Part shown: in pieces, positions 1 to 32,000 of the stretch
Layout of the letters: each line of letters begins with the position of its first letter
Position numbering within the stretch: position 1 is the first letter of the stretch
NCBI GenBank assembly: GCA_049303315.1
Contig: JBAQMZ010000029.1
Coordinates: 105,703 to 137,702 of the forward strand
Direction: 5' to 3'
Length of the DNA stretch: 32,000 bases
DNA from: Candidatus Methanoperedens sp.
GTDB lineage: Archaea; Halobacteriota; Methanosarcinia; Methanosarcinales; Methanoperedenaceae
The notes under the pieces: model-generated
Told to the model about the DNA's origin: nothing
Database searches by the model: none
The model's input: the letters and a program-made list of their open reading frames with translations, nothing else
Translations under genes and position numbers: made by a program

Positions 1-2
1 TT

Positions 3-338
3 TTTTCCAAAGCTCATGTAGTATGCTTACCATCTTACAGGGAGGGGCTGCCAAGAGCGTTGATCGAAGCAGCCGCCTGCGGCAGGGCGATTGTCACAAC
101 AGACACTCCTGGATGCAGAGAAATCGTGCGCCATGGTGAAAATGGACTGCTTGTTCCTGTACGTGACAGCAAGGCTCTGGCAGATGCTGTGCGGACACTG
201 ATTGAGGATCCGGTGCTGCGAGCTAAAATGGGTGCACGGGGACGGGAGATCGCTGTCGCAGAATTTTCGCAAGAGCAAGTTATAAAAGAAACTTTATCGG
301 TATATCATGAATTGCTGAAAGATAAATGGCCGCAATAG
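3..338 (+). CDS. Glycosyltransferase family 4 (GT-B fold), C-terminal fragment; 5' end lies outside the window
   Basis: The frame is open from base 3. The translation ...VVCLPSYREGLPRALIEAAACGRAIVTTDTPGCREIV... contains the E-x7-E motif region typical of GT4. Stop codon at 336-338. Confidence 0.8.
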   Translation, partial: FSKAHVVCLPSYREGLPRALIEAAACGRAIVTTDTPGCREIVRHGENGLLVPVRDSKALADAVRTLIEDPVLRAKMGARGREIAVAEFSQEQVIKETLSVYHELLKDKWPQ

Positions 339-351
339 AGGAGTGAGCAAA

Positions 352-1329
352 ATGAAAAAAGTCATGGTAACCGGTGCAAGCGGTTTCATAGGACAGCACT
401 TGGTTAACAGATTGCTATCTCAGGGCGTAAAGGTGCATGCTCTTGTCCGCAAACGAAAAGTCTGGTTCTCTGATGAGGTTGAAGTATTTGAAGGTGAAAT
501 ATCTGACAGTGATGCTGTAAAAAGAGCAGTTGCTGGCGTGGATACTGTAATCCATCTGGCAGGCAAGGCGCATGACCTTTCAGGCAGGGATGAGGCAAAA
601 GATTATTTTGAGGTAAATGTTGAGGGAACGAGAAATCTTTTAGATTGTTGCAATAATTCGCAAGTTAAACATTTTATTTATTTTAGCAGTGTAAAAGCAA
701 TGACTGAATCAAATGAGGATATGTTAGATGAATCATTCACCCCAAAGCCAACAACCCCCTACGGTGAAAGCAAACTTGCTGCTGAAAAGCTAGTTGCCGA
801 GTATGGTGTAAGCTCTGGGATCAAAACGGCTTCATTGCGTTTATGTGCTGTATATGGTCCTGGTAATAAAGGGAACGTCTATACTTTAATAGAAGCAATA
901 GACCGTGGAAGATTTGTGATGATGGGTCACGGCAACAATTCGCGCAGCATGGTTTATGTCGGGAATGTCGTTGATGCCACAATTGCTGTTATCGAACGAA
1001 ATAAATCATGTGAGGCGGTATATATAGTGACGGATGGGATTGATTATACAATTAAGGAATTATACGAGATAATTGCAAGAAGATTAGGTAAAAGACCACT
1101 GCCATTTCATGTTCCAATGGTTATAGCAAGAGGACTCGGTTGGGTAGGCGACATCGGGGGCAGTATAACTGGGAAAAATCTAGCTTTTAATTCTGAGGTA
1201 CTAAATAAGCTTACCAGTTCCCTTACTTTTTCATCTCGGAAAATTCAAGAAGAAGTTGGATTTAAGCCAAAATACAACCTTTATAATGCTATTGATGAAA
1301 CAATTGAGTGGTATAGAGGATGCAAATAG
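352..1329 (+). CDS. NAD-dependent NDP-sugar epimerase/dehydratase (extended SDR)
   Basis: Rossmann motif VTGASGFIGQHL and catalytic YxxxK (PYGESK). ATG at 352 follows GGAG at 339-342; the track ORF begins at GTG 343 in the same frame. Confidence 0.8.
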   Translation: MKKVMVTGASGFIGQHLVNRLLSQGVKVHALVRKRKVWFSDEVEVFEGEISDSDAVKRAVAGVDTVIHLAGKAHDLSGRDEAKDYFEVNVEGTRNLLDCCNNSQVKHFIYFSSVKAMTESNEDMLDESFTPKPTTPYGESKLAAEKLVAEYGVSSGIKTASLRLCAVYGPGNKGNVYTLIEAIDRGRFVMMGHGNNSRSMVYVGNVVDATIAVIERNKSCEAVYIVTDGIDYTIKELYEIIARRLGKRPLPFHVPMVIARGLGWVGDIGGSITGKNLAFNSEVLNKLTSSLTFSSRKIQEEVGFKPKYNLYNAIDETIEWYRGCK

Positions 1330-1904
1330 GAAATGTAGTCAATACGAAAAGGCTGTTTGATTTCCTATCAGCTTCTTCATTATTACTTGTATTGTTGCCG
1401 ATAATTCTATTCATATCGCTATTTATAAAGTTAACATCCGATGGCCCCGTATTTTATATCTCAGACAGGGTTGGAGTTCAAAATAACATCTTTAAAATGT
1501 ATAAATTCCGTACAATGATAGTTGGCACTCCACCTGTTGCTACTCATCTATTAATAAACCCGGAAAAATATCTGACCCCAACGGGTAGATTCTTAAGAAA
1601 AACAAGCCTTGATGAACTACCTCAACTTTTTAATATAATCCGAGGCAAAATGAGTGTTGTCGGTCCAAGACCAGCATTATATAATCAGAATGATTTAATT
1701 GAACTTCGAACTAAAAAAGGGATACACAAACTAATTCCTGGCTTTACTGGCTGGGCGCAAATAAATGGCAGAGATGGACTTTCCATACCTGAAAAGGTAG
1801 ATTTTGATGAGTACTATTTAAAGCATCAGTGCTTTTTATTAGATCTTAAAATAATATGGAAAACTATTTTCAAGGTGATAAAAGCTGAAGGGGTTAAACA
1901 TTAA
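1320..1904 (+). CDS. Monotopic phosphoglycosyl transferase (bacterial sugar transferase family, PglC/WbaP-C-domain type)
   Basis: One N-terminal hydrophobic helix, followed by KFRTM, SLDELPQL, VVGPRP and GWAQING motifs. The ATG overlaps the upstream stop, suggesting translational coupling. Confidence 0.85.
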   Translation: MQIGNVVNTKRLFDFLSASSLLLVLLPIILFISLFIKLTSDGPVFYISDRVGVQNNIFKMYKFRTMIVGTPPVATHLLINPEKYLTPTGRFLRKTSLDELPQLFNIIRGKMSVVGPRPALYNQNDLIELRTKKGIHKLIPGFTGWAQINGRDGLSIPEKVDFDEYYLKHQCFLLDLKIIWKTIFKVIKAEGVKH

Positions 1905-1951
1905 TTTAAATTTGATTTTATTTATAATTTAAAATTAAAATATGCGATATT

Positions 1952-3832
1952 ATGGATACTATAAAATATAACTTTAAACGATTGATAAAAGAATCATCAA
2001 AAACCCTCGCCAAAAGTACATCCAGAAAAAGAGCGGCATTTTATCTTATTTTTGATTCTGTCTTCATCAGTCTCTCCATGTATGGAGCATTTTACTTGCG
2101 TTTCGAAGGGACTATTCCAGAAAATATTATTGGAAGCGTCGGCATTTTTATACTACTTGCTCTTTTGGTCAAGATTCCAGTTCTCTACTATGAAGGATTA
2201 TATAAAGTAAGCTGGTCTTATGTGGGTCTCAAGGAGCTTTTATCACTGGTGAAAAGTTTATCCTTTGCCTCGTTTTTCTTCGGAACAATTCTTTTCTTCT
2301 TTCGAGCATCCCTCCTCTTTGCAGCATTCCCCAGGTCTATACTGATTATAGACTACATGCTGACCATTTTCTTTCTGGGGAGCTTTAGGGGCTCCAAGAG
2401 AATTTACCTCCAATACACTGGACGAATGCCGGGAAAAGGAGAAAAAGTCCTGATAATAGGGGCAGGGAATACTGGCGAGCAGATTGTCAGGAGCATGCTA
2501 ACTTCCGGTGATTACTTTCCTGTTGGCTTTCTGGATGATGACCACGGGAAAATAGGTTCGACTATACATGGTATAAAGGTTCTGGGTAAACGTGAGGAAA
2601 TGGCAAAGTTTGTAAAAGAACATGAAGTAGAAAGTATTTTAATAGCTATGCCTTCAGCCCCACCCAGAGTAATAAGAGAAACTGTTGATATCGGGAGAAC
2701 TGCAGGAATAAAAAAATTAAAAATAATCCCAAGTTTGCGGGAAATAATTTCAGGTAAGGTTACCCTTGCTGCTATTAAAGAGATCGAACTGGAAGACCTT
2801 TTAGGCAGAGAGCAGGTGGAGATTGATACAGAAGCTATTGGGAGCTATCTGGATGGGAAAACTATCCTTGTGACGGGAGCGAGCGGCTCAATAGGCTCTG
2901 AGCTATGTAAGCAGATTTTGAAGTTTAATCCGAAAGTGCTGTTAGCGCTGGATCAGGATGAAACAGGACTTTTCTGGTTAACGCGGCATATTGAGGACAC
3001 AAGACTTTTACCAGTGGTCGGAAACATAAAGGATATTAGTAAAATAGATAAGCTCTTTTGCGAATTTAAACCACATGTTGTTTTTCATGCAGCAGCCTAT
3101 AAGCATGTGCCTGTCATGGAAGAGCATCCGGACGAGGCTGTGAAGAATAATGTATTCGGGACGCTTGTGGTAGGAGAAGCCTCTATAAAATATGGGACTG
3201 AGAAGTTTATACTGGTATCCACTGATAAGGCTGTAAATCCTACATCTGTGATGGGCGCTACTAAAAGACTTGCTGAAAAGGCAATCGTGGAGCTGAATAA
3301 AAGAAACAACACGATATTCGCCGCAGTAAGATTCGGGAATGTCCTGGGAAGCAGGGGAAGCGTTATTCCCATTTTTAAAGAGCAAATAATGAAAGGAGGA
3401 CCTGTTGAAGTTACTCATCCTGAGATTAAGAGATATTTTATGGTGACTTCTGAATCTGTCCTCCTGATACTTCAAGCAGGAGCAATGGCAGAAGGGGGGG
3501 AGATTTTCGTACTTGATATGGGCGAGCCTGTAAAAATAGTAGATCTTGCACGGGAGATGATACGGCTATCAGGCTTTGAACCCGATAAGGATATTCCTGT
3601 GGTATTCACTGGTCTTCGCCGTGGCGAGAAACTTTATGAAGATTTGCTGACTGCTGAAGAAGGAACGGACTCAACATGCCATGAGAAAATTTTCAGAGCA
3701 AGGTTGAATCCAGAAAATAGTGGACTTTTAGATGACCTGAGTATATTGAGGGAGTTGTGCGAAGAGAGAAAGAGCGAGGAGATAATAGCTCTTATGCGCA
3801 GGATGATTCCAACCTATAATCCTGCAAGATAA
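1952..3832 (+). CDS. Membrane-anchored polysaccharide biosynthesis protein, CapD/PglF/WbpM type (NDP-sugar 4,6-dehydratase)
   Basis: Hydrophobic N-terminal third, then two nucleotide-binding motifs (IIGAGNTGEQI and VTGASGSIGSEL). Also AAAYKHVP and VSTDKAVNPTSVMGATKR, characteristic of this family. Confidence 0.85.
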   Translation: MDTIKYNFKRLIKESSKTLAKSTSRKRAAFYLIFDSVFISLSMYGAFYLRFEGTIPENIIGSVGIFILLALLVKIPVLYYEGLYKVSWSYVGLKELLSLVKSLSFASFFFGTILFFFRASLLFAAFPRSILIIDYMLTIFFLGSFRGSKRIYLQYTGRMPGKGEKVLIIGAGNTGEQIVRSMLTSGDYFPVGFLDDDHGKIGSTIHGIKVLGKREEMAKFVKEHEVESILIAMPSAPPRVIRETVDIGRTAGIKKLKIIPSLREIISGKVTLAAIKEIELEDLLGREQVEIDTEAIGSYLDGKTILVTGASGSIGSELCKQILKFNPKVLLALDQDETGLFWLTRHIEDTRLLPVVGNIKDISKIDKLFCEFKPHVVFHAAAYKHVPVMEEHPDEAVKNNVFGTLVVGEASIKYGTEKFILVSTDKAVNPTSVMGATKRLAEKAIVELNKRNNTIFAAVRFGNVLGSRGSVIPIFKEQIMKGGPVEVTHPEIKRYFMVTSESVLLILQAGAMAEGGEIFVLDMGEPVKIVDLAREMIRLSGFEPDKDIPVVFTGLRRGEKLYEDLLTAEEGTDSTCHEKIFRARLNPENSGLLDDLSILRELCEERKSEEIIALMRRMIPTYNPAR

Positions 3833-3837
3833 TCGGC

Positions 3838-4588
3838 ATGATAGATGATATGCTGGGATGGAGGACAGGAATAAGGCAGAGCAAAAAGGTATTGCTTACT
3901 TTCCTGATACTTTGATGAACCCAATGATATTCAAAAATTTTAGACGGGTTCATCAAACCTGTGCCCCTGATGGTGATAAATGTCGGGCAGAACACAATGG
4001 CATTCCCTTTTCTCGGCACTCTTTACATAGGTTTGCTCTATCCACTGCTGATAATCCTGCTCGGCATAATAGGCGCCTCCAACGCCTTTAACATGCTGGC
4101 TGGCTACAATGGACTTGAAGCCGGGGGTAGTGATACTTTCCACGCTCGGCTTAATAGCCTACAGCACTGGCAATACGGTAGCTGTAGTAATTGCAGTTAC
4201 AACGATTTCTGCCCTGATAGCCTTACTTTATTTCAACAAATACCCTGCTAAAGTGTTCCCCGGTGATACGTTAACGTATCCTGTCGGTGCAATAGTGGCG
4301 ATAGTTGCAATCCTTGGTAACATGGAAAAGTCTGCTGTTGTGCTTTTTTCTCTGTATTATATCGAGTTCCTGCTAAAGGCAAGAGGAAAACTAAGACCCG
4401 AATGGACAGCCAGGTTATTAGACGATGGCTCGCTTGCAGTCAGGGATAAAGTTTACAGCATCCCGCACATCGCCATTCTACTTTTAAGGAAAATAAAAGG
4501 GAAGGCTTATGAATATGAGGTTGTGATGGTCGTGCTGCTATTGCAGGTAATTATTGCGATATATACGCTGTATTCATTTTATGGGTAG
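3838..4588 (+). pseudogene. Decayed AglH/WecA/MraY-family (GT4 polyprenyl-phosphate HexNAc-1-P transferase) gene: N-terminally truncated, with in-frame stops and a frameshift
   Basis: The reading starts at MIDDMLGWRTGIRQSKK (the DD motif normally sits about 90 aa into these proteins), only 6 nt after the upstream stop. Three in-frame stops occur at 3913, 3916 and 3925. The family motif NAFNMLAGYNGLEAG is in frame 1, then the frame switches at the G5 run 4123-4127. The remainder (..YFNKYPAKVFPGDTLTYPVGA..) is read in frame 2 up to 4588. Confidence 0.7.
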
Positions 4589-4624
4589 AATGAAGGTTAA
4601 AAGTGCAGCTTATGCTTCTTGCAT

Positions 4625-4695
4625 CGGTGGCTTATCGGCGCCAGGATTTTAATATTTACAATTAGATAATAGTTCCTGTGAATCCTGTCGAAAAA
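4625..4695 (+). repeat. Repeat-module copy A (uninterrupted): cggtggcttatcggcgccaggattttaatatttacaattagataatagttcctgtgaatcctgtcgaaaaa
   Basis: Aligns along its length with 8571-8595 joined to 12633-12710. Contains the GGCGCC palindrome, a TATA-like tttaatattta and two tcctgt 9-mers. Confidence 0.8.
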
Positions 4696-4740
4696 GGGAA
4701 ATATCTGCGTTCATCTGCGGTTCCTTTTTTCACTGTCGAT

Positions 4741-4794
4741 GGTTGCACGGGTAACCTACAGGCGCCGAGATTTTAATATTTACGATGCGATAAT
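4741..4794 (+). repeat. Repeat-module copy B, truncated at 4794/4795 against an epimerase gene stub
   Basis: ggttgcacgggtaacctacaggcgccgagattttaatatttacgatgcgataat matches copies A, D and E. Similarity ends exactly where the minus-strand stub MRILITGGAGF begins. Confidence 0.7.
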
Positions 4795-4827
4795 AAATCC
4801 CGCGCCGCCTGTTATAAGTATTCTCAT
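4780..4827 (-). pseudogene. 15-codon stub of an NAD-dependent epimerase gene (MRILITGGAGFIIAS*)
   Basis: The ATG lies 5 nt downstream of the uxs stop. The Rossmann start ITGGAGF is followed by divergence into repeat copy B and an immediate stop. Confidence 0.55.
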
Positions 4828-4831
4828 TTAT

Positions 4832-5761
4832 TTATTCTAAAATACCTTTAAAGTACTTTATCGTTTCTTTTATCCCCTGCTCAAGTGAAACTTCCGGTTC
4901 CCACTCCAACAGTTCTCGCGCCTTCCCAATATCAGGTCTTCTCTGCTTTGGGTCATCAACAGGCAGCTCCTTAAAAGTAATTTTTGAATCGCTGCCTGTT
5001 ATCCTGATAATGAGTTTTGCAAATTCCAGTATCGAATACTCCTCTGGATTCCCGATATTCACAGGCTGAGTATAATCCGACATCATCAACCGGTAAATCC
5101 CTTCAACTTCATCACTCACGTAGCAGAAACTTCTGGTCTGAGAACCGTCGCCGTACACAGTCAGGTCTTCTCCGCGCAAAGCCTGCCCGATGAAATTCGG
5201 GACAACCCGCCCGTCATTCAGGCGCATCCTTGGACCATAGGTGTTAAATATCCTCACAATCCGCGTATTCACGCCATGATACCTGTGATATGCCATAGTT
5301 ATAGCCTCAGCAAACCGCTTTGCCTCATCATATACACCCCTGGGACCAATCGGGTTCACGTTTCCCCAATACTCCTCGGTCTGGGGATTCACAAGCGGGT
5401 CGCCGTAAACCTCGGATGTCGAAGACAGCAAAAAGCGTGCACCCTTCTCCTTGGCGAGACCGAGCATATTATGCGTACCAAGTGCCCCGACCTTCAATGT
5501 CTGGATTGGAAGTTCAAGGTAATCAATCGGGCTTGCAGGACTTGCAAGATGGAACAGGAAGTCGATATCGTCATCAATGTAAAGTGGCTTTGTCACATCA
5601 TGTTTTATGTAGCTGAATTTGTTATTGTCTATATGGGCAATATTTCTTGCATCTCCTGTTATGAGATTGTCCACACAAATTACCTCATATCCCTTCTCGA
5701 GCAGTAAATCGCAAAGATGCGAGCCAATAAATCCTGCACCGCCTGTTGCCATTGTTTTCAT
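4832..5761 (-). CDS. uxs: UDP-glucuronate decarboxylase (UDP-xylose synthase)
   Basis: [25 protein letters not shown] and the long block [48 protein letters not shown] are all characteristic of UXS enzymes. Confidence 0.85.
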
Positions 5762-5767
5762 ATTACC

Positions 5768-6772
5768 TCAGAATTCAATAGATGATGAATCCCCTATATT
5801 AAGCGAGTTATGTTTTCCAAGCACGCTGGCATCATCCCCAACAATGGAATCATGTAGATTTACTTTAGATATATGCGTTCGTGAACCGATTACACTGTTC
5901 GAAATAATGCTGTTATCGATATATGAATCACTCGCAATGGAGGCATGGGGGCCAATCACAGAGTTCAATATCGTAACATTATCGCCGACAGCAACAGGCT
6001 GGATGATTACTGAATCTTTTATCCGGTGTATATGGTCAATATCCTCTTTTTCATCAAGGAGTACCCTGTTTGTTTCAAGCAGTGATTCGGAATGACCACA
6101 GTCGTACCAGCTTGAAACCGGGAAGATTTTTAATTTGAGATTCCTGTTTACCATCTCCTGCAATGCATCGGTAAGCTGGAATTCACCCCGGGTACGAATA
6201 TCATTATGAATCATATCCTCAATTATCGACAGGAGAACCGATGTTTCCTTTATGAAATACACACCTGCTATCCCGAGGTTTGATGCGGGTTTCTGGGGTT
6301 TTTCCTCCAGCCTTTTAATATATTTTCCTTCGTGTTCTACAATACCGTATTTTGTCGGGTCATCAACTTCACGGACACCTATTGAAGCTGAACACTCTCC
6401 ATTATTTGAATATTGCCTGTAAAAATCAGAATAACCTGCCTTGAAAATCATATCGCCGAGTGCAATCATTATTTCCGAATCACCGATTTCATCCCTTGCG
6501 GTGTAAACAGAATGAGCAAGACCGAGTTGTTCATCCTGAGAGACATATTTTATGTTGAAAACGCGGGAATAATTCTCATTGACATAGGAAATAATCTGTT
6601 CTTTCTTGTAACCCACAACCAGTATCACTTCCTCTGGTTCCAGCTCCTTCATCCTGTCAAGGATATGCCCGATTATAGGTTTTCCTGCAATATATACCAT
6701 AGGCTTTGGTTTGGTGAACGTATGCGGAAAAAGACGCTTACCAGCACCTGCTGCCGGTATGACTACTTTCAT
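5768..6772 (-). CDS. Sugar-1-phosphate nucleotidylyltransferase with a C-terminal left-handed beta-helix domain
   Basis: N-terminal VIPAAGAGKRLFP..KPKPMV signature and a hexapeptide-like C-terminus. The ATG at 6772 is preferred over the GTG at 6778 used by the track. Sits between ugd and uxs. Confidence 0.8.
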   Translation of the reverse strand: MKVVIPAAGAGKRLFPHTFTKPKPMVYIAGKPIIGHILDRMKELEPEEVILVVGYKKEQIISYVNENYSRVFNIKYVSQDEQLGLAHSVYTARDEIGDSEIMIALGDMIFKAGYSDFYRQYSNNGECSASIGVREVDDPTKYGIVEHEGKYIKRLEEKPQKPASNLGIAGVYFIKETSVLLSIIEDMIHNDIRTRGEFQLTDALQEMVNRNLKLKIFPVSSWYDCGHSESLLETNRVLLDEKEDIDHIHRIKDSVIIQPVAVGDNVTILNSVIGPHASIASDSYIDNSIISNSVIGSRTHISKVNLHDSIVGDDASVLGKHNSLNIGDSSSIEF

Positions 6773-6774
6773 GT

Positions 6775-6930
6775 TCACACTCTCCTGTACTCATCATCAA
6801 ACCTGACGATGTCTTCCTCGTCCACGCTGTCTCCAAGCTGTACTTCAATAATCTCAAGTAGAAGTTTCCCCGGATTGGAAACTCTGTGCTTTGAACCGAC
6901 ACGTATTATTGACTTTATGTTTCCATCTCC
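6775..6930 (-). pseudogene. Start-less C-terminal remnant of a cupin-type mannose-6-phosphate isomerase / ManC C-domain
   Basis: A 51-codon open frame without a start codon: GDGNIKSIIRVGSKHRVSNPGKLLLEIIEVQLGDSVDEEDIVRFDDEYRRV*. It matches the HR.eNPG...EVQ.G.....EDDIVR..D.Y.R tail of type II PMI/GMP enzymes. Bounded upstream by TGA (6931-6933). Confidence 0.5.
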
Positions 6931-6990
6931 TCAACCTGCATTAATTTCTTACAAATATATGTGAGCTGCATATTTAAATTATACCTTTAC

Positions 6991-8274
6991 CTACCAGCAC
7001 AGACCAATGTATTCAATATCATCACGCGGAACGAGCATATGCCTGCCATCTATTACCACCCGGTTTTCCATAACCGCAAATTCCTTACCAAGGGTTTTGA
7101 ACTCGTCCCATTCTGTCATTATAAGGCAGGCGTCAGCGCCACGTAATGCAGCAGCCGCCGAGTCATGGTATTCGATGTTCTTGAAAATCCGCTTCATGTT
7201 ATCATTTGCCATGGGGTCGTATGCGCAAACTCGCACACCGTTGTCAAGTAGTTCTTTTATGACAGGAATAGACCTTGACTCCCTTATATCATCCGTATCA
7301 TTCTTGAAAGCAAGTCCCAAAATAGCTATCTTCTTTCCATTCAGGTTCCCGAGCTTATTTTTAAGCAATGTCACCATCATGGAAGGCTGTTTTTCATTCA
7401 CATCAATTACGGATTTAAGAAGTACCGGTTCATAACCAATTTCTTTAGCTTTACCGATTAAGGCTTTTACATCCTTCGGGAAACATGAACCTCCAAACCC
7501 AGCTCCAGCGTTTAAGAAGTTCGGCCCAATCCTGAAATCCTTTCCAACGGCAGACATTACCTCATAGGTATCGATGCCGAGTTTCTTACAAATGTTCCCG
7601 ACCTCGTTGGAAAAAGAAATCTTTGTGGCAAGAAACGAATTATTTACGTATTTTATCATCTCGGCTGTACGCGGGTTTGTCCGTGTAACCTCACAATCCA
7701 GACCGCTGTAAAGTGAGGCTACAATGTCGCCTGATTTTTTATCAAGTGAACCCACGACAATTTTGTCAGGGTTCATGAAATCGTAAACCGCTTTTCCTTC
7801 ACGAAGAAACTCCGGGTTCATGGCAATCCCGAAATCCCCGGCTCGCTTTCCCGAATGTTCTTCAATAATCGGCAGTACCACCTTTTCCGTGGTTTCAGGT
7901 ACGACCGTGCTTTTTACAACCACAACATGGTAGTTTTTTTTCGTTTTCAGGGCATCACCAAGACTTGCACTTGCAGCCCTGACGATACTGAGGTCGATAT
8001 TGCCGTCAGAATCTGACGGCGTTCCCACGCAAATAAACGATACGTCAGAGTTATTTACTGCAAAATCATAGTCTGATGTGGCGCTCAGCCCCTTTCCTGC
8101 GTGCTTATTAAGTAGTTTGGAAAGCCCCTCTTCATATATCGGTGGGATTCCGGCATTTATCTGGTCTATTTTTGTGCTATCGATATCAACGCAAATAACA
8201 TTGTGCCCGAGTTCAGCAAAACATGAAGCACTGACTGTGCCTACATACCCGGTTCCTATTACAGAGATTCTCAT
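6991..8274 (-). CDS. ugd: UDP-glucose 6-dehydrogenase
   Basis: N-terminal VIGTGYVGTVSASCFAELGH and the catalytic-Cys motif GFGGSCFPKDVKAL. Length is 427 aa. Confidence 0.9.
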   Translation of the reverse strand: MRISVIGTGYVGTVSASCFAELGHNVICVDIDSTKIDQINAGIPPIYEEGLSKLLNKHAGKGLSATSDYDFAVNNSDVSFICVGTPSDSDGNIDLSIVRAASASLGDALKTKKNYHVVVVKSTVVPETTEKVVLPIIEEHSGKRAGDFGIAMNPEFLREGKAVYDFMNPDKIVVGSLDKKSGDIVASLYSGLDCEVTRTNPRTAEMIKYVNNSFLATKISFSNEVGNICKKLGIDTYEVMSAVGKDFRIGPNFLNAGAGFGGSCFPKDVKALIGKAKEIGYEPVLLKSVIDVNEKQPSMMVTLLKNKLGNLNGKKIAILGLAFKNDTDDIRESRSIPVIKELLDNGVRVCAYDPMANDNMKRIFKNIEYHDSAAAALRGADACLIMTEWDEFKTLGKEFAVMENRVVIDGRHMLVPRDDIEYIGLCW

Positions 8275-8350
8275 AAATACGTCCTTTTTCCTTCTTTTAA
8301 ACTATACGGATATATTAGCTGTTAGATAATTGTACTCGACAGTCAAATAA

Positions 8351-8443
8351 TCATTCCGTTAAACTAATAAAACCTGACGAAATAACTCTATCGTCCATCA
8401 GTGCTCCAACAAATCCCGCGCCGCCAGTCACCATGCATTTCAT
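8351..8443 (-). pseudogene. 30-codon stub of an NAD-dependent epimerase gene (MKCMVTGGAGFVGALMDDRVISSGFISLTE*)
   Basis: A Rossmann N-terminus only, lying upstream of ugd on the same strand. Below the ORF-track length cutoff. Confidence 0.45.
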
Positions 8444-8570
8444 GCCTGTAAAATTGAACTGACATTACTTAAATCCTCTCCCAGAGCTCAAAGCCCTGCG
8501 CCAGCCTCTGTACGACCACAGCACTGCCAGGGTGGTTTTGCTTGCATGTGTCGGGAATAGTAGAAATGAT

Positions 8571-8595
8571 GTTGCTTCGGTTAGCATATCGGCGC
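8571..8595 (+). repeat. Repeat-module copy C, left half only (gttgcttcggttagcatatcggcgc), cut off by the insertion
   Basis: Matches the 5' part of copies E, A and B. The expected continuation (c-ggnnntttaatattta...) is found only at 12649 onward. Confidence 0.75.
8580..8595 (+). repeat. Left copy of the 16-bp direct repeat (putative target-site duplication) gttagcatatcggcgc
   Basis: Identical 16-mer at 12633-12648. The boundary is ambiguous by 1 nt, so the duplication is 15-16 bp. Confidence 0.75.
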
Positions 8596-8596
8596 A

Positions 8597-8642
8597 CGCC
8601 CCCCGCTCTGCATTTTCATGGTTTTTATTTATCTCTTTGTCC
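8597..8642 (+). repeat. Left terminal inverted repeat
   Basis: The tip cgccccccgc (8597-8606) is the exact reverse complement of 12624-12633. The block 8621-8642 (gtttttatttatctctttgtcc) matches the reverse complement of 12588-12609 at 17/22, at the same 23-nt offset from the tip. Confidence 0.7.
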
Positions 8643-8674
8643 TCTCTCGGGTTCACAATCATTAATATATCCTT

Positions 8675-8696
8675 GTTTTTATTTATACTTTTGTAC
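8675..8696 (+). repeat. Second subterminal copy of the 22-bp arm motif (gtttttatttatacttttgtac)
   Basis: Matches 8621-8642 at 18/22 and the reverse complement of 12588-12609 at 19/22. Confidence 0.55.
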
Positions 8697-8720
8697 TTTC
8701 GTTTTCTTCTTATATCTTTT

Positions 8721-8790
8721 TCACACCTCCCCCCACCACAGCACGTGACCACACCCTCACACACACAGCACACGCACACAGAGAGAAAAA
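8721..8790 (+). other. Strand-asymmetric C/A-rich, nearly T-free low-complexity tract in the left arm
   Basis: tcacacctccccccaccacagcacgtgaccacaccctcacacacacagcacacgcacacagagagaaaaa, with a central cacgtg palindrome. ORFs called across it translate to low-complexity Cys/Val/Gly or His/Thr/Pro strings. Confidence 0.5.
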
Positions 8791-8944
8791 AGTAAAACCG
8801 CTATCAAGCGGCGCTTTTATAAACACTATTCTTATAAAAAATGTAAATAAAATTCTCTCGATAACGATTATTTTAAATTTTATTAATATTATAAATAATT
8901 TACGCAAAAATCGCTATTGGTAAACACTTTTTATCTTAGGAAAA

Positions 8945-8981
8945 GCTTATATATAATAACAACTATATTACATAATCGTTA
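8945..8981 (+). promoter_or_regulatory. Candidate promoter/operator of the plus-strand cargo operon
   Basis: A TATA-like cttatatataat at about 8947-8958 is followed by taatcgtta (8973-8981). That 9-mer is the inverted partner of taacgatta at 8862-8870 and is related to the ttaacgatt tandem in the right arm. Confidence 0.3.
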
Positions 8982-9080
8982 CGTGTTGTCTGGTTGCAGG
9001 GAATCAAGTCTTTTTTCCCTGTAACTATTCCTGATTATAGGGAATATAGGCAGGTAACAGGAAAAGACCAGGAAGATAAC

Positions 9081-9620
9081 ATGTTGAATGAAATAAACAA
9101 TCCACTTAGTGGCGACACTATAAATCAAATAGTAGAAGATATTATAGGGGTTAATAAGGACAGCACAAACCGAATAGGACAACAACATTTAAAAGATATT
9201 ATACTTTGTGTTCATTCAAGAGCGCCTATAAAAAAAAGCACTCTTGTATCTATTTTGAGGGTAAAAATTCTAATCGGGGAAAGGTATGTAAACGAATATT
9301 TAGATGGTTTAGAAGCCTTAGAAATCATAAAACTTGATAAAAATATGATTCTTTGGAATTTTAACGATACTATAAAACCCGCAGAAATCCCCACAAAACA
9401 ACCATTAAATAATCATTTTAAACCCGATAAGAATGAGTTTAAAACGATAATAAAAGATGCTTCAAAGCAAATATATGACCAACGGGAAGAATTAAAAATT
9501 AAGGCAGATTCAGCCGAAGGAATCCCCTTTGAAGAAATGCTAAAACTCACGCCTTTTTCTGAATTGGGGATGAATCAGGAACAGTTTGAAACGTGGGTAT
9601 TAACACAAATTGAGGGTTAA
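9081..9620 (+). CDS. Winged-helix DNA-binding protein (putative element regulator)
   Basis: The segment KKSTLVSILRVKILIGERYVNEYLDGLEALEIIKLDKNMILWN reads as helix-turn-helix plus wing. ATG 9081 is preferred; the track starts at TTG 8994 in the same frame, so the start is uncertain. Confidence 0.55.
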   Translation: MLNEINNPLSGDTINQIVEDIIGVNKDSTNRIGQQHLKDIILCVHSRAPIKKSTLVSILRVKILIGERYVNEYLDGLEALEIIKLDKNMILWNFNDTIKPAEIPTKQPLNNHFKPDKNEFKTIIKDASKQIYDQREELKIKADSAEGIPFEEMLKLTPFSELGMNQEQFETWVLTQIEG

Positions 9621-9621
9621 T

Positions 9622-9846
9622 ATGCTATCTTTGAAAATTCGTTATCGGAAGAATGCAAAACCGACAGTTATTAATCTTGATGTTTCAGGTAATACAACTA
9701 TCGAAGAAATTGCAGAACAGGCAGCAAACAAGCTCGCAAAAGGGTTTAAAAGATATGCAACAGGTATTTCAGAAAGAAGCCTTGAAAAATACCGCTTTGC
9801 ACAATATATGATGTTGAAATTAAAGTTATCGGAGATGATTAAATAA
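9622..9846 (+). CDS. Hypothetical small protein (74 aa)
   Basis: ATG at 9622 preceded by gaggg (9612-9616). Its stop overlaps the next start (TAATG). Confidence 0.45.
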   Translation: MLSLKIRYRKNAKPTVINLDVSGNTTIEEIAEQAANKLAKGFKRYATGISERSLEKYRFAQYMMLKLKLSEMIK

Positions 9847-10121
9847 TGGCAAGAGATGTTGAAATTGAATTGGATTACGACAGTCAAACGGTAACTATTG
9901 TAAATCCTGATGGGGTTTATAGTTACGATATGACCGATGATATACTGAAATTAGCGAATGACTTGCTTGAAGGCGGTGCGGGATACAGTGTTTATTCGCA
10001 GGAAGACACATGGACGGAACAAATCAGCGATAAAATAGAGAAGCGCAGACAACTAAAAGAACAGTTGGCAGAGCTTGATGATGAAATCAGAGAAATAAAA
10101 GAAAAACATAAAGGAGGATGA
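9846..10121 (+). CDS. Hypothetical small acidic protein with a charged helical C-terminal tail (91 aa)
   Basis: Coupled start and stop with its neighbours. The C-terminus KIEKRRQLKEQLAELDDEIREIKEKHK looks like a coiled coil. Confidence 0.5.
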   Translation: MARDVEIELDYDSQTVTIVNPDGVYSYDMTDDILKLANDLLEGGAGYSVYSQEDTWTEQISDKIEKRRQLKEQLAELDDEIREIKEKHKGG

Positions 10122-10125
10122 AATA

Positions 10126-10818
10126 ATGGCAAATGAAGAACTTAAAGACCTTGTAGAAACCGCAAACAGACAAGATATAAGATTCCTGTTTAATCGCTTT
10201 GACTGTAACAATTTAGAAAAAGCTTTCCGTGTGGCACACGAATTAAATCAGAAAGTGGATAAACCGATATGCAAAGGCTTTATTGAAAAGGATGGAAAGC
10301 TATTCAAACAGATGTCAAAAACTGTATGGCGTGTGGGTAGGAATTATGACCGTAACGTAGTTCTCGAAGTGGATAACCACGATTTAAATAACCTGCGAGA
10401 GCTATATAATTTCTATAAGTCACTTCTTGGACAGGATTTTAACGTATTCAAAACCTTACATGGTTTTCACGTAATCCAGAAAGTAGCGTACAAAACAAAT
10501 GATGAATGGCTCTATGCTAACAGTTTGTTATTGAATCCGTCTTTGAAGTTAGAGGATTTAGCAGATTACGTTGAAAAGATAAAGGCTTTCGATAACAGTA
10601 AACGCAACGATGATACCGTAAAAGATACTCATAAACTGTTGGGCACAAAAGAAGATTACATTAGAGACTTTAAGAAATCTGGATTATTTCAAGGTACTGG
10701 CGAGTTCGACCTTCTATATACTATCCGTGGAATATGTTTTAATAAGTACACATTGAGAATATCAAAGAAAACACCAACTGACAAATACGAACGGGTAGAC
10801 ATGGAGAAATTGACATGA
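10126..10818 (+). CDS. Hypothetical protein (230 aa) with weak archaeo-eukaryotic primase / prim-pol-like motifs
   Basis: aggagg-like RBS (ggaggatg) upstream. Candidate motifs are VVLEVDNHD (acidic metal-binding strand), KTLHGFHVI (compare sGxGxHhh) and NDEWLYANSLLLNPS (compare hD...hhhPPS). The assignment rests on motifs only. Confidence 0.5.
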   Translation: MANEELKDLVETANRQDIRFLFNRFDCNNLEKAFRVAHELNQKVDKPICKGFIEKDGKLFKQMSKTVWRVGRNYDRNVVLEVDNHDLNNLRELYNFYKSLLGQDFNVFKTLHGFHVIQKVAYKTNDEWLYANSLLLNPSLKLEDLADYVEKIKAFDNSKRNDDTVKDTHKLLGTKEDYIRDFKKSGLFQGTGEFDLLYTIRGICFNKYTLRISKKTPTDKYERVDMEKLT

Positions 10819-11111
10819 AAATCGATAAAATACCAATAGAGGAGGCGTATAACCTCATTTTACATCCGATACAGCACATAATATCCATAAATCCACGGAT
10901 AATAACCCGTATGGAGTTGATTCTATTACATGCAGTTAATCCGGTGCTGGCAGATAAGGTATTCCAAGAAGGTAACCTATCGGATGAAGTGCGAGAATCA
11001 CTTACACCAACACCAGAACAATACAAAGCGAGATTAGTTGAGCAATATAGAATATGTGAAACAAAATCACATAAAAAAGGTTGGAAGAAATTTAAAAAAG
11101 GATTAAAATGA
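10815..11111 (+). CDS. Hypothetical protein (98 aa) with a basic C-terminal tail
   Basis: ATGA overlap with the upstream stop. Tail sequence KSHKKGWKKFKKGLK. Confidence 0.45.
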   Translation: MKIDKIPIEEAYNLILHPIQHIISINPRIITRMELILLHAVNPVLADKVFQEGNLSDEVRESLTPTPEQYKARLVEQYRICETKSHKKGWKKFKKGLK

Positions 11112-11284
11112 AGATTAGAGACGTTATAAAAATCCAAAGAAAAGAAGCAGTAAAAACTAAAACAAGTATCCGCTTTGCGCTAAAAAGCGATACTGATAAA
11201 GGTTTTTATTGTAGATTATTTGATAATCAAGTTAAGTTTTGCAGTATAACTTTTTGTAATTATTTAACTTTGTGTGAAAGATGA
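11108..11284 (+). CDS. Possible 58-aa Cys-containing ORF (below the track cutoff)
   Basis: ATGA overlap with the upstream stop. Translation MKIRDVIKIQRKEAVKTKTSIRFALKSDTDKGFYCRLFDNQVKFCSITFCNYLTLCER* contains four Cys residues. Confidence 0.3.
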   Translation: MKIRDVIKIQRKEAVKTKTSIRFALKSDTDKGFYCRLFDNQVKFCSITFCNYLTLCER

Positions 11285-11292
11285 AATTTAAA

Positions 11293-12336
11293 CTATAACA
11301 TTTTTTCAATTTTCCGTATCAATGGAAGGCTTTTAAGCTCTAATGGGTTAAGTACAAACATAAACTCATTCAAAGCAATATCAAAAGCATTATCTTTGAA
11401 GGTCATGCTCATTTTATCTTTTGTAAAAGTGAAATCAGTTGGTTTTATTCTTAATCCTAAAATCATCTCTATAACCTGACTGTCAATCCATACCCTATAA
11501 GGCTCTATGAAATCATAAACAAGCATATTCCAGTAAGGTTTTTGTGCTTCATTCTGATGCATGAAGCCTATGGATAGCTCAAAACCACGTTTTAATAATA
11601 GTTCACTCATTCTTTGAGCTAACAAAGAATAACCTAAATTCAACATGGAGTTTATCGGGTCAACTGCATTTTTATTACCTGATACTTTCCCGTGCCTGCC
11701 TTTCCAATTCCATTCTTTACCAAACACCCAGTTTTTGAAATATAGATTTGCTGAAATGGCTTCTATTTGCATAATCTCTTTTATATCCAGTGCCTTGTTA
11801 AGTTTAGGGATATAATCTTTCATGCCTTGCGATTCCAGTTTTAACTTTATCAAATATTTAGTTATCTCCAATGCTTTGCCGTTAATCCTTGATTCCACTT
11901 GTTTTATAATCAATGATGGTCTTTTAAAATTGAACGGTAAAAAGCTTGCATCAACTTTACCTTTGCTATCAATCCAGTATATTGCTATCGAATTAGCTTT
12001 AGCAAAATCAATAAAAGCAGTAGAAATATAACCTTTTCCATTAGGCGTTATGATAATTCTTTCAGTATTATGAAGGTCTATCGGATAATCCTTTTTAACC
12101 TCTATTTTTTTGTTGTGCTCTCTAAGGAATTTTAGATATAATTTACCATGATGATTTATTCTCTTTTCAGGTAATCCGGCTTTCTTATCCCGTTCTAATT
12201 GCTGGCTCATTAATTCGTCAATTTCACTATCGGTATAAGGTCTTTCTGTTGTTTCAATATGTGTAAATACGGGTTTAAGATTCTGCTTTCTTAGAGCAAA
12301 TAGACTATTTATCAATAATGACGATTCATTATTCAT
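11293..12336 (-). CDS. cas1: Cas1-family integrase homolog, solo (casposase-like)
   Basis: The Cas1 architecture is readable by eye. N-terminal beta domain: ERIIITPNGKGYISTAFIDFAKANSIAIYWIDSKGKVDASFLP. Glutamate motif: QIEAISANLYFKNW. Also NAVDPINSMLNLGYSLLAQ, histidine motif LSIGFMHQ and acidic motif LVYDFIEPYRVWID. No cas2, cas4 or CRISPR array in the window. Confidence 0.8.
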   Translation of the reverse strand: MNNESSLLINSLFALRKQNLKPVFTHIETTERPYTDSEIDELMSQQLERDKKAGLPEKRINHHGKLYLKFLREHNKKIEVKKDYPIDLHNTERIIITPNGKGYISTAFIDFAKANSIAIYWIDSKGKVDASFLPFNFKRPSLIIKQVESRINGKALEITKYLIKLKLESQGMKDYIPKLNKALDIKEIMQIEAISANLYFKNWVFGKEWNWKGRHGKVSGNKNAVDPINSMLNLGYSLLAQRMSELLLKRGFELSIGFMHQNEAQKPYWNMLVYDFIEPYRVWIDSQVIEMILGLRIKPTDFTFTKDKMSMTFKDNAFDIALNEFMFVLNPLELKSLPLIRKIEKML

Positions 12337-12409
12337 ACGAGTTCACCAATTTATATAAAGCTTCAATCCAATTTATAACTTGCCTATCCCTTAATTACGA
12401 GTTCACCAA
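12336..12409 (-). promoter_or_regulatory. cas1 promoter region: palindromic TATA box flanked by two 14-bp direct repeats
   Basis: tttatataaa at 12350-12359 has its upstream edge 23 nt from the A of the ATG, which implies a leaderless or near-leaderless mRNA. tacgagttcaccaa occurs at 12336-12349 (overlapping the start codon) and again at 12396-12409. Confidence 0.45.
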
Positions 12410-12519
12410 ACTGTTTTTTTGGGGTAGGTACTTTACTTTTCTTAGACTGCACCGCTTGTTAGTGATTATTTTGTGTGAATACGGGATACTCCGATTTTAG
12501 GGAAAGAGTATGAAGGTAT

Positions 12520-12595
12520 AATTGTACAAATAGGACAATAATTGTTAACGATTCTTAACGATTGTCAACCAGAACGAGAATCTAATTGCACAAAT
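12520..12595 (+). repeat. Right-arm subterminal repeats
   Basis: aattgtacaaat (12520-12531) and aattgcacaaat (12584-12595) match 11/12. They bracket a tandem ttaacgatt (12545-12553 and 12555-12563, 10-bp period). Confidence 0.6.
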
Positions 12596-12633
12596 GTATA
12601 AATAATAACATTAATATAAATAGGCGGGGGGCG
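12588..12633 (-). repeat. Right terminal inverted repeat
   Basis: The reverse complement reads cgccccccgc...gttattatttatacatttgtgc, pairing with 8597-8642. Confidence 0.7.
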
Positions 12634-12648
12634 TTAGCATATCGGCGC
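12633..12648 (+). repeat. Right copy of the 16-bp direct repeat (putative target-site duplication)
   Basis: gttagcatatcggcgc, identical to 8580-8595. Confidence 0.75.
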
Positions 12649-12710
12649 CGGGAGTTTAATATTTATGATGTGATAATAGTTCCTGTCAGTCCTGTTAATC
12701 CTGTCAAAAA
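12633..12710 (+). repeat. Repeat-module copy D, right part, continuing copy C
   Basis: gttagcatatcggcgccgggagtttaatatttatgatgtgataatagttcctgtcagtcctgttaatcctgtcaaaaa aligns with copy A. It has three tcctgt 9-mers where A has two. Confidence 0.75.
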
Positions 12711-12724
12711 TTCATGACACGGGG

Positions 12725-12776
12725 GTTGCTTCGGGAGCATACTGGCGCCGCCAATTTAATATTCACGATGTAATAT
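12725..12776 (+). repeat. Repeat-module copy E
   Basis: gttgcttcgggagcatactggcgccgccaatttaatattcacgatgtaatat. Confidence 0.7.
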
Positions 12777-12960
12777 ATGTATCTTTCGCCCCCCCATCGA
12801 GCACTTGCCTCTCCCACCCTCCCTGCGCTAAAACCCCACCTTTGCTTTGCACAATAGCAAAAGACTGGGATGATGGCAAGAAAGAGTGGGTATTTAAATA
12901 ATTCATGTCACCTGAGTTTATGTTGCATGAGATGGCAACGCTTCAACCGAGAGTAAACCC

Positions 12961-12986
12961 CCGCCTTCAGGCGGTGCCTCTTTTTC
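12961..12986 (+). terminator. Hairpin plus oligo-T, terminator-like
   Basis: ccgcc-ttca-ggcgg (12961-12974) is followed by tgcctcttttt. A second hairpin, ctgggc-gaa-gcccag, lies at 12997-13011. Confidence 0.3.
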
Positions 12987-13085
12987 CTCGTCGGGTCTGG
13001 GCGAAGCCCAGCGCAATGGCAAGTTTTAATATCAGATTAATGGGATTGATAGTATAATGAAGTCAAGTACACATAAGTGGTGAAA

Positions 13086-15161
13086 ATGAATAACAAAAAA
13101 GTTAATGCCTTTATCGCATTTTCCGTCCTTTTCAGCTACGGTATAACACTCTTAATGATAAAATACCCTGCTTCCTACACAAGCGGCTCTCCTGTCGCTT
13201 TATTCTGGTCGGGAGTACCTATAGTCAGCATTGGAAAAAGCTTGTTTTTCCTTTTATTTGCCCTTATCGTTTCATACGTATTATCAAACATGAAACTGGA
13301 ATTTGATGAACGATACGCTCCGATTTATTTGTTTATAGCAGCATTTACTATCTCACTGTTCCTCTGGGGTATGCCGGAAGTTAACAACGATTATCGCGTA
13401 TATTTCGATTATGCGAAGACCGTTGAGGTCAACGGTTTGCAAAGTATCAACCAAGTAGTGCAATCGGGTTCAACATATTTCGTTATGCCGGTTTTGGATG
13501 GATACTTATTTAAGTTATTCGGGGAAGGAAGATTAATTATACAGATTCTCCGCACAACGCTCTTCGCTTTAACTGCCGTGGTAACATATTATATCGGCAA
13601 GGAGTTATGGGATAAAAGAGTGGGGCTTATTGCCGGAATACTGCTCTTATCATTTCCATATTTCCTTTCGATGAGCCATTTAATGCTCATAGATGTGCCC
13701 CTTGCATTTTTTGTATCACTCTCGGTTTTTGCTCTCATTAAGGCTCGGGACAGCAGGAAATGGTTTGTTATCCTTATACCTGTGCTCCTGTTAACGTTAT
13801 TTACGAAAAAGACCGGAATAGTATATCTTGGATTTTTGCTGCCAGTAGTGCTTCTGGCGTTATTTATTAAATATAAATGGAAGATTCTTAAAATAGCGGC
13901 TCCGGTTTTGGCAATAATAAGTTTTATCGCCGTGATAGAATTTTCAGATTTTTTAAAATGGACAGTGGAGTCGCTGCTCCACGGCCAGTCAGTAGCCTAT
14001 ATGTCTCACGGCATGTATTGGATTAATCCCCAGTATTATTTGAAATCCCTGCCCATTGTTATCGGTCCGATTGTGGCCATATTGGCTTTCGGCTCTATCG
14101 TACTCCTTCTCAGGAGGAGAGACCATCGCTTATTGATTCCTGTGGCATGGATGATTATCCCTATCTTTATAATGGTCAATCCGGCTTTCAGGCATCTGAT
14201 TCCTGCCTATCCTGCATATGCCCTTGCTGCTGCTGTTGTACTTATTGAAGTGGAGAAGGGAATTAGCATAGGTAAAAAATCTTTTAAGCTGGATGGACAA
14301 AACTGGAAATTCCTTGTTTCTTCTACCATACTCCTTTCAATCTTCATGGCATTGCTTGTATTTCCCCAGATAGAGGCTACTCATATGCAGGTTAATATTA
14401 AGGAGGCTGCGGAGTACACAAACGAGTTAGGAGTCAGTAATATCTCGCTCGTCACAATTGGTGATTCAGGATTTAATTGGTATGGGCAGGGAGGGGACTT
14501 CAGGAATATGTACGATTATTATTCTACCGCTAAGGTTGACTATTTCCCGGCGCAGCAATTCCAGGATACAAATCCAGACTCAATAGTAGTCGTCAGCACA
14601 GTCATTAACCCGGATATTCCTGCGCCCTTGAATAATACCATACATAACTACTATCTGTCCAAAATCTTCAGCAAGGGTGATTACGAATATTTCGCCCCTG
14701 CAATTTTCTCGGTATATCTGTCGCAGATCGAGTACCATTCAAGGTATCCAGAGTTCCTGCAGAATATCGGCAAAAAAATGAAGGTAGAGGTATTCGAGGT
14801 TGCAAACCCAAATGCAGGCATTTTGAATTTTGTTACCTGGACGCCTTCGGACAGGAAAATATTGGATAAAAACGTAAGCGTAACCTGGACGATCAAGGCA
14901 GAAGAAGAGCCTCTGGAAGTTGGCTTTTATTATCGTAAACAAGACGGCTTCTTCGCTGATAAAGAGGGAGAAGAGAAAATACAGAAAAGAAGCACAGTAG
15001 AAATAACAAGGGTTATCGAGCCCGCCCAGACCATGGATACGTATATAAGGGCTGTACCTATTGAAGTCGGCGGCAGGAAAATGAAGATAATAAACGTTAC
15101 CTTCAGATCAGAGTTTTACAACATTTCAATTACGAGGAACATGGAAGGATTTAGTTTTTAA
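13086..15161 (+). CDS. Polytopic membrane protein, putative GT-C fold glycosyltransferase (ArnT/PMT family-39-like) with a C-terminal soluble domain
   Basis: More than 10 hydrophobic segments over the first 430 aa or so, an acidic first loop (EVNNDYRVYFDYAK), then a roughly 250-aa hydrophilic domain. Glycan-cluster context. ATG 13086 is preferred over GTG 13077. Confidence 0.45.
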   Translation: MNNKKVNAFIAFSVLFSYGITLLMIKYPASYTSGSPVALFWSGVPIVSIGKSLFFLLFALIVSYVLSNMKLEFDERYAPIYLFIAAFTISLFLWGMPEVNNDYRVYFDYAKTVEVNGLQSINQVVQSGSTYFVMPVLDGYLFKLFGEGRLIIQILRTTLFALTAVVTYYIGKELWDKRVGLIAGILLLSFPYFLSMSHLMLIDVPLAFFVSLSVFALIKARDSRKWFVILIPVLLLTLFTKKTGIVYLGFLLPVVLLALFIKYKWKILKIAAPVLAIISFIAVIEFSDFLKWTVESLLHGQSVAYMSHGMYWINPQYYLKSLPIVIGPIVAILAFGSIVLLLRRRDHRLLIPVAWMIIPIFIMVNPAFRHLIPAYPAYALAAAVVLIEVEKGISIGKKSFKLDGQNWKFLVSSTILLSIFMALLVFPQIEATHMQVNIKEAAEYTNELGVSNISLVTIGDSGFNWYGQGGDFRNMYDYYSTAKVDYFPAQQFQDTNPDSIVVVSTVINPDIPAPLNNTIHNYYLSKIFSKGDYEYFAPAIFSVYLSQIEYHSRYPEFLQNIGKKMKVEVFEVANPNAGILNFVTWTPSDRKILDKNVSVTWTIKAEEEPLEVGFYYRKQDGFFADKEGEEKIQKRSTVEITRVIEPAQTMDTYIRAVPIEVGGRKMKIINVTFRSEFYNISITRNMEGFSF

Positions 15162-15281
15162 AAATACTGTATTCAGCGTCCGGTTAGCCATTGGTGTAAC
15201 ATAGAGATATTCAAAACCAGGAAAATATTATGATATTGATTTTTTTCACATTTGCATTATGAGATTGTGCAGAGGGGTAGT

Positions 15282-16631
15282 ATGAACTACATTAAACAGC
15301 CTGATGAAATAAAAATAATGTTTATCAATCCAGATTATATAAGCGGATTCAACTCGTATAAAAAGAATTCAATACTTAATCACGGTCTTCTTCAGATTGC
15401 TACATGTGCACAAAAAGCCGGATTTGATGTTACTTTTGTAGACACCAGAATGTTGAAGAACTGGAAAGATTTAGAAAGCACAATCAGCAGAGCACATCCA
15501 GACGTAGTAGCAACCGGTGGTATGAGCGTGAACTTTGGCTGGGCGCTAAAATGCATAGACATTGCAAAAAAAATCGATCCGGCTATTATAACTGTTATAG
15601 GGGGAGTTCATGCATCAATACGTCCTGACGAGGCTCTCTCTAAGGATGAAATTGACCACATAATAACAGGAGAAGGTGAAATCTCATTCATAGGATTGAT
15701 CCAAAACCTGTTTATTCACAGGGTAAAACAGCCAAGATTAATAAACGGGCAGAAACCAGAATTAGATGAGTTGCCTTTTATTAACCGTTCATTTTTGCCA
15801 TACTTTGAACTTAACAACCCAATATGGTTTGGCAAAAAGCCCTGGATAACAATTATAGCAGGAAGAGGTTGTCCTTATAAATGTAAATTCTGCCAGCCGT
15901 CTGAAAATATTTTATTCGGTACAGGCGTTCGAATCAGAAGTCCTGAAAATGTTATTGCTGAGGTCATCGAACTTCAGGAAAAATATTCATTCGATTATGT
16001 GCATTTCCATGATGACTGTCCTACATTTAGCAAAAAATGGATTGAAGATTTTTGTGAAAAATACGTTGATGCGGGATTTACCCAGAACTTTGCTGTAGCA
16101 GCGCGTGCCGATATATTATGTAAAAATGAAGATATGATATCTATCTTAGCTCGCGCAGGTTGCGATACGGTTTCTATTGGATTTGAAAGCGGCAGTCAGA
16201 GGATATTGGATTTTTTAGGCAAAGGTACTACGGTTGAACAAAATATCAAATCCGCAGAATTATGCCATAAGTATGGAATTAAGATTGTGGCTAACTATAT
16301 GTTTGGCGTACCGATAGAGACCCTGGATGATGTCAGAGCTACTCTGGAGATGCTGGACAAAATAAAACCAGATTATCGAAGCCCTGCATACTTTACACCA
16401 TATCCAGGTACATACCTGTACGATTATTGTGCAGAAAAGAATATTTCACTATTGCAAGAGTATAAAGATTTTAATAGATATCCGGATTCACACAAAATTA
16501 AAGGCATTGATTATAAATCAATTGAAAAACTCAGGATGGAGTACGGCGATTTAGGAAAAAATCGTTATATTCTACATTCCATAGTAAAAGAGTATCAACA
16601 TATTAAACGTGGTATATTAAATCAAGGATAA
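15282..16631 (+). CDS. B12-binding-domain radical SAM enzyme
   Basis: CxxxCxxC cluster motif GRGCPYKCKFC, preceded by a roughly 150-aa Rossmann-like N-terminal domain. ATG 15282 follows gagggg (15272-15277); the track starts at TTG 15252. Confidence 0.75.
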   Translation: MNYIKQPDEIKIMFINPDYISGFNSYKKNSILNHGLLQIATCAQKAGFDVTFVDTRMLKNWKDLESTISRAHPDVVATGGMSVNFGWALKCIDIAKKIDPAIITVIGGVHASIRPDEALSKDEIDHIITGEGEISFIGLIQNLFIHRVKQPRLINGQKPELDELPFINRSFLPYFELNNPIWFGKKPWITIIAGRGCPYKCKFCQPSENILFGTGVRIRSPENVIAEVIELQEKYSFDYVHFHDDCPTFSKKWIEDFCEKYVDAGFTQNFAVAARADILCKNEDMISILARAGCDTVSIGFESGSQRILDFLGKGTTVEQNIKSAELCHKYGIKIVANYMFGVPIETLDDVRATLEMLDKIKPDYRSPAYFTPYPGTYLYDYCAEKNISLLQEYKDFNRYPDSHKIKGIDYKSIEKLRMEYGDLGKNRYILHSIVKEYQHIKRGILNQG

Positions 16632-16637
16632 AGCGCT

Positions 16638-18149
16638 TCAAATTTTGATCGGGAGGTATTCTTTAATCAGTTCGGCGTCATAAGTATCAAGGCAGTTCAT
16701 TTTTAGGAGTGTGACTAAATACAAAGCACAGAAGAGAACTGTCTCAAATATAAGAGATATGAGGCTGGTCTTAAAAAAATAAGCTGCTGGATATAAAAGC
16801 AGCAAAGCAACGGCGCTCGCTCCTGTTGCCGGGAAAAGAACCTTCTGGAAAAAGACAGCATTCGCAATTCCCATGTGTTTGTGAAGAACCAGAATAAAGT
16901 AAATTGAAGCTATTATCATTGCAATAGATGTGCCCAGTGCTGCGCCAAGGTAGCCAATTTTTATTATCAATAATACACTCAGGATCAGGTTCAATACCGT
17001 GGCTATTATGGAACTTTTCATGACATAATCAGGTTTTCCCAAGCCAGTGGCAATCTGGCTGCCTGAGGAAGTCATAATATTTGCAAAATAGCCCAGCAAG
17101 AGTACCTGAAGTGTAACCACAGAGAGTTCATATCCTTCACCTAGCCACACCCTGATAATACCTGGAGCCAGGAAAAAAGCAAAAAAAAGGAGAGGAATGC
17201 TCACCAGTGAGAGGTATTTGGATGAGCGCATGTAGAGCTCCCTTAAGGAGTTCTCATTCCCGGCAGCTTTCATCTCCGATGCGGCAGGAAGGATAGCGCT
17301 TACAATGGCTAAGGGAACCATTCGCACAGTCAATGCCACAGTAGCCGCAACTTCATAGAAAGCGACGAAGCTCAACTGGAGAAAATAAGTGATGAAAATT
17401 TTGTCGGTCTGGAAGTGCATCATATCGCCTATGCGGCTGAAGTGTATCTTTGTACCGAAAGTCAGGAGTTCTTTTAGTATTTTTGCATCAAGAAACCTGC
17501 GACCGATAGCAAGTCGGGGGAAGACCCTTTTTGAGGCTATAGCATAGGCAAGTGAAGTTATGATAGCGATTATTCCTGTGTTCAATATAAGACCTGCAAG
17601 CCCGAAACCTCCGATAAGGAACAAAACTATTCCAATGCCCTCAAGAGTAGTGACAACGATTTTGATCTTGTTAGTCACGTCCATCTTCTGAAGACCGATG
17701 ATAACAGAGCCAAAAACGCTCATGGTATTTGAGAATGCAAAGATAAGGACTCCCCCTGTAAGGACAAAATCCGCTTCATCGATAAGGGTAGGGGGTATAT
17801 GAAGAATATTCTCAACTGCCGATTTTATTAAAAAAATTGCCGCAATACAGGAGACCAGCCCTGCGGCAGCATAAAATACCAGTGCAGAATTCACTACTTT
17901 ATTTATTGAATCGAATTCTTTTTTTGCGTAATACGAAGAGACATATTTCACTACCGATGTCCCGATACTAAAATCAAGAAGCGCAAAGTATCCGGTGAAC
18001 AGAAGCACAAGAGCCCATATCCCAAACCTTTCTGTCCCGATATGATTTATTATGAAAGGGGTTAAGAGGATCTTTATTAAAAGACTCCACGACCCTCCCA
18101 ATGTATTAAAAATAGTATTTCTTATTATTTTTGTTGAGATATTGCCCAT
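16638..18149 (-). CDS. Polysaccharide/oligosaccharide flippase (MOP superfamily, Wzx-like)
   Basis: 503 aa, hydrophobic throughout with about 12-14 predicted helices, in a glycan-cluster context. Confidence 0.7.
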   Translation of the reverse strand: MGNISTKIIRNTIFNTLGGSWSLLIKILLTPFIINHIGTERFGIWALVLLFTGYFALLDFSIGTSVVKYVSSYYAKKEFDSINKVVNSALVFYAAAGLVSCIAAIFLIKSAVENILHIPPTLIDEADFVLTGGVLIFAFSNTMSVFGSVIIGLQKMDVTNKIKIVVTTLEGIGIVLFLIGGFGLAGLILNTGIIAIITSLAYAIASKRVFPRLAIGRRFLDAKILKELLTFGTKIHFSRIGDMMHFQTDKIFITYFLQLSFVAFYEVAATVALTVRMVPLAIVSAILPAASEMKAAGNENSLRELYMRSSKYLSLVSIPLLFFAFFLAPGIIRVWLGEGYELSVVTLQVLLLGYFANIMTSSGSQIATGLGKPDYVMKSSIIATVLNLILSVLLIIKIGYLGAALGTSIAMIIASIYFILVLHKHMGIANAVFFQKVLFPATGASAVALLLLYPAAYFFKTSLISLIFETVLFCALYLVTLLKMNCLDTYDAELIKEYLPIKI

Positions 18150-18270
18150 AAAATATCAGTAATTCATAACATGTTTTTTTTCTTAATCGTACTTATTCTA
18201 AAAATATTGTAAGTGTCTGATTTATTGATACAATTATTGATACAATTGAAATTAACCAATTCAACATTCT

Positions 18271-18984
18271 TCAAATTCGTTGTTTAATTTTCCGAACCAA
18301 TTCACTTGCCCTGAATAATGATTCAAATGTCCCGGCATCGCTCCAGTATCCTGAAAGCACAGAATAACTCATCTCACCTCTGCGAATATATTCATTATTT
18401 ACATCTGTTATCTCAAGTTCTCCTCTACCTGAAGGCTTCAGGGTATGTATTATATCGAATACCTGGGAATCGTAAACATACAATCCTGTAACAGCAAGAT
18501 TCGATTTTGGTACAGTTGGTTTTTCTTCAATCGAAATAATGCGGCTCCCCTGTCTCTCAGCCACTCCAAATCTATTAGCATCCGGCACTTCCTTTAAGAA
18601 TATCATTGCGCCAGATTTAAAAGATGCAACTTCTTTGCTCACGTTATCTTGAAAGATATTATCGCCAAGGATTACCGTGACAGGTTCTTTATCTGCAAAA
18701 TTCCTGGCAAGGCTCAGAGCCTCGGCAATACCGCCGGCTTTTTCCTGAATCTCATAGGTAAGATGCACTCCAAACTCTGCACCTGAACCCAAAAGTTCAA
18801 GAAAATGCCCGGCATGACCGCGACCGGAAACAATCATGATTTCTTCAATATCTGCATCGATTAGTGTCTGCAGTGGATAGTATATCATGGGTTTATCAAA
18901 GACCGGAAGTAAGTGTTTATTAGTAATTTTGGTCAAAGGATACAGGCGAGAGCCTGTTCCGCCTGCAAGTATTATACCCTTCAT
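18271..18984 (-). CDS. rmlA: Glucose-1-phosphate thymidylyltransferase (short form)
   Basis: MKGIILAGGTGSRLYPLT..KHLLPV signature. Adjacent to rmlD, rmlB and rmlC. Confidence 0.85.
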   Translation of the reverse strand: MKGIILAGGTGSRLYPLTKITNKHLLPVFDKPMIYYPLQTLIDADIEEIMIVSGRGHAGHFLELLGSGAEFGVHLTYEIQEKAGGIAEALSLARNFADKEPVTVILGDNIFQDNVSKEVASFKSGAMIFLKEVPDANRFGVAERQGSRIISIEEKPTVPKSNLAVTGLYVYDSQVFDIIHTLKPSGRGELEITDVNNEYIRRGEMSYSVLSGYWSDAGTFESLFRASELVRKIKQRI

Positions 18985-19823
18985 AAATACCCCATCATTG
19001 TTTTCCGCTTATTTAAATATTCAGCAAGTGCATCTTTCCAGTGCCGCATCAGGGTTGTTTTAGTGTTAACCAGAACTGAATATGTTGGGCGCTTAGCTTT
19101 TCTAACAAACTCTTTACTCTTGCATGGTGTTACATTATCTATAATAGCAGATGCAAATTCGTACCATGAACATACCCCCTCATTAGTGATATGATAGATA
19201 CCAGGTCCAAGTCCAACGATTTCGACCGTTTTCCTGGCAAGATCAAAAGCATAGGTTGGTTTACCAAACTGGTCATTTACAACTCTCACAGTTTCCATCC
19301 GCTCTTTTAATTTAAGCATCGTATCAACAAAATTCACACCGTACGCTCCGAATAGCCAGGAGGTCCGGATAATCCTGTAGTTATTCGTATTCTGAGTAAT
19401 ATTTTTCTCGCCCATGAGCTTAGAGCTACCATAGACATTGATAGGATTTGGCATGTCTGATTCTATGTATTCTTTTTTAGAGCCATCGAATACATAATCC
19501 GAACTATAATGAATTAATTTTGCACCAGAATTAGAGCATCCCTCGGCTATGTAGCCAGGTGCAATGCCGTTTACACCAAACGCCAGTTCCTGATTTTCCT
19601 CACAATCATCAACAGAAGTATAAGCTGCAGCATTTATCACAACATCTGGTTTTTCCATCCCGATTGTTTTGAGGACCATTTTTCTATTTCGTATATCAAT
19701 ATCACTATGCTTGAGCTTAATTGCATCAGGAAATACATTACACAATTCTCTGCCGAGCATGCCGCCAGCGCCAAATATTAGGATTTTAATTTTTCCCACC
19801 ACCACCGATTCTCGATATACCAA
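18981..19823 (-). CDS. rmlD: dTDP-4-dehydrorhamnose reductase
   Basis: ILIFGAGGMLGREL and the SSDYVFDG...YGSSK motifs. An ATG at 19823 would overlap rmlB by 46 nt, so a GTG start near 19796-19802 is equally plausible. Confidence 0.8.
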   Translation of the reverse strand: MVYRESVVVGKIKILIFGAGGMLGRELCNVFPDAIKLKHSDIDIRNRKMVLKTIGMEKPDVVINAAAYTSVDDCEENQELAFGVNGIAPGYIAEGCSNSGAKLIHYSSDYVFDGSKKEYIESDMPNPINVYGSSKLMGEKNITQNTNNYRIIRTSWLFGAYGVNFVDTMLKLKERMETVRVVNDQFGKPTYAFDLARKTVEIVGLGPGIYHITNEGVCSWYEFASAIIDNVTPCKSKEFVRKAKRPTYSVLVNTKTTLMRHWKDALAEYLNKRKTMMGYL

Positions 19824-20761
19824 TTAACAGTATATTCAAGCGCATAATCAAAATTGTGTTCTGGCCCCCATCCAAGAGACTTTAATTTTGAACAATCAAG
19901 CGAATACCGCAAATCATGACCCGGACGGTCTTTTACATAATCAACCATAGATTCATCCTTTCCAAGAAGTTCTAGAATCTTTTTTGTGATTTCAAGATTT
20001 GTTTTTTCAGCGCCCCCGCCTATATTGTAAATTTCGCCAATACAGCCGTTGTGGAGGATAAAATCAATCGCTTTGCAGTGGTCAAGCACATATATCCAGT
20101 CGCGCACATTCTTGCCGGTTCCATAAACAGGAACCTTCTTATTCTCCAAAATATTTGTTATAAACAAAGGAATTAGCTTCTCAGGGTACTGGTAAGGTCC
20201 GAAGTTATTGGTGCATCGGGTTATAATAACTGGTAATTTATGTGTTATATAATACGATTGTGCAAGTAGGTCAGAACCTGCTTTACTTGAAGAATAAGGG
20301 CTGGATGGGGTAAGAATATCAGTTTCTTTGAAAGACCCTTCAATTCTGCTACCGTAAACCTCATCGGTTGATATATGGATAAACTTTTTTACATTGTGTT
20401 TCAATGCGCTATCAAGAAGGGTAGATGTACCAAGAACATTGGTTTTTACAAAAAGAGAAGCATCTTCTATCGAACGATCAACATGGCTCTCTGCTGCAAA
20501 ATGTACTACATAATCGACCTTTTGCATAAGCTTATTTACAACATTTTTGTCACAGATATCGCCACGGACAAATGAATAACGTATGTTATTTTCAATATCC
20601 TTCAGGTTATCAGGATTTCCTGCGTAGGTCTGTTTATCGAGATTGATAATCATGGAATCCGGATATTTCTCCAGCATATGCCGGATAAAGTTGCTACCGA
20701 TAAATCCCAATCCACCGGTTACCAGTAGATTCAACGTTTTAACCTCGTTTGATTTAACCAT
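19778..20761 (-). CDS. rmlB: dTDP-glucose 4,6-dehydratase
   Basis: VTGGLGFIGSNF, ISTDEVYG and YSSSKAGSD (YxxxK). Confidence 0.9.
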   Translation of the reverse strand: MVKSNEVKTLNLLVTGGLGFIGSNFIRHMLEKYPDSMIINLDKQTYAGNPDNLKDIENNIRYSFVRGDICDKNVVNKLMQKVDYVVHFAAESHVDRSIEDASLFVKTNVLGTSTLLDSALKHNVKKFIHISTDEVYGSRIEGSFKETDILTPSSPYSSSKAGSDLLAQSYYITHKLPVIITRCTNNFGPYQYPEKLIPLFITNILENKKVPVYGTGKNVRDWIYVLDHCKAIDFILHNGCIGEIYNIGGGAEKTNLEITKKILELLGKDESMVDYVKDRPGHDLRYSLDCSKLKSLGWGPEHNFDYALEYTVNWYIENRWWWEKLKS

Positions 20762-21227
20762 GTTTTAAACCGGGGGCAAGTCCCCAATCGTATGGAATTT
20801 CCTTAGTATCGGGAGGCAGGCGGTATTCATCAGGTTCTGCATAATTATACGGAAGTGTAGGAATACTTAAAAAATAAGCTGTTTCTGTACCAATCGCTTT
20901 GAAACCATGATATACCCCAGGAGGAACACTTACCAAAATCGGATTTTTTTCACCCACAAATAATTCCAATATTGTTTTATATGTTGGTGAATCTTCACGT
21001 GCATCATACAAAACTACTTTCATCATTCCATGAATGCATGTGAAATTATCTGTTTGCATTTTGTGGTAATGCCAGCCCTTAACGACCCCGGGATATGCAG
21101 TAGTTATATAGACCTGACCAAACTTGCTGAATATTTCATCATCACATCGCAAAATTTCTGTAAGCCAACCCCGTTCATCTGCGACAACTTTCAGGGTTTT
21201 GATTACTACACCATCTATATTTTCCAT
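20754..21227 (-). CDS. rmlC: dTDP-4-dehydrorhamnose 3,5-epimerase-like cupin (short RmlC type)
   Basis: DERGWLTE, GWHYH and PPGVYHGF motifs. Overlaps the rmlB start by 8 nt. Confidence 0.75.
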   Translation of the reverse strand: MENIDGVVIKTLKVVADERGWLTEILRCDDEIFSKFGQVYITTAYPGVVKGWHYHKMQTDNFTCIHGMMKVVLYDAREDSPTYKTILELFVGEKNPILVSVPPGVYHGFKAIGTETAYFLSIPTLPYNYAEPDEYRLPPDTKEIPYDWGLAPGLKHG

Positions 21228-21289
21228 ACTTCTACCTATTAATTTTAAGACGTACGTATTTTAATATATATCTACATATTTAACTTTGT

Positions 21290-22252
21290 TCATTTTGTAT
21301 GTTTAATTGGAATACTAGCCCATGTATGTATAAACCTTTGAATTTTGTTTTCGTCTACTGAACATTTTGATTTCTTTGCCAGCATTTTCGGGATTCCCTT
21401 GATAGCGCCAATTTTTGAGGTGAGGATTGCGTTGCCATGTCCTTTTAAAATATAATATGGTATCACGGCAATGTTTCTACCTATAATCCATGGGAGGGAT
21501 GTGAGTAACATCCGAGGAGGAAAATTTTTGATTGAATTCCATATTATATTTCTATTTCCATAATATAAGGTATAGTCGGTTGCATAACCCGCCGTCCCGC
21601 CGTGCACATGATAAACCACAGCTTTCGGAACATACAAACACTTCCATCCTGCAAGCCTTCCCCTGAATGCCAGGTCTGCATCTTCCATATATGCATAAAA
21701 ATCTTCATCAAACAATCCAATTTCTTCAAGCATACTTTTCCGATACATGGCTGCGCCTGCGCACGGACCAAATACTTCCCCGATAGATTCGTACTGTCCA
21801 TTGTCACACTCAAACATACCCCTATCCCAGCAGGCACCACTCCTCGAAATGCAGATACCTGTGGAATTTATCATTTTGCGCTTTTTCATAAATAGCAATT
21901 TTGATGCGCACATGCCGACATTTTCATCGGAATTAATAGACCTTACAAGTTCTTCCAGCCATGCCGGGGTGACTTCGGTATCGTTATTCAATGTTGCTAT
22001 CAAATCTCCCTTTGCTTCTTTAATCCCGATATTATTGCCTTTTGCAAAACCGTAGTTTTTTTCATTTTCAATAATGCGTACAGATGGGAAATGTGCTTTA
22101 ACGTATTCTACGGAGGTGTCCGTTGAAGCATTATCCACAAAGATAACCTCAAAATCATGATACGTCTGATTTTCCATGGATGAAAGACATGCATTAAGAT
22201 ATTTTTTGCCGTTATAGTTTACTACTACAATCGAGACTTTTTGACCGCTCAT
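21290..22252 (-). CDS. Glycosyltransferase family 2
   Basis: SIVVVNYNGKKYL, VDNASTD and NNDTEV (DxD-like) motifs. Confidence 0.8.
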   Translation of the reverse strand: MSGQKVSIVVVNYNGKKYLNACLSSMENQTYHDFEVIFVDNASTDTSVEYVKAHFPSVRIIENEKNYGFAKGNNIGIKEAKGDLIATLNNDTEVTPAWLEELVRSINSDENVGMCASKLLFMKKRKMINSTGICISRSGACWDRGMFECDNGQYESIGEVFGPCAGAAMYRKSMLEEIGLFDEDFYAYMEDADLAFRGRLAGWKCLYVPKAVVYHVHGGTAGYATDYTLYYGNRNIIWNSIKNFPPRMLLTSLPWIIGRNIAVIPYYILKGHGNAILTSKIGAIKGIPKMLAKKSKCSVDENKIQRFIHTWASIPIKHTK

Positions 22253-23365
22253 CTAAACTACACCCAGATAGACGTCTTCCATAGCTTTACAAACGTTCCC
22301 CCATGTATACTTTTCCTTCACAAGCTTACGTCCCCGCTCTCCCATCCTCTCTGCTTCTTTTTTATCCTGTAGGACTCTTATTATCGCATCTGCCAGCGCT
22401 TTTGTATCCCCGGGTTTAACCACAATCCCTGTGTTATACTTTTCAATATCCTCGGCTATACCAACTATATTGGTGCTTACAACCGGCCTTCCGGATGCCA
22501 GCGCCTCCAGCAACACAATTCCAAAACCCTCCTGCGCCGCAGATATCGAAGGCAGGACGAATAGGTTGCAGTTTATATAGCACCATGGGATGTTATCATT
22601 AGGCACATACCCAAGAAATTCAACGTTTTCTCCAAGGCCCATAGAAGCTGCTTTTCTTTTATAGTACCCAAGTAGTTTTCCACTCCCACCAACTTTCAAT
22701 TTGACATTGGGGATTTGTTTTTTTACCAGCTTAACAGATTCCAGTAGATGGTCAAGTCCTTTATATCTGTGAAATTCATCTAACAGGCTTAAGAAAAAAA
22801 CTGTATCTTCGACTTTGGTATCTTCAGGCTTAAATATTTCAATATCAACTCCAACCGGTACAATCTTAATCTTCTCTTTATATGCCTTCAGATGAGTGGA
22901 GAACTCGAGGTAATTGTGGTGGGAAATAATGATTTTCCTTGCTCTTTTCAAAAGAAATTTAAGAGCTGTCTGATTGTAAACCCTTGCAATATAGCTAGCA
23001 GTACCTCTTCCGACAATGTCATTGTGGTACGTCAAAACCAGCGGTTTTCTCTTCGTCATTGAAACAAGCGCGCTCCAGTCAGCGCTCCATGGTGTTGGCA
23101 GGTGGGTGTGAAGTACATCGAAATCTTCATTTAAAATATGAAAGGGCAAAGTAGGGGTGATATTGGTGTTGGCAATCTTTCCTATAAACTCTAACCTTTT
23201 TTGTTTAATTATATTTATTTCTTTTTTAGTATATTTTGGTTCATTTGCACATATTATCCGGACTTCATGTCCTAATTTAACGAGTTCTCTGGAAAGGTAG
23301 TAGGTATAGTTCTCTACTCCACCTATATATGGGTAAAACCTTGCTGGAGTCTGTAGTATTTTCAA
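22253..23365 (-). CDS. Glycosyltransferase family 4 (GT-B)
   Basis: C-terminal EGFGIVLLEALASGRPVVSTNIVG motif. TTG start with aggag 8 nt upstream. Confidence 0.8.
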   Translation of the reverse strand: MKILQTPARFYPYIGGVENYTYYLSRELVKLGHEVRIICANEPKYTKKEINIIKQKRLEFIGKIANTNITPTLPFHILNEDFDVLHTHLPTPWSADWSALVSMTKRKPLVLTYHNDIVGRGTASYIARVYNQTALKFLLKRARKIIISHHNYLEFSTHLKAYKEKIKIVPVGVDIEIFKPEDTKVEDTVFFLSLLDEFHRYKGLDHLLESVKLVKKQIPNVKLKVGGSGKLLGYYKRKAASMGLGENVEFLGYVPNDNIPWCYINCNLFVLPSISAAQEGFGIVLLEALASGRPVVSTNIVGIAEDIEKYNTGIVVKPGDTKALADAIIRVLQDKKEAERMGERGRKLVKEKYTWGNVCKAMEDVYLGVV

Positions 23366-23581
23366 AGCATACTTCTCCTGAATTCTGATGGAATAATATC
23401 TTTAACTATATTTAAATGCCTAACATCGATTGTCTCAAACAAATGGTTTATTAGAGTAATGACCAATGTTGTTCAAGAAGATGACAGTGGTAAAATCGAT
23501 ACCTAACCGCCCCGGGCGGCGCTTCCGCGCGGATGTTGTTTGCAGTAAAAGGTTTAGTACTATCAGGGAAAAGATTAGTCC

Positions 23582-24490
23582 ATGCAAGTAAGAACATGGT
23601 TCGGGAGCTTCACACTCGATGAAGGCAAAATAACTGATGCCGAATTATTCCCAAAAGACACGGATTTTCTAATAAAACGGTATGAATACTCATCGCTGCT
23701 AAGGGGCAAAGTTGCAGGAGCGGACCTTCGCGACCTTGCTGTAAAATACGGCTTTGTGGCGTCATACGAAGAATACGACCGCATGCTTCATGAATTCAAT
23801 ATTGCGCTTGCAAAAAGACAAATATCACAGGCTGCGACGCCGGACAGGCGGATAATATCAGCGGTTGAGGCTATAGACGACCTTGATGAAACTACGAATA
23901 TCCTTGCCGAGAGACTCAAAGAATGGTATATATTTAATTTTGAAGGAACTCCCTTAAAAGGTGAAGAACTCGCAAAGCATATAATCGGAATAAAAGATAC
24001 AGGAAATTCATTTAATGCGGATTTAAAAATCATGCAGGATTTTGCTTCCTCGCTACTCGGATTGTATGATACCCGCAAGTCCATTGAAGGATATATCAGG
24101 GAAAACATGCCTGTAATTGCCCCGAATCTTGCAAATATTGCAGGACACATCCTCGGGGCGCGGCTTTTGAGCATTGCGGGAAGCCTTGAAAGACTGGCTT
24201 CGATGCCCTCAAGCACAGTGCAGGTCATCGGGGCAGGCAATGCGCTTTTTAAACACTTAAAAGGCAAAGCCCCTTCTCCAAAGCACGGGTTGATTTTCAG
24301 GCATCCGCTTGTAAACACAGCCCCGAGATGGCAGCGCGGGAAGATCGCAAGGGCGCTCGCCTCAAAAATTTCCCTTGCTGCGCGCTACGATTTTTATTCG
24401 GGGAAGTTAAATGAGACACTACTTGAAGAACTGAAAACAAAAGTAGGGGTTATTAAGAAACAACATCCTGAGAAGAAATCACGAAATTGA
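23582..24490 (+). CDS. nop5: Nop5 (Nop56/58) C/D box sRNP core protein, short form
   Basis: NOP domain motifs APNLANIAGHILGARLLSIAGSLERLASMPSSTVQVIGA and KHGLIFRHPLV. At 302 aa there is little room for a long coiled coil. Confidence 0.85.
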   Translation: MQVRTWFGSFTLDEGKITDAELFPKDTDFLIKRYEYSSLLRGKVAGADLRDLAVKYGFVASYEEYDRMLHEFNIALAKRQISQAATPDRRIISAVEAIDDLDETTNILAERLKEWYIFNFEGTPLKGEELAKHIIGIKDTGNSFNADLKIMQDFASSLLGLYDTRKSIEGYIRENMPVIAPNLANIAGHILGARLLSIAGSLERLASMPSSTVQVIGAGNALFKHLKGKAPSPKHGLIFRHPLVNTAPRWQRGKIARALASKISLAARYDFYSGKLNETLLEELKTKVGVIKKQHPEKKSRN

Positions 24491-24491
24491 A

Positions 24492-25397
24492 TTAAGACAT
24501 CGAGAGCAGCTTTCCGTATGGATTCTCAAAAAAATAGCTTGTGAATTGGGTGAGATCTGTTTTTTCCCCGCCAAATAGCAATCGTGAAAGCGATGGCTTG
24601 TTGGCATAGGTAACTTCAGGTGTCCCTTTTATTCCTCCAAGAGAGGCAGCAACTTCTATGGCATCATCAAGGCTTCCGAAATCATCCACAAGCCCCAATT
24701 CCCTGGCTTTTGCGCCAGTATAGACCCTGCCGTCTGCAAGGTCTTTGACTTTACTCAGGGTCAGGTTCCGGTCTGTTGCCACTTCACGTACGAAACGCCC
24801 GTAAGCTTCTGATATGACCTGGTCGGCATATTTCTTTTCTTCATCGGACAATCCCCGCCAGTCCCCTCCCATATCCTTCAACTCCCCCGATTTTGCAATA
24901 TAGAACTCAGTCCCGTCTTTTTCATAGAATTTTGACCTGTTCTGGAATTCCCAGATTACTCCGATGCTGCCCGTAATGGTATCCGGGTTGGCAATTATCC
25001 TATCGGCAGGGACGCTGATGTAATAAGCAGCGCTTGCTGCCACATCGCCCATAGAAACAACAATGGGTTTTTTGGTTTTTTTCATCGCAGCCACAATCTC
25101 TTCAGCCGCAGCGGGAGACCCGCCCGGGCTATTTATCCGCATCACAATAGCTTTAACCCCATCATCTTCCGATGCATCCTTCAGGCTTTTTGTAATCTCT
25201 TCTGAAGTCGCGACTCCAAATCCAGTTGGAACGCTGCCTGTAAGCATCACTCCCTGGACATAAACGACTTCGACCCTGTTTTTTGAAATCCCGAAATCCG
25301 TACCGCCAAGAATCAAAAAAAAGCTTCCGGCTATTATGAACAGCAAAATAAAAAATGTTGCGAAATAAGCTATCAGCTTTCTTGATGAAACCATCAT
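24492..25397 (-). CDS. sppA: Signal peptide peptidase SppA (36K type)
   Basis: N-terminal TM segment, then RINSPGGS and MGDVAASAAYY, with the ClpP/crotonase-like layout. Confidence 0.8.
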   Translation of the reverse strand: MMVSSRKLIAYFATFFILLFIIAGSFFLILGGTDFGISKNRVEVVYVQGVMLTGSVPTGFGVATSEEITKSLKDASEDDGVKAIVMRINSPGGSPAAAEEIVAAMKKTKKPIVVSMGDVAASAAYYISVPADRIIANPDTITGSIGVIWEFQNRSKFYEKDGTEFYIAKSGELKDMGGDWRGLSDEEKKYADQVISEAYGRFVREVATDRNLTLSKVKDLADGRVYTGAKARELGLVDDFGSLDDAIEVAASLGGIKGTPEVTYANKPSLSRLLFGGEKTDLTQFTSYFFENPYGKLLSMS

Positions 25398-25433
25398 TTG
25401 AGAAGATGTCTTTAAAACATCAAATAGTTAATC

Positions 25434-27152
25434 CTATTTTGAATAATCCTCAAGACATTTATCAAGATATTTTGCGTTGCTGGCTTTTATGAAATCATCG
25501 CAGACTTTGCCGGGTTCTCCATCAATAACGATATGCCCTTTATCAATCAAAATCGCCCTCTGCGCGACTTCCCTTATGAAATCCACATGATGGCTGATGA
25601 ATATAATGGTGGTATTGAACGTCCTGTTTATATTCTTAAGCGAATTTGCAACGTCTCTCAATGTTATCGGGTCAAGGTCGCCGAACGGTTCATCCAGCAG
25701 CAGTATTGACGGTTTTGAAGCCAGCGCCAGCGCAAGGGCAGCTCTTACATTCTCGCCGCCGCTTATCTGGTATGGCTTTGCATCAAGAACGCTTAATGGC
25801 AAATTCACAGCCTCAAAAACAGGTTTTGCGTAATTCAACACTTCTGTAAGCGGATAGCTGGGGAAGAGTACACCGAGGATAGCGGGAGTATAACCCATTT
25901 TTGCCAGCGTCTCCTTTGAATTCTCTTCAGGCATATCGGTCATCTTGTAGAGTTCATCAAGGTCCTTATCAGATATACCGAGTTCTTTGGCGCGTTTTCT
26001 TGATTCTTCAATGACATTCTGTCCCTTTACACCCAGTTTATAAGCCAGCTGCTGTTTTATTGTGGAATGTGGCGAAAGGGCGAACTCCTGATACATAATA
26101 CTTGTCATCCTTCTAACCTCCATCCTCTTGGGAGAGTATGTTGACATTTCAACCCAGTCATTATCGACGAGGAATTCTATCTCGCCTTCATCCGGGTATG
26201 TAAGCCCGTCCATGGCATGAAGCAGCGTGGTTTTCCCGGCTCCGCTAGGACCTATGAGCGCAGCTATCTCACCCTGCTTGAAATCAAGATTAATATTTTC
26301 AAGGTCAAGTACTTCGCCCTGCCTGATAAGCCAGTATCTCTTGGAAAGGTTGCTGACCTTTATCACGGTCTTATCGGATTTCCGTTCCGGCATCGGGATG
26401 GCAGGTTTCATTTTCTTAAGGAATTTCTTTAATACATCCGCTGGCGCTCCTTCCTCTATTATCTGCCCGTTTTCAAGCCACAGCACGCGGTGGGCAAGAT
26501 ATGAGTGCACTTCGGGCAAATGGGAAACCACGAGCGTTTTGATTTTTAATTTCTCATTAACGTTCTTTATGGTGTCAAGAACTCCCTGTTTTGTCGCGGG
26601 GCATGTCATGGTCGCAGGCTCATCCAGGAGAAGGAGATGCGGGTTCGCAGCAAGCTGTCTTGCGATTAATAACCTCTGTTTTTCCCCCCCGCTCAATACG
26701 GATGAAAAATGTTCTGCTTTTTTATCAAGATTTACAAGTTTTAAATACTCAATGCTTTTCTCGTACAATTCGTCATAATAAGGTGCATCTTTATCTGGCA
26801 GCACTTCGTATCCTAATTTCTCTGCATAAAGACGCCGCAATACGTTTTCATATGTAGCGCCAGGCCACAGCCCGAAATTTCTCTGAAGATGGATGGCTGT
26901 CAGTTTACGCAGTTTCCTGATATCCTCAGGCGTGGCGCCGGGTTTTATAGTAAACCCGTCAAGCTCAAAACTTCCTTCATTGAAAGGCTCAATGCCGCGC
27001 AAGACCTTCAATATTGTTGATTTCCCTCCGCCGCTTCTCCCGATGATGCCGAGGATTTCCCCCTCTTTAATATTGAAACTTACTCCATTCAGTACCCTGA
27101 TTGTATCAGAGTCGATTACATAGTCTTTTACCAGATTATTAACTTTCAGCAT
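25434..27152 (-). CDS. atwA: Tandem-NBD ABC ATPase, methyl-coenzyme M reductase component A2-like
   Basis: Two Walker A motifs (GRSGGGKST, GPSGAGKTT), two signature motifs (LSGGEKQR, ISGGENVR) and no TM domain. ILKVLRGIEPFNEGS resembles the A2 family N-terminus. The family-level assignment is from memory only. Confidence 0.5.
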   Translation of the reverse strand: MLKVNNLVKDYVIDSDTIRVLNGVSFNIKEGEILGIIGRSGGGKSTILKVLRGIEPFNEGSFELDGFTIKPGATPEDIRKLRKLTAIHLQRNFGLWPGATYENVLRRLYAEKLGYEVLPDKDAPYYDELYEKSIEYLKLVNLDKKAEHFSSVLSGGEKQRLLIARQLAANPHLLLLDEPATMTCPATKQGVLDTIKNVNEKLKIKTLVVSHLPEVHSYLAHRVLWLENGQIIEEGAPADVLKKFLKKMKPAIPMPERKSDKTVIKVSNLSKRYWLIRQGEVLDLENINLDFKQGEIAALIGPSGAGKTTLLHAMDGLTYPDEGEIEFLVDNDWVEMSTYSPKRMEVRRMTSIMYQEFALSPHSTIKQQLAYKLGVKGQNVIEESRKRAKELGISDKDLDELYKMTDMPEENSKETLAKMGYTPAILGVLFPSYPLTEVLNYAKPVFEAVNLPLSVLDAKPYQISGGENVRAALALALASKPSILLLDEPFGDLDPITLRDVANSLKNINRTFNTTIIFISHHVDFIREVAQRAILIDKGHIVIDGEPGKVCDDFIKASNAKYLDKCLEDYSK

Positions 27153-27375
27153 TGAAGATCCTCCAAAACATGCAACAATTAATGATTATTGGAATGCAGA
27201 TTTCGTAATGTTTGAACGTCTATATATCCTTATTGGTTAAATCATTTCAGATTTGTAAAATCACCTTATTTTTTTTTATTTTCACGATGCAGCTATAGAA
27301 AGATTTATACTGTAAAAAACACTTTAAAAAAAGAAAATCAATATATTTGATTGGTTCGAGATTGAGGTAACATAA

Positions 27376-28392
27376 ATGAAACTGAGTGGTTTTTTCAAGA
27401 AAAAGGATTTGATGCAAGAGGCGGAAGAATTCAAAAGTTCCGGCAAGTACGATCGCGCCCTGGAAGCGTATGGGAATATCCTGAAAGCCGATCCGAATAA
27501 TCTAAAAGCCTGGTATGATAAAGCATCGATACACCTTGCACTTGAGCAATATAATCCTGCATATGATGCATACAAGACGATTTTAGAACTTGACCCCGGT
27601 AATAAAAAGGCATGGCATGAAATTGGTTTTATTCTCGTGAATCTTGGCAATCTGGATGAAGCGCTTGACGCTTATGATAAAGTGCTGGAATCCGAACCAA
27701 CTAATACTAAATTGCTATATGAAAAGGCAATGATGCTCCGGGAATTGAAAAGGGATTCGGAAGCCTTGAAAATATATGAAAAGCTCCTTGAATTGGATCC
27801 GAAGAACTCCAAAATGTGGTTTGAGAAAGGATTTCTCCTCTCCGGGTCAGGAAAGGATGCGGATGCTCTCGCAGCGTATGAGAAAGTATTGGAGCTTGAC
27901 CCGAACCATGCCGGGGCGCTTGCCCGCAAAGGATTGATTATTGGAACGAGAAGGCAATATGCTGAAAGTTTTGATTTGTTTGAAAGGGCGCTGAAGTTTG
28001 ATCCTTCAAACTGGAACGCATGGTTTGGAAAAGGAAAAGTCTGGGGACTTAAAGGTAATGATCTGGCAGCGCTTGACAGGCGTTATGATGCCATAAAAGC
28101 ATACGAAACTGCACTTACAGCGTATGAAAAAGCAATAGAGGCAAGTCCCGGGAATTCAACGTTGTGGCTTGAAAAGGGTATTATCCTGAAAGAACTTGAC
28201 AGGAAAAATGAAGGCATAAGAGCTTTAGATAAATCAATCGAGATTAATCCGAATAACACCAGAGCCTGGTACGAGAAGGGATTGGCGCTCAAGGAACTTG
28301 GAAAGGAGGATGAAGCGACCGGATGCTTCAGGAAAGTCCTTGAATTGGACCCTTCGCATACACTGGCGCGCCATAAACTGAAACAATTATAA
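27376..28392 (+). CDS. Tetratricopeptide (TPR) repeat protein
   Basis: Eight or more 34-aa repeats with the A..AY.K.LELDP.N..AW pattern. Confidence 0.85.
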   Translation: MKLSGFFKKKDLMQEAEEFKSSGKYDRALEAYGNILKADPNNLKAWYDKASIHLALEQYNPAYDAYKTILELDPGNKKAWHEIGFILVNLGNLDEALDAYDKVLESEPTNTKLLYEKAMMLRELKRDSEALKIYEKLLELDPKNSKMWFEKGFLLSGSGKDADALAAYEKVLELDPNHAGALARKGLIIGTRRQYAESFDLFERALKFDPSNWNAWFGKGKVWGLKGNDLAALDRRYDAIKAYETALTAYEKAIEASPGNSTLWLEKGIILKELDRKNEGIRALDKSIEINPNNTRAWYEKGLALKELGKEDEATGCFRKVLELDPSHTLARHKLKQL

Positions 28393-28444
28393 TCAAGAGG
28401 TTAAAAGTAAGATGAGCAGTTAAAACCGTAGGAGGATAGTAGAT

Positions 28445-29719
28445 ATGAAAAAGTTTATATTTTTATTGATGGCATCGTTGTTAATCACGCCTGCACTTGC
28501 GTCCGACTGGGGCATGTTTAAAAAAGACCTGTCGCATTCGGGATTTACGACAGACGCGGTGAACCCGCCGCTTAAAGTTGAATGGTCTTTCAACCTAGGG
28601 TTTGATTCTGATTCATCTCCTATTATAGTGAATGATGTCCTGTACGTGGGCTCGAATTTCGGAATTCATGCCCTTGATGCTAAAACGGGAAGAGAACTCT
28701 GGAGAACCCAGACTAATGGTTTTGTAAAATCTGCTCCTATTGTTGCAAATGGAGTACTGTATGTCGGGGTGGATGACAAGCGGTTCTATGCCATGGATAT
28801 AAAAGATGGCGCAATGAAGTGGATATATAAAAACGCGACTGATGGGTATACATCTTCTCCAATCGTGATTAACAACCTGGCATACGCGGGTTCAAAAGAC
28901 GGCTCATTTTATGCATTTGATGTCCAGAGTGGTGAACCATCGTGGCAGATACTTACTGGAAAAGTTATCGAATCATCACCGGCTTTGGGAGATGGTATAT
29001 TAGTCTTCGGAACAAATGGTGGAGTAATAATCGCAATTGATTCTGTTACCAGAAAAGAAAAATGGCGTTATGACACAGGTACGAGCGATATCATATCCTC
29101 ACCGCTTATTGCAGATGGGAGCGTATTTGTGGGTTCAAATGACGGGAATATCTTTGCCCTTGCAACAGATAAAGGCACCTTGAAATGGAAATATTCAACC
29201 GGCAGCAATGTCCAGTCTTCCCCATCTTATAAGGAGAGGACGATTTTTGTGGGTTCAAGGGATTCTAACCTGTATGCGATAGATGCAAGGACAGGAAACC
29301 TGAAATGGAAGACTCAAACCGCAGGTTATGTGGATTCATCGCCCGCTATTTCAAATGATGTTGTTTATTTCGGTTCAAGGAATAATTTCTTATACGCTCT
29401 TGATGCGAATACAGGAAAACTTCTCTGGAGGAACTCAACAGGGCAGAACGACAAGGATTACATAACATCACCAGCCATATCAGGGAATATGCTGTATGCC
29501 GTAACTCACAGCGGAGTAGTCTATGCCTATTCAGGAGCGGCTGTCCAGGCGATACAGGCAACCCCTGCAGCAACACCGGCAGTAAACGAAACAACAGCTG
29601 CGCCGGCACCAACGTTGAGTCCGACAGTCACGCCAACAGCAACAAAGAAAACCCCGGGATTTGAATTTCCAGTAGCGGTATTGTTGATATTGGTTCTAAT
29701 CCGGAAAAGACACGATTAA
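28445..29719 (+). CDS. Secreted PQQ-like beta-propeller repeat protein with a PGF-CTERM anchor signal
   Basis: Signal peptide MKKFIFLLMASLLITPALA. Repeated G.LY.GS.DG..YA.D..TG...W units. A Thr/Pro/Ala linker is followed by PGFEFPVAVLLILVLIRKR. Confidence 0.8.
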   Translation: MKKFIFLLMASLLITPALASDWGMFKKDLSHSGFTTDAVNPPLKVEWSFNLGFDSDSSPIIVNDVLYVGSNFGIHALDAKTGRELWRTQTNGFVKSAPIVANGVLYVGVDDKRFYAMDIKDGAMKWIYKNATDGYTSSPIVINNLAYAGSKDGSFYAFDVQSGEPSWQILTGKVIESSPALGDGILVFGTNGGVIIAIDSVTRKEKWRYDTGTSDIISSPLIADGSVFVGSNDGNIFALATDKGTLKWKYSTGSNVQSSPSYKERTIFVGSRDSNLYAIDARTGNLKWKTQTAGYVDSSPAISNDVVYFGSRNNFLYALDANTGKLLWRNSTGQNDKDYITSPAISGNMLYAVTHSGVVYAYSGAAVQAIQATPAATPAVNETTAAPAPTLSPTVTPTATKKTPGFEFPVAVLLILVLIRKRHD

Positions 29720-29904
29720 ATTTCAGGAATAGTTCAGCGCGAAAAATAAAGAATGACGCCATAATCACATTTGATGGTGCGCTTTGCGTTCATCGCGCTC
29801 TTTACGGTGAGTGTGCATTATGGTTGTTTTGTTCTCCTGTCGGTGCACCACCGTTGAGAACCGGCTAGATAATCTTAAATAACTTCGTACTCATAAATCT
29901 GATT

Positions 29905-31197
29905 ATGAAAGGTCGGGGTTTTTTTCTCCTGGTGTTACTATCATTCATCACTGTGGGATTGGCAGAGGCAAATCCGCAAAAAAACCTGACCGGGATTGGC
30001 ACGTTTACAACGCAAGAACCCCATAGCGCAGAATTTTTCAAAGATTACCTGTTTATAGCGGACTGGAACTCACTTCTGGTATATAACACAAGCAACCCCG
30101 GGTTACCGAAACTCATCACCAGATTTACAGATTTTGACGAACCCGGCCGGGTGCTTGGACTATCAATTTCAGAAGAACAGATGTACGTCGCATCAGGCCC
30201 GGGATGGATATATGTACTCAATATAAGCGATCCGGAAAAGCCAAAAAGAATGTACCAGATAAATTATCCAGATTCGGCAAATGATGTGGCTGTATCCGGT
30301 AAATACATGTACGTCGCCGATGCCAATACCGGAATGCTCATCTTTGATTTAAGTGACAGAAGAAACCCGGAACTTGTCGGTAAGTTCTATGTCTTGAAAT
30401 CCAACATTAGCGGTTTCTTTCAGGGGTGGGGTGGTATAGCAGTTGCAGTTTCCGGAAATTACGCATTTTTGAGCGGGGCAGAGAGAAAAGGGTTTTATAT
30501 AGTCGATATATCCGACCCGGGAAATCCGACAGAGGTGTTTCATTCAGTCGGGAAAAATGTATATGATATCAAAATATCGGAAAATGGGGTTTATCTTGCA
30601 CTTGCGAATGGCACGTCCGAATTTGATTTGCTGGATGTCAGCAATCCCCATTTACCAAAGATTATTGATAGTTTTTTCATCACGGAAACCGCAGACAGAA
30701 GCGCCATAGCCATCCATCCGTCCGGTGATTATATCTATGCGGCATCCGGCAAAACATGGCATATATTCAGCATACCGGACACCATCCCGCCAGATATATA
30801 CATCGAAAAACCCAAATCCGGCGAAATATCCACAGACAAAACAATTACCGTATCGGGGACGGCTTTTGATAAAAGTGGAATAAAGGAAGTTCTGGTCAAT
30901 GGAAAATTTGCAGGAAAAGAGTCATGGAACCAGGTCATCACCCTTGCCGAAGGAATAAATAATATCTCCATAACAGCAGTGGATGAAAAAGGGAATAATA
31001 AGACCGAGCTTATACAGGTAATATACAGTCCTTCTATACAGCCAGCTATAACTCCGGTGCAAACTGTTACTGCTGTGCCCATTCAAACAACTGAAGTAAC
31101 TAAAAAGCCATTGGTTTACAACGTGATATTTGCGGTGTTGATAATTGCGTTTTTAGTTCTAATCTATTGGGCATGGAAGTACAAAATAAAAAGATAA
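29905..31197 (+). CDS. Secreted LVIVD-repeat beta-propeller protein with an Ig-like domain and a C-terminal TM anchor
   Basis: Repeats of the type YVADANTGMLIFDLSD, GFYIVDISDPGNP and FDLLDVSNPHLP. C-terminal hydrophobic helix VIFAVLIIAFLVLIYWAW followed by KYKIKR. Confidence 0.7.
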   Translation: MKGRGFFLLVLLSFITVGLAEANPQKNLTGIGTFTTQEPHSAEFFKDYLFIADWNSLLVYNTSNPGLPKLITRFTDFDEPGRVLGLSISEEQMYVASGPGWIYVLNISDPEKPKRMYQINYPDSANDVAVSGKYMYVADANTGMLIFDLSDRRNPELVGKFYVLKSNISGFFQGWGGIAVAVSGNYAFLSGAERKGFYIVDISDPGNPTEVFHSVGKNVYDIKISENGVYLALANGTSEFDLLDVSNPHLPKIIDSFFITETADRSAIAIHPSGDYIYAASGKTWHIFSIPDTIPPDIYIEKPKSGEISTDKTITVSGTAFDKSGIKEVLVNGKFAGKESWNQVITLAEGINNISITAVDEKGNNKTELIQVIYSPSIQPAITPVQTVTAVPIQTTEVTKKPLVYNVIFAVLIIAFLVLIYWAWKYKIKR

Positions 31198-31215
31198 AAA
31201 TTAATTCCGGGAACT

Positions 31216-31701
31216 ATGATAAAATCCGGCGGCACTTTTCTCTTCAATGGTTATCGCTGCGTCATCGGCGCCGTAATCCCAATTAAAGACCGCCGATATA
31301 TAGCCGCAGCGTCTCACATATTTTCTAAAGCAGGTATGGGGAGCCGCGTACAGGTTGAAAGCGCTGAGGGGATTGTACGAAAATTCATGGAAGATTATGA
31401 TGTGGCGCTCATCGAGCTTCCTTCAGGCTGCAAAGTTGAGGTCACCGAACTTGGAAGCGCCGCCGTAATGGAGGATGCGCTGCTTGTCAATGAGCATCAC
31501 AGCATCCCGTGCAGGGTCATACGCGCCGGAGCCTCGCTTCTCTATCTGCAGTTTCCCTGCCGAGACATGCCGCAGCCCGGCGACAGCGGCTCACCCGTCT
31601 TGCAGGAAGGGAAAGTCATAGGGCTTCTCTCCTCTATAATGCTTGGCAACTGCACCGGCACTGCTGTCTCATCTGACGTTCTGCGCATCCTCTCGCTTTG
31701 A
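31216..31701 (+). CDS. Minimal trypsin/chymotrypsin-fold serine peptidase-like protein (161 aa)
   Basis: Candidate catalytic triad in canonical order: H34 (AASHIF), D62 (DYDVALIEL) and S124 (GDSGSPV). Confidence 0.55.
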   Translation: MIKSGGTFLFNGYRCVIGAVIPIKDRRYIAAASHIFSKAGMGSRVQVESAEGIVRKFMEDYDVALIELPSGCKVEVTELGSAAVMEDALLVNEHHSIPCRVIRAGASLLYLQFPCRDMPQPGDSGSPVLQEGKVIGLLSSIMLGNCTGTAVSSDVLRILSL

Positions 31702-31742
31702 ATGGATTATTTTATATACTTTCACGACCAAAAATATGGTTC

Positions 31743-31880
31743 ATGGCAATGTCTAAAAAGATGATGGAAAAGAGAGAGCGTGAACGCAAGGAAAAGATTG
31801 CAGAACTTGAAAAAATGGCGGGATCCGGCAGCGGTGAAGCCAAAAAGAAACTTGCAAAAGAAAAAAGAAAATTGAAATAA
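31743..31880 (+). CDS. Possible small Lys/Glu-rich protein (45 aa)
   Basis: MAMSKKMMEKRERERKEKIAELEKMAGSGSGEAKKKLAKEKRKLK. An internal ATG is preferred over the track start at 31698. Low-complexity sequence, so weakly supported. Confidence 0.3.
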   Translation: MAMSKKMMEKRERERKEKIAELEKMAGSGSGEAKKKLAKEKRKLK

Positions 31881-32000
31881 TTTAAATCCTCTTTATCCCA
31901 TTCCTTATTTTATTATTTCCTGCGGGGCTCCGCAAAATTTGACCAGGGCTTCTGCTTCAATAAAATGCAGGCTTGCGGGTATTATCAAAATGTGCAGCGG

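Follow-up and report, generated by a model that had tools for sequence, protein, structure and literature searches.

A short module that recurs across a 32,000-nucleotide stretch of Candidatus Methanoperedens DNA (hereafter the window) is probably, at a likelihood which we put at roughly 60%, a reiterated casposon target site of Ca. Methanoperedens-type genomes, situated within a hotspot of integration and recombination. The target-site role of the module is well supported: one copy is split by a Cas1-encoding element flanked by a duplication of 14-16 bp, an uninterrupted copy is present at another locus (L039; L numbers denote loci outside the window), and three other elements are joined to the module at GGCG, which bears out the original prediction that the module marks an insertion target.

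Module copies and the split site in the window

The pattern GGCGCC-N5-TTTAATATTYAYRAT occurs four times in the window against an expectation of 0.02, and GGCGCCNNNNNTTTAATATTYAYRAT is matched exactly at 4637, 4761, 12644 and 12744, a count of four that was reached in 0 of 100 shuffles; all of these occurrences are on the + strand. A search of the window with a 72-nt profile built from family members identified five places, which correspond to four modules, one of them split into the pieces C and D. The five-place core (A to E) of the original prediction is thus upheld by both profile and exact pattern, as five pieces of four modules. The modules and the sequences adjoining them are as follows.

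4617..4675, + strand: module A, putative unoccupied target copy (pattern match at 4637; profile E=3e-16)
4674..4691, + strand: two TCCTGTNNN 9-mers after module A (read from the sequence; aligned with the D repeats)
4695..4735, + strand: conserved A-B spacer block, atctgcgttcatctgcggtt followed by a T-run (95-97% identity to L042 1650-1686 and L044 4878-4908)
4736..4799, + strand: module B, putative unoccupied target copy (pattern match at 4761; profile E=3e-17)
8560-8595, + strand: module C, left half of the occupied copy (profile, left half only, E=4e-5)
12635..12683, + strand: module D, right half of the occupied copy, comprising GGCGCC, the TATA-like box and GATAATAG (pattern match at 12644; profile positions 24-72, E=2.7e-15)
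12681..12707, + strand: three TCCTGTNNN 9-mers after module D (TRF: period 9, 3.0 copies, 83% matches)
12716..12781, + strand: module E, putative unoccupied target copy (pattern match at 12744; profile E=2.2e-17)
12782..12872, + strand: C-rich extension, specific to modules of the E type (conserved in other genomes)

Much of the finer description given in the original prediction also holds. Modules A and D share the further extension ascribed to them (84.7% identity across 59 nt), and the 9-nt tandem is present at both, the two units at A being visible by eye in the sequence while falling below the TRF threshold; among family members, the copy number of the 9-mer is 2-3. The proposed pairs (A with B; C/D with E) are spaced by 124 nt and 100 nt, respectively, and both the T-run (4725-4730) and the hairpin with T-run (12961-12986) are present in the sequence. 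The exception is a set of short blocks claimed to be common to 8475-8546 and 12808-12851. These consist of exact 9-mers only (BLAST E about 7-9) and are not above chance, and the profile of a 225-nt long unit, described below, gives no match at 12790-12870.

Module A follows the stop codon of a glycosyltransferase-4 (GT4) gene at a distance of 29 nt, whilst the right end of module B is fused to an SDR gene stub. The spacer block between A and B is found too in L035 and L039. The block made up of D, E and the extension (window 12640-12872 / 12638-12873) has 84-86% identity to L031 3538-3771 and L035 855-1094, and a similar block occurs in L029.

Modules C and D are separated by a Cas1 element, the principal features of which are listed here.

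8596..12632, no strand assigned: casposon-like element, 4,037 bp (~4.0 kb), with ends (CA)CGCCCCCCGC ... GCGGGGGGCG (junction sequences)
8580..8595, + strand: target-site duplication, left copy, GTTAGCATATCGGCGC (100% direct repeat)
12633..12648, + strand: target-site duplication, right copy, GTTAGCATATCGGCGC (100% direct repeat)
11293..12336, - strand: Cas1, casposase-like, 347 aa (PF01867, E=4.6e-34)
10126..10818, + strand: 230-aa protein, conserved partner of this Cas1 lineage (30-71% identity to Cas1 neighbours in L046, L047, L048, L053 and L058)

The terminal inverted repeats (TIRs) CGCCCCCCGC / GCGGGGGGCG, of 10-12 bp, are located at 8595-8606 and 12624-12633, and the duplication measures 16 bp at its maximum, or about 14 bp if CA belongs to the end of the element. 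When the element and one of the duplicates are removed, the sequence thus rebuilt for the site before insertion matches the uninterrupted L039 1932-2185, from another Methanoperedens MAG, with 88.7% identity across 257 nt; the uninterrupted copy there (2040-2195) holds the duplicated segment once. A duplication beside the element, with a single segment in the uninterrupted copy, is the signature of a casposon-type insertion. The element may be mobile; the uninterrupted sites to set beside the occupied one are this L039 copy, which is paralogous or orthologous at 88.7% identity, and the unoccupied paralogues within the window.

The closest PDB match of the 347-aa Cas1 is 6OPM, the M. mazei casposase, with which it aligns in the catalytic domain only (E=5.9e-13); the C-terminal HTH of the M. 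mazei enzyme is absent. This Cas1 has 100% identity to a MAG protein in NCBI that is encoded on a 233-kb contig, whereas an exact-protein look-up gave no record for it or for P0001. The window contains neither a repeat array nor cas2, indicating that this Cas1 is not CRISPR-linked. Cas1 is the only protein of the element recognised by Pfam or PHROGs; there is no PolB, and the four other ORFs have no match in either collection. Relatives of the element at L046, L057, L047 and L058 have an equally small architecture. The element has the Cas1, TIRs, target-site duplication and site-specificity of a casposon, and lacks the PolB by which casposons are called self-synthesizing. The 230-aa partner belongs to a family of 73 clusters in the representative library, with D83, D195, R211 and K215 invariant, and its fold is predicted with high confidence (pLDDT 89.6); searches for a Pfam, PDB, viral fold, structural or sequence relative gave nothing significant, and a weak enrichment of matches to archaeo-eukaryotic primases failed statistically.

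Both pairs of modules had been described as lying next to truncated epimerase genes. Translation confirms that both stubs are SDR N-termini on the minus strand, and one of them is part of a longer repeat.

4792..4827, - strand: 12-codon SDR/epimerase N-terminal stub, MRILITGGAGFI (repeat family and translation)
8351..8443, - strand: 30-codon SDR stub, MKCMVTGGAGFVGALM... (translation; component of the 225-nt long repeat unit)
8402..8595, + strand: long repeat unit, consisting of stub, GC-rich leader and left half of module C (long-unit profile E=1.6e-63)

The intact epimerase gene at 4832-5761 terminates directly before the stub at 4792-4827. The long repeat unit stops at the insertion point; completed by D, it forms a 225-nt unit (window 8402-8595 plus D) with 10 further copies in four Methanoperedens contigs (L036, L039, L042 and L044), in every one of which the MKCMVTGGAGFVGALM stub recurs. 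Since every 225-nt unit has on its opposite strand the start codon of an SDR gene along with 12-37 codons, the 8351-8443 stub belongs to the repeat and is not the wreck of a local gene, and what is repeated in the 225-nt variant is the beginning of an SDR gene with the region upstream of it. The terminal 160-220 nt of the GT4 gene have likewise been copied alongside modules of the A/D type in L031, L033 and L035, where the arrangement of GT4 end and module A seen in the window is found again. The original prediction had named UTRs of duplicated genes as an origin of the copies that would count against it. This is correct in so far as 225-nt SDR-start copies and GT4 3' ends travel with the modules; the target-site role stands nonetheless.

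The module family and other Cas1 elements

A scan of a genome collection holding one genome per prokaryotic species returned 20 loci, 11 of them archaeal and nearly all of those from Methanoperedens; the non-archaeal remainder is close to the calculated number of chance bacterial matches, roughly 9. The profile search gave 43 matches in 14 sequences. At every multi-copy locus, all module copies are on one strand. In L035, L039 and L044, the array copies have diverged too far for TRF to be of use. The module consensus reads ggtTGcttcGG - about 9 variable nt - GGCGCC - N5 - TTTAATATTTA - N2 - AtgtgATAata. Over 31 full copies, the most strongly conserved positions are GGCGCC, TTTAATATTT and the TG..GG of GGTTGCTTCGG, and the least conserved ones lie inside the duplicated stretch. 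A 60-nt core is the only part common to all of the different flanks.

The sequences between modules have the character of cassettes. In L026, four modules lie ~1 kb apart and the intervals hold PIN_2, HicAB, PIN and PIN pairs; elsewhere, the inter-module toxin-antitoxin cassettes comprise UPF0175/DUF3368 (L031), MNT (L032), PIN_3 (L033), AbiEii (L035), TumE and VapBC (L039) and several in L047. Within the window, a sugar-nucleotide operon of three genes lies between modules B and C, and D and E are located at the edge of a 10-kb glycan island which is absent from the syntenic L042 genome. Breaks in homology recur at GGCGCC (L039 2280, L042 1725, L044 1696/1483), and the relatedness of left halves is uncorrelated with that of right halves (gapped Mantel r=0.11, p about 0.1). 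Recurrent breaks, uncoupled halves and cassettes together point, therefore, to a hotspot of integration and recombination around the module. Short modules free of gene fragments also exist, beside malate dehydrogenase, beside ATPase_2/DUF234 and in the toxin-antitoxin arrays of L026.

The original prediction proposed looking for other copies of the Cas1 element at the same position after ggcgc, and such elements are found. Three further Cas1 elements with different terminal repeats (L001-L003, L057 and L047) are joined right after GGCG, and their Cas1 proteins are related, at 63-72% identity. With the junction marked by a slash, that of L001 reads ...gcatatcggcg / CACCCCACACCC (written also ...ggttgcatgggggcatatcggcg / CACCCCACACCC) and that of L002/L003 reads GGGTGTGGGGTG / ggcatatcggcgcc..ttaatatt (written also GGGTGTGGGGTG / ggcatatcggcgccggggaattaatatt); L002/L003 carry the same Cas1 as L001, with the other module half on the Cas1 side. 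L057, a complete element of 4.0 kb, has ends of the (CA)n type, its 26-nt TIRs being (CA)n-TAAATAACTATTA; the duplication is (GG)ACATATCGGCG and the flanks are ...gcggttgcctgggggGACATATCGGCG / and / GACATATCGGCGCCggagatttaatattt. The length of the duplication in L057 and L001/L002 is 12-14 bp. The junction of L047, ...tcctgcccGGCGC / AGGGCAGGC, lies in a divergent module, an intact copy of the variant being located 1.1 kb upstream. Independent junctions number only four or five, one of them (L047) in the divergent module.

The Cas1-proximal end of the element faces the TATA-like side of the module in the window, L002/L003 and L057, and the other side in L001 and L047. That L001 and L002/L003 differ in orientation may be due to misassembly through the terminal repeats.

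No module was seen beside most other Cas1 relatives (L005-L025, L048-L056 and L059-L060), where either the contigs are too short or Cas1 is in other contexts. A metagenome scan with a single Cas1 gave no match, a scan with a Cas1 alignment gave 21 loci with no module junction, and the viral contigs hold neither the module nor relatives of this Cas1.

In the mechanism that we propose, the module would act as a specific landing site for a lineage of small (about 4 kb), PolB-less Cas1 elements. The casposase is predicted to cut the two strands about 14 nt apart, just after GGTTGCTTCGG and inside the GGCGCC palindrome; because the cuts would fall on either side of it, the weakly conserved stretch between them, here (G)TTAGCATATCGGCG(C), would be duplicated. 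C and D would accordingly represent an occupied site, and A, B and E unoccupied paralogous sites. The casposase probably reads the conserved flanks of the module, a proposal modelled on the leader motif of A. boonei (PMC6614799), and the TATA-like box, which is AT-rich and lies 7 nt away from the cut, may assist, for example through protein-induced bending. The copies appear to be parts of larger duplicated blocks (the GT4 3' end with its module; the 225-nt unit of SDR start, leader and module), which would form a hotspot bordering a variable glycan-biosynthesis island; this hotspot may have grown via recombination at or near the module. The hotspot could also stem wholly from processes unrelated to the casposon.

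Alternative readings of the module

The likeness of the module to an archaeal BRE/TATA promoter makes it possible, if on the unlikely side, that the modules are primarily promoters, in which BRE/TATA, with an operator upstream of it (the CGGCGCCG palindrome and GGTTGCTTCGG), would direct the synthesis of leaders or of short non-coding transcripts, the casposon having a preference for promoter DNA. Such a role is compatible with that of a target site. The BRE/TATA-like box reported in the original prediction is indeed present in the module sequence: the TTTAATATT box is TATA-like, a purine-rich stretch lies upstream, and the homology of the family stops about 25-30 nt downstream of the box, where the transcription start would fall. 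Conserved downstream blocks end in T-runs (4695-4735; hairpin and T-run at 12961-12986), and two L026 modules are suitably spaced ahead of toxin-antitoxin operons on the + strand. Unlike that of a promoter, however, the orientation of the module is fixed within arrays and independent of the direction of flanking genes, and many copies abut convergent gene 3' ends (L028, L036, L044, L026 modules 1 and 3, window B); these two properties argue that transcription is probably not the whole story. Moreover, unrelated toxin-antitoxin families would not be expected to share one operator. Nor is there a stable fold, covariation or an Rfam match to suggest a transcript. The consensus-structure check on the module copies, carried out with RNAalifold, gave -2.4 kcal/mol with 0 of 6 pairs compensatory, single-strand DNA folds of 8 module copies gave z-scores of -0.77 to +1.13 with no common hairpin, and the search for a known RNA family returned no Rfam match at gathering thresholds or at E<=1. 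The structured small-RNA units of the original prediction are not borne out (fold z-scores -0.8 to +1.1; 0 compensatory pairs; Rfam nothing at E<=1). For the leader RNA of the long unit, 0 of 20 pairs are compensatory, the sequences being too similar for this to be decisive.

It is unlikely that the modules are att-type sites of conservative site-specific recombination, or an attC/pdif-like platform that moves toxin-antitoxin and glycan cassettes, with the casposon as an opportunistic user. Like integron attC arrays and Xer-dependent dif modules, the modules are short sites in one orientation which bracket small cassettes, many of them toxin-antitoxin genes, with 1-2 kb between modules in L026, L032, L039, L044 and L047. 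The VapBC cassette of L039 is bounded on one side by a left half that breaks off after GGCGCC, and on the other by a new left half and a full module; gene 3' ends are duplicated along with the modules, as attL/attR pairs would be, and the uncoupling of left and right halves fits as well. In contrast to attC and dif sites, the modules lack a hairpin-forming imperfect palindrome, no tyrosine or serine recombinase is encoded by the ORFs scanned in the window and loci (partial contigs), and the breakpoints do not fall uniformly at one core: they are not always at GGCGCC, the acylphosphatase gene follows GATAA, and in L026 the homology shared by modules 1 and 3 continues across the core without a break. 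An identity as an integron attC site was rejected on the same grounds, there being no hairpin in the ssDNA folds and no integron integrase or other recombinase in the ORFs scanned. Still less likely, in our view a long shot, is that the arrays form a gene-cassette platform served by the Cas1-family integrase itself, as an analogue of the integron or an intermediate between a casposon target and a CRISPR leader-repeat; the modules would then gather cassettes of toxin-antitoxin and surface-glycan genes, with the small PolB-less Cas1 elements as the autonomous members of the system.

That the copies are by-products of segmental duplication of gene ends (SDR 5', GT4 3') in a rearranging glycan locus, their use by the casposon being incidental, we regard as improbable. 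The start codon and 12-37 SDR codons within the 225-nt unit, the GT4 3' end fragments that accompany modules in L031, L033 and L035, and the similarity of B to A/D, which extends into the stub, would all be explained in this way. Incidental use is, however, difficult to reconcile with the insertion of four elements, differing in their ends, at one and the same nucleotide, and duplication of gene ends with the short modules which occur in unrelated contexts carrying no gene fragment, or with the 60-nt core as the sole part common to all different flanks. Hardly credible, finally, is the suggestion of the original prediction that some copies are footprints of casposon integration and excision, or that the modules are themselves non-autonomous elements of a MITE-like kind. 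Methanosarcina does provide precedents for casposons arrayed in tandem and for one site being used repeatedly (PMC4779613), and half-modules lie beside foreign DNA in L042, L039 and L044; that foreign DNA has no similarity to the element ends. Integration, however, duplicates only about 14 bp, not 60-225 nt, and the copies are paralogues of 60-225 nt with 70-85% identity, embedded in larger duplicated blocks, rather than 14-bp scars; no tandem 14-mer duplicates occur in 31 copies. Scars are also unlikely because excision of the M. mazei casposon is experimentally precise and restores a single clean site with no footprint (PMC10359463). As regards MITEs, the module halves are not inverted copies of one another, the modules have no TIRs of their own and do not resemble the element ends, and the flanks differ and contain no duplications.

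Two other identities for the module were considered and rejected. A tRNA-derived target is not indicated, as ARAGORN finds no tRNA and an interpretation of the reverse strand as a tRNA 5' half fails. Coding on the reverse strand was dropped as well: there is a conserved TAA within the TATA-like box, but no ORF is consistent from copy to copy.

Comparison with known Cas1 target sites

As a casposon target site, the module has close parallels in Methanosarcina. Casposons there are site-specific, generate 14-bp duplications with a variable centre, insert in both orientations and share their sites with other mobile elements (PMC4779613); in the same manner as at their targets IR1, IR2 and tRNA-Leu (Krupovic et al. 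2016, PMC4779613; in vivo work on Gö1, PMC10359463), sequence-specific insertion here would be mediated by Cas1, duplicates about 14 bp with a variable centre and conserved ends, is seen in both orientations and takes place at a site shared with other mobile DNA. Unlike the single-locus sites of Methanosarcina, the target here is a 60-nt module that is reiterated, a locus holding several copies, and the elements, unlike Methanosarcina casposons, are about 4 kb and PolB-less. Their Cas1 also differs from the 6OPM casposase, being a protein of 347 aa with no C-terminal HTH and only distantly related (E=6e-13, catalytic domain only).

The target of the Aciduliprofundum boonei casposase (PMC5137440, PMC6614799) offers a second parallel, in that the conserved GGTTGCTTCGG, which would correspond to the required leader motif, stands immediately upstream of a mostly weakly conserved duplicated segment. 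The A. boonei casposase cannot do without the leader motif beside the duplicated segment, most of which is itself dispensable (PMC6614799). Unlike the A. boonei target, which is the 3' end of a tRNA gene, there is no tRNA here, and a second conserved block, formed by GGCGCC and the AT-rich box, is present on the other side. In comparison with both the Methanosarcina and A. boonei sites, the target described here is reiterated and arrayed, is tied to cassette-like gene blocks and is used by a PolB-less Cas1 lineage. A search of the literature on casposons or integrons in Methanoperedens yielded nothing specific.

A likeness to the CRISPR leader-repeat junction used by Cas1-Cas2 can also be drawn, since in both cases a Cas1-family integrase duplicates a segment beside a recognition motif, with an AT-rich element nearby. 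Unlike at the CRISPR junction, it is the whole recognition module that is reiterated here, not the duplicated segment, and spacers, Cas2 and any array of the 14-mer are all absent.

The CRISPR spacer integrase is presumed to descend from casposases, whose target recognition has been worked out for few enzymes. The module family provides more than 30 natural variants of one target, both occupied and empty, used by at least four elements with different ends, and would constitute a mutational series from which rules of recognition may be derived. Cas1 elements as small as 4 kb and lacking PolB strain the definition of casposons as 'self-synthesizing', and extend the range of small Cas1 elements to the methane-oxidising Methanoperedens lineage. 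For the biology of these uncultivated archaea, the module draws attention to one defined sequence in whose vicinity toxin-antitoxin cassettes and genes for surface glycans appear to be shuffled.

Architecture of the Cas1 element and its partner protein

The casposon-like Cas1 element inserted between module halves C and D (window 8596-12632) spans only ~4 kb and lacks PolB. This small layout, comprising Cas1, a convergent 210-270-aa protein and a few tiny ORFs, is repeated at four loci of relatives (L046, L047, L057 and L058). The literature searched gives no account of a casposon in Methanoperedens, the two words occurring together in no paper. Two features of the element are as follows:

10126-10818, + strand: conserved 230-aa partner of Cas1
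12337-12440, - strand: operator-like inverted repeat AAAGTACCTAYCCC ... GGGATAGGCAA, upstream of cas1

The AlphaFold model of the 230-aa partner is confident (pLDDT 89.6); no significant match was found in PDB, BFVD, Pfam or PDB sequences. The protein contains the motifs LxIDIDxxD, KTxxGYxLI, GxFDILF and TLRISKK. With an earlier, weaker model (pLDDT 74.5), archaeo-eukaryotic primases and the LigD polymerase domain were enriched among the top non-significant matches, a few of which are kept, again non-significant, by the confident model; the predicted resemblance to these folds is a lead only.

The inverted repeat is conserved in many relatives (L001, L005-L009, L012 and L022) and is accompanied by a repeated motif, TTGGTGAA(T)C, the second copy of which overlaps the start codon. 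Subterminal CA-rich, microsatellite-like tracts are present in the window (8720-8780), in L001 (8760-8810) and at the ends of L057, where the terminal inverted repeat itself starts with (CA)7.

Glycan genes and leader segments beside the modules

3961-4588: glycosyltransferase family 4 (GT4) gene, as two overlapping ORFs (3961-4251 and 4109-4588)
12894-12986 (also L029 1643-1730; L033 7606-7795): near-perfect TATA box (TATTTAAATA), leader, GC hairpin and T-run

Compared with its intact 266-aa counterpart in L031, a module-carrying relative, the GT4 gene upstream of module A has probably undergone a frameshift. A ~10-kb glycan island, encoding a PMT-like transferase, a B12-radical SAM protein, a flippase, RmlABCD, GT2 and GT1, is missing from the syntenic L042 genome (window 12700-23540 versus L042 1-2650), in which its place is taken by a GlmU-like gene, a long unit (the 225-nt repeat of SDR gene start, leader and module) and a VapBC cassette; synteny resumes at window 23541, with the Nop5 gene.

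The TATA box/leader/hairpin segment sits upstream of the PMT-like gene in the window and of the GT4 gene in L029; it is a second candidate for a portable block with a leader or promoter role. Window 8312-8333 (atatattagctgttagataattgt), flanked by the start of the UDP-glucose dehydrogenase gene and by the SDR stub (8351-8443, - strand), is 77% identical to module A across 22 nt, a match not significant alone; it is a possible degenerate remnant of a module right half. In one L044 long unit there is a 46-nt insertion (~2335-2380) whose ends are perfectly inverted (TTGATAAACCC ... GGGTTTATCAA); it may be a very small hairpin or an insert resembling a MITE.

Modules between toxin-antitoxin cassettes

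In four relatives (L026, 700-4700; L047, 2700-7460; L039; and L044), modules in the same orientation separate toxin-antitoxin cassettes of differing families and alternating directions. The layout of these arrays resembles that of integrons, although neither a hairpin site nor an integrase is visible.

What the first reader, a model, noticed from the sequence alone, without database searches (positions are those of the whole stretch)
8580..12648. A 4.0-kb insertion with target-site duplication and inverted termini whose only recombinase candidate is a solo Cas1: a compact, polymerase-less casposon-like element
**Seen in the sequence**
- A perfect 16-bp direct repeat, gttagcatatcggcgc, lies at 8580-8595 and 12633-12648.
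- Directly inside it, cgccccccgc (8597-8606) faces its exact reverse complement (12624-12633).
- A second block at the same 23-nt offset from both tips matches 17/22 (8621-8642 versus the reverse complement of 12588-12609).
- The left flank ends mid-way through a repeat module (copy C stops at ...atcggcgc). The right flank supplies exactly the missing remainder (c-gggagtttaatatttatgat...).
- So the two flanks reconstitute one module with a 16-bp overlap, rather than being two complete copies.
- The same module is present uninterrupted at 4625-4695 (...cttatcggcgccaggattttaatattt...), which acts as an in-window empty-site control.
- The interior is visibly more AT-rich than the flanking sugar genes and is packed with short coupled ORFs.
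- None of those ORFs looks like a tyrosine or serine recombinase or a DDE transposase. One is a Cas1 homolog.

**Established knowledge**
- Casposons are Cas1-dependent transposons with TIRs and TSDs of roughly 14-15 bp.
- As far as I recall, every described family carries a family-B DNA polymerase and is considerably larger than 4 kb.

**Inference**
- This would be a Cas1-mobilised element that dispenses with PolB.
- It could be a minimal casposon lineage, or a Cas1-solo element type not yet described as mobile.
- The perfect TSD and intact ORFs suggest a recent insertion.
Basis: partly seen in the sequence, partly recalled or inferred. Interest (0 to 1): 0.95.

Follow-up and report, generated by a model that had tools for sequence, protein, structure and literature searches.

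The report
Small polymerase-less Cas1 transposon (mini-casposon)
A 4-kb mobile element in a methane-oxidising archaeon (Candidatus Methanoperedens) has inverted ends, a 14-bp target duplication and a Cas1 integrase but no DNA polymerase, so it looks like a stripped-down relative of the casposons thought to have given rise to CRISPR spacer acquisition.

Summary
A 4,039-bp A+T-rich insertion (8596-12634) splits a repeated host intergenic module. Its tips are a perfect 11-nt inverted repeat, present only at these two sites in 32 kb. It is flanked by a perfect direct repeat: 16 nt as read, 14 nt once the tips are assigned to the element.

The only recombinase candidate is a 347-aa Cas1 with all four catalytic residues. 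The window has no cas2, CRISPR array, PolB or other transposase.

Independent copies settle the interpretation. L002 (3,608 bp, 219-nt perfect TIRs, 14-bp TSD) and L034 (3,701 bp, 234-nt TIRs) share the gene core: Cas1, a 230-270-aa orphan protein and a 73-91-aa protein. They also share the end architecture: a G+C-rich tip and TTATTTATCTCTTTGT at positions 30-45. A decayed copy (L030) is inserted at the same position of the same host module as in the window.

It fails one defining casposon feature, PolB. The conserved orphan protein has primase-like motifs, but no significant structural or profile match confirms them.

No true empty site was found and no activity is shown. I found no description in the searchable literature.

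Verdict: a new PolB-less variant of casposons; interest 0.78.

The parts
8582..8595 (.). [quoted passage not shown] The perfect direct repeat runs from 8580.
   Evidence: (D13)
8596..8640 (+). Left terminal inverted repeat. The tip ACGCCCCCCGC (8596-8606) is perfect. An A+T-rich spacer follows, then the conserved subterminal 17-mer TTTATTTATCTCTTTGT (8624-8640).
8674..8694 (+). Second left-end copy of the subterminal motif (TGTTTTTATTTATACTTTTGT). It is the best partner of the right-end motif (I2, 83% over 29 nt).
   Evidence: (I2, D17)
8735..8785 (.). CA-rich tract in the left subterminal region. Equivalent CA/GT tracts lie inside the long TIRs of L002, L034 and L092.
9081..9620 (+). ORF of 179 aa counted from the ATG at 9081 (208 aa from the TTG at 8994). 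No family match apart from a faint winged-HTH hint. Variable cargo or regulator.
9622..9846 (+). ORF of 74 aa. It is conserved in window-type relatives (72% identity in L026; also present in L012/L013).
9846..10121 (+). ORF of 91 aa. This is the small conserved core protein found immediately upstream of ORF230 in all intact elements (30% identity to the L002 73-aa protein, E 1e-4).
10126..10818 (+). ORF230, the conserved partner of Cas1. It belongs to an orphan family with motifs IDID, KTxxGYH, FDILF and TLRISKK. It is a candidate replication or priming protein, unproven.
10815..11111 (+). ORF of 98 aa, overlapping the neighbouring ORFs by 4 bases. No family match.
11108..11284 (+). ORF of 58 aa. 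No family match.
11293..12336 (-). cas1, encoding a 347-aa casposase-like integrase. Catalytic residues E192, H260, D275 and E278 are present. It has no C-terminal HTH extension.
12336..12431 (-). Conserved cas1 5' region. A 14-nt direct repeat, tacgagttcaccaa, occurs at 12336-12349 (overlapping the start codon) and 12396-12409. An imperfect inverted repeat pairs 12381-12390 with 12421-12430. The same layout occurs in L002, L029/30, L013 and L092.
12590..12634 (-). Right terminal inverted repeat. The tip gcggggggcgt (12624-12634) is perfect. The subterminal motif lies at 12590-12609.
12635..12648 (.). [quoted passage not shown]
8566..8595 (+). Upstream half of the interrupted host module (gatgttgcttcggttagcatatcggcgc).
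12635..12700 (+). Downstream half of the interrupted host module (…ggcgccgggagtttaatatttatgatg…), with a TATA-like box, upstream of the PMT-family glycosyltransferase gene at 13077.
   Evidence: (D1)

Best explanation
Window 8596-12634 is an integrated copy of a small (3.6-4.0 kb) casposon-like transposon of Candidatus Methanoperedens. Its Cas1 homologue is the integrase.

**Inferred mechanism, by analogy with the M. mazei and A. boonei casposases.** A Cas1 oligomer binds the two ends at the G+C-rich 10-11-nt tip and at the subterminal TTATTTAT(C/A)(T/C)(C/A)TTTGT site about 30 nt inside. It joins the 3'-OH ends to target phosphates staggered by 14 bp. Host gap repair then produces the 14-bp duplication.

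**Target choice is not random.** Insertions lie in repeated, G+C-rich intergenic host modules. In three of four junctions they fall immediately after GGCGC.

**The element carries no family-B polymerase.** Its conserved core is Cas1, a 230-270-aa orphan protein (ORF230) and a 73-91-aa protein. My best guess is that ORF230 is the element's replication or priming protein, possibly a very divergent AEP-like palm enzyme. That would replace PolB functionally. This step is the least supported.

**Shown:** anatomy, TSD, TIRs, conserved end motifs, an intact Cas1 active site, recurrence at different sites in different genomes, and absence of PolB, cas2 and CRISPR.

**Inferred:** that Cas1 catalyses the integration, the chemistry, and the roles of the end motifs and of ORF230.
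For: **The window copy**
- Perfect 11-nt inverted tips unique to the two ends, abutting a perfect 14-bp TSD.
- The split host module is reconstituted by removing the element. Intact paralogues lie at 4625, 4749 and 12725.
- Interior G+C is 0.28-0.37 against about 0.43 outside.

**Independent copies**
- L002: 3,608 bp, 219-nt perfect TIRs, 14-bp TSD gaccccaacggaag.
- L034: 3,701 bp, 234-nt TIRs, junction …ttcctgcccGGCGC|AGGGCAGG. The 4 nt of right flank left before the contig end match the predicted TSD.
- L030: same host module cut at the same position as in the window, with the element in the opposite orientation.
- L092 (Cas1 85% identical): the contig ends are reverse complements inside the CA/GT-rich tract that lies within the long TIRs of L002 and L034.
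- Termini of four elements align without gaps, with TTATTTATCTCTTTGT at positions 30-45, although their Cas1 proteins are only 54-63% identical.

**Cas1**
- Above the Pfam and TIGR00287 cut-offs.
- Catalytic E192, H260, D275 and E278 align with the catalytic residues of solved Cas1 structures and are invariant in 26 family members.
- Best PDB match is the M. mazei casposase 6OPM, at 96.6 bits against at most 76.3 for CRISPR Cas1.
- That enzyme makes 14-bp TSDs (PMC6977970).

**Absences**
- No cas2, CRISPR, PolB or other recombinase in the window.
- No CRISPR-like array in 42 loci.

**Core and cargo**
- Cas1 and ORF230 co-occur in the window, L002, L009, L010, L012/13, L026, L029/30, L034 and L092.
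- Other members of the same Cas1 clade sit beside recognised AEP-TOTE primase and D5-type helicase genes. The clade is therefore repeatedly tied to non-PolB replication modules.
Against: - No empty site was found for the window insertion. In the same-species contig L085 (98% identical from 13119 on) the whole segment from about 4600 to 13100 is replaced by a toxin-antitoxin pair, so absence of the element there is not a clean pre-insertion allele.
- No excised or circular form, no read-level data and no biochemistry are available.
- The window copy has only 11 perfect terminal bases plus an imperfect motif, whereas relatives have TIRs longer than 200 nt. It may be an eroded, immobile copy.
- The Cas1 lacks the C-terminal HTH that is essential in the M. 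mazei casposase.
- Its affinity to casposases rather than CRISPR Cas1 rests on score ranking only. With the single sequence, 6OPM and 7CR6 nearly tie at 51.8 and 47.4 bits.
- ORF230 has no significant structural or profile match to any polymerase or primase. hhalign against the AEP-TOTE proteins of L089 and L090 finds nothing.
- A sub-branch of the Cas1 clade, the DUF6908 block in L005 and L007, shows no TIR or TSD at its homology borders.
Confidence: 0.8

Rival explanations
1. It is a non-autonomous or deletion derivative of a full-size, PolB-encoding casposon. A master element elsewhere in the genome supplies replication in trans, and perhaps integration too.
For: Internally deleted derivatives are common among DNA transposons. 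The window copy has much shorter perfect TIRs than its relatives. Decayed copies also exist: L030 with a frameshifted cas1, and P0016 with a truncated ORF230.
Against: The elements keep an intact, catalytically complete cas1. The same compact non-PolB gene core recurs in at least 8 loci from different samples. Three copies bounded by both termini are 3.6-4.0 kb, which leaves no room for a PolB gene. No PolB was recorded in any annotated neighbourhood of this Cas1 clade. The larger relatives carry AEP-TOTE and D5-helicase genes, not PolB.
Confidence: 0.07
2. It is an integrated small plasmid or virus-like replicon moved by another recombinase acting in trans. Cas1 would be cargo, for example a decoy that interferes with host CRISPR adaptation, and not the integrase.
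For: Viruses and plasmids do carry solo cas genes; Methanoperedens viruses carry solo Cas4 (bioRxiv 10.1101/2023.08.02.551345). The Cas1 lacks the HTH needed by the M. mazei casposase. The DUF6908-type Cas1 block has no visible TIR or TSD.
Against: TIRs plus a fixed-length TSD whose sequence differs at every site are the signature of transposase-type strand transfer, not of att-site recombination. The 14-bp length equals the stagger of a characterised casposase. No tyrosine, serine or DDE enzyme occurs in the element, in the window or beside the relatives. The catalytic tetrad is invariant across the clade. Cas1 is the only protein of known function that is conserved with the ends.
Confidence: 0.08
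3. It is a remnant of a CRISPR-Cas adaptation module or a domesticated Cas1, and the flanking repeat is a chance product of the repeated host modules.
For: Both flanks lie in a module family that is repeated nearby. A 14-mer direct-repeat pair 2-8 kb apart is not rare by itself, with a shuffled mean of 1.4 per window. The P0016 copy is fixed in one context in 13 contigs.
Against: Each flank is only half a module, and the halves overlap exactly by the duplication. The tips are inverted 11-mers found nowhere else in the window. L002, L034 and L030 reproduce the same anatomy independently. There are no arrays or cas2. All subtype-specific Cas1 models are far below their cut-offs.
Confidence: 0.03

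Closest known systems
Family 2 casposons of Methanosarcinales (for example the Methanosarcina mazei casposons; casposase structure 6OPM)
   Same: - A Cas1-family integrase with the full catalytic tetrad.
- TIRs.
- A 14-bp TSD (PMC6977970).
- Sequence-preferring integration into intergenic or gene-end sites with a conserved motif at one TSD edge: CGCA there, GCGCC here in 3 of 4 sites.
- Euryarchaeal methane-cycling hosts.
- 6OPM is the best PDB match of the family profile.
   Different: - No family-B DNA polymerase, no HNH nuclease, and none of the family 2 HTH genes were recognised.
- The element is 3.6-4.0 kb, whereas casposons are described as large transposons that all carry PolB.
- The Cas1 is 347 aa and lacks the C-terminal HTH that is essential in the M. 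mazei enzyme.
- The conserved partner genes (ORF230 and the 73-91-aa protein) are orphans.
Family 1 casposons of Thaumarchaeota (for example Ca. Nitrosopumilus koreensis AR1)
   Same: The casposase lacks the C-terminal HTH domain (abstract of PMC8464041). Integration is sequence-specific. The elements have TIRs and TSDs.
   Different: Family 1 elements encode a protein-primed PolB and a putative terminal protein (PMC4046053). The host phylum is different. No sequence comparison with a family 1 casposase could be made here.
Cas1-solo group 1 (Methanomicrobiales)
   Same: A stand-alone cas1 in a methane-cycling euryarchaeon, not linked to CRISPR or PolB.
   Different: Group 1 proteins lack the full set of catalytic residues and show no sign of horizontal transfer (PMC4046053). 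This clade has all four residues invariant and sits in elements with TIRs and TSDs at different sites.
CRISPR-Cas adaptation module (Cas1-Cas2)
   Same: A homologous integrase fold and active site. Staggered integration duplicates the target, as repeat duplication does in CRISPR arrays. Integration falls next to a specific upstream sequence.
   Different: There is no cas2, no array, and a 14-bp rather than a 25-50-bp duplication. Two defined transposon ends are integrated rather than a spacer. All subtype-specific Cas1 models score below their cut-offs.
Small cryptic integrated elements and pRN/pTN2-type archaeal plasmids that replicate with AEP primase-polymerases
   Same: Size of a few kb and mostly orphan genes. 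Larger relatives in the same Cas1 clade carry AEP-TOTE and D5-like helicase genes. ORF230 has AEP-like motif order.
   Different: Those elements integrate with tyrosine recombinases at att sites or do not integrate at all. Here the integrase is Cas1, with TIRs and a TSD. ORF230 is not demonstrably an AEP.

Membership tests
Casposons (Krupovic et al. 2014 definition) | Encodes a Cas1-family integrase (casposase) with the four catalytic residues | tested here: met
   PF01867 scores 118 bits and TIGR00287 scores 122 bits. E192, H260, D275 and E278 align with the catalytic residues of 6OPM, 7CR6 and 4N06 and are invariant in 26 homologues.
Casposons (Krupovic et al. 2014 definition) | Terminal inverted repeats | tested here: met
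   The window has an 11-nt perfect tip, 30/45 overall. L002 has 219 nt perfect and L034 has 234 nt. The published range is 25-602 nt, so the window copy's perfect part is shorter than any listed.
Casposons (Krupovic et al. 2014 definition) | Target-site duplication of about 14-15 bp | tested here: met
   14 bp in the window and in L002. L034 is consistent. The M. mazei casposase makes 14 bp.
Casposons (Krupovic et al. 2014 definition) | [quoted passage not shown] | tested here: not met
   The largest non-Cas1 ORF is 230 aa. No element ORF has a Pfam, NCBIfam or PHROGs polymerase match. Complete relatives are 3.6-3.7 kb. No PolB was recorded in the annotated neighbourhoods. The original survey found casposons by cas1-polB co-occurrence, so such elements would have been missed by design.
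Casposons (Krupovic et al. 2014 definition) | Cas1 falls in the casposase clade (Cas1-solo group 2) in a phylogeny | tested here: inconclusive
   With the family profile, the best PDB match is casposase 6OPM at 96.6 bits against 76.3 for the best CRISPR Cas1. With the single sequence the two nearly tie at 51.8 and 47.4 bits. No tree including family 1-4 casposases could be built with the sequences available.
Casposons (Krupovic et al. 2014 definition) | cas1 not associated with cas2 or a CRISPR array | tested here: met
   No array or cas2 in the window. No CRISPR-like array in 42 loci, 291 kb. The region beyond the 32-kb window could not be examined.
Family 2 casposases | C-terminal helix-turn-helix domain of 60-70 residues | tested here: not met
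   The protein ends about 18 residues after the Cas1 domain. The alignment to 6OPM stops at residue 316 of 431. The HTH is essential in M. mazei.
CRISPR-Cas adaptation Cas1 (any subtype) | Reaches a subtype-specific Cas1 model cut-off; adjacent cas2; adjacent array | tested here: not met
   I-B 45.8 against a cut-off of 304; I-C 49.3 against 385; I-D 74 against 385; I-E 20.5 against 216; II 67.6 against 120; V 69.8 against 300. No cas2 or array.
Cas1-solo group 1 | Incomplete catalytic residue set; vertical inheritance in Methanomicrobiales | tested here: not met
   The full tetrad is invariant. Copies sit at different sites with TIRs and TSDs.
Archaeo-eukaryotic primase (AEP / prim-pol) superfamily, for ORF230 | Motifs I (hDhD), II (sGxGxH), III (hD) on an AEP palm fold; match to an AEP profile or structure | tested here: inconclusive

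The most novel reading that the evidence does not exclude
These elements are a previously unrecognised, PolB-independent branch of Cas1 transposons native to Methanoperedens. They consist of a minimal HTH-less casposase, two short end-recognition sites and a new type of replication or priming protein (ORF230). They target repeated promoter-like intergenic modules.

The broader clade, whose Cas1 is coupled to ORF230, to DUF6908 or to AEP-TOTE/D5-helicase cargo, would show that Cas1 integrases mobilise a whole spectrum of archaeal elements beyond 'self-synthesizing' casposons.

That would weaken the assumed obligate Cas1-PolB link in scenarios for the origin of CRISPR adaptation. It would also offer a form closer to the hypothetical ancestor, with Cas1 alone inserting DNA next to a repeated genomic motif.
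Probability: 0.55. Interest if true: 0.88.

Novelty: new variant of a known kind. Interest (0 to 1): 0.78.

Why it matters
Casposons are the accepted model for the origin of the CRISPR adaptation machinery. They have been defined, and originally searched for, by Cas1 plus PolB.

A family of 3.6-4-kb elements with TIRs, a 14-bp TSD and a catalytically intact Cas1 but no PolB would have three consequences.

1. **The link is separable.** It would show that Cas1-mediated transposition is separable from self-synthesis.
2. **A simple natural substrate.** The substrate would be a 347-aa HTH-less integrase, a tip of about 11 nt and one 16-17-nt subterminal site. This could be used to study how a casposase recognises its ends and a repeated genomic target. 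That is the step least understood in the casposon-to-CRISPR scenario.
3. **A new mobile-element class in Methanoperedens.** This organism's mobilome (Borgs, mini-Borgs, plasmids) is under intense study.

The conserved orphan protein ORF230 has a confident predicted fold with no known relative. It is a candidate new replication protein.

A compact, sequence-preferring DNA integrase is also of practical interest.

Tried and rejected
1. **Empty site.** Exact-protein look-ups of the Cas1 and of the left-flank UDP-glucose dehydrogenase found no indexed contig. Orthologues of the right-flank PMT gene were found. However, L085 (98% identical downstream) and L087 carry a PIN toxin-antitoxin pair in place of window positions about 4600-13100. 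They give no clean pre-insertion allele.
2. **Viral contigs.** The terminal 17-mer has 43 exact matches in IMG/VR. None encodes any element protein, so they are chance matches.
3. **Annotated plasmids and phages.** Only distant CRISPR Cas1 proteins at 25-29% identity were found. ORF230 has no match.
5. **Termini of other Cas1-clade contexts.** The DUF6908 block (L004, L005, L007) has no TIR or TSD at its homology borders. The AEP-TOTE/D5 elements (L089, L090) are cut by contig ends. L013 and L038-41 hold a fixed, rearranged copy beside Mrr-like genes. L030 has a left end only.
6. **Contigs of 3.7 kb as free forms.** L009, L019 and L020 end in a shared assembly sequence, not in TIRs.
7. **Bacterial promoter and terminator scan.** It is uninformative for an archaeon.
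8. **Rfam, tRNA and tandem-repeat scans of the window.** Nothing relevant was found.
9. **A spaced-pattern search for the L002-type tip plus motif.** It failed because I miscounted the spacer by one base. The ungapped alignment covers the point.

Full report
**1. The observation**

The repeat gttagcatatcggcgc lies at 8580-8595 and 12633-12648. The tip cgccccccgc at 8597-8606 faces its reverse complement at 12624-12633.

A script that extends inverted repeats outwards shows that the tips are 11 nt long: ACGCCCCCCGC at 8596-8606 and its complement at 12624-12634. They abut a 14-bp direct repeat, tagcatatcggcgc, at 8582-8595 and 12635-12648. The two further bases of the 16-nt repeat are an overlap between the right tip (…cgt) and the target (gt…).

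Allowing one mismatch, the 11-mer occurs only at these two places in the 32-kb window. Shuffles give 0.16 expected.

After the tip, the two ends match at 19 of 34 positions. This is not compelling alone: shuffle p is about 0.02, and 16 of 7,532 interior 34-mers do as well.

Interior G+C is 0.28-0.37 against 0.41-0.45 outside.

The flanks belong to a host repeat module of about 70 nt, with intact copies at 4625, 4749 and 12725 (D1). In the alignment, the left flank carries only the upstream half (gatgttgcttcggttagcatatcggcgc). The right flank carries only the downstream half (ggcgccgggagtttaatatttatgatg…, with a TATA-like box). The halves overlap only by the duplication. They are therefore not two complete modules.

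**2. Gene content**

The 347-aa ORF at 11293-12336 (-) is a Cas1. PF01867 scores 118 bits against a cut-off of 22.3. TIGR00287 scores 122 bits against a cut-off of 71.7. Every CRISPR-subtype-specific Cas1 model is far below its cut-off.

E192, H260, D275 and E278 align with the catalytic Glu, His, Asp and Asp/Glu of solved Cas1 proteins. They are invariant in an alignment of 26 homologues.

The six + strand ORFs (179, 74, 91, 230, 98 and 58 aa) have no Pfam, NCBIfam or PHROGs match.

The window has no tRNA, no Rfam match and no CRISPR-like tandem array. All other sizeable ORFs scanned are sugar-nucleotide, glycosyltransferase or housekeeping genes. None is cas2, PolB or a recombinase (for 13119-21668, see the L085 annotation).

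**3. Relatives**

The Cas1 is 100% identical to a protein of a Candidatus Methanoperedens MAG. About 100 clusters are 46-85% identical to it, after which the E-value jumps to 1e-9. The clade is therefore sharply delimited.

- **L002** (Cas1 54% identical) holds a 3,608-bp element with perfect 219-nt TIRs. It is flanked by the 14-bp repeat gaccccaacggaag and lies between unrelated host genes.
- **L034** (63% identical) holds a 3,701-bp element with 234-nt TIRs. Its left junction reads …ttcctgcccGGCGC|AGGGCAGG…. The contig ends 4 nt after the right tip, and those 4 nt (ttcc) match the start of the predicted 14-bp TSD.
- **L030/L029** hold a copy with a frameshifted cas1 and no recognisable right end. 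Its left junction reads gatggttgcatggggggcagacaGGCGC|AGGGCAGGCT…. This is the same host module, cut at the same position as in the window, with the element in the opposite orientation.
- **L092**, the closest relative (85% identical), is a 3,028-nt contig whose two ends are reverse complements within the CA/GT-rich tract. The assembly therefore broke inside long TIRs.

When the termini of the window (both ends), L002, L034 and L030 are laid side by side without gaps, all share one architecture. Each has a G+C-rich tip of about 10 nt, an A+T-rich spacer and TTATTTAT(C/A)(T/C)(C/A)TTTGT at positions 30-45. The exact 17-mer TTTATTTATCTCTTTGT lies 28-29 nt from the tip in the window and in L002. 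This in-register conservation between elements whose Cas1 proteins are only 54-63% identical turns the weak subterminal similarity in the window into a credible protein-binding site.

**4. Conserved core**

tblastn and blastp show that three proteins recur: Cas1, the 230-aa ORF (32% identical to the 269-aa ORF of L002, E 1e-29) and the small protein just upstream of it (91 aa here, 73-74 aa elsewhere, E 1e-4). They occur in the window, L002, L009, L010, L012/13, L026, L029/30, L034 and L092. The other ORFs vary.

L002 and L034 are about 88% identical in nucleotides over the cargo genes but about 71% over cas1, so the elements are mosaic.

Because three copies are delimited by both termini at 3.6-4.0 kb, the absence of a PolB gene is a property of the complete element. 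It is not a consequence of truncation.

**5. ORF230**

An exhaustive profile search finds 73 representatives, 60 of them at E < 1e-10. All are stand-alone proteins of 160-300 aa.

The 63-sequence alignment has invariant D83, R211 and K215. Its consensus is WRVG…IDIDxxDxxNL…KTxxGYHLI…FDILF…TLRISKK. From my own knowledge of the AEP superfamily, this order resembles AEP motifs I (hDhD), II (sGxGxH) and III (hD).

The AlphaFold model built on this alignment is confident, with mean pLDDT 89.4 and pTM 0.81. Even so, Foldseek finds no significant PDB or BFVD match. AEP polymerase domains (LigD-Pol, PriS, Prim-PolC) recur among the best hits for both models, but at E of 0.4 or worse and TM about 0.2.

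Profile searches of PDB and Pfam are empty. hhalign against bona fide AEP-TOTE proteins gives no signal.

I therefore treat 'AEP-like replication or priming protein' as the most likely guess, at about 0.35, and not as a finding.

**6. Wider clade**

Other Cas1 proteins of the same clade lie in different contexts.

- One group sits beside a DUF6908 protein, with RadC in L001. This is a conserved block of about 2.7 kb with no visible TIR or TSD at its borders.
- Another sits beside recognised AEP-TOTE primase and D5_N/DUF5906 helicase genes in L089 and L090. Their termini fall outside the available sequence.

No CRISPR-like array occurs in any of the 42 loci, 291 kb in total.

The clade thus looks like an integrase shared by several kinds of small Methanoperedens elements. 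At least one of them replicates with an AEP primase-helicase module rather than PolB.

**7. Target choice**

The window and L030 insertions cut the same promoter-like module immediately after GGCGC. The L034 insertion also follows GGCGC.

L002 lies in a different repeated host sequence, a G+C-rich palindrome (…ccccgccagcggcggcg[cttccgttggggtc]tggggtcgcaaccccagcgcc…). Copies of it occur in L030, L085 and L087.

GGTTGC lies 19-21 nt upstream of the insertion point in three of the four sites. This is an observation and has not been tested statistically.

The M. mazei casposase likewise makes 14-bp TSDs with a conserved CGCA at one edge and needs upstream sequence (PMC6977970).

**8. Comparison with the known**

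Casposons were defined as Cas1-plus-PolB elements and were found by searching for cas1-polB co-occurrence. The founding paper states that a PolB gene is present in all casposons and reports TIRs of 25-602 nt (PMC4046053).

This family meets the Cas1, TIR, TSD and no-CRISPR criteria and fails the PolB criterion. It also lacks the C-terminal HTH of family 2 casposases, which is essential in M. mazei. Family 1 casposases are HTH-less too (abstract of PMC8464041).

It is not Cas1-solo group 1, which lacks catalytic residues.

Among solved structures the family profile matches the casposase 6OPM best, at 96.6 bits against at most 76.3 for CRISPR Cas1. The single sequence gives a near tie, and no proper phylogeny could be built. 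Clade membership is therefore open.

Full-text searches found no description of PolB-less casposons or of Cas1 transposons in Methanoperedens. The searches were casposon with Methanoperedens; casposon or Cas1-solo; casposon with primase, lack and PolB; Cas1 with Methanoperedens and TIR; and casposon from 2024 to 2026. Subscription-only literature was not searchable.

**9. Limits**

- No true empty site was found. The same-species contig L085 (98% identical from 13119 on) carries a toxin-antitoxin pair in place of window positions about 4600-13100. The element is part of a larger strain-specific segment there.
- There are no read data and no biochemistry.
- The window copy's perfect TIR is short, so it may be less active than L002 or L034.
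- 'Recent insertion' rests only on the perfect TSD and the intact ORFs.

**10. Verdict**

Best explanation (0.8): a Cas1-mobilised, PolB-less, casposon-like transposon. It works like a casposon at the integration step. It is not a casposon by the published definition.

Novelty: a new variant of a known kind. Interest: 0.78.

Noticed in passing
window 4612-4690, 4736-4812, 12722-12790 (intact); 8566-8595 + 12635-12700 (split); L030 4795-4826: A repeated host intergenic module of about 70 nt, of the form GATGGTTGC…GGG…GGCGCC-n5-TTTAATATTTA, with an archaeal TATA-like box. It occurs in tandem pairs upstream of glycosylation genes and is the insertion target in two different genomes. Its own function, as a promoter or a regulator site, is unknown.
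   Followed up: partly
L002 4995-5046 + 8655-8700; L087 1968-2020 and 2195-2230; L085 8725-8775; L030 11398-11455: A second repeated host sequence, a G+C-rich palindrome (CCCCGCCAGCGGCGGCGC…GGGGTCTGGGG…CCCCAGCGC). It resembles a REP-like intergenic repeat of Methanoperedens and is the insertion target of the L002 element.
   Followed up: partly
window ~4600-13100 versus L085 7740-9034 and L087 488-2313: The three sugar-nucleotide genes (4832-8274, - strand) plus the element form a strain-specific segment. A same-species contig (98% identical from 13119 onwards) has an 84-aa/PIN toxin-antitoxin pair in its place. The glycosylation locus is a cassette-swapping hot spot, and the repeat modules sit at both borders.
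   Followed up: partly
window 8354-8443 (- strand): A 30-codon remnant of the N-terminus of an NAD-dependent epimerase (MKCMVTGGAGFVGAL…, a Rossmann GxGxxG motif) that ends in a stop. It is a truncated gene fragment next to the left flank of the insertion.
   Followed up: yes
window 12336-12431; L002 5290-5390; L029/L030 5891-6002; L013 3700-3791; L092 25-131: A conserved architecture lies upstream of cas1. The 13-19 nt that include the cas1 start codon are repeated about 60 nt upstream (tacgagttcaccaa twice in the window; tttggagaatctg twice in L002). An imperfect inverted repeat (tacctatccc / gggataggca) brackets the upstream copy. This is a likely regulatory operator or 5'-UTR structure. 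It was not analysed further.
   Followed up: no
window 8735-8785; L002 5186-5230 and 8470-8515; L034 TIRs; L092 both contig ends; L010, L011 5' ends: A CA/GT-rich, microsatellite-like tract lies 140-190 nt from the element tip. It is inside the long TIRs of the relatives but is present only at the left end of the window copy.
   Followed up: no
L002 5047-8654 versus L034 6640-10340: Two elements from the same metagenome are about 88% identical over the cargo genes but only about 71% over cas1 (Cas1 61% at the protein level). This indicates modular recombination between element lineages.
   Followed up: partly
L089 80-6160; L090 867-7404: Cas1 proteins of the same clade are linked to AEP-TOTE primase (PF22548) and D5_N/DUF5906 helicase genes. 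These appear to be larger Cas1-bearing elements with a primase-helicase replication module. Their ends lie outside the available sequence.
   Followed up: partly
L001 1332-3198; L003 4848-6596; L004, L005 4256-6939; L007 4546-7238: Another branch of the Cas1 clade lies in a conserved block of about 2.7 kb with a DUF6908 protein (plus RadC in L001). No TIR or TSD is detectable at the homology borders. In L001 and L003 it sits among defence-like genes (PLD nuclease, helicase, and a large uncharacterised protein).
   Followed up: partly
L003 (MFNH01000068.1): A contig deposited as Candidatus Levybacteria (a CPR bacterium) carries this otherwise Methanoperedens-restricted Cas1 clade. It is identical in layout to the JGI contig L014, so it is probably mis-binned.
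   Followed up: no
L038-L041 (P0016 locus): One copy is fixed in the same context in 13 contigs from several samples. It has an intact 345-aa cas1 and a truncated 181-aa ORF230, and it lies beside two Mrr-type restriction-endonuclease-like genes. It may be an immobilised or domesticated copy.
   Followed up: partly
window 27376-28392: A TPR-repeat protein accounts for the direct-repeat families D4 and D6 found at 27491-28282.
   Followed up: yes

Follow-up and report, generated by a model that had tools for sequence, protein, structure and literature searches.

The window that we analysed, a stretch of 32,000 nt within a 233-kb contig of Candidatus Methanoperedens, carries on the minus strand, at 11293–12336, a cas1 gene encoding a 347-aa integrase of the Cas1 family that resembles casposases. 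A previous sequence-only reading of this DNA had proposed that the 347-aa ORF was a Cas1 homolog; the ORF is real, and an HMM search supports its assignment (Pfam PF01867, E=4.6e-34). Among the NCBIfam models, the protein scores well above the cutoff of the generic Cas1 model TIGR00287 (121.9 vs 71.7 bits), the only one that it passes: with the subtype-specific Cas1 models it stays far under the cutoffs throughout, the best of them (I-D) giving 74 bits where 385 are required. The proposed catalytic positions, E192 (QIEAIS), H260 (GFMHQ), and D275/E278 (YDFIEPYR), are intact and align with the catalytic residues of casposases and Cas1; no substitution was found at any of them, the four residues being invariant in 28 family members. 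With E-values of ~1e-15 to 1e-11, the AlphaFold model of the protein (pLDDT 86.8) resembles both CRISPR Cas1 structures and the casposase 6opm; the latter, from Methanosarcina mazei, is the top solved-structure match both by sequence and by fold.

The termini of the protein had been described as unusual, with a missing C-terminal HTH domain and an N-terminal extension of ~60 aa preceding the fold. The first of these features is confirmed, as residues 174–330 align to positions 158–315 of the 431-residue casposase and just 17 residues remain after them, but it is not unique, since family-1 casposases also lack the HTH domain (PMC8464041). The second does not hold, since residues 6–33 (LLINSLFALRKQNLKPVFT...) correspond to the first Cas1 beta-strands: they are strongly conserved in the family, form three beta-strands in the AlphaFold model, and align with strands beta1–beta2 of casposases and Cas1. 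The truly additional part is internal, a variable insertion of ~40–50 aa inside the N-terminal domain that folds as a helical hairpin (residues 36–73) and that, speculatively, may replace the absent C-terminal HTH in DNA binding or oligomerisation.

The cas1 gene sits within a low-GC element of 4039 bp (8596–12634) that the earlier reading had overlooked. It interrupts polysaccharide-synthesis genes, compared with which it is AT-rich, its GC content being 0.31–0.36 as against 0.40–0.45 outside. The element is flanked by two exact copies of a 14-bp target-site duplication, TAGCATATCGGCGC, at 8582–8595 and 12635–12648 (the exact direct repeat reaches 16 nt, 8580–8595 on the left, when an ambiguous GT is included). 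These copies lie 4053 nt apart, and only 0.18 matches per window would be expected by chance even with 3 mismatches allowed. Immediately inside them are terminal inverted repeats. The left one (8596–8674, plus strand) begins with a core, ACGCCCCCCGC, perfect over 11/11 positions (8596–8606) and continued by local alignment of the ends as an imperfect arm of ~79 nt; the right one (12547–12634, minus strand) ends with the reverse complement of ACGCCCCCCGC at 12624–12634. Written as the strand carrying the 3'-OH, the element end reads ...GCGGGGGGCGT-3'OH. A sub-terminal motif, TTATTTATCTCTTTGT, is found on the plus strand at 8625–8640, 29 nt from the left terminus, with a second copy at 8679–8694, and also within the right inverted repeat (12590–12605). 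It recurs 29–30 nt from the termini in the related elements L012, L023, and L044/L045, and is a candidate casposase binding site.

From one end of the element, cas1 reads inward, and from the other a block of six small ORFs does so. Upstream of cas1, on the minus strand, the region 12338–12410 contains (C)GAGTTCACCAA twice (TTGGTGAAC when read along cas1), at a spacing of 60 nt; it is conserved in relatives, where the alignment shows invariant TTTGGTGAA blocks, and is likely a promoter or operator. The earlier description of this Cas1 as solo is misleading: no cas2 or CRISPR partner accompanies it, but the gene does have conserved partners, namely the element ends and the convergent small-gene block.

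The six small genes are all encoded on the plus strand, and none of them has a significant match in Pfam, PHROGs, or NCBIfam. The block opens with a 208-aa ORF (8994–9620, with a possible ATG start at 9081), which has no family match and at most a faint hint of a winged HTH (E=0.24). It is followed by a 78-aa ORF (9610–9846) with weak relatives in the elements L013–L017 (32% identity, E ~1e-4) and by a 91-aa ORF (9846–10121) with a relative in the L021 element and, by eye, a similar 73-aa ORF at the same position in L023. The last two, of 98 aa (10815–11111) and 58 aa (11108–11284), have no family match. Between these pairs lies a 230-aa ORF (10126–10818) belonging to an orphan family that accompanies this Cas1: in 10 distinct elements, its gene and cas1 converge. 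In this family D83 and R211 are invariant, T110, G113, D195, and K215 are nearly so, and the motifs IDID..., KT.xGY.LI, GDFD, and LRISKK can be recognized. A profile built from 64 of its sequences had no match among PDB sequences or in Pfam, and a Foldseek search with the protein model retrieved AEP primases as top matches, all sub-threshold, as well as uncharacterised archaeal virus proteins. A role of the 230-aa protein as a small primase or in initiating replication is possible but less likely than not. None of the ORFs of the window element showed a polymerase domain, of family B or otherwise, and none encodes another transposase; the involvement of another transposase as mobiliser was rejected on this ground.

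In a genome collection, an alignment-based query recovered 7 loci and a single-protein query no relative. About 100 close relatives of the Cas1 protein are all of the same solo type, after which identity drops abruptly to 30%. The related Methanoperedens elements measure 3.6–4.0 kb and have inverted ends of 26–237 nt and 14-bp duplications: L020 (~4.02 kb) has perfect inverted repeats of 26 nt and a 13–14-bp duplication, L023 (3608 bp) perfect inverted repeats of 219 nt and the 14-bp duplication GACCCCAACGGAAG, and L012 (3701 bp) inverted repeats of 237 nt. The P0004 element occurs with two different flanks (L008 vs L009/L010), joined in each case exactly at the terminus. A naive search combining direct and inverted repeats did not find the ends of most relatives; these emerged only once the surroundings of cas1 had been aligned and the sub-terminal motif followed from element to element. 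Where ends are missing, the contig stops inside the element, or else the copy has decayed or belongs to the other subclade, described below. In every related element, Cas1 faces a block of small genes that includes the orphan ~230-aa protein, and no family-B polymerase was detected among the genes called in the related loci or in a scan of the 10 largest flanking ORFs. Frameshifts affect several relatives (L004, L005, L041, and L044/L045), and many copies are consequently dead. A subclade whose Cas1 proteins are 50–55% identical is associated with a different 3-kb module containing RadC and DUF6908, for which neither inverted repeats nor a duplication were detectable. In a collection of viral contigs we found no close relative, only one distant Cas1 (25% identity) located beside a CRISPR array.

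Seven independent insertions, in both orientations, share one insertion point, GGCGC|CGG..TTTAAT, within an intergenic unit that is repeated. A conserved, TATA-box-like flank, CGGGAGTTTAATATTTA (12649–12665, plus strand, in the window), lies directly downstream of every insertion into this unit. The putative anchor is one-sided, and the duplicated 14 bp are variable apart from GGCGC. The window also contains an uninterrupted paralogue of the unit (4612–4700, plus strand), a kind of paralogous “empty site” that matches the rejoined flanks, and further copies at ~4740–4800 and 12726–12780. A degenerate third copy at 12733 was considered as the remnant of a tandem insertion and rejected, because it corresponds to the neighbouring copy of the repeated target unit. 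The L023 element is inserted in a different target sequence. Neither a tRNA gene nor an Rfam family explains the target, and an exact look-up of the neighbouring UDP-glucose dehydrogenase, aimed at an orthologous empty site, returned nothing on record.

Casposons are self-synthesizing transposons that combine a Cas1 integrase with a family-B polymerase. They are ~8–20 kb in size, and those of family 2 generate target-site duplications of 14–15 bp at the ends of tRNA or EF-2 genes. To our knowledge, a DNA polymerase is present in all casposons described so far. The element in the window and its relatives share with them an integrase of the Cas1 family whose active site is intact and which has no CRISPR linkage, terminal inverted repeats (in the window, an 11-nt perfect core in an imperfect arm of ~80 nt), a long target-site duplication (14 bp in the window and in L023, 13–14 bp in L020), site-specific insertion beside a conserved anchor, and an archaeal host of the Methanosarcinales. 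In contrast with casposons, they lack a family-B DNA polymerase and, consequently, are not “self-synthesizing”; they are several-fold smaller (3.6–4.0 kb), their cargo consists of small orphan genes including the conserved ~230-aa protein, their Cas1 proteins make up a deep clade of their own and have a helical hairpin inserted in the N-terminal domain, and their target is a repeated, promoter-like intergenic unit instead of the tRNA or EF-2 gene ends used by family 2. Four families of casposons (1–4) have been distinguished (Krupovic et al. 2014, PMC4046053). The best studied is family 2, from Methanosarcina mazei and Aciduliprofundum boonei, and family 1 occurs in Nitrosopumilus; the absence of a C-terminal HTH is a likeness to family 1 (PMC8464041).

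By profile score, the Cas1 family studied here is closest to casposases (90–93 bits), the best CRISPR Cas1 reaching 76 bits and the Cas1-solo group 1 of Methanomicrobiales, from which it is far removed, 17–31 bits. In a neighbour-joining tree (200 bootstraps) with 27 reference sequences from Additional file 2 of PMC4046053, the family is placed beside casposase families 2 and 3, with weak deep nodes and a bootstrap of just 4–15% for the casposase grouping; because of these values, we base the casposase label on the profile scores and the element anatomy.

Taken with the boundaries of the element, these data make it very probable that the 347-aa protein serves as integrase, or casposase, for a casposon-like element of Candidatus Methanoperedens that is miniature, lacks a polymerase, and occupies 8596–12634 of the window. 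The window element and its relatives are a new polymerase-less casposon-like family, of which we found no description in the literature searched. The sequence-only reading had spoken of an active integrase operating outside CRISPR adaptation. Its second half is well founded, given the intact residues, the mobile element, and the lack of cas2 and arrays both here and in the family loci; integrase activity itself is inferred.

Another view would be that of an integrative plasmid or virus-like episome, replicating freely as a 4-kb molecule, initiated or primed by the 230-aa protein, and using Cas1 solely to enter and leave the chromosome. The cargo does resemble that of a small archaeal cryptic plasmid, with a ribbon-helix-helix-like 48-aa ORF and small DNA-binding-like ORFs in L023 (both recognized by eye) accompanying the conserved and possibly primase-like protein, and many relatives lie on contigs of 3.7–4.7 kb. 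However, we rejected these short contigs as circular episomes, none showing the terminal overlap that would indicate a circle, and the 4272-nt contig L020 has host flanks and the duplication at both ends. Neither capsid nor known replication domains were detected in the ORFs of the window element or in the 64 members of the 230-aa family, and the viral contig collection lacks close relatives. We thus consider an episome unlikely; it also overlaps the casposon-like explanation, Cas1 being the integrase in both.

Much less probable still is a domesticated or inactive Cas1 with a host function, flanked by repeats that another enzyme would have made or that would be there by coincidence. This would be the situation of Cas1-solo group 1, also stand-alone cas1 genes of methanogen-related archaea, among which no member retains the full catalytic set or shows signs of mobility (PMC4046053). 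The subclade with the RadC/DUF6908 module, devoid of detectable inverted repeats, would fit such a scenario. By contrast, in the family studied here the catalytic tetrad is invariant, the ends are inverted repeats with target duplications, the insertion sites vary, the same element occurs in different flanks, and no other transposase is encoded; moreover, its host belongs to the order Methanosarcinales, and group 1, which is confined to Methanomicrobiales, is the least similar of all reference groups. Finally, a displaced or relic adaptation gene from a CRISPR-Cas locus elsewhere in the genome is largely refuted and hardly credible: it would agree with the public annotation, with the passing of the generic Cas1 equivalog model, and with a scan covering 32 kb of the 233-kb contig, but not with the failure of all subtype-specific models, the exclusively solo type of the ~100 close relatives before the drop to 30% identity, the location of cas1 between inverted repeats and target duplications, the lack of cas2, cas4, effector genes, and repeat-spacer arrays in the window, which the earlier reading had correctly reported, or the absence of arrays from all 47 family loci (the same scan being positive in two distant outgroup loci, L007 and L050) and of cas2 or any other Cas family from their annotated genes.

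By analogy with biochemically studied casposases and with Cas1–Cas2, insertion of the casposon-like element may start with a Cas1 oligomer binding its ends, probably via TTATTTATCTCTTTGT at ~29 nt from each terminus, and recognising the conserved anchor GGCGC|CGG..TTTAAT in the repeated intergenic unit. The two 3'-OH ends of the element would then be joined to opposite strands 14 bp apart, and filling of the gaps by host repair would generate the 14-bp duplication. Given a one-sided anchor and 14 bp in which only GGCGC is constant, a ruler probably determines the position of the second cut, much as when Cas1–Cas2 recognises leader and repeat. The resemblance to CRISPR Cas1 would thus extend from the two-domain fold and catalytic residues to the staggered integration, proposed here, that duplicates the segment between cuts. 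The differences are that the family has no cas2, cas4, or CRISPR array, that the integrated DNA is the enzyme's own element and not a short spacer, and that the duplication is of 14 bp instead of the 28–37 bp of a CRISPR repeat. Lacking a family-B polymerase, the element would have to depend on polymerases of the host, helped perhaps by the 230-aa protein, should this act as a small primase or initiate replication.

That a family of such compact elements combines clean inverted repeats and 14-bp duplications with the lack of a polymerase indicates that Cas1-mediated transposition needs no family-B polymerase partner. The family enlarges the spectrum of Cas1-based mobile elements known so far, and it offers a natural case near the reduced intermediate that is postulated when the origin of CRISPR adaptation is modelled. 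In its boldest form, which we regard as rather doubtful, this interpretation would see in it a fifth family of Cas1-driven elements, a minimal one (~4 kb, no polymerase), with a one-sided promoter-proximal anchor and a 14-bp ruler, the 230-aa protein as a new mini primase or initiator replacing the polymerase, and the helical insertion of Cas1 replacing the HTH. If true, it would be a living analogue of the stage of a “casposon stripped to Cas1 + repeats” proposed for that origin. The parts involved are short and defined (a 347-aa protein, inverted repeats of 11–237 nt, and a target of ~30 nt), which makes the one-sided anchor and ruler testable in vitro, and such a small site-specific integrase may be of practical interest. 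In public annotation the 347-aa protein is labelled “CRISPR-associated endonuclease Cas1”; in Methanoperedens genomes, a “CRISPR-associated Cas1” label on genes of this kind is not evidence for CRISPR immunity.

The 347-aa ORF at 11293-12336 (minus strand), which the sequence-only reading had taken for a Cas1 with intact catalytic residues and without a C-terminal HTH domain, matches Pfam Cas_Cas1 (E=4.6e-34) and the generic NCBIfam Cas1 equivalog TIGR00287 (121.9 bits, cutoff 71.7); it lies far under the cutoff of every subtype-specific NCBIfam Cas1 model, none of which was reached. The top match among solved structures in a sequence search was 6opm (E=5.9e-13; Foldseek label ‘Casposase bound to integration product’), with the CRISPR Cas1 structures of Synechocystis and Archaeoglobus ranking behind it. 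An AlphaFold model built from an alignment of 28 family members (mean pLDDT 86.8) also retrieved 6opm first from the PDB with Foldseek (E=3e-15, 23% identity), ahead of numerous structures of CRISPR Cas1. The motifs QIEAIS, GFMHQ, and YDFIEPYR align opposite the 6opm casposase motifs GVEG, GFLHE, and YDLQEPFR, and residues E192, H260, D275, and E278 are invariant in the 28 members. Only 17 residues follow the segment aligned to casposase residues 158-315 of 431. These profile, alignment, and fold results confirm the Cas1 assignment, the catalytic residues, and the missing HTH domain. A Methanosarcina mazei casposase structure has been published (PMC6977970).

The proposed N-terminal extension is instead an internal insertion. 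Residues 7-25 (LLINxPFALRQ..P.YT) are the best-conserved N-terminal stretch of the family, and residues 6-33 form three beta-strands in the AlphaFold model, followed by two long helices (36-52 and 57-73) and then by the strands that profile models detect from residue 71 on. In a MAFFT alignment, the first ~25 residues pair with strands beta1-beta2 of reference casposases and Cas1 (in M. mazei, MKLLLLNGHGINMHVDGAKLHIK), and the subsequent 45-50 residues form an insertion, longer in some family members than in others.

Compared with 27 reference sequences that Krupovic et al. 2014 (PMC4046053) list in their Additional file 2, the window Cas1 has its best pairwise match in a family-1 casposase from Nitrosopumilus koreensis (65 bits). 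The family profile scores 90-93 bits against family-2 and family-1 casposases, 75.6 bits against the best CRISPR Cas1 (Synechocystis), and 17-31 bits against Cas1-solo group 1. In a neighbour-joining tree, the family is monophyletic in 100% of bootstraps and stands beside casposase families 2 and 3, but the nodes joining it to casposases have 4-15% support and all deep groupings ≤21%. Judged from these sequence comparisons, it is a distinct deep Cas1 clade that by score comes nearest to casposases.

The window is otherwise occupied by polysaccharide and glycosylation genes with a GC content of 0.40-0.45, which falls to 0.31-0.36 at ~8.6-12.6 kb, where six small plus-strand ORFs devoid of Pfam, PHROGs, or NCBIfam matches face the minus-strand cas1. 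This stretch is bounded by an exact 16-nt direct repeat, GTTAGCATATCGGCGC, at 8580-8595 and 12633-12648 (chance expectation 0.18 matches with three mismatches allowed). Directly inside lies the inverted terminus ACGCCCCCCGC (8596-8606; reverse complement at 12624-12634), and local alignment of both ends reveals an imperfect inverted repeat of ~80 nt. We set the ends at the perfect 11-nt termini, so that the element spans 4039 bp (8596-12634) and the target duplication is 14 bp (TAGCATATCGGCGC). A 104-aa minus-strand ORF (8465-8779) crosses the left junction, taking in part of the host flank as well as the inverted repeat; it matches no family and almost certainly is not a real gene. A (CA)n/(AC)n tract lies just inside the element end (8750-8780); such tracts also occur upstream of cas1 in related loci L008-L010, and at L020 (AC)7 followed by TAAATAACTATTA is the terminal inverted repeat itself. 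Upstream of the window cas1, TTTGGTGAA occurs at 12338-12350 and 12398-12410, 60 nt apart. A second conserved upstream motif, GTACCTAYCCCAAAAA, is found in L044/L045 as an inverted pair (5889-5928 and 9214-9251), upstream of cas1 and past the small-gene block; this arrangement hints that a regulator encoded by the element acts on a shared operator.

A database protein of Candidatus Methanoperedens sp., encoded on a 233-kb contig, shows 100% identity to the window Cas1; the next ~100 clusters all have 46-85% identity (~320-367 aa when complete), beyond which similarity drops abruptly. Complete or nearly complete elements of comparable build surround some of these genes: L020 (Cas1 69% identical to that of the window; ~4.02 kb) has perfect 26-nt inverted repeats and a 13-14-bp duplication, G(G)ACATATCGGCGC; L023 (54%; 3608 bp) has perfect 219-nt inverted repeats and a 14-bp duplication, GACCCCAACGGAAG; and L012 (63%; 3701 bp) has 237-nt inverted repeats, its right flank lying off the contig end. 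The window, L012, L023, and L044/L045 share a sub-terminal motif, TTATTTATCTCTTTGT, 29-30 nt from the terminus. The P0004 element (71% identity) occurs in two unrelated flanks joined exactly at its terminus, in L008 versus L009/L010, which is direct evidence of past movement.

Seven independent insertions (window, L020, L009/L010, L008, L012, L021, and L044/L045) occurred at one point, ...GGCGC|CGG(N)TTTAAT..., in both orientations; the L023 target sequence is different. This point belongs to a repeated intergenic unit, of which the 355 kb of retrieved DNA hold 13 distinct copies versus 0.2 in shuffles. The unit has a partly palindromic, GC-rich part and, after it, a TATA-box-like motif, and ends ...GGCGC CGG(N)TTTAAT(A). 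The element inserts into it by preference; the unit may be a promoter module, an attC-like site, or a MITE. The window has four copies (4612-4700, 4740-4800, 12635-12710, and 12726-12780), and others are in L012 (~3430-3490, 4250-4310, 5620-5685, and 6450-6515) and L004 (~110-170, 1325-1385, and 2420-2480). The copy at 4612-4700, a paralogue without an insertion, can be aligned over the point where the two rejoined window flanks meet; an exact look-up of the neighbouring UDP-glucose dehydrogenase yielded no orthologous empty site. L012 carries one copy per gap between small toxin-antitoxin-type gene cassettes (PIN, HEPN/NTase) and in this arrangement is reminiscent of cassette arrays. In the window, one copy lies just downstream of a family-4 glycosyltransferase gene (PF00953) split into two overlapping ORFs (3961-4251 and 4109-4588), which match positions 41-93 and 95-159 of the profile; either a sequencing error or a pseudogene with a frameshift is the probable cause.

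A family-B polymerase is absent from the window element, and none appears among the genes called in the related loci or among their large ORFs; elements of 3.6-4.0 kb have no room for one. The conserved partner of Cas1 is an orphan protein (230 aa in the window, at 10126-10818 on the plus strand; 181-274 aa elsewhere), whose gene points towards cas1 in 10 distinct elements; its family comprises only 75 clusters in 1.84 billion representative proteins. Even a 64-sequence profile found no match in Pfam or PDB sequences. Conserved positions include D83 in an hhhDhD-like strand, KT..GY.LI, GDFD, and LRISKK. The top Foldseek hits of its model (pLDDT 77.7) are archaeo-eukaryotic primase-polymerases (LigD polymerase domain, PriS, and Prim-PolC); since E-values are 0.15-1 and TM-scores low, this resemblance is no more than a lead.

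The element probably functions as a casposon does. Of the defining features it has three, namely an integrase of the Cas1 family, inverted repeats at its termini, and a long duplication of the target, and it lacks the family-B polymerase. Its Cas1 is neither of the CRISPR adaptation kind nor of Cas1-solo group 1. The suggestion of an active integrase outside CRISPR adaptation holds for its second part: a scan for regularly spaced repeats detected no CRISPR-like array in the window, as originally noted, or in 47 family loci; the only such arrays lay in L007 and L050, two distant outgroup loci with 27% and 25% identity, respectively. Activity is probable by analogy with established casposase and Cas1-Cas2 chemistry, according to which Cas1 would bind the element ends, probably via the sub-terminal motif, and recognise the one-sided anchor GGCGC|CGG..TTTAAT; the two 3′ ends would be joined to opposite strands 14 bp apart, with host repair making the duplication. 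The duplicated 14 bp differ between sites except for GGCGC and the flank is conserved on one side, so the distal cut is probably measured, not read. By inserting directly before the TATA-like box of an intergenic repeat, the element would avoid disrupting genes and have many sites available per genome. For its replication it must rely either on host functions or on the 230-aa protein, should that protein be a primase or initiator. Our full-text search, which covered literature outside subscription journals, found no paper treating Methanoperedens and casposons together and no polymerase-less casposon, of which an earlier description is possible; a preprint on the Methanoperedens mobilome names Cas1 only for CRISPR adaptation.

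A second Cas1 subclade (50-55% identity) resides in a conserved ~3-kb module of co-directional genes (two small ORFs, DUF6908, RadC, and cas1) from which the 230-aa protein is absent, with neither inverted repeats nor target duplication visible at its homology boundaries. It occurs in L002, L003, L022, L035, L001/L029, and, within one MAG, in L004 (5277-8283) and L005 (5241-8272), whose copies share 90% identity and each carry a frameshift in cas1. Many element copies are decayed: frameshifts or stop codons split cas1 in L004, L005, L035, L038, L041, and L044/L045, so the family includes immobilised copies, and L044/L045 retains a single recognisable element end. The L001 contig (MFNH01000068.1, RBG_16_scaffold_853; Cas1 54% identical) is binned as Candidatus Levybacteria, a CPR bacterium; since the RBG_16 sample is also a source of Methanoperedens plasmid scaffolds (10.1101/2023.08.02.551345), the contig was probably put in the wrong bin and represents archaeal or extrachromosomal DNA.
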